Under the pieces are notes generated by a model. That model saw only the letters and a program-made list of their open reading frames with translations, was not told where the DNA came from and made no database searches. DNA of 64,000 bases from Styela clava (Eukaryota), in assembly GCF_964204865.1 (NCBI RefSeq), contig NC_135257.1, forward strand, positions 3,410,001 through 3,474,000, given 5' to 3'. This document shows, in pieces, positions 1 to 64,000 of this stretch. A program made the position numbers and the translations under genes. Within the stretch, counting starts at the first letter, position 1, and every line of letters starts with the position of its first letter.

Positions 1-266
1 GTTAGGAGTTATATTTTTCACTGATTTATGTAACAAGAGGTAATTTCAAAGTTACGCGAATGCCGCCACATGTTGGTCACGTCATCATTAATGAAAGTAG
101 GAGGAATATTTGGTACATCTGTGTAATAAATGATTGTTACATAACAGATAATTGTATAATACTATATGCGGCATTAATTTTGAACCAAAATTAATTTTTG
201 TGAGGTCCGCATTTATTGTAACGTTATATTCATTTTGCATATTAGTTATTAATATTTGATAAATTT

Positions 267-499
267 CAGGTAGGAGGTAGAATTTACATATTGATCCGGG
301 AGTGACAAAAGTCGATAAGACGGCTTATGGCGAACCACGGCTTCTCGTCCGGATACCAGTTCATATCGGGTATGCGATTGTTTAGTCTGTTATTGTTTCA
401 GATGCATAGACATAATTAGTGGGGGAAGCCGTAACCGACCAGCGCTTACGTAAAACCACTCTACGGCGTCGGGACCAGCAATCCTCTCGCACCTAATTA
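267..499 (-). mobile_element. SINE-like element, 3' portion (one copy in every array unit)
   Basis: Homologous to the dispersed copy at 12154-12316 (ATTTACATATT...ATGGCGAACCACGG..CTCGTCCGG..TTTCAGATGCA..GGAAGCCGTAA). The minus strand ends in GTAAAT followed by a short CCTA-type repeat tail, as SINE 3' ends do. Confidence 0.7.
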
Positions 500-907
500 C
501 AAGTGCAGTTTTAAGTATTCTGTGGCGTCTGCAGCTGCCGCAAAACCATGGCGTTATTTCCATACCATGGCCGCTACGGCCAAACCTATGGCGACTGACT
601 TTTTAGCTGCCGCAAACCAATGACGAGCTGCCGTTACCGCGGCAGTAAATTGAAAACCAATGGCAGGTGAAATTTTGCTGCCGTTACCGCGGCAGGTGGG
701 TCGTAAAGACAGGGCTGTCTCTTATGGTGACAAATATTGGGTAAGTTGGAACGATTTTCTTATGGATACAGTTTTGGTGGATTTGGGGTTAGGGTTTAAG
801 TAGATATAATTCCGCATGATCAAATAAAATCTGGTACATTAATTGTGAATATATCGTTAATACTGATTACTGAATGGCGCAATAAAACCATGGCAAGAGC
901 TGCCGCG
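500..907. mobile_element. GCTGCCG/CCATGG-rich MITE, truncated at the array junction (repeated in each unit)
   Basis: Same sequence as 7756-8164, with multiple GCTGCCG/CGGCAG subrepeats and an internal GGGTTAGGGTTT. The last ~47 bp seen in the terminal copy are missing. Confidence 0.65.
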
Positions 908-1150
908 TCACATCGTCACGCTAATAACCAAATTGCGCAAGTCAATTTTGACGGTTTTGAGAAAAACAGAAAAAATGATATTTTTATGACATTGAGAGTC
1001 AATAATTTCCCATGGTTCAGTATTTTAGTCGTAGCTGGATTTAAATTAAATTGTATGACGTCGACATGTGACGTCATAATGACACACTGTGACTTACGCA
1101 GAAATGTGCCTATGAATTGGGGACATACGCAATTTTGCAACTTGACTATA
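908..1150. mobile_element. Probable terminal fragment of another DNA transposon (ends ...GCAACTTGACTATA), repeated in each unit
   Basis: Starts abruptly at the array junction, contains the near-palindrome ATGACGTCGACATGTGACGTCAT, and is followed by AT-rich sequence. Family not assignable from this window. Confidence 0.35.
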
Positions 1151-1744
1151 TTCATTAGTCCTTACTTTTAACACTTCTAATACAAGAGAAAAGATTATTT
1201 GGAAATCTATATATTATTAGATTCTTGAACCATTCGATTAGAAATCTTTACCCATGCTCCTGCCAAAACGATTCTCATATCACATTCATTTATTGAATTA
1301 TATTCCTTATTTACCAAAAATATACTAGGCACTGTAGAAAAGTTCTTATGTTCTATAGTCTATATATTTCATTGACTTGCGTCTAAAAATTTTATGAAAT
1401 GATGAAAATTGAGCAAATTAAAAAAATTCTAGGGACAGTCGAATATTTTATGATAATCGGATAATTACAACGACTGCCATATATTCAAATAGTTTTAATC
1501 TTCAGTCGGAAGCAAGACCATTCCACTGAGGGTCAATATCTCCCTCTCGCTGGAAATATTCACAGTACCGAAAAAGTTGTTAACAGCGCTGCGTGGTTTT
1601 CTCTGCGTGTTATTTGGAATGAGTTATCTTTCCGAAGATCATCACTAGCTTGCGCATGGTATTGAATCTTGCAAAGTTTATTCAGACAAATGAAATAGTT
1701 ATTTACTTCCTACTTGTATATATTTTTCGATTGCGTCTAAAATA

Positions 1745-1794
1745 ATCGCGACCGCACAATTCATCTCCGAAGGCCACAAGTTGTGCACCGCTAC
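1745..1794. mobile_element. Degenerate hAT-type MITE end (repeated in each unit)
   Basis: CGCGACCGCACA...GAAGGCCACAAGTTGTGCACCGCTA resembles the CGCGGGCCAC subterminal motifs and terminus of the element at 20281-20775. Confidence 0.35.
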
Positions 1795-4700
1795 TGTTAT
1801 CATATTACTTCTTAGTTAGGAGTTATATTTTTCACTGATTTATGTAACAAGAGGTAATTTCAAAGTTACGCGAATGCCGCCACATGTTGGTCACGTCATC
1901 ATTAATGAAAGTAGGAGGAATATTTGGTACATCTGTGTAATAAATGATTGTTACATAACAGATAATTGTATAATACTATATGCGGCATTAATTTTGAACC
2001 AAAATTAATTTTTGTGAGGTCCGCATTTATTGTAACGTTATATTCATTTTGCATATTAGTTATTAATATTTGATAAATTTCAGGTAGGAGGTAGAATTTA
2101 CATATTGATCCGGGAGTGACAAAAGTCGATAAGACGGCTTATGGCGAACCACGGCTTCTCGTCCGGATACCAGTTCATATCGGGTATGCGATTGTTTAGT
2201 CTGTTATTGTTTCAGATGCATAGACATAATTAGTGGGGGAAGCCGTAACCGACCAGCGCTTACGTAAAACCACTCTACGGCGTCGGGACCAGCAATCCTC
2301 TCGCACCTAATTACAAGTGCAGTTTTAAGTATTCTGTGGCGTCTGCAGCTGCCGCAAAACCATGGCGTTATTTCCATACCATGGCCGCTACGGCCAAACC
2401 TATGGCGACTGACTTTTTAGCTGCCGCAAACCAATGACGAGCTGCCGTTACCGCGGCAGTAAATTGAAAACCAATGGCAGGTGAAATTTTGCTGCCGTTA
2501 CCGCGGCAGGTGGGTCGTAAAGACAGGGCTGTCTCTTATGGTGACAAATATTGGGTAAGTTGGAACGATTTTCTTATGGATACAGTTTTGGTGGATTTGG
2601 GGTTAGGGTTTAAGTAGATATAATTCCGCATGATCAAATAAAATCTGGTACATTAATTGTGAATATATCGTTAATACTGATTACTGAATGGCGCAATAAA
2701 ACCATGGCAAGAGCTGCCGCGTCACATCGTCACGCTAATAACCAAATTGCGCAAGTCAATTTTGACGGTTTTGAGAAAAACAGAAAAAAATGATATTTTT
2801 ATGCCATTGAGAGTCAATAATTTCCCATGGTTCAGTATTTTAGTCGTAGCCGGATTTCAATTAAATTGTATAACGTCGACATGTGACGTCATAATGACAC
2901 ACTGTGACTTACGCAGAAATGTGCCTATGACTTGGGGACATACGCAATTTTGCAACTTGACTATATTCATTAGTCCTTACTTTTAACACTTCTAATACAA
3001 GAGAAAAGATTATTTGGAAATCTATATATTATTAGATTCTTGAACCACTCGATTAGAAATCTTTACCCATGCTCCTGCCAAAACGATTCTCATATCACAT
3101 TCATTTATTGAATTATATTCCTTATTTACCAAAAATATACTAGGCACTGTAGAAAAGTTCTTATGTTCTATAGTCTATATATTTCATTGACTTGCGTCTA
3201 AAAATTTTATGAAATGATGAAAATTGAGCAAATTAAAAAAATTCTAGGGACAGTCGAATATTTTATGATAATCGGATAATTACAACGACTGCCATATATT
3301 CAAATAGTTTTAATCTTCAGTCGGAAGCAAGACCATTCCACTGAGGGTCAATATCTCCCTCTCGCTGGAAATATTCACAGTACCGAAAAAGTTGTTAACA
3401 GCGCTGCGTGGTTTTCTCTGCGTGTTATTTGGAATGAGTTATCTTTCCGAAGATCATCACTAGCTTGCGCATGGTATTGAATCTTGCAAAGTTTATTCAG
3501 ACAAATGAAATAGTTATTTACTTCCTACTTGTATATATTTTTCGATTGCGTCTAAAATAATCGCGACCGCACAATTCATCTCCGAAGGCCACAAGTTGTG
3601 CACCGCTACTGTTATCATATTACTTCTTAGTTAGGAGTTATATTTTTCACTGATTTATGTAACAAGAGGTAATTTCAAAGTTACGCGAATGCCGCCACAT
3701 GTTGGTCACGTCATCATTAATGAAAGTAGGAGGAATATTTGGTACATCTGTGTAATAAATGATTGTTACATAACAGATAATTGTATAATACTATATGCGG
3801 CATTAATTTTGAACCAAAATTAATTTTTGTGAGGTCCGCATTTATTGTAACGTTATATTCATTTTGCATATTAGTTATTAATATTTGATAAATTTCAGGT
3901 AGGAGGTAGAATTTACATATTGATCCGGGAGTGACAAAAGTCGATAAGACGGCTTATGGCGAACCACGGCTTCTCGTCCGGATACCAGTTCATATCGGGT
4001 ATGCGATTGTTTAGTCTGTTATTGTTTCAGATGCATAGACATAATTAGTGGGGGAAGCCGTAACCGACCAGCGCTTACGTAAAACCACTCTACGGCGTCG
4101 GGACCAGCAATCCTCTCGCACCTAATTACAAGTGCAGTTTTAAGTATTCTGTGGCGTCTGCAGCTGCCGCAAAACCATGGCGTTATTTCCATACCATGGC
4201 CGCTACGGCCAAACCTATGGCGACTGACTTTTTAGCTGCCGCAAACCAATGACGAGCTGCCGTTACCGCGGCAGTAAATTGAAAACCAATGGCAGGTGAA
4301 ATTTTGCTGCCGTTACCGAGGCAGGTGGGTCGTAAAGACAGGGCTGTCTCTTATGGTGACAAATATTGGGTAAGTTGGAACGATTTTCTTATGGATACAG
4401 TTTTGGTGGATTTGGGGTTAGGGTTTAAGTAGATATAATTCCGCATGATCAAATAAAATCTGGTACATTAATTGTGAATATATCGTTAATACTGATTACT
4501 GAATGGCGCAATAAAACCATGGCAAGAGCTGCCGCGTCACATCGTCACGCTAATAACCAAATTGCGCAAGTCAATTTTGACGGTTTTGAGAAAAACAGAA
4601 AAAATGATATTTTTATGACATTGAGAGTCAATAATTTCCCATGGTTCAGTATTTTAGTCGTAGCTGGATTTAAATTAAATTGTATGACGTCGACATGTGA

Positions 4701-7700
4701 CGTCATAATGACACACTGTGACTTACGCAGAAATGTGCCTATGAATTGGGGACATACGCAATTTTGCAACTTGACTATATTCATTAGTCCTTACTTTTAA
4801 CACTTCTAATACAAGAGAAAAGATTATTTGGAAATCTATATATTATTAGATTCTTGAACCATTCGATTAGAAATCTTTACCCATGCTCCTGCCAAAACGA
4901 TTCTCATATCACATTCATTTATTGAATTATATTCCTTATTTACCAAAAATATACTAGGCACTGTAGAAAAGTTCTTATGTTCTATAGTCTATATATTTCA
5001 TTGACTTGCGTCTAAAAATTTTATGAAATGATGAAAATTGAGCAAATTAAAAAAATTCTAGGGACAGTCGAATATTTTATGATAATCGGATAATTACAAC
5101 GACTGCCATATATTCAAATAGTTTTAATCTTCAGTCGGAAGCAAGACCATTCCACTGAGGGTCAATATCTCCCTCTCGCTGGAAATATTCACAGTACCGA
5201 AAAAGTTGTTAACAGCGCTGCGTGGTTTTCTCTGCGTGTTATTTGGAATGAGTTATCTTTCCGAAGATCATCACTAGCTTGCGCATGGTATTGAATCTTG
5301 CAAAGTTTATTCAGACAAATGAAATAGTTATTTACTTCCTACTTGTATATATTTTTCGATTGCGTCTAAAATAATCGCGACCGCACAATTCATCTCCGAA
5401 GGCCACAAGTTGTGCACCGCTACTGTTATCATATTACTTCTTAGTTAGGAGTTATATTTTTCACTGATTTATGTAACAAGAGGTAATTTCAAAGTTACGC
5501 GAATGCCGCCACATGTTGGTCACGTCATCATTAATGAAAGTAGGAGGAATATTTGGTACATCTGTGTAATAAATGATTGTTACATAACAGATAATTGTAT
5601 AATACTATATGCGGCATTAATTTTGAACCAAAATTAATTTTTGTGAGGTCCGCATTTATTGTAACGTTATATTCATTTTGCATATTAGTTATTAATATTT
5701 GATAAATTTCAGGTAGGAGGTAGAATTTACATATTGATCCGGGAGTGACAAAAGTCGATAAGACGGCTTATGGCGAACCACGGCTTCTCGTCCGGATACC
5801 AGTTCATATCGGGTATGCGATTGTTTAGTCTGTTATTGTTTCAGATGCATAGACATAATTAGTGGGGGAAGCCGTAACCGACCAGCGCTTACGTAAAACC
5901 ACTCTACGGCGTCGGGACCAGCAATCCTCTCGCACCTAATTACAAGTGCAGTTTTAAGTATTCTGTGGCGTCTGCAGCTGCCGCAAAACCATGGCGTTAT
6001 TTCCATACCATGGCCGCTACGGCCAAACCTATGGCGACTGACTTTTTAGCTGCCGCAAACCAATGACGAGCTGCCGTTACCGCGGCAGTAAATTGAAAAC
6101 CAATGGCAGGTGAAATTTTGCTGCCGTTACCGCGGCAGGTGGGTCGTAAAGACAGGGCTGTCTCTTATGGTGACAAATATTGGGTAAGTTGGAACGATTT
6201 TCTTATGGATACAGTTTTGGTGGATTTGGGGTTAGGGTTTAAGTAGATATAATTCCGCATGATCAAATAAAATCTGGTACATTAATTGTGAATATATCGT
6301 TAATACTGATTACTGAATGGCGCAATAAAACCATGGCAAGAGCTGCCGCGTCACATCGTCACGCTAATAACCAAATTGCGCAAGTCAATTTTGACGGTTT
6401 TGAGAAAAACAGAAAAAATGATATTTTTATGACATTGAGAGTCAATAATTTCCCATGGTTCAGTATTTTAGTCGTAGCTGGATTTAAATTAAATTGTATG
6501 ACGTCGACATGTGACGTCATAATGACACACTGTGACTTACGCAGAAATGTGCCTATGAATTGGGGACATACGCAATTTTGCAACTTGACTATATTCATTA
6601 GTCCTTACTTTTAACACTTCTAATACAAGAGAAAAGATTATTTGGAAATCTATATATTATTAGATTCTTGAACCATTCGATTAGAAATCTTTACCCATGC
6701 TCCTGCCAAAACGATTTTCATATCACATTCATTTATTGAATTATATTCCTTATTTACCAAAAATCTACTAGGCACTGTAGAAAAGTTCTTATGTTCTATA
6801 GTCTATATATTTCATTGACTTGCGTCTAAAAATTTTATGAAATGATGAAAATTGAGCAAATTAAAAAAATTCTAGGGACAGTCGAATATTTTATGATAAT
6901 CGGATAATTACAACGACTGCCATATATTCAAATAGTTTTAATCTTCAGTCGGAAGCAAGACCATTCCACTGAGGGTCAATATCTCCCTCTCGCTGGAAAT
7001 ATTCACAGTACCGAAAAAGTTGTTAACAGCGCTGCGTGGTTTTCTCTGCGTGTTATTTGGAATGAGTTATCTTTCCGAAGATCATCACTAGCTCGCGCAT
7101 GGTATTGAATCTTGCAAAGTTTATTCAGACAAATGAAATAGTTATTTACTTCCTACTTGTATATATTTTTCGATTGCGTCTAAAATAATCGCGACCGCAC
7201 AATTCATCTCCGAAGGCCACAAGTTGTGCACCGCTACTGTTATCATATTACTTCTTAGTTAGGAGTTATATTTTTCACTGACTTATGTAACAATAGGTAA
7301 TTTCAAAGTTACGCGAATGCCGCCACATGTTGGTCACGTCATCATTAATGAAAAGTAGGAGGAATATTTGGTACATCTGTCTAATAAATGATTGTTACAT
7401 AACAGATAATTGTATAATACTATATGCGGCATTAATTTTGAACCCAAATTAATTTTTGTGAGGTCCGCATTTATTGTAACGTTATATTCATTTTGCATAT
7501 TAGTTATTAATATTTGATAAATTTCAGGTAGGAGGTAGAATTTACATATTGATCCGGGAGAGACAAAAGTCGATAAGACAACTTATGGCGAACCATGGCT
7601 TCTCGTCCGGATACCAGTCCATGTCGGGTATGCAATTATTTAGTCTGTTTTTGTTTCAGATGCATAGACTAAATAGTGGGGGAAGCCGTAACCGACCAGC

Positions 7701-7755
7701 GCTACGTAAAACCACTCTACGGCGTCGGGACCAGCAACCCTCTCGCACCTAATTA

Positions 7756-8211
7756 CAAGTGCAGTTTTAAGTATTCTGTGGCGTCTGCAGCTGCCGCAAA
7801 ATCATGGCGGTATTTCCATACCATGGCCGCTACGGCCAAACCTATGGCGACTGACTTTTTAGCTGCCGCAAACCAATGACGAGCTGCCGTTACCGCGGCA
7901 GCAAATTGAATACCAATGGCAGGTGAAATTTTGCTGCCGTTACCGCGGCAGGTGGGTCGTAAAGACAGGGCTGTCCCTTATGGTGACAAATATTGGGTAA
8001 GTTGGAACGTTTTTCTTATGGATACAGTTTTGGTTGATTTGGGGTTAGGGTTTAAGTAGATATAATTCCGCATGATCAAATTAAATCTGGTACAATAATT
8101 TGTGAATATATCGTTAATACTGATTACTGAATGGCGGAATAAAACCATGGCAAGAGCTGCCGCGCTTCGTTCGTGGCAGGAGCTGCCATGGAGTGGTGAG
8201 AATTGCGCCTC
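7756..8211. mobile_element. Full-length copy of the GCTGCCG-rich MITE, inserted into the SINE
   Basis: Degenerate terminal inverted repeats: AAGTGCAGTTTT versus reverse complement AGGCGCAATTCT, with all four mismatches transitions. Flanking direct repeat CCTAATTA (7748-7755) / CTTAATTA (8212-8219) is TSD-like. Confidence 0.6.
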
Positions 8212-8445
8212 CTTAATTATCCCCATGGATGCGCCACACCGCCGAGCCTTCAAACTCTGGTTCGACTTATAATTAATATGCTTATGTTTGCTACTTCCTC
8301 TTGTTCCTCGTCCATGATGATTACTGACATCGGTGAAATAAACCCACCCGAAGCGGCTTGGCTGCTGTCGTACACACAGCAAAATAAAATAATAAAACTA
8401 AAGATCTGAACTGGTGAAACGTTAAACCGATAACTAGACTCACTG

Positions 8446-8924
8446 CAGTGTTCTTCAACCTCTTTTATCGCGGTATACCTTTTACAATATTTCAAGAATT
8501 TTGTATACCTTACAAATACCAATGTTTATTTAAGGCTTAAATAAAGATTAAATTTTAAGCACATATCGTACTGCAATATCATCATGCAATCTAATAGGCT
8601 AAGGTCCGCAAGTTAAAAATTTGACTGACGGCCTTGACGTCAACGGGAATACTGTTCAACGTAAATCAAACGAAGTGCATGGCAGCCGAAATGACCAACC
8701 CAGACACGTGACCGCACTATCTATAAAATTTGTGATGTAACAATGTGCTCATGTCGGTTCTTTGCGTAAATGGCATTTTATATTTCATGTGCGCCGCGTT
8801 TGCATTGTTGTTTCCGCTTGAATATTTTATAATTCCTTCGTATACCCTTTATCAGTTGTATACCCAACTCATGGTCTGGTATACATTTGGGTATACCGTA
8901 TACCCGGTTGAAGAGCATGCACTG
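8446..8924. mobile_element. Non-autonomous hAT-like MITE
   Basis: TIRs CAGTGTTCTTCAACC ... GGTTGAAGAGCA(TG)CACTG, GGTATACC subterminal repeats at both ends, and nearby AACTAGAC/AACTAGAG 8-mers that resemble a hAT TSD. Ends are approximate. Confidence 0.7.
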
Positions 8925-9193
8925 AACTAGAGAACCCCATGATACCGCGAAACAAGCCAGTCTTGGAAAATACTCGAAAGATAGTGAAACAGGTAAAGTG
9001 GCAGCGAGAGCTCAGAAAGAAGGCACCAGCGACAAGCCCCTCATTTTATGGTGGTGTCTCACGACGCGCGATATTTCAACATAAGCAAATATGACAATGA
9101 ACGAAAGCTGGGTATATTTGAACGTCGTTTGTTTTGTAACTCTTATTTTGATGTAGAATCAACATAGAGACAAAACATTTTAAAAAATACAGT

Positions 9194-9199
9194 TTTATT
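9194..9199 (-). terminator. Candidate polyadenylation signal (AATAAA) of the pseudo-caspase gene
   Basis: TTTATT on plus, ~170 nt downstream of the TAA stop at 9366-9368 on the minus strand. Confidence 0.4.
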
Positions 9200-9365
9200 G
9201 ATGAAACTAAAACTCTAGCTGTAATCTATACGAGTATATATATATATATATATCTTTTTATAGAGAGCTATATACACATAAATCTAGTTTAAACGTTAAA
9301 CATAGAAGCTATGCTATACAGAGTGGTAAGGAAAAATTTGTCCACATTAGCAGAATCATATACAA

Positions 9366-10331
9366 TTATAATCCGGGCATCAGATACACTTTTTTCTTCA
9401 GAGAGTGATCAATAAATATATCAACTTCTGTTTCCTCTACCTCTGGTTTTGCTTGTGTCGGTGACATTCTTGTTTTGGGTGCCATAGCAACCTCTTCTTT
9501 CACATATTCCAGAACACTGAGAAAATCTTTGTAACTTGCCTGTTCCATAATCGTGCTAATTAAAACTTGAACATGCCAGGGTAACTTATCCCGATTTGGT
9601 GTTGCAGTTCCTCCGAACGTTGGAGCCGCCTTCGCTCCTCCACCATGCTGATGCATTATACGGACTAACAGTATATCATCGCCGTATTCGGACACATCAA
9701 TCGGCTCGGGCTGGAATGAATCTTGAGACGAATCTTCCGAATTGAAAGAGGAGAAACGATTGTTTGTCTTCCTTTTATTCTTTTGTGTATGTTGGTCTAT
9801 TATTGGCGGACTGGGATCGTGCTCAGTTACGCGAAGCATGAAAATAAATACCTTCGGCTTTTCCACCAGTGCCGGGCATCCGGAATGACTGAAATATTTC
9901 AAGTAAGATGTAGTCGAAATTCTTGCTTTTGTGTCTTCCGTACCGAGTAATCGACCATATTCATCGGATTGAGAAGATACGAGCACGAATAACGAATTGA
10001 GGTTGCAAGCGAATGTGTGATACTGATCAGACATAGCCGCCATATTGCGATGCATGGCATCGTTACTCAATTGGAAACGTGACATAATGTAAAACCCGAG
10101 TTGGGCATAAAGAGACGTCAAGCATTTTACCACAGTATTCGCCCGTTCTGACGTTGCTTCAAGTTGATCGACAGGTCTGGTAGAAGACAAGGGAGAAAAG
10201 TCTTGCGCGAGAGTAATTGATCTGGGCGAAACAGGTGAGTATTTTTCATCATCATTATTGATGATCATTGCTACCCCCTTCGGTTGGGACATCTGGTATG
10301 CATCTTCGGTTAAAGCTTTATCGGCAGAAAC
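9366..10331 (-). CDS. Terminal exon encoding the entire caspase-like p20+p10 domain (pseudo-enzyme)
   Basis: Acceptor TTTACAG|GTT at 10331, in frame with the 308-aa ORF. The SHG motif position reads VSSQS and the QACxG position reads FMLRV. Confidence 0.85.
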   Translation of the reverse strand, partial: VSADKALTEDAYQMSQPKGVAMIINNDDEKYSPVSPRSITLAQDFSPLSSTRPVDQLEATSERANTVVKCLTSLYAQLGFYIMSRFQLSNDAMHRNMAAMSDQYHTFACNLNSLFVLVSSQSDEYGRLLGTEDTKARISTTSYLKYFSHSGCPALVEKPKVFIFMLRVTEHDPSPPIIDQHTQKNKRKTNNRFSSFNSEDSSQDSFQPEPIDVSEYGDDILLVRIMHQHGGGAKAAPTFGGTATPNRDKLPWHVQVLISTIMEQASYKDFLSVLEYVKEEVAMAPKTRMSPTQAKPEVEETEVDIFIDHSLKKKVYLMPGL

Positions 10332-13300
10332 CTGTAAAGATTCGCAAAAACAATTTGATTGGAATAATCATGGAGGCTAAAATTGTTTTGATTCACTTGT
10401 ACGTACTGACTAGAAATACTAAATACGCACTTCTGTTGCGGAATTAAATTATTGAGTCAATTGCAATATGGATTGGATAGGCAGCCTCATTATAATGATA
10501 ATGGTGACGTTTGGCTTTGTCAGTCAGAATAATAGCAATGTCTCAGACTATTTGTAACGCAATTTGCCTCTTTGGGATGTTGCACGTCGTTTTTAACAAT
10601 CATGTGTACAGGTAGATTCAGTATATTTGCTCGGCATACATCCAAAGATTTCTACTCAAAGAGTTAGTCATACTACTAACAGCGGCACAAGCATTAAGTA
10701 ACAACTAACGCAAGACTTACCCTATTTGGCTTTACAGCATTTGTCGAAAGTTGGTCGAAAATGTTTATTCGCCACTGGCTTGGCAATAAAGTCGTCGACA
10801 ATCTTTTCACATATTCGTACTCTCGATTCAGTCGTTCAAATTCATGATCCAGTTGCATCACCTATGTAATGTAATTTGAGATTTTATGTTGAAATAAAGT
10901 ATATATAAAAGAATGCAATGGAGAAAAATCTTCAATGGAGGTTACCAGTTTTCTTGCATTATAATAGGAATCTTTTTCATCCTCTTTCTGTTTCTCTAAA
11001 TCCAACGCAGCCTTTCGAAACTTTATCAACTTGTTTTTCAAATCTTGTATCACTCCAAGTTCCTGCTCAAAACCTCCTCGTAACCACATTTCTTCTTTTA
11101 AGTCAAGTCGTTTTTTGTGTTCCTGTTATTATCAAGAAATAAGTTTCACACTTTCGATATATTTGCACAAAGATTTCATTCATATATATGTTACAATGAG
11201 CCGCAGCGATTGTCTAAATTTCACAATACAGTTAAAATAGGAAAACCCTCACTTCTAGCCTGGCAACTTCTGCTAATATAGTGTTTAGTTCCCTCAATTT
11301 TTCTTCTCTCTTCCTCATATTGAACTCAAGCTTTTCTTTGCGTTTATGCTGAACCATCTTCTTGTATGTATCAGTTTTTTCATGAAGACTGTTTTCGAAA
11401 AAAGGGTATGATTGGAAAAAATTTTTTAAACTTTATCTGTTGTGTACTTTTAAAAATAAAACTTATCTCTTTTAAAACTAATATATGACGCAACAAAACA
11501 GCATTATTTTGTTCCATTCGTCATTTTCCTATGATGATCGAAAACATGTTTTCTATTTTGTTAATTAATAAGTTTGTCACATACCAATGTAACGTATAAA
11601 AATGGTATGATATCAGATATATATATAAACATATCAATATTTCATTTCAAAATACTGAGGCAGAATAAAACTTTTGTATCCTTACTATTTGATTGTCGTG
11701 TCCAGTGATTTGATCTCTAATTTCTTCTCGTCGGCGCCATCGGATAATTCTTCTATCTTGTCGGTACATGTGTTATAAACTTCCCGAAATTCTGTTGAAG
11801 CTAATGAAATTTCTCTTTCTCTGAGTTCGCGTTCTACTTCAGTTATATCGTATTTGCTGATTCTGTATTTTAAGGAAAAACACATTATTGCATATTGATT
11901 GAACAATATCAGAAAATTGTGAGATTCTGCAAGTAAATGTATGAATTAAATCAATTACGTTTTGAGCTACTTTTTGTGTAGTACTCAATTACTTTCTATT
12001 CGTTTGTATCTCTCTGGTAAAATGAAATAGATTTCTAATATTTCCTCACAAACTGTTTTATAGAATCTTCGAAAGTAGCATAATACAGCCATCTATTGAA
12101 AAAGTTAGTTCAATAGGATTTACGCTGGGAGCAATGGGATAATATTTCTGTTTAGGATAGGATTTACATATTTATTCCTGGGAAAGCCGATAATACGACC
12201 TAATTATATGGCGAACCACGGTCTCTCGTCCGGTTATCAGTCTATGTCGGGGATGGTATTGGTTAGCCAGGTATGTGTTTTCAGATGCACGGGCTTGATG
12301 GTGGAGGAAGCCGTAATGAATAGAAATTAACTACCATATAGTAGTATTTTGTCAGTAGCTCATATTAACAAATATGAACATTTACCTGATACGACTTTCC
12401 AAATTCTTAATCGTTTCCTTTTTCTCATCGAGTTGTAGAACGGATGGTAGTTGAGAACGACGTTCCTCAACACTCGAGAATTTACCAGCGAACCTAATTA
12501 AGTGATTAAATAATATTGTCCATATGAATGTATAATGACGTGTATATATGACTCAACATTGACACAGATTAAAAATTAAGAAAATTCATAAAAAATAATT
12601 GATTTAATGCAACTGAATAAGCTACAAAGGACACCATCGCCGACATACCTGGCATGCATTCTCCATACTGTGGACAAATCTGTCATCTGGCAAAGTGTGT
12701 CGTGCACTTGTCGCAAAATCGATATCACGGGAAATTTATTTTCCACCTCCGTATGGTTAGGACTGTCCAGTACAACCTCGTTATTATCACTTAGCAGTCT
12801 TGCACACAAATCCTGAATACATGAAATTGGCGGTATATACGGTATATTGGATTAATCTAGAAACGTATGCGTTCATCATCATATAACGTTTGATAACCAT
12901 CGTTTCCTTTGTTTTAGTTTTGTAGCATACCTGAAGCTCTAACATTTTGTCTTTTGTTTTATTGACTTCATCGTGTTCAATGTCGTAATTTTCCAATAGA
13001 AAATATATGATATATTCTCCAAATCTCGCAAGCAACGTCCCATAAAAGTCGACCTTGTTCAGAAAAGTTTTCAATCCTCTTGTCGCAGCATTCTCCGGTT
13101 TTGCTTCCGGTGCATGGTTTGTGTCGATATTTCTCTATGATGATGATATCATACCATGAAAATAGTATATTGAAGTAAAATTGTAAGCACAAGTGGATTG
13201 GAACATTCTAACAGCTTGGGAGTTTAGACATAAACTTCAAATAACGCAGTGGGATTTCGAAAAATGCATCACTCTTGGTGTCGCAGCACGGTGTCTCGAA

Positions 13301-14425
13301 AATGTCGTGTCCAAATGTCCCACTTGCGTCCCAAGTAAAAATAGTTCGCAGACAACTATTTTATCCCGTCAGTTACTTACGATCCAGATGATAATTTGGC
13401 TAAATATTATCGGAATATCAGTATCAAAATACCGGCAATATCGGCTTTTTGAAATATCGGCGTGTCGATATCAGTACAGATATCGACGATAAAAGCGATA
13501 TCGGTATAGCTTAATGCATGTATCAAATGTTTGAATAGTTATTACACTACTTTAATTTAATCAGGTATAGTTCATCTATAGCCTACGTCAATTTTCACAA
13601 CCTTTGGACAAGTGGGACACGTAGAACAAGTTGGACACGTGAGACACGACATTTTTAGACACCCGCGTCGCAGTAGGTATTATATAGCCAAGTCATGTAA
13701 GGCTTCCTTGAGGCCATTTACAAACATTTTCCACTGAAATTTAACCAGTAAGTCGTATACGCGAAACACAGAAGTTCTACACTTCTGCCGTTGGTTAACA
13801 TTCTAATATCTCGGTAAAACGTCTTATAAAAGGATGATATCACTGGTATGTTAGTCGTTGGATTAACAGATATTAGATTTCTTTCTGGGCAACAAGTGGC
13901 GAATCTTTCTGTACCCGAAAAAGTCTTCTTAACTCTGAAGTCACATCCATATTTCGTTACGTCAAGACTGATATTAGCGAACATGAACCTAGCGTTAGGT
14001 GCCCTATTTTCCAGTTTCTGTACACCACACCGTAAAATCTGCGTTGAGAATGGTGATAATTCCTATACGTAGCATAATTATTTAAAGTGCCACCGTAGGA
14101 TACAAATGTAAGGAGAGAGCACAATTTGTTATCCTACCTTGGTTTCCCAGGCAAACCATTGCCTGATTTGACGAATACTGTCACAAGTTTTATAATCTAG
14201 GAAATACTGTCTTCTTCGCTGAGATATAGCAGTTATTGAACGTCCAACTTCTTCTAGTGCATGCAGACTAACTTTTGTTTTTTCTCTGGTAAGTGTGTGA
14301 CGGTACATGTGCTCTTGTGCTTGAAGTCGAAGATCTATATCGCTGTTTTCATGTGTCACCTCCTTTGTTGTCATTTTGTTTCTTTTGAATTCTGATCCCT
14401 GGAATTTATGAGAATGTAGACGCAT
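9366..14425 (-). CDS. Multi-exon gene: coiled-coil protein with a C-terminal, catalytically inactive caspase (peptidase C14A)-like domain, roughly 820-910 aa
   Basis: Phase-consistent GT-AG exons (minus): 14425-14138, 14062-(donor unresolved, ~13960 to ~13720), 13134-12931, 12812-12649, 12493-12386, [12013-11993 possible micro-exon], 11862-11686, 11388-11253, 11122-10946, 10861-10721, 10331-9366. Middle exons are E/K/R-rich and heptad-like. The last exon has caspase landmarks YQMSQPKGVAMIINN, LGF, CPALVEKPKVFI, PWHVQVL and SLKKKVYLMP. Confidence 0.8.
12154..12316 (-). mobile_element. SINE-like fragment in an intron of the pseudo-caspase gene
   Basis: Homologous to 267-435; the minus strand ends GTAAATCCTATCCT. 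Confidence 0.7.
13289..13666. mobile_element. MITE with ~23-bp TIRs and ~9-bp TSD (Mutator-like), containing an ATCGG-rich nested fragment (~13405-13510)
   Basis: CGGTGTCTCGAAAATGTCGTGTC ... GACACGACATTTTTAGACACCCG. Flanks are GTCGCAGCA (13280-13288) and GTCGCAGTA (13667-13675). GGACA subrepeats are present. Confidence 0.75.
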
Positions 14426-17400
14426 TCAATGTTGTTTTCAAACAAACAATTACAAGATTGCTAATTTCTCTTAGAATAGACAATATTATCACCCAGACTT
14501 TCAAATTACAGCGCAGCGAAAATTTGGATTCATTCGTGGGTTTCCCGAATTTTCACTGAACATATTTTGAGGGCGCGAATTACAAAGTGCTCCTGTGAAA
14601 AGGCAAAAGTCGTAATTTTTGAAACCTCTGGTAATAACACGTTTTTATATGAGCCAGCTTGTCGTTGAGCATTTTCTATTTGAAAATAACGAGAATACTC
14701 ACCAACATAGAATTCTCTCCGTCTTCTTGATATAAATTGCTTTGGGTGTCCATCTGGTTCATCACAATAATCGGAGCATTTGGTCAACACAGAATGATTT
14801 TATTACAGAATAAAGTTTGTACCGAATTAACACATCAGTGGTTGGTATGTTCGCAGATTTTTTAAACCTTTTGTGTTGCATCCCCTTGAAATCATTCAAT
14901 TATTTAAATGGTCATTTACAAATAACTGTACACTCGCCACCAGTGTGCTCGATAACTACTTCATATATAATATCAGGAAAACTGTATTTGATATAAAACA
15001 GTTTAAACGAATACGATGAAAAGCTATATCTATCGGTATTTTGTAGTATATATATCAGGCTACGCTAGCCGGTGCTCGATAATATGAAGCCCCGATGCTC
15101 AGATCAACCTTGCATTAAAATATTCCTATATTAGGCATACCTGGAGTTGCATTATAAGATTGATACAATCTATGCTACGATTTTTCGTTACAACCTTGTA
15201 ACTGACCTGAAAAGCTATATGCTGTCCTTATTATTTAATACTTTGCTTTTAAAATCAGTGATCATATTTATACCAGTGATAAATATGTTTATTTTTTGAA
15301 AATACCGTATATATCATACTGACATATTTTACAAAAAAAAAAAACATTTTTACTGCCTTATCACAAGCTATCTAGATACTACCGAAAAGGTTGACCAAGC
15401 ATTATGAAGCCCACAATCAAATCAAGTTAGTACACAAATATTCCAATATTGAAAATGATAAAGTAAATTTATGAACTGAAACACTCTTATTACGATGGTG
15501 TTGACACAATTAAAGTGCGTGTGGGTAAAGCAACATCACGCTGTAGTTAAACTTATGGAATATAACCAAACTTTTACAGTTAATTAACATGATAACGTTA
15601 CAAAAATCAATTATCAATGATCGACTATGTTGTATAAAGTAAATATATTTCTGAATTTGAAGCATTGCCGACCACCGATGCGTTCAAAAGATTTTATTTA
15701 CGCAAAGTCTAGTAAACTGTGCGAATACAACAATATTCAACTTGTTTATACAACATCTGGTAAATAAACCAAACACCGTTGCCTTTCGGATCAAAGACTT
15801 TCAAACAAGTCAAGGAAGCAGCGGAGTCTGGCAATGAATTTGAGTTTGATATGGCAGCCTATAGTGACTACGGAAGAATGCATAGGAGTTGCCTTTGATT
15901 ACACTCTCTATTTTTGACCAAAACCCTACCAACAAGTCATAAACAAGTTTTGCATCAAGCGTCGTTTCACTATTTTCAAAATCTAAATATGATGGTATGA
16001 CACTGGTTTAAATCATTGAACATTTGATATATATATTATATATAAATTTGTGGAAGAGCATGGTGTTACAGTGTATGTTCAAAACGGTTTTATTTCAAAC
16101 TAACCTAAATTATATAAGATAATAATCTTGCGCCAAGTAAGTGCTTGACTTGATGCATTTCCTTTTGGTAAAATAACGTTACTGACATGCTGGATATGGC
16201 CTAATATGTCAAGAGCCCTCTGTTCGCCACTCATTGCTATATGATATTATGTTTTATATAATAAATAATATGTTATAATGATATCTACTCCACATTCTTG
16301 CATGCTAGGGAATTACATACCTACTTGAAACGGAATTAGAAAAATCTAATTACACTTAATTAATCATACCAAAATTTGTAATAAAACTATATAACACAGA
16401 GATAAATGAACTCTGTCGCTGCAACAGGGCTCAGTAATTTCTAATCTGTCAAGCAATAACACTCATTGTAACTAACAGTCTGGTATAGGCATCGCAAATT
16501 TTATTTGAGATAAATATCAATAGCACCGTTTTACTTCCATTTCCAGGTTTAAAATAATATAATACACCAATAATTGAACAACCTATATATAATAAGAAAA
16601 ACTACTGATTTGAATTGCTTTCATGGAAGCTATGCTAAAAAATAAATACAATTCTAGCTTTGTTCTTCTTATTCTCTCATACCTTTTGCTTAATTTTTGT
16701 TGAATCAAAACCGTTTGTAATTACTTGCCTTCACTGGCCATTTTTCTGGTATCATTTTTGACGGGATGATGCCAATATACAACGTAGTCGTATTAGTGAA
16801 ACGTATTGCTTCTTGTCCGTCTACTATTCTTACGCTATTATACGTATCTACACCTTTATTATGTTTTGGCTGATATAGAATTACGTTTTCGTGAATGTAA
16901 AAATGTTCTTTGGTCGATCTTCTATTGTTTGCGGAAACCGAATTAATTCTAGTATTGTGATCAAATTTTATTAAAGTTAGGATACGCCGGATGAACGACT
17001 TTTGGAATTGTACTCTTTGTGAAATTATATAGGCCTACAAGGTTTTTCAGAGGAGTATCACAACGAATCTTCATTTTCGAATAAATTCCTATTCGTGTTG
17101 TGTTTGTTAGTTGAATGCAGCTAATAAATGTGGTTCATACTTTATGCCAAATAAAAAATAAATTGGCGAATTGGTGGCTATAAGCTGGGGTAACGCGAGA
17201 CTAATTATATATCCTTCCTTATGCCTTCTTTATGCAATTCTGAGTTTTTGATCGTTGGTATAAAAATATATAATATGAATTTGCAAAAATTACAATTCAA
17301 AATTTGGCCAATTACAGTTGAATATCATCGGTAAGTCAATCTTCAGACTATGGATCTAGCTTTATCCGGTAGGTGTCGCTAGTAAACAGATTTCTAGGTA

Positions 17401-18080
17401 CGCTGCAAAAGTGGTGACTGGTGAACAACTCAGCATTTCGATATTTCTTTTTAAATTGAATTAATATTCACGAAGAAAATTACAAATTGCCACACTAAAC
17501 TGACAAAATAATTGATAAAATGGAAATAAAAGTTAAATTCTGTAATTATATCTTCGGAAAAGATTTCGGAAAAAGCTGCTTTTGTCGTTACAGCGAATGT
17601 AAGCTTGGAAGTAGTTCACAGCACATATATATATAGTCATTGAAGTCGATGTCATCAGCGTCAATACACCAATACTCTCAAGAGCATGTTCAGTTTCTCT
17701 CTAGCTAAAATATATGAGGTTGACTACACTCTTTCGCGTACAACTTGATTATTCGCTCGCTGTGATCACAAAATAAATATTCCCCTTTTCTTAAACATAC
17801 TTCACCAATTTCGTGATATAAAACACTCATGTTCTCAATTTATATGATAAATTTTACGTGATTGAAAGCAGTATTTCCAATTTCAAGGGTTCAGTAACTC
17901 AAAGTGTTCTTAGTCACATCTTTGGTTCGAATCCCTTCCAGAATTCAATTAAAAATTTAAAATTATCCCCCCATACCACAAAACGAACACGTGAATTGTA
18001 CTTGCAAACGCTTAGAACACTTTAACTAATTTTGTAAGTGATTATTCTGAGTAATGATTGAATTAGTCAGAGGGGATGTG

Positions 18081-18383
18081 TTATTACTTATCGATTTTAA
18101 TCGGTAAGTATGTTGATAAGGTATTTGGCTGTCTGTATGTCTGTTAAATGCACGTAATATCTCACGAAAACGAGATTGAATCTGCTCCGGATTTTGCATG
18201 TGCATTCATCATATCTCGGACCAGAAGCCTATTGATTTGGGGCGAATTATGTCGTATAATTAGCGAGTTATTAATTAATTAGTGATGGGACACAGGGTGT
18301 CACTATAGAGTAAGAGCGCTGTTTTGGGATCCCCTAATTTTCGATCGATAAGTCTTCGGTCTCTGACTGATATTCTCGTGTTT
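18081..18383 (+). mobile_element. Helentron-associated non-autonomous element (HINE/DINE-1-like)
   Basis: 5' palindrome TACTTATCGATT-TT-AATCGGTAAGTA, short CTGT microsatellite, 3' subterminal inverted repeat ATCGATAAGT followed by hairpin TCGGTC-TCT-GACTGA, and T-rich ends. This matches the established HINE layout. Confidence 0.7.
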
Positions 18384-20280
18384 AAATTCATTAAGTTAAT
18401 ACTGTATTTTTTATGGTAACATTTAGTCTGTTGTCTGCAATAATTAGTTTATTTGAAATGATTTTATGCGAGCAGTTTGCTTCAAATACAGTATGGCATT
18501 GTATTCCAAGTGACAGATCGAAAATGAAAATAGCCGAAGCAGTAAATAATATTGCCAAAGAGGTTCCAAGTTTCTCAGACAAGCGGCGATTCTCTTTTTC
18601 AAACAACTAAAAATATATATATACTAAAAAACTGAAATATTTATTCTGGCAGTTTATTTTGTAGCTGTTAACGAAACTGATGCCCATTATTTTTTAACAA
18701 ATTTGTAAACAAAGCAATTGTGGTTACAATAAATTAATGAGAATGTAAATGAAGATCAAATCAAGAGAACATCGGACATTCTAATATCTTCGTGACAGTT
18801 TTAATGACTTTAATTTTGATGCATTGTCGACAGCATGCCTGTGAGAGCGAATATCAAATGAAACTACTCGTGAAACAAAATCCGGAGAAATGAATATTTG
18901 CCGACGAAATATTCAGAAAGCAAACCAGTCATGGGAGAAAGAATCAGACTCATCAAACCCACAGGGTCTATATGTCGTTTTCATATTTTTAATACGAGAT
19001 TCCCTGACTATAGTGAGACAATGAATTCGTATTCTTAACTATGCTTTGTCTGCGTAATGCATTTGTTTCGGTTAATTAGATTTGTCTCTATCACATCTGA
19101 CAGTATTGAGATTGATGAAATAGCTGAAAAATTGCAAGCCCGACATAAAATCAACGGCTATAAATATTGCATTTTTTATTCAAATTTATTATTCTATGTA
19201 CAAATATGTAGCTAAAACACCCCAAAAAAATTTATCGCTCGCAAAGAAGTCTGTGACGCGACTTCGTGTACATTAGCACTGTTACATATTCGTCATTTCT
19301 ACTTTATACAAATCCCATGCAATGTACGTCTATTTTACAATATGATATGTATGACTAAATTGTCTATTCTTGTGAGTAAGCTCAAATGATGAGTAAATTC
19401 CGTCAAGTGATCCTATCCGCTAACATTTACGGTAAAAGTATTACAAATACTTTTTCGGAAAATACTATTTGAATATTCGATTCAAACTTAACAGCAAATA
19501 ATGGCCTGTTTTGTTTGTTTCTGCGACGGCAGTATTCCCCATTTGTCACAAAACTGGCATCATTTCAATGGATGACGACTTTGTGTAACGCTGCGTCAAA
19601 CAATGGCTTTGCGGGTTTGCAGGCAATTTCCGCAGTCATTGGCGCCAGTATTGTCCAAAATTCTCACAAAGAGTCTTTCCTCTTGAAAATGTCATGTATT
19701 TTCATTTCTTTGTTCTAAACCTAAAGCGTTCACCCTAGTACGTACAAAACATGCATTACAATTAGGTGATGAAAAATTGCTGTATAAATACAGGATAATT
19801 CTCAAAGCTAAATTTAATTACACAGTATTTCTGCTTCGAAAATGGGGGGCTATGTTCTTACAAAAGTTCATTTTTTAAGATTGAGGTAAATATTTTGATG
19901 CATATGTTTACTAATTGAGAATGACAGTAATCGAATAGTAGGATGACTCAAATAGTTGGTATTTTAGTGATCCTCCCTAACTTTGCTCGGAGATGAGTCT
20001 CATTTACTTCTGAGTGTGCGTATCCTTCCTTTCAGACTAAATTTACTTACATAAAGGAACATATAAAAAGTTCCCCAACCCCAATGTTATTAATAGACAT
20101 TCTCCGCAAGATATGAAATTCGGTACACTCATACAATATACCAATGCATTTCAATTCCAATCTGTATAGACTCAAAATCATTCCATAATGAACTGAGAAG
20201 TACATTATATATTACATAGTAAACTACCTTCAAAGTTTGGGATTTTCATCAAAGATTGATAGTCTGTATAGAATTGATTG

Positions 20281-20775
20281 GATTTGGTTATAGGTTAACT
20301 AAGGGTGGTCCAAGGTTGTCAGCTCCGCGGGCCACAAAATTATTTTTGCATTGCTCGCGGGCCACAATAATGCCAAGAATGGGTAAACAGTGCAATACAA
20401 AACAAACACTTTTATTGTGCAAACACATAGTTATCAGACATAGCCATTCAAGGCTAATAGAATCCGCATTAGATTTTCAGTTTTCTATGATGCCTATATT
20501 GTTAGCATATTTTCGACCAAAAAGATAGAAAGGCAGATAATAATTTAGACTGCCAAGCACATCACATAACTTCGCTAGTAGCCTCAACTAGCCATAACAC
20601 TAGTCAAATCAGTGACATTATTGATGTAACAATATGTAAAAAGATTTTTCTGAATAATTTTATTAAAAAAAACACAAAATGCTATTTTTTGATTACTCTC
20701 CGAATGTGACGCGGGCCACAGATAATGAAGCGGCGGGCCACATGTGGCCCGCGGGCCTGGGTTTAGACCACCCTG
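20281..20775. mobile_element. hAT-family MITE
   Basis: TIRs (A)AGGGTGGTCCAA ... TTAGACCACCCTG, repeated GCGGGCC subterminal motifs at both ends, and 8-bp flanks GGTTAACT/TGTTAGCT (6/8 match). Confidence 0.8.
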
Positions 20776-22017
20776 TGTTAGCTTATGTAGGTGGGATTCG
20801 GTTATAACAGTTGTAAAAAAAATTGAATGGATAGTTGTGTTTAAAAGGCTATTAACAAGTAATCTTATATCACTACAATGGAATTTTAATCTTAACAAGC
20901 GTTTTATCAAAAATGATTTGAAGACGAGAAGTGTTGCACGGGCACTGCGGTCCAAGGTTATTCATAGCATGAATTTATTATTTTAAATTGCAAAGTTGGC
21001 TAAAAAACAAACAGAAAGGTCTATAATAATTAGCTGTCGAAAGACTTCGGAAACTGCGAATTCGCTATGTCAGTGAAATAGGAAGATTGAATTCAATTTC
21101 ACGAAGTTGTAAAACCTTTGTTAACAGGGAGGAACTTATTCAGTGCCCATTTTAGAAAACTTTTGATGAGACACTAGCAAAAATGTAAACTTTAGAACGG
21201 TGTGCATCTATATCCACATCTTATATATATATATATATGTGTTGGGTGTCTCACGATTGTACGTAAAATTCGTTATATATATTATACGTATTTCGGCGTT
21301 CAGTGTCCGTGTTGCTTTCATTGTGCTTTTGAGGTATAATTTAAAGATGTGCTTTATGGTCTGGCAGCCAAGACTTTGACAAAAGATCAAGAGTCGTTAT
21401 TTCGAAAATTGAAGATGTTTCCTGATAGATCACGGATAGTCTATACTTTCTTATTCAAAGCCCATTTCTATCTTAATTTTATTCTCTACATAGACTTTAT
21501 CTAACGCATGTTAACTATTACTACGAATGATTTTTGAGTTTGGACAAAATCGTTTCTTTTATGTTTGTGGCCAATTTTGCCACCACCCTAAGTTGTTCTG
21601 TCGTTGAATAAGTTAGAAATTCCGGTCGATGGCGCTATGTAGTCTTCTTGTATAGCATTTGGCAAACCGTCTCCCTGCAAATACAGAACATGCCCATTGT
21701 GTTGTCCAAAGTCTAATAATAGGAAAACAGGAAATGATAACAACATATTATGTACTCGAACATATTTACAGAAATGTATAAAAACAATTTGCAATATCGT
21801 CATAAATTGAGACAATACAGAATAAATGAGAAATGCACAAACGCGAAACCATTCAACAGGGAAAATGCTACCGGCATTCTTATTATATCCATTCTGCTTT
21901 TTGAATGAATTACAACAACTGACTGTGCAAACTTATAAGAAAGGAAGTTTGTCAGTGGAATGTAATGTGAAAGACAAGAAGAAACCAGCATACTATTTCG
22001 GAAAATAGACAGAATGT

Positions 22018-22302
22018 ATTGTTCGCACGTCCTCCCATTGTTCACGAGGAATCCTAAAGTTCGCATCTGAGATCACATCCCGTTATTCCCGTACCGTGTT
22101 GACATTCAAATAGAGAAAATAATACCTTTGTGAGGTCATAGGAACAATGACTGTGTAGTCGAATTTCGCAACAACAGAAAAGACCGGCTATCATCTTCCG
22201 CCTTTAAGTCGAAGTGCTCAGTCATCATTGTTCGCAAAGCGATTCGTATTGTTTGTGAGATCGACCCAGAGATCACATCAGCAGTATGTCTGACAAACAA
22301 AG
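22018..22302. promoter_or_regulatory. Candidate upstream enhancer: cluster of 7 SOX/HMG-type motifs
   Basis: ATTGT/ACAAT at 22018, 22037, 22144, 22227, 22248 and CTTTGT/ACAAAG at 22126, 22297; ~7 kb upstream of the SoxD ATG. Confidence 0.45.
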
Positions 22303-25300
22303 CGCCTGAATTTTTCTCACCCAGTGCCTGTCTTCATGAAATATTTAACTACCACTTGGACTTTCTGAGTTATTCAGCTACGTGCAATCATATATAAATC
22401 AAACTTGCAGTGATAACTTTTTTGTAATAAATGATATACAGTATTTCTTTTTATATTTTCATTTTTTTTTATAATTTATAGCGCACAATAGATAAAATAC
22501 ATATCTATGTTATTAAACATCCGCTTGCTCTCCTTTCAAACGATCCAATGCAAATTAAACAGTCGGTTGCCTTGCAAATAATCATCCATTTCAGGCACAC
22601 AGTCGTGGAATATTTGCGAAGTAAACAATTAGTTTGAGTTTATTGTGAATTGTTATCATGTTCGTGCCTTCATTCCAATGGAATTCATCTCAGTAATCTC
22701 ATGTTGGCTCATAGTTCGGGTCGGGTTGAGATTTCCGGCCGATATCCGACTTGGATCGATCTTGTTTTAATGTCTTGGCCATAATTCCAAGCCGTTAATT
22801 TTGTAGAAGACATTGTTGCACAACGTTTTAATTGTAATCAAGACTTTTTCGCTATTAGGTTTTCTTAGTCCACATCCTGTAATAAATTTGTCAATGTCCG
22901 CTTTGCAAAATCGACACAGTCTGAAAAGGCTTACATAGTCAGAAATGTTGAATATCCTACCCACGAGACTGTCTCATGGTGATTGTATCTTGACTCCGTT
23001 AATTGCGTGCTTCCTTATTATTTAATTTGCATTGGTATTTTTCCTAAACACTTGAATTTATAAATGGTTTTCCCGAAAATAAAAATTGACAGGATTTTTT
23101 GCTGATTTTTCATATAGTTATAACAACGACATATTATTAGTGTTCGGCATTATTTCTCTAGATCTTCGACATAATAAAAAAGATCGCATAATGAAGAACA
23201 GGACGTTTGTAACATATCCGGTTTATTTGTCTCCGCGCACAATATTATCATTAATCATAATGCTGCGATTATTGCAATGTTTTGTCATTTATTTTTGCAC
23301 ACATGACAAAATTAGTAATCCTACATGCTTTTACCAGTAAATGAATTTTATACTTTTGCATTGAATTCAAAACTGCCTCGTGTCAGATATAGACTAAGAT
23401 AATGTATAAATTATTTTTTATGTTCTTAAAATTGAATCATTATGAATTTACAGTGAGTTTTATGTTTTTTTTAATTCTCGTCTAAATGTTTTGTCCCTGT
23501 ACTTATTCTGTTCAGAAACAGTTACAAATGATTCATCTACATTGTATAGTTTTTTACATAGTTCGGCGTAATGTAGTTTTATTGTCTTTAGTTCTTAGTT
23601 CCATTGAGATCAGTTAGTGTAATAATGCCAAAAGTAAAATATAGAACGGAACTCTACTATCTTGCTTATAGATGTGTTCGGTATATTTTTTCCAATTTAA
23701 TTTTTAATTCGAAATCTATGTACTATACTATTATTTTTCAGATTGTTTACGTACTCAGATAGTTACAGAAATCCATTTACTTATTTCAATTTCTCGGGGC
23801 TGTTCATATGAATGTACTTTACATGCATGCTTAGCCTAAAATGTTTAGTAATAACGATAACTAGATCCCACTAATTGAAGAAATATAGCTAAAACGGTTC
23901 AAATCGCCATAAACAATTTAAATATTTGGAAACTATTGAGTAACTTTATTTTTTGTAAAACTGTTCAAGATTGGATGATAATTTTAAGCCAATATGAAAA
24001 AATTTGACAATAATTTCGCAGGCTAATATTTTTTTTGGAAGTGTCCAATCACAATTTCTAAATCATTCCATACTCTCAAGTGTGATATTTACCCTGTAGC
24101 AAAACATCAAGCATCTTCATAAAATAGCTTTATTTACAGGCATTGTTTAACTTTATTTAACTTGAGATAAATAAAGATAGTTTGTGGGAATTTGTCGGAA
24201 ACAATTAAATCTTTGGGCGAGAAATATAACGAGTGTTTAACTTTCGGATCAGCATGAGAATATGTATTGTCACGAATTGTATTCGAGTGTACACTATGCT
24301 TGAGGACTCGGGATGATTTTCGACAACGAAAAAGAATCCGCTGAGATCGGACTTTGTAATACTTCCTACCATTTTTATTAGGGCTCATCATCTAATGGCG
24401 GAGTGAAAAATGTCATATGCTGTACTCGCCTGTCCCATTCACAATGCTAAAATGTCTGGTTCTTAGCAGGACGAATAGCTGCAATTTCTATCGTACAAAG
24501 GGTGAAAATACTGATTTGATTTGAAGAAAAAAAATTAAATCACGATCAAACAGTATCTGCGTATGCTTAATTATTTAGAAACTCCAAAACAGGCGATTAC
24601 AATTACAGGGAAAATATATTAAATTTACAAAGATTTATTACTATGTAGAGCAAAAGGTTCGTTTGTAGTTTGGCTTGTCCAGTAACAAGTACCACTTGGT
24701 AAAGAAGCCGTTGTTAAGCCTTCACCACTTTTGGGTGTCCCAGTGTCTAAGCAACCTGAATACTAAAGAGAAATTAAATAAATGACATTTATGACAATTC
24801 GTAAAATCAAGATCTTTGTAGTTTTGTATACAGTTTTCTTTTTATACTAATTTTCATTTTCAATTAGTTAAGGTAACATGATCTAACAATTCGGTACCGC
24901 TTTGCGTATACAGTTAGGATGAGTTGAGTAAAAAGCGAGAACAGATCGTTCTAGAGATTGAGAACACAAAACAAAAGATGTATTAAAAACATGATTCCAA
25001 GAGCAATCTGTTTTGGGAAGAAGATCACACTTGGTGAATAATAAGATAAACGCCCCTTATTTTAATCAAAGTTGTTTTTCGGGCTTTGGTTTTCGGTTGA
25101 AGTTTTCTACTGTAGACTTGTGATTTTAGCATACGTCGAATATCACTCGTTGAAATAATTGAGAATAATTTTAATATAAAAGATCGCGCGGAAGATAATA
25201 TATTTATCCGAAAAATCTGATATTAGTTGAAAGCACATCAGTGCAGAGCAGACGTGAATATTTTTATATAGTCGTCATATACAAACAAACCAACTTGTGC

Positions 25301-28300
25301 AATTGCCATTTGAAGGGTAATTTTTCTGTTTGCTGCATTGTGCTATAGGATCACGGGATTTTATGTCTATGCGCTTAAAACTAAATACACCAATAACTTT
25401 ACGTGGCAACCCGTACTTCGTGGCATGATTGCTATTGTATAGTGTATTGTATTTCTGGCAATTTTCTGTACCTTGTTCAACATTGTATTGTAATATACCA
25501 CGCTCATTAAAATATTCTCGTTGTTCGTTATGTATTTACGTGGGAAGTTAGAATAAAAGACCGGGTTATGAAATTTTATGCCTTTGGTTTTGAACACAAT
25601 GGTAGTTAAGATCGAACACTATTCACGTCCAATATTTACAATTGTTTTCACTTTATTGTCGTCAAAGTCTTTGTTCGCCCAGTTTTTATTTCCGCTTCGT
25701 TGTATAACATCGGCAGCTACAGCAGGGTGGGGTTATAAATACTGCAGGAGTATTGTACCAGCTTTTGATATTCATAATTACATTTTCCTAGGTTAATACA
25801 AAACGACGAAAAAGTCATAATTACGCTTACAGTAGGAAAGCATTTAAACGCAAACAGCATCCATAGTTCCGTCCTTATCCACAAATAGCTATTAAATGTC
25901 TGCTACGTGATGGAAACGATACCATTTTGGTTACAAATCTATATTGCCCTATTTCCATTGTATACGATTGAAAATGTGAAATTTGTAACTCAAAATTTTC
26001 ATCTCGAAATTGAATATATCGTTTGAATATCCTTTGCGTCGGAATGATTCCCAGTGCTTGAAACGTAATGTAGTTTCTTTCGTATATAGGTGTAATCTCT
26101 TTTTATGGAGCCGTGTCTACAGCACAAATGTATAAAAACAACCAATTCAAAGGAGGCTGTTTTGGGCAGCGATGATTTTATCATTTAGTTAACAACGGAG
26201 TCTTGGAATAAATAGAACAAAATGTATTTTCTAGAAATATCATCGATTAATTTCAATTATGGAGAATCTAGGGTATGAACGACGAAGACTATATAGTAAC
26301 TGAAAATTATTGCGTTCGTTTTCGGATTTGTTCGTCCGAAATATATGATGATTTCAAATCGTAAAATGTGCAATTGATAGTATATTATAGAGCACACCGC
26401 AAGATTTTTTAAACATAAGTAGCTTCTTTTGTACTTTGGTATAGGTCTACGAGCGTTACGGGCGATATCCTATATGATATCATTTTCTGAATTGACAATA
26501 AAAATGTACAATTAGATCAAAGCTAATAATGCCTTAAAATAATAACTTTTGATAATTTTTTGTTCAAACGAACGAACAACAGAACTCAGGAAATATCTCT
26601 ATAATTGCTTGAATGGAGTTCAAAGTTATCGAATCTAGAGATTGGGATAGTCGATGTACTTCACTTCATAACAAATCAAAAAATTGTTTTGAAAATTGAG
26701 AGTAAGAGTCTTTTAATTGCTACGACAAGGTGTGTCGGAAACAAATGCTGGGTTCGTGAGACATTGTTCAAAATCTAATTTTGTCTTTTTTCTCTTTGTT
26801 TGATATTCGTGAACACTGTTAAATTATAGGAAAGAGAAAATGTTTGTGAACAACACAGACTGTACGATTGTGTAACATTTTGATGCAATGAATGGGCTTG
26901 GAATTCTAAATCAATCAGTATTTTTTCCTGTCGTGGGAAACTCAGGTTCAATTAATTTACTTAATTTTTATACTTCGATATATACCTGAGAATTTGCCGT
27001 CAAATCATACTTGTTGCCTAATACCCCAACTACCATAAAGCATCTCGCGTTCATTTTTGTAATTTAAACGGTTCTGAAAGTTTTGGGAACGCACTACACA
27101 ATATTTTCTCGGTTCGTCCATGTCCTGTTCTTGTAATTCATATACGGCCAATTTCATTTAAATATGTGAACTGGCTTACGGCATTAGAGTTGTTAGACTT
27201 TATGGAGTTTGGAGTATACTATAAGAGTTTGCTTGAGTGATGCTTTTTCCAATTGCTCTATTTTTATTTACGATCGTCGATCAGTAAACAATCTTTCAGT
27301 TAATTATAGCAGAAGTTGAATAAACTCGCGTGTGATCGCAAACTAAATTTGATTTGATAAGTAACCAATCATGTGTATGGCCTGTTTACCTGCTGAATTA
27401 CTTCGGGGCACAGGCATGCTTATTCCGGATTTGAAAACAAGTTGTTTCAACTTCGCTGTTTGACTTCGGTATAATCAACGGTGCGAAAGTTTTAGGCTAT
27501 TCAAACAAATAGATAAATCTTCCAGGCCATTCGTTGTAATACCGTTGTAAAACTCCTAAGCAGCAATTCTCGTTAAGCGTGATTACTACGAGTCGTTCAA
27601 AAGTGTGCTGGATTTTAATTTCGACAGCACTTTCATCTGCTATTCCAATGCCTATACTTTTACATCTATGGACTATGGGTATACATCAATGAAAATAACT
27701 AAGTCGCACGGAACGTTTACTTCTATTGTAGGTGAAACTATTACCATTACCAGTCGTATTGCTCGGAAAATTGTACATTTCCCTGTACGTATTAAATTTG
27801 CGTTCTCTTAACTTTTAATATAACGTAAAACATTTCATTAATTGTATTCGGTATGTTACGAAATATGGTGTATAGTATAGAACGCTTGGTAAATATGCTC
27901 AAAAACTCTATGCAAAACGATGGAAAGGATAAAATGGACGAATGTTCGTCAATATAAATTGAGTTACATATTGCAAACATTTCGGCTTCCTAATGGAATC
28001 AATGCCTTATCAATTATCAATTTAATAGGGAAATGAACCTATTCTTTTCCTTGCAAGGCACGCCACATAACAACCGGATATTATTTGCGTTAAAAGCATA
28101 ATTGACAAAATGTAACGTCTTTTCTTTACTACTAATGGCAGTATTTGTTATTTTGTCGCAGGGGAAATATATAATTGTCCGTGTAACAAGCCTAAAACAT
28201 AATTTTCCTATTTCTATACATCAATGTCATTTCCATTAGTACTCAATTCGTAATGGATTTATGATGCATTAACAAATTCTCTATGGTTTATAATTGAGAC

Positions 28301-28740
28301 CTTTCATCGACCCTCAAGTGGTCTTGCCTACCTAACAATTAGATATTTTCATAATTACCTCCTCACGATAAGAGGTCTGTAATGGACTTTCAATTTTCTA
28401 CCAGAAATATTCATTTGTCTTAGAGTCATTTGTCTTAAAGACAAATCACGCTAAAACAAATGTAACAATTCAAACGACAATTCAATTCAGTTCAACGACA
28501 ATTCAAATTAACTATTTCGTTCATATCATATAGATTAAACATGTTTTACAGGAGTGATATGCTCTTTAGAGTTACTGTAAAATTCAAGTCACTGTTGATA
28601 TGAAAATAAGTATCGTTGTAAGATAAAATATTGCCATAAATTAAGATAATAAAACTACTTATGTCCAGTTTAAAGAAGTTTTCAGATGTCTTTCTCATCG
28701 TCGTCGACGCAAATTCATATTGAGAATGAGAGAGTTTGAG

Positions 28741-28930
28741 TGACGTCATTGATATTGTCTTTTTTTCTATTTCTCTCCGAGTCTTTCATCGCTCGACGCA
28801 TTCGGCAACAATGCTCGCGCTAGAGCGTTAGTCAGTGTGGATTGTATCGCCTCGGCGGTCGGATTGTGTAAGGAGAACGTGTTATAGAAGAGACGCATCG
28901 GGCCGCTTGTACTGGTCGTGACACAGTTAT
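28741..28930 (+). promoter_or_regulatory. Candidate SoxD core promoter
   Basis: Locally CpG/GC-rich segment 240-420 bp upstream of the ATG, with a CRE palindrome TGACGTCA (28741), an AACAATG site (~28808) and Inr-like TTAGTC/TCAGTG (~28828-28837). Confidence 0.4.
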
Positions 28931-29165
28931 AAAAGTATTAATGGTTTCAATTGTTTAATCGTTTCTCTATTGATATGCATACAATTAATTTTGGTTTCTT
29001 TTGTTAGTTCAATACAGATCAAATGTTTTATTATTAGACTCTTATTCCTTCGTTTTATCGTATTGTAAAAGAAAGTTTGATTCTTTTGCCGCGAAAAAGC
29101 ACATACGCCCGCCGAAGAAAGACGTTTTTTTTTGTAAAGTTTGAAGGAGAATACACAGTAGCAAT

Positions 29166-32100
29166 ATGATGGTTGCAGTTAGTGGCCATCTTATGGCAAA
29201 TTCAACAGGGTCTTCCCTAGTGAAAGCAACTTCCTCATTGGATTCACCTCCACCAAACAGCCCCGAGGCTCGTTTTTCACGTTCTGACCAGCAGGAATAC
29301 AACGGTGTGCCGCAGTTAACTGGATCCCCAAACCCCCAGAGTAGCGAGAGTTCATCCGAGAAATCACCCAGTTTGGATCATCAACATCAAGAAAAAATTT
29401 CACATCTGCATGCCGGTGCATTCTGCCAAGAAGAATATTTCAAAAAGAAACAACAATTTGTTCGCCCATTTTTATCTGACAGCGAGGCCGACGAATCTGA
29501 ACAAAAATGCGGAGGAGTGAACCCCAGAAATTTCATGTCGGAAAACCGTCAATTTTGCGATGGTTCTGAAATAGTAGATGGTATGGATTACGCCGGCTCT
29601 TCTGAAAAGAAAAGAAAATTCTCGGACGGGAAAGAATATTTTGACAACGTAGAAGAAAATTATAGTTCAACGAAGCATCGGAATTTTAGACGGAGCGACC
29701 AGGAAGGTATGAATACATAAAATTTCATTACATATATGGGAAATAGGCCTTTCCAGTATTTAATGCTTTATTTATTGCTTAGTATATATTTTCTACAATG
29801 AATGAACTTTTTTTTTCAAATATGCCTTCTCGTATTAATATCGCCTTGTGAGTTCAGTTTAAAGTAAAATTACGAATCACTTTAAAAATATTGAAATCTT
29901 ACAATACTTTATGTGCATAGAACAAACGACCTGCTTTAATATTTATTTTCCCATTATTCTCGTTTTAACAAAGGACACAATAGTAACATTCCTTTGTCGC
30001 AATATGTTCGAGCGGAAAATATTCTTTCGCTTTGGGAGCATCGTTTCAATCGATTTTTATTTCGACGCATAAATTCAATATTTAACTTCCTATTAGAGCT
30101 CAATGAATTGTTTTGTGATCAACCCTGCGCGTCCAATAATGCTCGCAGCATTCAGCAGATTGGCTATTATATGGATGTGCAAGTCAATTTCCTTTGCTAG
30201 GAATAGCATGCGGAATATTTTCTAGTATTTTGAAATAATGAATGATGTTTTTATGTATCATAAATATGCTGCTGTTACCATTTGCCATCCTAACACCACC
30301 AATATAGACTGTTCGGTGTATATTCAAAAGAATCGATTTTTTCCGAATTTCGAAACGCAAACAAAATATTTGACACATCCGTAAATCGACTCGGTTTTAA
30401 TTTATAAATGTCCATTTGATTCAAATTGCTTCGATGTATTGATTTAATATTCTTATGGTACAACTTGATATACAGTACAAGAAATTGTCAAACGCTGTTG
30501 TAATTGAGAATTCATCGTAAACAGACAAATGTTTTATAGCATGAAAAAGGTTATGCACGCGTGTGTGATGACTATATTCGGGGTGAAGTTTATGCCAGCT
30601 AATTTTAATTTTACGCGTTTGGTTTATGGCCTTAACGTCGTTATTATGGCTTACACCAGTGACAAATTTAGCGCAAATACGGCTGTCACGTAATGCGGCA
30701 AATAGCAATATCCAACATAATAAAATGTCTTGTGTGAACAACGGTTCCTGCTCCGTCCTTATTGCATTGTGCTATTGTTGGAAATTGTTGAACCAGTTTC
30801 ACGTATACCCTGCTTATGTCTTGCTGCACTATCATAGATTTTTATTTCCTGTTCAAAAGTATCGTTTGCGTAGCCATTTTCGACAATGAATGTACGAAAA
30901 CGTATCTTTTGATAGTGTTAGACCAGAGGAAAATAGTCAAGCAAAATTGTACTCTCTTCACGTTTGCTTATTTACCTCCCAAACATTCTGTATTCTGTGT
31001 ATTTTTAATTTGGGATGCAGATTTTTTTGTATTTCAACATTGGTTTTCGCCCAGTAATTGTTTGAATTTCAATCAATTATAATGAACTATAATATAACTA
31101 CCACAATCCAATTAGTAATTTATGCAATATTCTTACGAATGAGGTATTCGCTACATTACCTAATACTTCCTATTGTTATTACTCTCGAATCATTTAAACT
31201 AATAGGATTTAATTTTTTTAATCCTCACGAAGGCACACGACAAATAACTTATAAATCGGAGATATACACCGTGCTACTGTATTAAATGAATTTAAGACAA
31301 TGCCATTATCGCGAATCTTTTTCGTCATCTTGTTTGCAGATATCGGAGACCGACTCTCTGACTGCATATAGAGAGTGAAATGTACGGAAACGTTAATAAT
31401 ATTTTGCTCACCAGAGACCAGTATATATATATGAAGATTTACCATATCTGCTTTTTGATATTGGCAGAATGCTCTCCTGAAAATAACGACCTAGGGAAGA
31501 ATGAGGCCAACAATCAACTTCAGGACCTGAGGACAAATGGCCAGGGCGAGAGAAGGTTGTCATCGCCAACAATGAAAGAAGTCACACATCTCCATTCTCC
31601 AAACATCTATACACGTCGGTCAAGTGATGACAAGTCCGACGAAATGGATTCCACTAATGCGAAGTAAATGCTCTTTTGTTATTTTATAGATTTTCAATAT
31701 TGTTTTGGTCATTTTACTTAAAGTATCGATTTTACCGTCGAAAACAATATTGGCTTTACTTACTTACTTCGTATTTTTGTCTTACTTCCTCCGACCGCCA
31801 TTTTGTCTTTACTGTATCTAAACTGTCAGAGGACTAAAATAGATTTCTTGCTTGAAGCCAAAATTTATCGAACGATCATCGACGACGTGACAACTTGGCG
31901 AACGTTGTGAATAATCTGAGGCAAAGAAATGGCGCAACTGAAGAAAACCCGACAGAAAGACACTGCCACCAACATATCGACAAGGCAATGATACACCAGG
32001 ATACTACCAACTGCGAATATTCTTCAAAATCTAACGATATGATATTTCAGACACGACGGATTTCAAGTGGAGGTGAGTGGCAAACTATGAATACACATAT

Positions 32101-35100
32101 TTCTGTATTCGTCTTTTCCTCGCTCTATGTTTAACAATAAATTACCACATTACGCGATGTTACTTTCAAACGGGGATTATTTATTTCCAGATGAATCCAA
32201 TGATTGGATTTCAAAGAAAGAGCAAAAACTAACAGAAATGATAGACCAATTGAAAGGACTCAGAGAAAAACTCATGGTCTCAAAAGTAAGTCAGAAGTTT
32301 TCTTTTTTTTTTCAAATCAATATTTGAATATAACTAAAAGAATAGCAACTGCGTAATGAACACATAACAAATATCGGGAAATTAAGTTGAAAAATTAAAT
32401 TTTTTTATCAGGACGAACAGACCAAAGAGGCTGCAACCAATGTACTAAAACAGCAAGAACATCTGGAATTAGCAAGACAACAGCAAGAACAAGTTAGTAT
32501 TGGTTGTTTAGATAAGCAAACACTCGAACATCAGAAACTAGCTATCGTACTTATAACGATCACATTGCCTAACCAATTTATTACATTCAGAGTAACGTTT
32601 TACAAAAATTTGATTTTCTCTAAAATTTGAAATGTTTATTTGGGTTGTACCGAACAGTTCAAATTTGCACAAATAACTAAATTGAAATAGGTTTACAAAC
32701 ATCAATATCGCAATGCTAATGTTGAATACCATTTTATTATTATTTACATCTTTTTCCGATATTATGAAATATATTTTCAATTTTTTCTGTCATTAATTAG
32801 GTCAAATCCTAAATTTAAAATATGATTAAACGATTTTGCGTTTTATGAGATATTGTTGTTGGCGTGCTTAGATTTATATATAAACATCCTATAATAGTTT
32901 CTCAGAATACAGATATCTCATAAATAAAACGATGGTGTATATTAATAATTGTTGCCTCATCTAAACTAGGAAAACCTATACAAATTTGTAGGAAAACAAA
33001 CGTTTTTCTCCTTCTCGTGTGCCGAAAACAATGCCGGTAATTCAAAATTAAAATTGAAGATTTCCGAAATAAATTCTAAGAACACGAATCCACCCTTGTG
33101 GTTTTGTCCACCATGAAAGAATTGATAAATATTACAGAAATAAGAAATTTGTTTAGATCAAAATGACTCCTAATTCGAAATGTAAATTTAACCAAGAATA
33201 TAATTATCATTTGACAAAAAATGCTATTTGTTTAGAGCACAACAATAATAGTAATCAGTTCATTTATGTCAGAATGCTACTTAGTTTTACAAAAACTTTA
33301 CTTCTAAATTTCTAATGTATGAGTTGAAAAATTATAATTAGAATGGATAATATAAACATAATCAATGAATCATTGGATAACGGGAATTTAAGAGAAACTG
33401 GAATGGTGTAGGTCAAATACAATGTAATGACACACATACACACCCATATGTCAGGCCGCGTTTTCCGCATCATTTGGGAGCGTTTAACACTAAAAAACGA
33501 CATGAAAGACGTCATAATGTAACTATGAATGCATATGTTTATATAAAGGGAGTGTAGTATCAGTTTTCATTTATCTTGAAAAGACAATTTGACATGACAG
33601 GTGATTTAGCGTTTACGAAAAACAAATTCTTCAGCAATGCTGGGATGCTTATATAGAAAATGACAGATATATGTATTCAAAATCATGAAATTTAACAAAC
33701 AAATAAATACTTTAGAGATACAATGGTAATTTCCCTGTACAAAAATGGGATGGTCCATAGAATCCGTACCAGGCGTCGTTGACGAACAATATAAATGGAG
33801 ATAACAATTTGCTTCGATATCAATCTTCTGATCTTATAGTTCCACACACACCCTTACCACATTGACAATTTAATTGAGTCAATTAGACTTGCCCACATTT
33901 GGAATCCACTATCATATCTTGGTACTCGATTATGAATGTAGAAATATATATAACAAAATAATAAATAGGAAGAAAAAAATTAAAATGAAAACACCAGCTA
34001 TAGTGCCATTTGTAGTGCTATTGAAAAGCATTTTACATTAGCCGGCTTCACGGTACGACGAATCTATTGTTAGAAAGAAAAGCTCTTTCTGCGCCAAACC
34101 CCCATGTTTTTGTTGCGTCGATACGTGTAGTCTTTGTTTGGTTGACAGAGAAATGGGCAGGTATCTCGACGGGATTGAGTTGTTTTTGTTGTTAAACTTA
34201 GCGAGGTGATTAACAACCATCTATAAATCGCGCGACAAAGAAAACTCAATCCGAAAAGACATCGGTCGTATATTTATCTAATGGTGTTACGATTCTGGTT
34301 GATAACTTATTGAGCACTTGGTCAAAGATCAACTGAGAATAACCATGATCGACAAAAATTCTTCAATGAAGTGGAGAAATTTTAGAATAGTAGAAAAAGT
34401 TTCTTTTCTGCATTTGCTTCTGCAAATAGTAATGTCGGTTTTGTTCTTTTCCACGAATCTATTTCAAAGGTCCGATTTCGCGGTTTTGTCGAACATCAAA
34501 TTTTGATTAATAAATCGTGCGTTATTTTCCAACATCAAAGACCAACTCGTGATAATAAGATCACGATATCAAATAACATTAATTTAAATAGTGCCAACAA
34601 TATCGCTTAATAGCGGTTGTCGTGTGGTATTCGCTTATTTCACATGCACGTTTCTTCACGCTTATTACGGCGAATTACGAACGTTGCGTATCCGAAGCGT
34701 GCTGACTTTCTGCTTATGGTACGCGGAGAAATTAACCCCGAGTTTGAATGGCGAATAGGCCGTACCTGAGTTAACGTTGCAATATCTAATTAAGTTGCAC
34801 AGGTAGAAGAAACCGTCAAAGGTTCTGTTTGCACCACGCGGTAAAACGACGCGACGCTATCCATACAGGAAAGACAGAAGCCAATCAACACCAAAAAGGT
34901 GTTGTAATGAGCTTTATGGATATAATTAATATGATTATTGTTTTGTGTTGTCAGAATTGACAGCCTTGGCACGCGTTTGTAATGTTTCAATAATTAAAGA
35001 TTGCAGCAGAACTCTTTTCTCGCGTCTCCCATTGATGTCAAAACATTTAATTTTCCGTCAGCTAATTTATGCTTTTTGTTTTGCATCATCTTCGGCAAAC

Positions 35101-38100
35101 GTGGGACTTCGAAACCAGAGCGTCGAATCCTCACACCAGGCTCGCGTTAGCGCTTTAAGCTTTTGGGCAGAAAAGTTGGACACACTAACCCGTCTTTGAT
35201 TTTTACATTGTGTTTATTGTATCAGTCGGGTCGCTTTTGATAATCTAGATTTGCTCTCGTGCGGGAGTTGTTTCAAACAACACAAAAACAGAAGACAGCG
35301 GGCGCACTGCACAAAGAATACGTTTTGAATAAAAAACCTCCCATCTCGAGTTACTTCATTGTCTGTTATTTCGTCGCAACAATCAGCGGGGATTTCATGG
35401 TTCTATAATGCCCATTATCTTTTATTTACGACGACCCATCGCTTTGTTTTGAGTTCGTAGTAAGACAATAATTTCATTCTTCTACAGTCGGGCGCTAAGT
35501 GCTTTTTCGCGCATTTCGTCCCGTGACGTAATCGACAAGTTAGAAACTCGATCCAATAATTTTCGATAACTATTACCATAAAAAAGCTAACCGCTGATGA
35601 CGATACCCTTCTCTATATTGACCACATTCGATTTTTGTAATCAATACGACAGCGCGGGTGAAGTGCAAATGGGCAAAACGAAAACGAATTGCATAAAATT
35701 AGTTAATCGTAATTTACTTTACCGTAACAAATGGACTGTCGAATCGCTGGGGATGTGGAACGTCATCTGAATATATTGACCCGTTATATTCCTGTCATGA
35801 CACATTAGTGGTATTTCCCTCTAGAAAAGATACATTCGGAATGAATTCGGCAAAATATTAACTTTAGTTGATGAGCATAACGTAACAATCATAAGAAATT
35901 ATTATATTTCACGAATTATTAAATATTCAAATTGTTATTCATTGCACAAGACTGAAAAATATCAACGTTACCCACCCATTACCAAAAAGTAACATCGGAC
36001 AAAACACGCAAATTTGATATGTGGGTATTAGCCAACCTCTCTCCTACTCTATGAGTACCGGTAGCGAATTTATCTAAAGTTGACGTGTTATGGATCGCTC
36101 TCATGTATCTTCATTACCCGCGCCTTTGTTCCATTAGTCAATCGAATATATCTCGCTGACTTTGTTTTTGTTGTGTATAATGCGAGGATGAACATTGAAT
36201 ACCCCCATACAGTACTTTATTTCGACTCATTGTCTTGTTTTGCTTTCGAAAACCACAATGGTTATTTACCAGCTTTTTATTCGCTCTGTCTTTCTTCGCC
36301 GCAAACGACCCCTTGTTTGGGGTATAACCCATTAACTAACACCCACGGTTAAAAAGTCGATCTTTATCTGTAATTTATTGCATCACTGGAATTTCGCTGT
36401 ATAGCTGTTTATCATTTGTATGATTTGAAAGCTGCTCATTGGGCTGGTATTTTTAACTACCTAGTTTTTACATTATTTACAAAGAACTTCGTTAATTTAA
36501 ATTTTGTTTTCATAGTGTGAACTTTAGGATAAAAATCTTACTCATATGTACGCTGGTATTATCACGTTGCACAATATCTTTCAGAAAATGCATTGTTGCT
36601 TCTTAGCTCTCACAACAATATAAACAAATACTGTAAAGTAAAGCGTGACTAAAAATTTAACCAGTGGTGAGGTGAGGGTTAATAAACCAAATACCGACAA
36701 AGGCGGGAAGATCGGTCCTGCTTGCTTATTCACGTGCTTTGCTTGGGATATTATCAGAGTGACAGAAAATTTGTGAAATCAGACGTGTCATATCTTCAGG
36801 GATTGTGTAGATAGCAGAGTCGCCTTTAGGTCACAATAGGACAAAACTTCTGAACAGCCAAAAAGAATCAGTAACTTTACCAACGAACTACAGTAATTAT
36901 GGAACCAAAAATTTGTCGCAATCATTCACTGAGTATGAACTTCATCACGCAGAGTCATATGATGCATTACTGTCGCATATTTAGAGAAAACAATCCGCGG
37001 TGTGTATTTTACAATATGCCAGACATCATTAACTTTGAAATTCCGTTACATTTTGGTACTATTATGCAATTTGGCGGACTTAACGTCCGGAAAAATTCAT
37101 TTAACTGTTGCACATGACAATGGCAGTTTACGTGCGAAATAAATTATGTATGTTGCTTCTCCAACCGAACAAAAGCGGCGGTATCTCGGGAGATACATTG
37201 TATGCAGACTTGCGTTTAATTATTCAAGATTTTCTCGCACATTTTCTATATGAAATGTCGACCAGACAAAAAAATCATATTTTGACTGCCAGTGAAATTA
37301 TTGTCGCCTAGCGACACTTAATCAGTCATATTACTGTTTATTGTAATTTTAGATCGAAATGAACACAACTAGCACACGTAGAGCTACTTAACAAAATGCA
37401 GCAAAATTGTGACGTCATCATGGTGACGTCGATAAATCGGCCGATATATTTAAAAGCGACTTAATATAATCTTTCGCATCGTTATTTTACGATAAATATT
37501 TTGTTGAAACGAATCGTTTAAAATTTCATATTTTCCCCTTAGATTGCTCGTCAACAACAACAACTACTTGAGCAACAGCACAGAATAAACTTATTACAAC
37601 AGCAAATTCAGGTAAGTTCATCAATTTTTATATTCATAATTTCACACTGGTGATATTTTGTTCATTGAGTTATCAAGATTGTAGAAAGTAGAAATGATAA
37701 GCAAATCACTAGGAAGACCTCAATTTCAGTCAGCTTTTATAATATCTTTTTATTGTATTCAAGTTAAATCGCCAATCGAATCGCCACGTTAAACTAGTTT
37801 CACGGTAGTCATGCCAGGCAATGATGAAGCACGAGCAAAGCATGATATCATGCAGCAACACACGGTTGTAATAGGGAAATACCGATGTTGTGCATGTCCA
37901 TTTTAAGACATAAAAATCGAGCATTTTCGATGAATATTTTTGTATTGGATAAAGTTGAAGTGTCTGATATCTAAAGCATTTTGCTTATATTAGAATCTAT
38001 ACATCATACGTATATCGGAAAATGAAATTGTAGCCAAAAAAATGCCACGTATGGTTTTCCCATATCACTCAAAGTCCAGGTCAGAATTATTATTCGTATT

Positions 38101-41100
38101 GTCTGGTTTGTTATAGTTAACCAAAGTATATTGTCTTTTTAAAATTGACGGAAGTCTATATCACGTTTGAGTATAAAACATATCCGGACTTCTTGTTTCA
38201 CCATGTACAATAAGTTCATATTTGGATTTGGCAGGATTTCCCCGAAATGTCAAGGATCAGATTAAGTAGATTTTTACCGAGATCTAGTTTTTTTAATCCT
38301 ATGATTTTGTTGTTATCTACATTTTATTGCTCAATTTTTGATGCTTATGTCATGTTTTGGCTTCTTTTCTCTGCAATATTATATATGGGTGTTAGCCATT
38401 TACTTGAAATACCGAAATACTTTGAAAGTCAAAATGTGGATTGTAGTAATGTCGATAGGATGCTAAACAAATATTTTATATGTTTATATTAATGAAAATT
38501 TTCGACGTGAAGATCTGTTGACTAGTATATAAGGTAGCGTTTAACAAATCCATTTGGTTAAAAACCAATTCTATTTCAAATCTGAAAGCTTCAATCACAG
38601 CGCATGTCAGATAGTATCTCGAAATAACATTTTGTGTTGAATTACGCGGTTTTTCGAAGACCGTAACAAGTCAACGTTTTGAGAATATTCTCGCTTTGGG
38701 ATTTGTCTGGCTGTTTAAAAAGCGAATAGCAGTTTCCATTATTGTGACAATGTACTGGTCGCATCGGGATGTTATAATGCGTTTAGCATGTAGATACATA
38801 TTTAATCGCAACAGAACTGAACACATTGACGTTCGACACTGCAGATAGTGTTTGACATTGTATTTGGGTAATTTTCGTCAAATTAATCAGGCTTTTGCCT
38901 GTCTAATCAGAAGGAATATTGTTTGTCGTTTTTGTAAATGATGAAGTGCGGGCCATAAGTAGAACGCGTCGAATTTATGCTGCCCATGTAAGATCATGTC
39001 TGACAACAATTGTTTTTGCTTCGTTATATTCTCTCACTCTTGGGATTGTAAACGTACGAAAGTATTTTGTCGATGGTCGGGATTATGAAAATAACAGCCA
39101 CCAAAACGTGTTATACTCATTTGTGGGGAGACAATTTGCGCCGCCCATCAATTTTACAATATTACTTACGATCAACTTAGTTTACCAATGCTTACTCTAA
39201 TTACTCCTATAATATTTTATTCATAATCGTAACCGAGACATATTGCCAAATCTTATTTATATCAAAGCACTATGCCTCAAATTGATTTTTCGCGCAAATG
39301 TGTTTCCCACAAAACGACATCTGAAGTCATATCGTTTAAGGTGGCGTTCCTACTAAAGTATCATTAGCTTGTCATCAAGTACATGCAAATCAATACAGAA
39401 AACTAATACCGGTAATGATAGTCTCTTATTCGCGTAACATTAATATTCCAACACGAAAAAGTACGACGAAGATGCAAATAACGTTCTATCTTTTCCGTTG
39501 TTAGTTTATTTCCTTGTAAGATTTTTCTGTTAACTGGCACGTTTTTTCGGTCACATAGTAGATTTGGCAGGTACATTGTTCATTAGAAGTACTGTTTGGC
39601 TGGTTGGGAATCTCGAAACCAGTATGAAAATTACTTTACTACTTCGGACAGTTTTTGCTATTATGTCTGCCATTTTCTTTTATTTGTAGAAGGATAAAGA
39701 ATAACAATTAAGTATTAAACGCGACTTTAAAAAACTTAGATATGTTATATTTTAATGCAAAGTTCGATTAATAATCACGTTTATAAACTATATTTATAAT
39801 ATATGGATAGGTTGTGTTAGCTTTTAAATATGGAAAATTAAGATGAAATAATGTTATTTTTTAAAAGTACAATATGATGAAATCTCGTGGGCGAATTTTA
39901 CGACGACGCAAAGTAGCGAAAAAATCGTCATCACCATACCACACACATTGTGCTATGATCAGTCGACCTTTTCTTCCGTTTCAGCAACTAGACGTGACGT
40001 CACCACCTAATTGGAAATATTAACCGACCTTTGCGATACACCTGTATTCAACTAGTGATGCAAAGCAATTTTATTTGAAAACGCTTAAGATTGAATTATC
40101 TTTTAAAAGATTGACTACGTTATTTTAAATACGCCGACAGTACACCTGACAAACTAAATTTATTTTAATTAGAAGAAAGAGTGCTTCCAGAAAAATACAC
40201 TTCTTTGTGATACGAATATGAGGTCATGATTTTTTAACAATTACACTTTTCAGTAAATAGAATCTTGAACTAGTTTGGATTTAAACAAAATATAACAATA
40301 AAATAAATAAAAACGTATGTATTAATTTTGCGAAAGTTCGGAAAATGGGAACAACAAACTTAAATTCCATCTCTAGATTGACATGAAATTTTACACTTCG
40401 TTAGGCGACGCTTGGCTTCACAGGAGGAGTATTGTAACCTTTTCTGTCATTTATTTTTAGCTTTTTCTTACGTCATACTCGCGCCTCATGTTATTAAAAT
40501 AACCTTATAGGGTAAACATGACATTATCTTATCCTTTTTACCGATATTTATGGCAAAACGGACTGAACGCTAGATATTGGGTTTGTTCAAGCAAAATGGG
40601 ATTCAAGATTTTATCTATTAATTTGTTTTGATTATCAGATGAGACGGGTAACACGGAAAAACGTTAATAAACTGCAGCATACATTATAATCGGACAATTG
40701 TCATACTTCTAAGAACTGTGGCGAAAGATTTACCAGACATTCTGCAGACAGTCGAATAGTGAAATGTTGGATTTTAGTTTTTTTTTTATTTTGTCGCTAA
40801 TACTGATGAAACCGACGCGTGTTTTTTAAATCGAAGTTCTATAATATTCGGCGTATCCGTTGGCTAATGTGTGACGAAGTTTGTTTGGTAAGCGATTTAT
40901 AATGAAAGTCCATATAAACCTATATTCAAAATAATTACTATCTTGATATATAATAGAATTTGTCACGAATAACATTTTTCATTAAAACGCATATGAGTCA
41001 ATAATATGTCTTCCAAATTTCGTCATTCAAATTGAAATACCGGAAATATGCAAGTTAAGTAATGTCAATTTCTCGCTAATCCATTATACCAGCAACCTCG

Positions 41101-44100
41101 GAAGCGATTCGATCTAACAATGCTCTCCATTATACTAAAGATGACGTTATTTTTGAACTGTGCATACAGAGGGTCAAGTTGTTTTGGTTTAAAGATTAGC
41201 AATGTTTTGACGTGCGACAAAAATCATGCTAAATATGTCGAAGGCGAAACTACCGGGAAACAAGCCCCATCCCTTATCGCATCTACATGAATACGAATGA
41301 ATATAATTCTTCGAAGTTGACTTTGTCTCGAATAAAAACTCTCACGTTTTATTTACATATTTCTTTTGTTTATTTATCCTATGGTAGATTTTTGTCGTAT
41401 CGCATGCCGACGCCTCTTGATATCATTATCATGTTAGCATGATTCTAAGAATACGAACCAGTTTCGTTTTACCGCGCCTGACCTTGTTTAAATCGTGCTG
41501 CACGAAGTGCATGACTGGGTAACTTTAAAATGTGTATGTAATAATGATTTTGCAAAAATATTCATAGAATTCATGTATATCTATGTATATCTAAACCACC
41601 CAAAAGTTATGTTGTTTATGCTATCTTTATATAGAAAACTTTCCTGTTTATGTAACATTCAACTTTACTGTTGCGGTGTGAACTTTTAGAGATTGATGCG
41701 TTGCTACTGCGTTTGACGTAGGCAAAAAAGAGGAATATTGTTATATTTTTCAAGGGATGTTTATATATAGATTCGTAACCATTGTTTATCTTTAAAAATA
41801 TTCTTTATGTGTATTTTTAAGAAGAAGCTCAAAAATTGTTATTACAAAAAAAATGGTTTTGATTTTGAATTTTTTGTAGCTAAATTGCACTGGTATCCCT
41901 ATTTTGCTTCATTTCGGCAATATAAATTAAAATCAAAAATGTTGGTAGAAGCCACAAATATGAGTACATATATTCATTATCATATCTATGTTAACAAGGC
42001 TGTTCATGATACGTGGCATGGACTCCTATGCCTTCAATGCCGTTTGAACATCGTGTTCCCTACAATCGTGTATGGTATATTCGTGTTGAGCTTACGATGT
42101 TCCCTATATCTTTATGGGTATTTAAAAATATAATGGCGAACTCGTACAATTTTTTCCATATCTCTCAAAGGCATTGTGTGCCAACAAACAGACTCGTTTT
42201 GTTGAAGTTTATATTAGTTTCAAGTTACAAAGGGGATGATAAATGACAATAATAAGCTATTTCATTCAAATCCAAGTTTGTCTAACAAACTCAGAAATAA
42301 AATATTAATTTCCTTTACTTGGCATTGTCCATTACGTCGCAGTGAACTGTGTCGGGTGGTGTCGAAAAAGTAGTCACCGTCTTTGTTGTACACGACAAAA
42401 GAAAATAATGTATGGTTTTGTTGTTGTAAGTTTCATTGTTTGGTTTGTCTAACTGGTATGTTTATTCACCTGTCTTCAAACTCTAAAAAGCCAAATCTAT
42501 GTTATTTCTTCACGGTGGCCTGTTTTCACGAGCAAAAGACCAGTACGCACGGAAGCATTGTTGTACTGCCCTTTGTTGCTTCTCTGCAGCAGGAATCCCT
42601 CCCATTTGCCTGGATAAAGACATTTCATAATAGAAGTGCATTTGCATGACTTACGATAAAAATGATTCAGCGTTATTAAACCTTTCTCTCCTGTTAAATT
42701 CGCAAAAATAAAGTAAAATTAAAATGAATACAACAATGATGGTCCGTTCGAAAACAAGTTTTCACTAGTCTAGTGATATAACTAGCTCATTTTTATTTAT
42801 ATTTTTTTTTGAGTGATTTTTATGCGACCTATTTTATACATTTTTCGCCCCAAACAAGCCTCCGCACAAGAAGCCACTGCTATATATAGAACAGGAATTT
42901 TGCATCAGAAGAAAATATATATCTGATATAGTAGACTGCAAAATTCGACTGAGTTCATGGACTTTCACATATATTGTTGAAACATTTAAATTAAATAAGA
43001 TATTTTACTTTCATTTGATGCAGATGGTTAGTACCCAACAGCAAGATCAACATTTGACAAATCCTCTTCTCAGAATGATGCCATTTTGCCCAACACCAAC
43101 TAACGACAACCTGCTTTCCGCAGCTCAATCTGGATTGCTGCCTTTGCCCTCATTAGCAGCCTACAAAGGAATTCTAGGTAAGTGGCCATATAGAGCATAT
43201 TACACCCTTATCAGGCATGATCTAAGACTAAAGAACAGATAAACATGATCTTGTGCGGTTGTTGGAAACCGCCCTATGTTCGGTGATAATTAATGGCGTG
43301 TTATTATCGTCATGCAAAAAAACGATATCTCGGGAACAGATCGGAAAAGAAAGTCATTTGTCTTACTCATTAGTTCACATTGTAGTCGAAATGGTTCAGA
43401 AAAATAACAATTGAACGCCGGAGTCGTTCAGTTTACTTTGCTCTCATCTGTAATACTCATCCAACAAGTTAACAATCACGGCTGTGAGCAAAAATTAGTA
43501 AAATATAAACTATTTCATATACAACTCAATGATGAGTTTCAGTTTTATAATTTATCATAAAAAATTTGTTACTTCGAATTTGGATTAGGAAATTGTTTAG
43601 AATTGATATTGAGTAAACCCATGTGATAAAACAACATTTTCATGGTTTCAAATAATCTGAATTACCTGAAAACAGGATTAACTTTGACCATTTTTGTTAC
43701 AAACATACTGTATCTTGGTAATTGACACGGCCATATCCTGAGATAGGAAAGTATGGAATAAAGACAATAATACTTGATTAACATCATTATTATGATTATA
43801 TAATGCAATAAATATAGGATAAAATACCGATTAATCATCATAATTGAATCGGATTCGATTCGATATTTTTTCTGACTCAAAATGAAATTTGCTTATGTAA
43901 AGTCGAAATAATCGACAAAACATCTATAAAAATTTTGATGTATTTTTAAGACTAGGGAATATTACATTTCATGAATGTTATTTTTCAGATTTTAGCTCAC
44001 TCGTAACATTCGGTGTACACTTCGTTATCAACAATATAGCTTGTTGTATAATATTTGTTGATATGTATATTTGTAGGTTTGAAATCCCATCGTTTTCTGC

Positions 44101-47100
44101 TAGAGTTTTAGATTTTATTATGGAAAATCATTTTTTGAAAAAAAAAAGTTTAAGAGTTCATCGATAAATATTTTAACACGAAGATATTATAGCAGCTTAT
44201 GTACGTTAGGAAAACGGAAATCTCTGATAATATCGCTTGATGCGTGAAACAGGTTTTTCGTTATATTTGTGCGTACGTCGCTATATTTCAATTTCAATAC
44301 CTCACATTGTTTTTATTTATTTAATTTTTTTTATATATAAAATTAGACGTAAGTTGTTATTTTTGACGTTATTATTAATCTTTTCCTCGCTTTTTGTAAC
44401 AGATCCATACGCTCATATGCTGGCGTCCGGCTTCGGGTTAAATCCAAACCAGGTAGGTTTGTGTACATTGTTCAAATCACTGTTCTACTTTCTTCATTGC
44501 GTCAGCAATTTATCAAAGAACGCCTTGTTCGATTTAGGTATTCGTTAGATAAATATGTTTTAAATTAATACGTGCGTATTTACGTTCGGTTATATAATTT
44601 TAAATAACTTTTTGTGGTTCCGAAATATTTATATTTTGGTGTTTTTAACTATTTACACAAATCCGACTAAATTCACACAATCCGATCGTTGTTTTGTGGA
44701 TCAAAAATATCGGAATATCATTTATGGCTGTGTTTTTCTTTTACTAGCGTCGTTTTCGCGTGTAATATGTCTGTAAACCATTGCTTGGTATTTCTAAAAA
44801 AGTAATTGACTGGCTGTCCTCAAAGTGATCGACTTTTGTTTATGAGTAAAACTGAAGACTAATTCCCTTCGCTAAATTTCGGATAGATTGTATTGTAGCT
44901 ATGAAATAAAATGGAGGCACCAACGTACATTTACTATCTGGCATCATTTATGGTATTGATCGTTTTTTTTTTATTTGTTTCAGCACCCGCTTATGCTTCC
45001 GCAGACTACAGCTTCCGGACTTTCTACAATTAATTTACATTCTGGTTTGCAGACTCCACAATTGGACAAATCGAGATTAGGTAACTTTGCATTTTTCATT
45101 TCAAAATAACTAATATACACACTTATATCATGAAAGAAGTGACATTTTCATGCGTTATTCGTAACATTTCAGGATTGACTGTTCCGACAACTTTAACAAA
45201 ACCGACTTCCATTTCATCGTATTCTGATCTAAGCCGTGGAAAAACGTCATCTTCAATCAGACGAGATGCTGGCTATTCTGTTCCGCACGGCGTAAAACGC
45301 CGCTCAACAGATTCATCCGTTAACGATGTTCGAGCTTGTAAATTGCCTTCAACTCGTCACGAAAATCTTAGCTCACTTCCAGTGACGATGTCGCCAGCTC
45401 ATTCACGTTATTCTCCTGTTCTGAGTTCCCAACACGATGGAAGCCCAAATCACCGCGCAGCAGTTTCCGACGACCACATCAGGAAACGTGGCCTTCTTTT
45501 TGACCGACATCAACGACGAGCGAGTCAAACATCCCCCAACACTGACCGGTATCTATCAAGCCCAGAAGCACGAAGCGACGCTAACCTATCTCCCAAATTT
45601 CTGGCAAAAGGGGTGAGTTATGTTACCAAGTTTTGTGATAATCTGAATAAATAAAACATAGAGAATATTGTACACAATGCCGGCAAAAATGTATCACCAA
45701 GTTAGACCACCCACAAATATATTTGTTGATTTATTCAGCAAGGCATACAAGATCGGCGGTGGCAGTTGAGATTGAACTTTTTTTAGTTTCATTGCTATCC
45801 TGTTAACGATTACGGACTAGTCGCTTGACACTATTTTCGGTTGTACGCTTTGTCAAGCAATTACGGCCAACTTACGGTCTTTGACGGATGGCCTAATATC
45901 TTGCATTGTCTCATAAACACAGTGAAGACTCGCTTAATATCATTTTGGCATGCTCTATAGTGCATCACAGAACGTACGGCCGGAAATCACATTTACACTG
46001 TTAGTATCAACCCTCGGTAGGCCGGGATCATGACTAAAGAAAGGTATCGTTGAATTATCTGACTATAATACATCGGAATGCATTTCGCGCTTGTTCCAAG
46101 TTCACCACTTGGCAATATTACGCCCGTCGTTTACGTCATAATGCTCTCTTTCAAGTCCGTCGCCTCCTACCGACGTTCCCGTGGGACACGTCACGGCACA
46201 CCTTTGAGAGGAAGACCCGCTCACGGGAGGCTTAAAATAGCGAACCTTCACCACAATATTATCAAGGAACGCCTGCAAGCCAGGCGCACAATCGTTGATT
46301 TCAATGGAGAATACGATTATCATCCATATATATCGCGATGATTGTTTCCAACACAACAACTGGCATAACCAATAAGATTAACCAATTCGCGCTGGTCGTT
46401 GTATTTAAACTTGACGGTGGCGACAGGGTTAGGATTAAGGCGTGTGTCAGATCACAAATAAGCCGATTTGAGTAACGTTTTGCGAGATGATAAGACTTTA
46501 AATATTCTTGCAAATGAAGCCGCAGTTTGGAAATGACAGCTTCCGTTCGTACTAACTAAAATGGCTACTAAATTGGAATATTTTCTCGTAGCCAATATGG
46601 TGGATAATCGCTGATCACATTTTATATATTGAAGTATGAATCGTTCACAACTGAACTCGGTTGGGACACTGTATAAAGTCATCCAGGCTTAGAAATTGAC
46701 CATCGCGGCTATTAGATGCGATGCAATGCGATTTACGGTAATAAAATTTATGACAATACAAAAACAAGTTAATCAATTTTGGTAAATAATAGCTTTATCG
46801 ACCTTAAGAATTTTTAATTTCATTTGTTCGAATCCTTGGCGAGTAAACGAGTGTTTGTTCATTGGTAATGCTATAAGCTTGCATTTCACTCAATGGCCTC
46901 TTTTCACACGGACGCCGACATCTCTTGTGCTGTATACTTATGGTGTCGGATTTAATATTCTTAGAAATATTTCGTCTGTCGTCGACGACAATAGGAAACA
47001 ATAGTTCAATATTGTAACATATTGTTGTCAAAATGACAAGAACAACCATGTACGTTTACTTGTTTCATTGTTATTCCTTGCTACCATATCATTTTGCGCA

Positions 47101-50100
47101 GGACAACTTCAAAATTTAGCGCAAAAATTAGTTTGAACTCAGATTTTAGGCTGTAAAACACGGAAGCATATACGAAAATGGTAACGCAACTGTGATGATT
47201 GTATAGGTATCTATCAAGCACGAGCTATGCTTGTAACACATATTAAAAAGAACGACGAATGACATCCGAACGTTGGGCTAATAGAAACGCGAACTCCTAA
47301 ATTTTAACAAATGATGTTATAATGTAAGCGATGTTGCAATTAGTATTAACAACATTTTTCAGAAATCCAAGTAAAACTAACAAATTTTTTGAATGTGTGC
47401 AGTTGGGTCGACCTTGCTTCGGGAAATCCTTCCTAATGTATAATGGATATTCATTTGACAAGTCAAAAATCCCTGACCGCTTTATTTCCATGCGGAAAGG
47501 TAATATTTCAATTGTTTGGCTTATACTGGCAACATCACTTCTTCGAGTTCCACGAAAAGAAGGATTTTTCCATATATGCCATACGTATAACCGCAATGAC
47601 ATGGTTTTTGTACTGTAACTGTTTCGATTTAACCTATTCGATTGGCATATATTTTAATTGTTCTACTCTACATGCAAATATCAAATATCGACTCGGGAAT
47701 AACAAATGTCCCCGCTGTTTTATTTACGTTTTAGTCGTTCACGATGATAGATGATATTACAATGGTGAAATATTTTTTTTTTATTCCAATATTATTAGGT
47801 TACGATTCTATAATGCTAAATTTAGCATTAGCTAATACGTGGTTGTTATTTGTGCATGTATGCATCAAAATGCATGTCTGACATACCGGTAACTGTGTGT
47901 GCAAAGCCTTGTTAAGAGTGGAAAGCTCGCGAACAAACGTAGTATAAAAGCTTGAAAATTGAAAATGTAATTTACGTTCAGGGCCCGCACGTTCATATTT
48001 CTTGAAACGATATTGAAGCGAAAGTAACACATTCGTTACGTTGTTTTAGTCATCGGCCCATTTGATTCAAAAATTTTATGCGCTGCGTATTTCGATTAAA
48101 CATAAGTCAATTCAGAAATATCAATCTGATCTAACGTGCAAAAGCTTTTGCATTAACAACAATTTACAAATAATTTTTAGACTATTGCCATTTAATTACC
48201 GTTACCCATTGTAATCCCCAATTCTTCCGATTATTTCAGTTGTATTTTGGCGACATAAATAATTTCGTCGTCGCGTTACGGGGACGGGAAGTCATTACGA
48301 CAGACATATGGATGGAAATGTTATATTATTCTATTGTTTGCACAATGACTAACTATAACTAACTATACACAGCGCGCGATCTGTTTATTATCTACCACAA
48401 ATTAAATATGCTAAATTTTCTGATTAATAAATAAGAACATTCGTGACATACATCAGAAAAAAGCTGCAAGCTGTTTTAGGCTACGAAATGATTCTGAATC
48501 AGTATAAGATATCATCCAATTCTGAACTAAATTCCAATTTTCTAATTAGTTATAACATAAGTTCATTTAATTAATGAAAGTGATTTTCATCAATTTTTAC
48601 AGCAATAACGTTACTATTAAATATAAAAATACAATTAAAACATATTATGACTGACTTTCATTTGCGGAATGGATTAATACTTTTCGAAATTCTTAAAGTT
48701 AACTGGATTTGAAACTCGACATCGACAAATCGAGTTGTTTTATTACACTTATTTTAAAATGGCATTACATCTCTGGCGTTTATTGTTTCAAAATTATTTT
48801 AGGGCATAAGACTCTATTAATGTCGCTTGATCAACGTTTAGAATACACACACAGAAAGTATTGTAAACGATTGAAGTACGCTACTGGCTATTACGCATGT
48901 CAAAATACTTTATTATATGTTCAATGCTAATTCAGTCCTTGTAAGTTTATCGTACGCTGTCAGGCAGACATTTCCGAAATTTGTAAGTCGTGTGGCATGA
49001 TTTTTTGTTTTGCCATTCTTTTCACGGTGATTGACAACTGACTTCAAGCATAACCTGGCATTGTTTTGGTTGAAATTTCGAAAACTAAGTCTCAATTAGG
49101 TAAGCGTAACCTCAGTAGTGGATTTCTGATTCGATGAGGGACCGTACGAAACATGAAATTTGATAGATATTAAAAATTTTAATTCTCATAACCCAATAAG
49201 TTCAAATGTAGGATTTGAGATGAAAACTAGAATATTTGAATGTGTATGTGCTTACAATAATACTAATAACTTAATGAGAATGGACAAGTAAAAACTTTCT
49301 TGAAGTCAGCATTCTAGGGCTCTTTACAATTTTAGTTATTGAAACCTAATATCTTGAGAAATAAGCTAAATAACCAGAAGGAAGTCTATTCACACAAACG
49401 AGCAATAATATCAATGTTGAGTACATTCATACAGCTGAATGAATCGTTTATGAATTGGGAAACTTACGTTTCCGTACCTACATAAATTGTCGGTTGCCAC
49501 ATCTGAACTTTTCAATCAAATCTTAAACCGTGCGTTTGCTCTCTTTGTTTTAAGTACATGTATTTCGTTTCACCATTCACCACATTGAATTCAATTGAAA
49601 TTAAAACTTCTCTGACGAATGCATGTAATGCGCGTTTCTGTTTGAAGGAAAGTTTTGGTCTTTGATGACTTTCTTTTATTGAATAGTGTTTTTGTGTTTC
49701 CGTCTTTTCAATTAAAACTAGTGCACATACTCACACACAGCACCTTGACGTATTTTGTGAATTATCGGAAGAATGATATCCGTTTTGAGAAAGCCAAATT
49801 CCATTCATTAGGACCTCAAATGAGATTCATTTTACATAATATACGGTTTTTGAAAAATGATAAATTTGTCCACAAAGTACTTTGCTGAAAAACTTTTCCC
49901 CTTCCTGAATTAAAACGAAAATGATTTTAGAATGGATGACGTATGTGACGTTGTCTTATTTGTATATCGTAATCATTGTGCTTTCTATTCACGTGTCAGT
50001 CTTATTCGTACTTAGTTATTAGCACATTCGAGTGAATTTTTGCCCAGTAGGGTACAAAATTTTGTTGCATATATATTTATATATGTTATATAATATAGAA

Positions 50101-53100
50101 TTCAAATTAAGTAGTTAGTATTTGCGAAATATTGGAAATACATGATGTATATGACTGAAAATAGCCCAATAAAAATGCGCATTATTTTTAACGGCGGTTC
50201 AGTTTTAAAATTCGTGATAAAAAAATTTGAACTGATTTCACCAACTCAACCGAGCTCAAACCGAACAAAAAAAAAACTTTTGTAATAAAACATAAATTTA
50301 CTCTAAACATAAATTAAATCTTTATTACGAAATAGTCATCGTGTGCGGTTTATAAATTTTGAACCAAGTGACTTCTTAGAGCGACTGTGTGTTCGATTCG
50401 GCCTTAATGCCATCAACCCCGACCCTTTGATGCAAACGTAACAGTAATCCATTGTGAAACCACATAGAAATTTTGCTTGTACAAGTCGTTTATCTGTACG
50501 AATATCGAAATTATTTCAACAATTCACGTCAACATAATTACCAATGTGTGTTTTTGCAAGCATATTATGTCACACAGCTTGTTAACAAAATACCGATATG
50601 TATTATACAAGCTAGTTACTGAAATTTCCGGGGATACCGACACAAATACATTGGAATATTGTATACACAACGATTAGAAAACATCTAGTTTACAAAGAAT
50701 TAATAATTTTGACGAATGTTTAAAACATTCCTTTGTATGAGTTGGGTTTTTAGTACATGTTTGGGATTATGTACATTATTTGCTGTTGTCTAATTCTTCC
50801 TGGAGAAGAGGGCTTCTTAGTAGCACAACGTCCTTTCGTAGTATCGGTTACAAATCATCACTTCGTTGTTGGATAAGGGTTGTAGATTACATATTAACTG
50901 AAAACAAAACTTTTGGGAAAAACATGTGGAATTTTTTTTCTACGAATCTCATATTCCAGCTCAAAATTGAGACACGTCATCAAAAGCATTCCATACGTAC
51001 TTAGCGAATGAGTAGTGTTATCCAATAGGTTATGAAAATCACAATGTTCTGATCCAAATTTAGTCGAAAATTCTGCGATCACACAAAAACCTTAGAGTGT
51101 GTGTATATACTGTTGGATCGACTGACGTTACATCGGTACATGGTATATTGAGTTATTTATTGTGTATTCGAGACGTTTAAAAAAAAAAACGCCGTTGTAA
51201 AATTCGTGTGAAGAGGGTAGATTATGACGTCATTTTATTTTCCGAAAAGCCTCATTTTTGTGTCGAGACATTTGTAATAGTCAAGGTTCAATACCGCAAA
51301 TATGATCCGCGAACACCTGTCGACGCCGTCAACAATGCGCAGTTGCACGCCAGAATTCTTTGACCCAAAGCCTCAAATATTTTTTGTTTCGGTGATTAGT
51401 TCACACAACAGGCCAAAAGTGCGCCATTGTTATGATTTTTTGGAGGAAATCTGCCCTAATGACACAGTCGGCCTAGTAACAATGCACAAAAATACATATT
51501 GATCATAAACGAAATGTTGCGTAAAATGAAAACACGCACGGTTTTGGTCATATATTGTTGAATTCTTTTACTTATTTTTCGTGACACAGTTGATTTCGAA
51601 GGATACGCTTTGCCAGTAACAAATAATAAAAGACAAGAAATATATCGCGGTGTCGTTGATGTTAAGTATGATCATTTTACCGTACGTAAAGACTGTAACA
51701 CATTAAATATATAAGTCATTATGCCGACATATACTTTTATTTGTATAGATATGGACCTCTAGTTCGAATCATTATCACAATATTTCTATAGCGAATGATC
51801 ATCAAAGAATCAGTTTTATAATGTCGGTGAATAAGAAATAGGGACATGCTTTGCGCCTTTTTAATTTATTGCCTAAACAATTTCGAATTTCGAGATTTTT
51901 TATTGTCTTTTTTTAGGTTTTTAAATATGGGTCAAATAATTGTCATGCACGAATGTATGCGTCTTTTCAGCATTCGTTGTCCTGTGCATGAACTCTATTA
52001 CTTTTGCTTAAAATGGCGGATTCTTGAAAATCGTATTCGGTCAAAAATCGATTATAGATACCGTTGTTGTGACGAAGTACGCAATAGAAACGAAACGTCT
52101 TATTTTTGTTTAGTTATAAATAGATCCGTCTTCAAGTTTTTAATGATCTAGTATTCGCGAAAAATTCTGGATTTTTAAAATTATTCTTTGAAATAATAAC
52201 AAAAAGGTTGTTTGTAATTCGTTCAAAAGTATGATATTTGGTTTATCCTTTTCACTTGAGTGTACTTTCCGACAATAAATTTACATATTATACATGTTAC
52301 TCGACGATTAAAGTTCTCGTGAATAGGTTCACGCGGCCAAACTTCATCTGTTTGAATTGTCTTTGAGGAATGAAAACCTTCGGAGAAAATCTGATGTTGC
52401 CCTTTCCTATCGCATCTGTACATTTGCAACAAAAAGAACCCATTTGCATAATAACATGCGCGATTATGTATTACGACCTTTGTTGTGCTTTTGGCCAATC
52501 ACGTCCGACTTTTAGAAACCCATTTGACCATTCACTGATAAGTAAATGAAATGTCAAAGCCTCTTCCCCAAGTTAAGAGAAAAGTTGAGTAATTTTGTGA
52601 AATCTCAAAGCAGGCCATGGATAAACGTGTCATATTTTCAAACACTGTTAAAAACGTTGTTGAAGGTATCTAACTAAAAACATTATTTGTCATTCACATT
52701 ATTAAAATACATTTGAATACTTTTAAAAGAACGGATGACAGATGGTCACATATACTGGGTAAACTTCATACAGAGGTCATTCCTGCTCGATTCTAATTAA
52801 ATGACACGAAATTTGCAGTTATTTTTTCACATTCCTCTTTGACACGATACACGTGATCACAATCCGGTACATGATGTTTGAATCTCATCAAATTGTTTTC
52901 TTATTCCGTTTCATTTAATTAATTAAGTATGAAGCATTATGCATGTCGTTTCCGTAACTGCATTGATTATTTCACTACATGCAAATTCAAATTAGAGACT
53001 GAAGTTGACCTTGCTTCCTAGAAAGATATCGCGCGTCCGGGTCGTTCGCGTGAAGCGTTTAGTCAAATTTTCTGACCTCTTCCAATATGGACGAATCGTA

Positions 53101-56100
53101 AATTCTTTAGCGGACGTTTTAAACTCAAATATATGTTTGTTTATTATCTGTTTGTCACCTAAAACTGTGATCCTAGATTTTCAATTAAGTAAAAAATTTA
53201 AATGAAAATCAGAAATATCAAATAAAATTCAAATGTTATATGTTGCATTCACATATGAGAAATTTTCAAACATCACTGCGAACGTCTTCTTGTTGTCAGT
53301 TCGGGGCGTCTCATTTGAACGTCAAATAAAATTGACTTGACAAAGGAATTGAATCTCGTGACAAAAACGTATCATGTTTGTGCTCATTCCACTGTCTCAT
53401 CTCGAGACAAAGAACAATTGTTCCAATTGTTGAGAAAATGACAAATTTAATTCTTAAACACAAGTCGGGTCATTGTTGACGGTAAGACAACATAATGCGA
53501 AGTAAGTCGTTCTTCATCCGTACGTTTGGACGTATTAATGGTGGATTTTCGATTGACACCCACTTGGCCGTTTCAATGTTATAGAAAGGTTCAAAATTTA
53601 ATAAAATACCAGATAGAATTAGGCGTTCTCCTGCGTTGATTTAAAACTCCGACCTCAATTTACCACGAAAGCTTGTTTGTTATCTGTATACTGAACCATC
53701 CCCAAATGATACATTTTCTATTAATATTGAGATGGTAAATTGTAAGGTTGTTTTTGGTAGTCATGTTCCTTGTATAGATTTTCGAAGTGAACAAAAAATT
53801 ATGATAATATATACAATTTAAACATACTCTCCGATTTTGAATATTTTTAGTCGGCATTTCTAAATGCAGCATTTCTAAACACTCAAATTCCAATTAATTA
53901 GCCCATTAGTAATTACCACTCCGTGGTCCATTTACCCTTTCACTTGATTCATTTTCGATTTTTAAATGGCCCAGTAAACACTTCTGTTGAAGTGTTTCTT
54001 GGAGGTCTATTATCGTATCATAACTTACAATGATCGGAGATTAGAATGAAACGTTTTCAAGTGACAATGACTTGTGCATTATCGCACTCTTTTCTCTCAC
54101 GCCTAATAGCGGTGTTCCCCAAGATAAATTTAACGTCGGTGTATGTCTTTGTCAAATTCTATGCTCTTACTTCTTTATTTTGATATTTATCAGCTACTTG
54201 GATATATATAAGCATTATTACTCAACTAAAGTGGTGTATAACGTACGGGAATAATGAATGAAATAGTCCAGGGGAACACTATTTCATTTGAAAGAACTAT
54301 GTTTCACGATAGCGACAATTGACTAGTGTCATTTCTACTTCTATGATGTAACAAGTAAATTAACTACTGACAACGACGTAAAACGATAAGAAATGAAAGG
54401 AACTAACAATGAAAATGACACTAGACAGACCGCGATGATTTGGCATAAATAAAACTAGAAATAACAACAAAGTAACAACCATCATTATACGGAAATAGAT
54501 TATCTATTCCGTCACAATGCTGGACCAACGGAAGCCATAAGTTTAGGCTGCGAAAAAGCACTACTTCCAGTTTCAACGACTGGATGATTTTTACCAAGAG
54601 ATGGATGAACTGTTCAGTGTTGGGTTAGAATTAAAAATAATTTGCTGGCATTCAACTAAAAACCTTCCAATCTCGCTTTAACTCAGATCGCTGAAAAGTT
54701 TATAAAAGATAAAAAAAATACCATTAAAGTTATTTTTAAATCCCAAGGTTTTATTCCATTTGCACCTATATTTAAACCCACGACAAAGCTGATAGCACAC
54801 ATCTTTATTTACGCCATTGCGTGAAATATAAAACTCGACCTCATCAGAAGATCTACTTATATATTCGTGATGGTAGCAAAGCTGAAATTTGCGACAACAT
54901 GGTGTCGTTTTCACTTTCATCATATTTCAAAGCAATTATAGACCTGAGAATTCCATATTGTAAAATACGGTAGTGAATAGAAGTCTGTCCATATATTAGA
55001 AATGCCGATTTTGTTATTGAAATTTTGGGATGTTTTTAAATTTGTGTGATAAAATGTGTGAAAGTGAATCACTCAATTTAGTCGTTTTGATTTTTGCTAC
55101 AGTATTCTCGCGGCCAGTACATATGAACTCACTAAGGCGGAAATGAAGGACGAATAGTTTCTACTTCAATCAAATATGTAACGCTTTCTAATTTTCATCA
55201 AAAATATTGTCTTTGATTGGGTTCGAACTCCAAAAATATGCACTTGAGTTTACTTTTATATATTGCAATATAACGAAATATTATTCTCATAACTTGCCCA
55301 TCCTACTCTGTTTTTCTGCTTTTAAAGCTGAAATAATGACAAATTAAATTTCCATATTCTCATTTATTCTAGCAAGTATATATTTGGCTATGGATGAGTG
55401 ATATTACATAATACTGAAATAGATATATCGGTACTTTTGAAATTTGATTCACGTTCCCATAATCTAACTACTGTTACCTGCATGTCGGATAAGGTTCGTC
55501 ACTTATTTGATATTTTCCCACTGTTGGAACAGTATATTAATCACACGTACTCTGATTTCGGCCTGTTTGACTGGTTGAATTTGAATCTGGTAAATAGAGT
55601 TGAATCATAACTGCAACTTTCAAATTATGAGGCAAAAATATGACTGTCTATAAATCATACATATTAGTCAAGTATTGGATGTCGTTGGCTTTTTTCATAT
55701 TAGACGTATCTCAATCGAATAAAATATGTAGTTCATATATCTAGTGTTAACTCCAATAGATTATGATTTAATTTGTATCGAAATGATGTTTGCTTATGCG
55801 TGCCCTAGAATTTCGAAGTCAACGCGTAATTTCCATCCTTAATTCGTCTGGAAAAAGTAACATAAATTACAAATCGTTAAATTTAGATATCACAGCATTT
55901 TTGAGCCTATCGAAATATGTATTGTTGTTTTCAGACAACCTATTCTCTCTCTCTCATTCAGCGACAATTATTACTTCCGCCTCAAAATATGCGCAGCTGG
56001 GGCCTTATCTCTTTTTATGGCATGCCATTATGTGGACATAATTTGTGCCCGAAAACAAAAAGCTTTTTCGTTCAATCTCGGGTCACACAATATGTGGTGG

Positions 56101-59100
56101 GTGTCATATCTAGGTTAAACGCTATGACGAACAAATATTAAATATATTTCATTCGTGCTAGTTCTCCCTATTGTTGACCGCTCGTTCGCTAACTAATCGG
56201 GTTCTTTTGTTTATACAGTCTCTTTCTCGATTGTGTCGTGTGTATTCCATAGATAAGATTTCGTTTATTTGAGTTAATCGTTCTCAATTGTGTGTGCAAT
56301 ACAAAATTTAAAATGGGAGATGAAAATAATGTATCAATATACTAAATGTAATTTAATTAGGTCATTTTGTTCTGGTTCAAAAATAGTCACAAATTCATTC
56401 CATTTTTGATGAAATTAACAATATATTATCGACTGTTGAATAGGTATTACAGAATAATATTAACAAGTGAAATGCCCTAAAATGCCCTTGTTGGAATTGA
56501 AATACTTGTAACATTGGTAACAATTACTGTTAAATTCTGGTTTACTTTGCAATATTTCACTCCTGACTAGGCCGCGTCAATTGTTTCGTTCGTTGTCGAA
56601 TTGTGTCATCATTTCAAATAAAAGGGAGGGTCAAAAGGCTTTGTTTGAAACTTATTACATTGTTTTGTGTCATATTGAACATTGAACATATATTGAACGT
56701 CGTTCGTGCGCTATTTATTTATTTCCTGCAAGCAAGCACACTCCACGTACGGTCGTCACCCCCATACAATAGTGTAGTTTTGACAACGGTGGCTCTCGAG
56801 CACCGATTGTGATCCGAGTGGGCATTGTGGAAGTTTTTATTGTTCACCACGAGTGTCTTCGGCCAGCAAAACATAAAGCGCGGTATGGAGCCACTTAGAA
56901 ATTCGTTACAATAAAATGAGATATTATTAGGCGTATTATTGTCGTCGCCTATAGCTTAACCATTGTTTTGAGTCGAATACCGCTGCGCAAAACTCATCGC
57001 TAACAAAGAAGGGAGGCTTTCGAGAGGCAACAAATTTATGCGAACCGAACAATAAACGCTACAAAGACAGCAGACGATATTCAAGCTGAATTAATATCCG
57101 GAATCGATTTTGCCATTATTATATCGACGCATGATTTGGCTGACTTGCGGATGTGTTTGATTCACCAGTCGCAGAAAAGTTGAATAAAATCGTACATGGC
57201 CTGGTTTATACGAAACATACAATGTACAACACTGCGTGGCCCTTTTGATCCTATATCAGTAAAGAATTATGAATGGAACCTAGTTTTTCTACTGTTCGGA
57301 TTAGAATCTGCAGCACAAGTATTTCAAACGTAGCCACGGATTTCGAATAGAATATCTATTTGTTATCTTATGTAATGTGACAATGTAGCACATGATTTCG
57401 ATTTGATAGTAGATTACCAATGTCAATGATTCTCAATAAGGTTGATATATTTCAAGCTGTAAATTGAGAATTACGATTAAGCATTTTTTTAAATTTATTT
57501 CAGTCACATACTGCATTTCATCCTGTGCATTGTGACCTTTGATTTTTTTTAAATGATGGTTCATAATGACAATTGCGATTGGCGCAAATGAATGCGAAAC
57601 CATACCACTAGATATCGTCTTGATATGTACTAACCCAATATATTCGAGGTGCGGTTTGAAATTGCGTTTCATTAAATCGGCCAAACCCAGGAAGGCGCGA
57701 AAATCTCATCATTTATCTTGTGAAATCAATGGACACCTGACGTATAACTCGTTTATGTGTGTATCGTTTGGACGAAATGTGCTCGTAAATAACGCGACAT
57801 CGAGAGAGAACAAAAGCCGCCGCGATTTAAACAAAGAACCGAAAGCGAGCGAACGAAAGAATCACGCAACAATATATGTATTATCAACCATGGATAAACG
57901 ACCGCTCTCGTTCGTCCCTCTCAATTAATAACATTGTGTGATGTATACACAATGCTAATGACAAAAATATACTATTAAACATCATTTTGAAGTATTTTTT
58001 TTCCTAAAAAAAATCGCTGTTGACGTAACGTGTTGAAGATGGAATATTTCACGTTAATGATCAAATATCGGTGAATTTTCGTTATTTTTTAAAGTATTGC
58101 CTTTATTTGCCATCCCACCACAATAATGACCAATTTGTTATTAGTGCGACGTGGTTGTCTCGGTTGTTCATTATGAAGGCGGTACATTAGCTTTAAAGGT
58201 CTGTCGATGTAAATATTCACTTCACTAGACGAACTCGCCATGTTTTGTCCATTTTATAATATTATTGTCTTGTGTGGTCATTCCATCTTCGATTCAATAT
58301 TAAAAAATGACCTTACTTTAAATACAAAACAATTTTTTTTATATGTTTTAACCTGGCGCCATTGTATAGCTAGCTAGCTGTCACTGAGTGTGTCAGAAGA
58401 AAACCATTTTTGGCATAATTAATACATTTTTTCCACTCACGACATGCAGCTGAAATACACACTAATCTTACCCAGAAGAATGTATGCGCTATCCATGCAA
58501 TATTGTCGGGTTTTCTGTTACTTTGACGCTCAGTATCAGCATCTAGTGTCCAAATTCCAGTCCCACGTAATGGTATTAATCGTCCCATCAACCCCAATAT
58601 CATTTCTATTGCAGGAGAAACCTCTTAACCTATCACAAAGAATAAAAGAAGAAAAGCAGAGAAATTCATCCCCACCACCTCTGATACAACAAACATCGAA
58701 TAACAGATCTCCCGACCGAAATTTTGGTAAGCACAAACTAGTATTTATTCAAAATTATAGTTGATTCTTATTATTGGAAACTATTCATGGCTTACTTCCA
58801 GAATTATAATATGTAGATATACTATGTTGTCCAATGTCCATACTGTCGTTGCCCATTGATTGTAGTCTTGCTAAAACATCCTCTTTGGCCATGTTATAAC
58901 CCGATTTTCACCTGAATTTCACACTTATCAATTTTTGTTTGTTCATTTTTCTAGGTGCTGATGACATGTCCCAAGCTTTACTTCGTGCTCACACTTTTAA
59001 GTCAACACTGGAATCTGAACGAGCATTCCAGATGATGCCGAGAGTTGACAGCGAAAAGGTAAGAATTTTTCTGGTGCTCAATAACTGACAACAAATTGTA

Positions 59101-61408
59101 AACATTTCTAGTACATTCTTGCTGGTGAAATTAAAAAAAAAACTGCCTTGAATATGGATCATGAAAAACGCAAAAATAATTGGTATTTTAGGAATTTCAA
59201 AAAAGTTCTAAAGTTTTGGACTCAAATTAAAAATATTTTAATCTGTGCTATATAATGTGTAAACAAGTTTTCATCTGTTTTTATTACAGGCTTCCAGTAT
59301 CTTACACAAGATGTTCCAACCAAATAATCATGGTGCAGAAATTCACAACTATCTTTTACAACAATCATCAAAACGTGAAAAAGGTTTGTTTCAATTTTTA
59401 TAAATTAGCTATATTTGGGGTTGTACAGTCGTTACCAAATGTTAAGAATATGATACATTTTGATATAAAAGAACAACCACAATTATGTTATTTGTATGTA
59501 ACGGGTTAACTTAATTCAGAGGAGGCAAGAACAATTATCAATTGTCAGCAGCAAGTGGGAGTGACCGAATATAAACGCGTGTCACTTGTCAGATTGTGAA
59601 TCTATACTGCTAAAAACATGATGAAAATTTTCATGAATTTATGGGTATTATATGTTAACTACATTAAAAACGGATATTTAATAAGCACGCAGTTTTTCAA
59701 AGTTATGTCATAATTGGATTACAATATTACATAATTTTTTTGTCGTACAGGTTTCATATAATAACATATTCTATCTTTTTATCAGCTATGCCAGAAATTC
59801 CCGCAAACGAAGCAAGAACATATCGCGAAAAAAGGGATGTCCAACATATCAAACGACCGATGAATGCTTTCATGGTTTGGGCAAAAGACGAAAGAAGGAA
59901 AATTTTGCAAGCTTTTCCTGATATGCACAATTCAAACATCAGCAAAATTTTAGGTAACTCAGATTTTTTACCATAGCTATACCATCATGTTATCACTATT
60001 GTAGGTTTACCCAATCATTTTGGAATATTCAAAATCGGGACTATATGTGGAAGAATTCGAGAATATACAAATATCCAACCTTTTGGATATGGGCATTTGA
60101 ATATCAAATCTGTTTTGGTGACATGGATATTTAATATGCTTTTGTACCAATCCTTCTAAAACATCTATAAAACTTTCAATCTCTTTAAATTATAGGAGCA
60201 AAATGGAAAGAAATGTCGAATCTAGAGAAGCAACCATACTATGAAGAGCAAGCTAGATTAAGCAAACTTCATCTTGAAAAGTATCCTGATTATAAATATA
60301 AACCAAGACCAAAACGAACATGCATTGTTGATGGCAAGAAACTTCGAATTTCAGAGTATAAGGTAAAAAATTCTGTTTTCCTTTTTTGTTTTCACCTTTT
60401 GAAAATATTCAAACCACTAGAACAGCAAGGCTCGAAATGAAAGCAAAAGAAACTCAATTTTACTGAATAGAATCCCTAGTATACTGGTCTATGAGAAATC
60501 GCTATAAATATATTAACAAATTGATACATGCCCATTACTTTAAATTTAACTAAATTTTACCTGCTTTCGACACAATTCATCGTCATTTCAGGCTAGAGAC
60601 ATTTAAAACCAATAATAAAAGATTTTTGAATCTTCAAATGAACAATGAACTTGATTGGTTGTACACATCTTACGTAACTGCCCTCAAAATCACACCTGCT
60701 GTTAAATGGCTGCCCGATATGTCCTCTTCAGTGGAGGCAATTTATATGGTGATTGGGACCATATAACCATCTCTACACCTATTACAGAATACTCAAATCT
60801 CTTTTTGGGTTTAAATATATATATTTTTATTTACAAATGACTTTAATTTGAACAACTTACTTATCATTTTTAAATTGCAGGCTCTCATGAGAATGCGAAG
60901 AACAGATATCAGAGGAAATGTCTTCCCTGCTTCATCTACGTCTCCATCGTCATCAAATCCATCTCCTACATCTAATAATCCATATTCATCACCCCCAACA
61001 ATGGTTTCATCAGTTTACAATTATCCAACCAATAATGCTCAGGTAACAATTGCATGACTCTTATTGATGACTTATGTTTTGAAATGAGGAACAAAAATGT
61101 TGAAAACATATGAAATGAAAACACAAAATAATTTACAACATCTTAACCTAGATTTAGTTACATTACGTTTTGAAAGCTAATTTGGTTACATGGGGCAATC
61201 ATATTTCGCAATATTCATATTTTTGATTTTTCGCCTTTTCTGCGATACTATCTTCTAAATACCTTTATTTTATTTTCAGTCTCACAATTCCATGCCAATG
61301 GCGGATTTGAGTCGTATGACGTCATCAGTTGGTTCCTTCAGAGACGAATTAAAAGACCAAGACAAACACGATCGTTGTAGCCCCGTCGATCACCAAGCAG
61401 AAGTTTGA
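29166..61408 (+). CDS. SoxD: SoxD-group HMG-box transcription factor (Sox5/6/13 orthologue), 17 coding exons
   Basis: Phase-consistent exons: 29166-29706, 31468-31663, 31858-32072, 32191-32285, 32412-32492, 37543-37611, 43024-43177, 44403-44452, 44984-45080, 45173-45612, 58615-58726, 58955-59058, 59290-59383, 59786-59953, 60196-60362, 60881-61042, 61280-61408 (TGA). HMG box [88 protein letters not shown] is diagnostic of SoxD. The SoxD coiled coil and a PLNLS motif are also present. Confidence 0.95.
32191..37611 (+). CDS. SoxD: SoxD leucine-zipper/Q-box coiled-coil dimerisation domain (3 exons)
   Basis: [23 protein letters not shown]|[27 protein letters not shown]|[23 protein letters not shown] matches the Sox5/6 coiled coil. 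Confidence 0.92.
56580..57066. promoter_or_regulatory. Candidate intronic enhancer: 14 SOX/HMG-type motifs in ~490 bp
   Basis: ATTGT/ACAAT at 56580, 56600, 56659, 56766, 56806, 56824, 56839, 56908, 56938, 56962, 57049 and CTTTGT/ACAAAG at 56639, 57003, 57061. Confidence 0.5.
59786..60362 (+). CDS. SoxD: SoxD HMG box (two exons, intron after ...SKILG)
   Basis: RPMNAFMVW motif and the SoxD-specific [17 protein letters not shown] tail; donor G|GTAACT at 59953 and acceptor TAG|GA at 60196. Confidence 0.97.
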
Positions 61409-62987
61409 AAAACCACTGAAAACTTTCGTCGAAATCGACAAAGATGACGTCAGGACCATTACGTGTAGAGATGACGTCATGCCGAATCCTATACACGAGA
61501 ACATAAACTCGACATGCTAGGTGTAAGCCCTGCTAAGTTCCAAAAACCTAATCAACATTATAAACATCAAAACACAAAAACGATAAAGCAATTCACTGCC
61601 TTGGATTCGCTTGCAATGTATGTTCTGCAATCACAAAACGAACAAATTTCAAACTTTTCTTTGATCATGTAATATGGAAGAAGCCATATGTTGTCTAATA
61701 TTTTATTTGGAATTCTCTTTATTTTTATGATATTATATTTTCCACTTATTTTAAACCAACGATTATTTTAATTCATAATCGAATGCACAGTGCGTTTAAA
61801 AACTTTAGTAAGCAAGTTAATAGCAGTGAGAACAAAATGTCATTATTGGACACAAATTGGCGTCCTACTTTAGTTGGATAGTCAAATTTTCAATCAAATT
61901 ACAATTCCATTTATGTATTTTGTATTCATTTATGACAGCCTGAAACTTTTTCGGGAAGCAACAACATTTTATTGATATTTTCTCTTGTAATTGAAGTTCC
62001 GTGAAAATGTTATCATCATATTTGGGTGTATTAACTGTATATATTTTTAATTATAAGACAGTCGTTTTTTTTATTAAAAATACGTATGAATTTCTCCTGT
62101 TTTCTAAAAATTCTTGAGAAATTTTTGTATTTTTTCGACAGATCTAAAAAAAAGACAACATGGGTGTGATAATAACATTATTGAAAATGAAAAAAATTGA
62201 TGGCGCTTAACAAAATCCCCCTCCTCCCTTTTCAAATTTGCTGAATGCAAGCATCATACGCTATTTTGGCATTTTCATAACTTTCAAACAGTGATTGTTT
62301 TCGAAACTAATACTGCAATGTGGGCATTTCAATATATATTTATATATATATATATAAATATATTCAAATTGAAATCTCCTTGATATCATTTCAAACGTCA
62401 TAACAACCTTTTACATGTTGATGCCATTGATTTATTTTTTATTTTTGTTACAGTACTCATAATTGACTATTTAATTAATCTTGACCGTTTATGTCAATGA
62501 TAAATATAAATGTTCGGGTGTGCTAACTTACTTTTTATTCATCAAATTCACATTTTCAAATTATTTAAAAACACCATATTTTATGGAGATATCACTTTTC
62601 ATGAGTGGCAATAAAATTTTGCATTTATTTGGTGAATTCAAAGTAGGTCGTTATAGAATGAGAAAATTCTGACGAGAATTCTGATGAAATGATTTTAAAA
62701 AATATTTTTCACCTGTTCTGAATTATGATTTCCAAAAGATAGTACATTTAGTTAGACCCTATAAGCTGCCGTTTTCTGAAAGTATTTTCTTGCCGCGAAA
62801 ATAAAATAATGTCTTTGGATAGCCATATGACTATTTTTTATAATCCTGCTGCCTATTTTTCATAACAATTCTGCTAAAATAGCCATAACAACAACAATGT
62901 TGCAATACTCAATACATTTATTATTGGATCTTTCTATATATACTACATGGCTGCATACTACAATTCTATCATAAAATGCTTCATTTT

Positions 62988-63873
62988 TTAATGCTGAACG
63001 TTTTGCTGCTTTTGGTCGCTGCTTTTTTTAACTTGTACTGTACATGAAATTATTTTATTATTTGAAAATTTGACGTCAAGGCGCAAAAATGCTTTGCAAT
63101 GAATGTAAAATTGATTCGTATTTACAATTTTGCTAGCGATCAAGGCGTATTCTTCTATATAAAACAGACAGATTTGTTCGATTTTTTGGTGCACCAATAT
63201 ATTTATAAACTATATTGGACAAGTACTGCTAGTTATTTGCATTAAAATTGCCGAGATTTCTAGGTAATTTATTTTGGCATCAACGACTATGTCCAGTTAT
63301 AACGTTCAAGGAATTGTACTTTTCGTTGAAACCTTCATTCATTTAGGAATTACTTGTAATTTCATAACATTTTACTCATTATTTTAACAGTGCTTGCTCG
63401 AGATGAATATAACAATTTTGTTCCCTAACACATTTACGTACTACGTTATGGATGTCTAATTATTCCTTGTTATGTCAACTTTTATTTTAATTTTAACAAA
63501 CCCACGATTTTCATTTCTTTATTTGTTTATTTTTCATATTCATTGTGCTGCACGCTTTATTTTTGTTTATGTATTGAATCAATCGTGCTTATCGTTTTCC
63601 AATTTGCTATGAAAAATAACGGAAAATTACTAATATTCGTGCCTACTCGTGGAATCTGTGGGTGCGGTCTTCTGCTGAAGTAATTCTCATGAAAAATGTC
63701 TTTTTGATTCTTAAAATGGAGACTAAATTTTTAGGAATAATTGTTTTCAGTACGGTCTTCCACGATTTATGAATTTAAACGTCATTTCCTTTTTTTATTT
63801 CTCAATTGAGCCACGAGAACAAAATGCAATAAAACATCAACACGTACATTGTTGTCGATTTTAGTTGATGGGT
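62988..63873 (-). CDS. Possible 3' micro-exons of a neighbouring, convergent gene
   Basis: Three short AG/GT-bounded segments (63873-63848, 63674-63647, 63037-62988) join in frame as (D)PSTKIDNN-QKTAPTDST-IQVKKSSDQKQQNVQH*, with a minus-strand AATAAA at 62917-62922. No recognisable domain; could be chance. Confidence 0.2.
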
Positions 63874-64000
63874 CTTACAGCAACAATTTTATCGATTCAA
63901 AAATAGAATACAGAGTTTCAGACCTTGGAATTACATGATCACCAGCAACATAAACATTGGGTCGTTTCAACATATTCTAAAGAGAACATAACGTTTGATC

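What the first reader, a model, noticed from the sequence alone, without database searches (positions are those of the whole stretch)
9366..14425. Coiled-coil pseudo-caspase: caspase fold with both catalytic residues lost and no death-fold prodomain
Seen: clear caspase landmarks (Y-x-M..KGVAMIINN, LGF, CPALVEKPKVFI, p10 W-x-VQ-x-L and SLKKKVYL). The His motif (SHG) reads SSQS and the Cys motif (QACxG) reads MLRVT. Upstream exons encode ~500+ aa including a long E/K/R-rich coiled-coil stretch, with no CARD or DED recognisable by eye. The reading frame and nearly all splice phases are intact, which argues against a decayed pseudogene. Established: inactive caspase homologues such as c-FLIP regulate active caspases by heterodimerisation, but carry DEDs. 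Inference: a lineage-specific decoy or scaffold that tethers a caspase-binding module to a coiled-coil structure. I do not recognise this architecture.
Basis: partly seen in the sequence, partly recalled or inferred. Interest (0 to 1): 0.8.

Follow-up and report, generated by a model that had tools for sequence, protein, structure and literature searches.

The report
Coiled-coil pseudo-caspase gene, conserved in ascidians
This is a real, expressed gene for a protein with a helical head, a long coiled-coil middle and a caspase-shaped tail that has lost its cutting residues; it belongs to an uncharacterised family found in sea squirts and amphioxus.

Summary
On the minus strand, ten exons (window 9350-14983) encode about 797 aa. 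Spliced RNA-like contigs from 4 runs in 2 studies join all ten exons through canonical GT..AG introns. The last exon is a caspase domain: Pfam Peptidase_C14 E 2.5e-7, and the AlphaFold model matches CED-3 at Z 22.4 and c-FLIP(L) at Z 22.2. Gln replaces the catalytic His, and the QACxG cysteine motif is absent.

Two corrections: the ATG at 14425 and the ORF at 13721-14062 are intronic. The likely start is 14762.

The gene is not species-specific. The same architecture occurs in Clavelina lepadiformis, in an ascidian-like metagenome contig, as a Ciona savignyi fragment, and in Branchiostoma. All named entries are "uncharacterized". All 7 ascidian sequences lack both catalytic residues; one amphioxus paralogue keeps them.

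Selection is purifying: 11 synonymous against 3 non-synonymous variants, pN/pS about 0.07. No death-fold domain was detected.

A role as a non-catalytic scaffold or caspase regulator is inferred, not shown.

The parts
14703..14983 (-). Exon 1: 5' UTR plus the first 20 codons. The likely start ATG is at 14762-14760, with an in-frame stop upstream at 14784-14786.
   Evidence: RNA contigs reach 14921-14983 and join 14703 to 14398 in 3 of 4 runs. In the fourth run, the loose ends carry the partner exon's letters.
14138..14398 (-). Exon 2 (87 codons, phase 0/0): the first part of the conserved N-terminal helical domain. This is the most conserved exon.
   Evidence: Joints. Identity is 63% to Clavelina P0022 and 75% to L002. 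It is single-copy in the genome.
12931..13134 (-). Exon 3 (68 codons): N-terminal helical domain.
   Evidence: The joint 13134 to 14138 skips 1003 bases in 4 of 4 runs. Identity to P0022 is 49%.
12649..12812 (-). Exon 4 (54 codons plus 2 bases): end of the N-terminal helical domain.
   Evidence: Joints. Identity is 46% to P0022 and 58% to L002. It is single-copy in the genome.
12386..12493 (-). Exon 5 (1 base + 35 codons + 2 bases): start of the charged helical or coiled-coil region.
   Evidence: Joints, seen in 3 of 4 runs on its upstream side. The E/K/R/D/Q fraction is 0.43.
11686..11862 (-). Exon 6 (1 base + 58 codons + 2 bases): coiled-coil region.
   Evidence: Joints in 4 of 4 runs. Heptad contrast z is 3.6.
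11253..11388 (-). Exon 7 (1 base + 45 codons): coiled-coil region.
   Evidence: Joints in 4 of 4 runs. The E/K/R/D/Q fraction is 0.51, but heptad z is -0.5.
10946..11122 (-). Exon 8 (59 codons): coiled-coil region.
   Evidence: Joints in 4 of 4 runs. Heptad z is 2.7. Identity to P0022 is 41%.
10721..10861 (-). Exon 9 (47 codons): end of the coiled coil and the linker.
   Evidence: Joints in 4 of 4 runs. Heptad z is 2.0.
9350..10331 (-). Exon 10: 321 codons (10331-9369), the stop at 9366-9368 and the start of the 3' UTR. It holds the whole caspase-like domain in one exon.
   Evidence: The AlphaFold model is and the fold matches.
9435..10130 (-). The stretch matched by Pfam Peptidase_C14 (profile positions 26-216 of 233).
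   Evidence: One search gives E 2.5e-7 and 31.1 bits. The same stretch was found in the whole-genome scan.
9969..9971 (-). The Gln codon (CAA) at the position of the catalytic His (S-H-G reads S-Q-S).
   Evidence: Alignment to zebrafish caspase-3. The family alignment reads Q/R/R/N/Q/L/Q in the 7 ascidian rows and H in amphioxus P0028.
9828..9839 (-). M-L-R-V, at the place of the QACxG cysteine motif. No Cys is present.
   Evidence: HMMER puts Leu opposite Cys. MAFFT treats the Q-T-C of amphioxus as absent. Either way, 7 of 7 ascidian rows lack the Cys.
9618..9632 (-). P-T-F-G-G (residues 237-241 of exon 10). It is invariant in 7 of 7 ascidian members and lies where caspase-3 has the substrate-loop stretch ending in S-W-R.
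   Evidence: for the invariance.

Best explanation
A functional, single-copy gene encodes a protein of about 797 aa in what is probably an ascidian. The protein has three parts.
1. An N-terminal all-helical domain of about 230 aa. This is the most conserved part, and no known family matches it.
2. About 250 aa of charged long helices (coiled coil).
3. A C-terminal domain with a true caspase (C14A) fold that cannot cut. The catalytic His is Gln, the QACxG cysteine motif is gone, and the Gln and Arg that hold the substrate's aspartate are replaced.

Shown here: the gene structure, its splicing into one mRNA, the fold, the loss of the dyad, purifying selection, and membership of an uncharacterised chordate family. 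The amphioxus paralogue in that family still has His and Cys.

Inferred: the protein works without catalysis, as a scaffold. The dead caspase domain keeps the core sheet and the conserved last strand and C-terminal motif, and would serve as a pairing surface for itself or for one of the many active caspases in this genome. The coiled coil would oligomerise or space the molecule, and the N-terminal domain would bind an unknown partner or place.

My odds: a functional non-catalytic protein, about 0.9. That it regulates caspase activation in the manner of c-FLIP, about 0.3.
For: - Splicing: two RNA-like contigs (2545 and 2569 nt) each cover all ten exons. Of the 9 introns, 7 are seen in 4 of 4 runs and 2 in 3 of 4 runs, all with CT..AC ends on the + strand. 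All acceptors are AG, all donors are GT and the phases fit.
- Caspase domain: Pfam Peptidase_C14 scores above its cut-off. The fold matches CED-3 at Z 22.4, c-FLIP(L) at Z 22.2 (rmsd 2.5 over 202 of 208 residues) and caspase-9 at Z 22.0. MALT1 scores 16.5 and a metacaspase 14.6.
- Dyad: absent in 7 of 7 ascidian sequences. The only invariant Cys is the structural one of the R-C-P motif, and there is no invariant His.
- Selection within the species: of 14 coding variants among the RNA contigs, 11 are synonymous and 3 are not, over 498 synonymous and 1884 non-synonymous sites. That gives pN/pS of about 0.07.
- Selection between species: against the L002 orthologue, summed pS is 0.85 (saturated) and pN is 0.38, with 0 stops in the 9 exon blocks.
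- Family: exons 2-10 are collinear with Clavelina P0022 and amphioxus P0028. The non-caspase 430 aa of P0022 match P0028 at 28.6% identity over 427 aa, 186 bits. L002 has the same nine blocks.
- Possible partners: the genome holds 54 Peptidase_C14 matches, 30 of them near-complete domains in one open frame. This gene is single-copy.
Against: - No experiment or model here shows binding to any caspase, or any oligomeric state.
- The AlphaFold models rest on shallow alignments of 13 and 12 rows. I could not read their coordinates, so residue positions come from sequence alignments only.
- The N-terminal domain is more conserved than the caspase-like domain (75% against 36% identity to L002). The main function may therefore lie there and have nothing to do with caspases.
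- The substrate groove is thoroughly remodelled.
- The runs' tissue and stage are coded, so there is no expression context.
- Three other runs of the same species label hold next to none of the stretch's words.
- The runs are only guessed to be RNA. The spliced form and the single genomic copy argue for cDNA but do not prove it.
Confidence: 0.6

Rival explanations
1. It is a structural or trafficking coiled-coil protein, for example cytoskeleton- or cilium-associated. Its work would be done by the N-terminal domain and the rod. The dead caspase domain would be only a generic binding or stabilising module with no link to caspase control.
For: The N-terminal exons are the most conserved part: 63-80% identity among ascidians against 36-45% for the caspase-like domain. 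The substrate pocket and the dyad are all gone. Residues 12-188 of the Clavelina model align to a chain of the bovine sperm doublet microtubule (8otz_0A) at Z 11.5, rmsd 2.7 over 143 of 156 residues, 17% identity. The rod matches SMC, Rad50 and prefoldin coiled coils at Z 10-12.
Against: Z 11.5 is below the level of about 13 that the tool gives as common for helical models. Neither N-terminal exon tested has a significant sequence match in the PDB: 0 hits for exon 2, and a best E of 0.68 among 4 hits for exon 3. The caspase-like domain is still kept under constraint, with invariant motifs such as P-T-F-G-G and the C-terminal strand in 7 of 7 ascidians.
Confidence: 0.25
2. It is still a protease that uses a non-canonical nucleophile or dyad.
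For: The fold is intact. Exon 10 contains His and Cys residues, for example H171 just after the lost Cys motif and C152. The amphioxus paralogue P0028 keeps His and Cys.
Against: Only C152 is invariant in the 7 ascidian rows, and it is the non-catalytic Cys of the R-C-P motif shared with active caspases. No His is invariant, and H171 is R or K in the other 6 rows. The Gln of QACxG and the S-W-R stretch are also replaced.
Confidence: 0.03
3. It is a decaying pseudogene, or an artefact of reading separate genes as one.
For: The catalytic residues are lost. It scores 28.6 bits and ranks 48th of the 54 Peptidase_C14 matches in its genome. One contig of run X9, at depth 4.9, has a 1-base insertion after 14277.
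Against: The frame of about 797 codons is open, with 9 canonical introns. Single contigs span all exons in two runs. pN/pS is about 0.07. The same exon order is open in L002 and annotated as one protein in Clavelina and amphioxus. The insertion is absent from the other 3 runs.
Confidence: 0.02

Closest known systems
Uncharacterised chordate proteins of the same family: Clavelina lepadiformis LOC143465426 (XP_076819815.1, 742 aa), Branchiostoma floridae LOC118404675 (XP_035659813.1, 761 aa), B. belcheri LOC109476238 and LOC109476237, and the Ciona savignyi fragment H2Y485.
   Same: They share the order of N-terminal helical domain, coiled coil and C-terminal caspase domain, collinear with window exons 2-10. 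Clavelina also lacks His and Cys.
   Different: B. floridae LOC118404675 keeps the His (M-A-H-G-D) and the Cys (I-Q-T-C-M-E). Its neighbour LOC109476237 lacks the Cys. None has a described function. UniProt names them only as 'Caspase family p20 domain-containing protein'.
c-FLIP(L) (CFLAR), called the only human pseudo-caspase in the abstract of PMC7586951, as shown in the search listing.
   Same: It has a caspase fold without catalytic Cys or His. Its protease-like domain (3h13) is among the best structural matches, at Z 22.2, rmsd 2.5 over 202 of 208 residues. It is known to act by pairing with caspase-8 (passages read in PMC11121540).
   Different: c-FLIP has two N-terminal DEDs and no coiled coil. 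No DED is detected here. Sequence identity in the structural alignment is 17%. Nothing indicates orthology, so the loss of catalysis is independent.
Invertebrate inactive caspase homologues: Aedes aegypti CASPS18 (a decoy that enhances CASPS19) and C. elegans CSP-3/CSP-2 (which inhibit CED-3 autoactivation). Both are recalled from memory and were not seen in any call.
   Same: They are caspase-like proteins without activity that modulate an active paralogue.
   Different: As I recall them, they are short proteins with no long N-terminal domain or coiled coil. No comparison was run here.
Initiator caspases with death-fold prodomains (caspase-9, caspase-2/CED-3/Dronc, caspase-8).
   Same: They have a long N-terminal region ahead of a caspase domain. 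CED-3, caspase-9 and Dronc are top structural matches, at Z 22.4, 22.0 and 19.2.
   Different: No CARD or DED is detected by Pfam at E up to 10 in three full-length family members. The first 120 residues of the Clavelina model hold only four helices of 18-34 residues, unlike a six-helix death fold of about 90 aa (the size is recalled). The protein is catalytically dead.
'Ci-caspase X' of Ciona (PMC10923776, passages read): a divergent caspase placed with caspase-2 and having no recognisable CARD.
   Same: It is an ascidian caspase-family member with an unidentifiable prodomain.
   Different: Whether it is the Ciona orthologue of this gene is unknown. The main-text passages I read give no sequence, accession, length or catalytic-site information, and I did not open the supplements.

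Membership tests
Peptidase_C14 (caspase domain, Pfam PF00656) | Profile score above Pfam's gathering cut-off | tested here: met
   31.1 bits against a cut-off of 21.4, E 2.5e-7, over residues 69-300 of the exon-10 piece. The same place was found in the genome scan.
Caspases proper (C14A) as a fold | The caspase alpha/beta fold, closer to caspases than to paracaspases, metacaspases or legumains | tested here: met
   Z is 19.2-22.4 for CED-3, c-FLIP(L), caspase-9, -4, -8 and Dronc. MALT1 scores 16.5, a metacaspase 14.6 and legumain 13.4. Foldseek gives E 7e-13.
Active caspases | Catalytic His (S-H-G) | tested here: not met
   Gln in the window and Q/R/R/N/Q/L/Q across the 7 ascidian rows.
Active caspases | Catalytic Cys in Q-A-C-x-G | tested here: not met
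   The window reads F-M-L-R-V-T, and no Cys is present in 7 of 7 ascidian rows.
Active caspases | Residues of the aspartate pocket: the Gln of QACxG and the Arg of the S-W-R loop (the roles of these residues are recalled) | tested here: not met
   The Gln is absent and the S-W-R stretch is replaced by the family-specific P-T-F-G-G. The N-terminal Arg could not be placed because it falls in a low-confidence insert, residues 30-63.
c-FLIP (CFLAR) family | Tandem death effector domains ahead of the pseudo-caspase domain | tested here: not met
   No DED in the Pfam scans of the 10 exon pieces or of P0005, P0007, P0022, P0028 and P0029.
Death-fold (CARD/DED/PYD/DD) initiator caspases | A death-fold prodomain | tested here: inconclusive
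   Pfam finds none, even at E up to 10. The predicted helices are too long and too few.
The unnamed chordate family (LOC118404675 / LOC143465426) | Collinear homology over the N-terminal domain, the coiled coil and the caspase domain | tested here: met
   Window exons 2-10 align in order to P0022 and P0028. The N-terminal 430 aa of P0022 match P0028 at 186 bits. L002 has the same nine blocks.

The most novel reading that the evidence does not exclude
This would be an old chordate 'coiled-coil caspase' whose self-association is built into the polypeptide instead of being supplied by death-fold adaptors. In ascidians it would have been turned into a pseudo-enzyme that serves as a death-fold-independent platform for switching the expanded active caspases on or off. 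Passages read in PMC10959488 report that ascidians have lost caspase-9 and Apaf-1, so this platform could fill part of the gap left by the lost apoptosome.
Probability: 0.12. Interest if true: 0.8.

Novelty: new variant of a known kind. Interest (0 to 1): 0.58.

Why it matters
Pseudo-caspases are few, and the well-studied one, c-FLIP, is a key switch between cell survival and death. This one arose independently and is conserved across ascidians. It carries a prodomain type (helical domain plus coiled coil) that I did not find described for any caspase.

It also has a relative in amphioxus that still keeps the catalytic pair, which makes a natural before-and-after pair for studying how an enzyme becomes a pseudo-enzyme. 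Ascidians such as Ciona are tractable by CRISPR and have caspase-dependent metamorphosis, so the function can be tested directly.

If it proves to control caspases without death-fold domains, it would show a second way to assemble caspase complexes. If it does not, it shows a caspase fold reused for an unrelated job. As it stands, it is a well-supported uncharacterised family, not a new principle.

Tried and rejected
- Relatives by word-indexed search. The caspase exon alone found only two fragments of about 300 aa, because of the length limit. The whole amphioxus protein, and its residues 30-260, found only itself. These blanks say little about vertebrates or other phyla.
- ESM Atlas with the amphioxus N-terminal part gave no usable hit.
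- Pfam on the 10 exon pieces gave only sub-threshold chance hits: DUF7663 at 16.6 bits, EzrA and MdcG. I rejected them because the full-length relatives do not repeat them.
- Rfam on the whole window found nothing.
- PDB sequence search with exons 2 and 3 gave nothing significant.
- dN/dS between species could not be computed, because synonymous sites are saturated at pS 0.85. I report pN against pS and the within-species variants instead.
- Placing the family within named caspase subfamilies failed. The profile search ranks caspase-3 first (E 7.5e-21), then caspase-8 and -7. The amphioxus protein ranks caspase-3, then caspase-9. I had no named reference sequences, so I built no tree.
- Paracaspase and metacaspase membership was rejected on lower Z scores.
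- Literature. Seven searches turned up no paper describing a caspase with a coiled-coil prodomain. Searching six identifiers of the family's database entries returned 0 papers. I read passages, not whole texts, of PMC10923776, PMC11121540, PMC10959488 and PMC3196919. Their supplements, which list caspase accessions, were not opened and may include members of this family.
- Earlier notes of the scan: nothing near this place. The one unrelated note on 'caspase' elsewhere in the genome was not used.

Full report
**What is there.** The finding lies on the minus strand. Pfam places a Peptidase_C14 caspase domain on it at 31.1 bits, above the 21.4 cut-off, E 2.5e-7. A sequence search of the PDB gives only weak caspase hits; the best is zebrafish caspase-3 at E 0.0079. 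The alignment puts S-Q-S opposite S-H-G and M-L-R-V opposite A-C-R-G.

**Gene structure and expression.** Five runs of the same species label, guessed to be RNA, hold 0.32-0.38 of the stretch's sampled words. Four DNA-like runs hold 0.87-0.91.

I laid four of the RNA-like runs, from two studies, on window 9150-15140. This gave nine joints with CT..AC ends, which is GT..AG on the minus strand. Seven appear in 4 of 4 runs and two in 3 of 4. Two contigs (2545 and 2569 nt) each cover all ten exons. Intron depth is zero apart from repeats.

The exons are 14703-14983, 14138-14398, 12931-13134, 12649-12812, 12386-12493, 11686-11862, 11253-11388, 10946-11122, 10721-10861 and 9350-10331. Every acceptor is AG, every donor is GT, and the three split codons read Arg, Arg and Tyr.

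The ATG at 14425 and the 114-aa ORF at 13721-14062 are intronic. The likely start is ATG 14762, after an in-frame stop at 14784-14786. That gives about 797 aa: 476 upstream plus 321 in the last exon.

The caspase exon and two N-terminal exons are single-copy in the 377-Mb assembly. The intron-less contigs are therefore best read as cDNA, although the runs' RNA label is only a guess.

**Fold and active site.** I modelled exon 10 with AlphaFold on a 13-row alignment. Mean pLDDT is 68.6 and pTM 0.72, with low-confidence loops at residues 30-63, 179-203, 231-248 and 289-298.
- Foldseek returns caspases at E 7e-13 and below.
- VIA-align gives CED-3 Z 22.4, c-FLIP(L) 22.2 (rmsd 2.5, 202 of 208 aligned), caspase-9 22.0, caspase-4 21.8, MALT1 16.5, a metacaspase 14.6 and legumain 13.4.

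So this is a true caspase fold.

In the family alignment, the His position reads Q/R/R/N/Q/L/Q in the 7 ascidian rows, and the cysteine motif is absent in all 7. The only invariant Cys is that of the R-C-P motif, which active caspases also carry away from the active site. No His is invariant. The loop where caspase-3 has S-W-R reads P-T-F-G-G, invariant in 7 of 7 ascidians. I could not read model coordinates, so an alternative dyad is excluded by conservation, not by geometry.

**The upstream part.** Pfam finds nothing above cut-off in any upstream exon or in full-length relatives. At E up to 10 there is still no CARD, DED, Death or PYD domain.

I modelled the Clavelina orthologue on a 12-row alignment; mean pLDDT is 77.8. 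It has six helices in residues 3-212 at pLDDT mostly 80-95, then helices 216-252, 255-297 and 303-423, then the caspase fold.
- The rod matches SMC, Rad50, prefoldin and IpaB coiled coils at Z 10-12.
- Residues 12-188 match one chain of the bovine sperm doublet microtubule at Z 11.5.

Both are below the level the tool calls common for helical models, and the tool warns that the N-terminal part was barely tested.

In the window, exons 5-8 are 43-53% E/K/R/D/Q. Exons 6, 8 and 9 show heptad contrast above shuffles, while exons 5 and 7 do not. 'Coiled coil' is therefore reasonable but not proven, and whether it pairs within or between molecules is unknown.

**Relatives.** A phmmer search of 1.84 billion representatives with exon 10 gave 18 proteins at E up to 0.001 and 5 at E up to 1e-30. 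Cluster look-up names Clavelina lepadiformis, Ciona savignyi (a fragment) and several Branchiostoma species. All are 'uncharacterized'.
- Window exons 2-10 align in order to Clavelina P0022 and B. floridae P0028. Identity to P0022 is 63% for exon 2, 49% for exon 3, 46% for exon 4 and 36% for exon 10.
- The non-caspase 430 aa of P0022 match P0028 at 28.6% identity over 427 aa, 186 bits. None of the other, weaker caspase hits shares this region.
- JGI metagenome contigs that carry P0003 (L002-L004) show the same nine exon blocks, all open.
- P0028 keeps His and Cys. Its neighbour P0029 lacks the Cys.

The family therefore predates the split between ascidians and amphioxus, and the ascidian branch is uniformly dyad-less. 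That the window's organism is an ascidian is my inference from these relatives; no tool named it.

**Selection.** Seventeen variant rows were listed among the RNA contigs. Three are non-coding. Of the 14 coding variants, 11 are synonymous and 3 are not, over 498 synonymous and 1884 non-synonymous sites, which gives pN/pS of about 0.07. Against L002, summed pS is 0.85 (saturated) and pN is 0.38. Exon 2 has pN 0.16. This is purifying selection, strongest on the N-terminal domain.

**Mechanism.** Shown: the protein is made from one mRNA, keeps a caspase fold, cannot use the canonical dyad or aspartate pocket, and is conserved. Inferred: it acts by binding.

The genome offers many possible partners. 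There are 54 Peptidase_C14 matches, 30 of them near-complete domains in one open frame, clustered on contigs C6 and C1. Passages in PMC10959488 report that urochordates lack caspase-9 and Apaf-1, which makes an alternative platform conceivable.

Against a caspase-centred role, the N-terminal domain is the best-conserved part and the substrate groove is remodelled. I put about 0.3 on a c-FLIP-like regulator, about 0.25 on an unrelated structural role, and the rest on scaffold functions I cannot specify. Residual protease activity or pseudogene status get a few percent each.

**What is known.** c-FLIP(L) is the closest analogue in mechanism and structure, but it has DEDs and is not a member of this family. 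I read passages of the amphioxus caspase survey (PMC3196919). It counts 45 caspases, 7 of them of unknown type, and never uses the word 'coiled'. The Ciona survey (PMC10923776) names a divergent 'caspase X' without a CARD. I could not test whether that is this family.

No paper in the searchable library mentions any of the six family identifiers I searched. The supplements of these papers were not opened and may list family members.

**Verdict.** This is a new variant of a known kind: a pseudo-caspase with an undescribed helical-plus-coiled-coil N-terminal region, in a family that databases already hold without a name.

Noticed in passing
window 12153-12316 (intron 5 of the gene): A SINE-like repeat of about 165 bases. 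The genome search found 2945 first-look candidates; 40 were scored, and the other 39 copies are 82-86% identical. Summed contig depth there is 944-5676 in the four RNA-like runs, with many loose ends and odd joints. Rfam finds no family there.
   Followed up: partly
window 14981-14992 (5' end of exon 1): One contig of run X7 carries 9 letters beyond 14983 that differ from the genome, just upstream of an AG (table 7). This would fit a trans-spliced leader, as known in tunicates (recalled). Nine letters in one contig are too few to say.
   Followed up: no
window 13350-13549 (intron 2): Depth is 336 in run X6 only, with a loose end at 13460 in X5 and X6. The DNA there has short repeated motifs. 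It is probably another repeat.
   Followed up: no
One 227-nt contig of depth 2.4 in X5 lies there unspliced. Pfam finds nothing in the ORF.
   Followed up: partly
G000 contigs C6 18.78-20.09 Mb, C1 24.24-24.28 and 28.9-29.27 Mb, C17 2.82-3.04 Mb: A large expansion of caspase genes whose whole caspase domain lies in one open frame. Thirty near-complete domains appear among the 54 matches, many in tandem clusters.
   Followed up: no
L002-L004 (JGI metagenome contigs of about 22.6-23.1 kb): Three 'metagenome' contigs carry an identical multi-exon animal gene, the orthologue holding P0003. They are therefore host (ascidian-like) DNA inside metagenome data.
   Followed up: partly
P0033 (B. belcheri KAI8506017.1, 1483 aa): This gene model appears to fuse the two neighbouring amphioxus paralogues. 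A P0029-like part comes first and a P0007-like part starts at about residue 745.
   Followed up: no
window 29166-29720 (+) and 45130-45654 (+): Two serine-rich open frames of 184 and 174 aa are the only other long ORFs with an ATG start in the window besides the caspase exon and a 120-aa one at 57566-57928. They may be exons of neighbouring genes.
   Followed up: no
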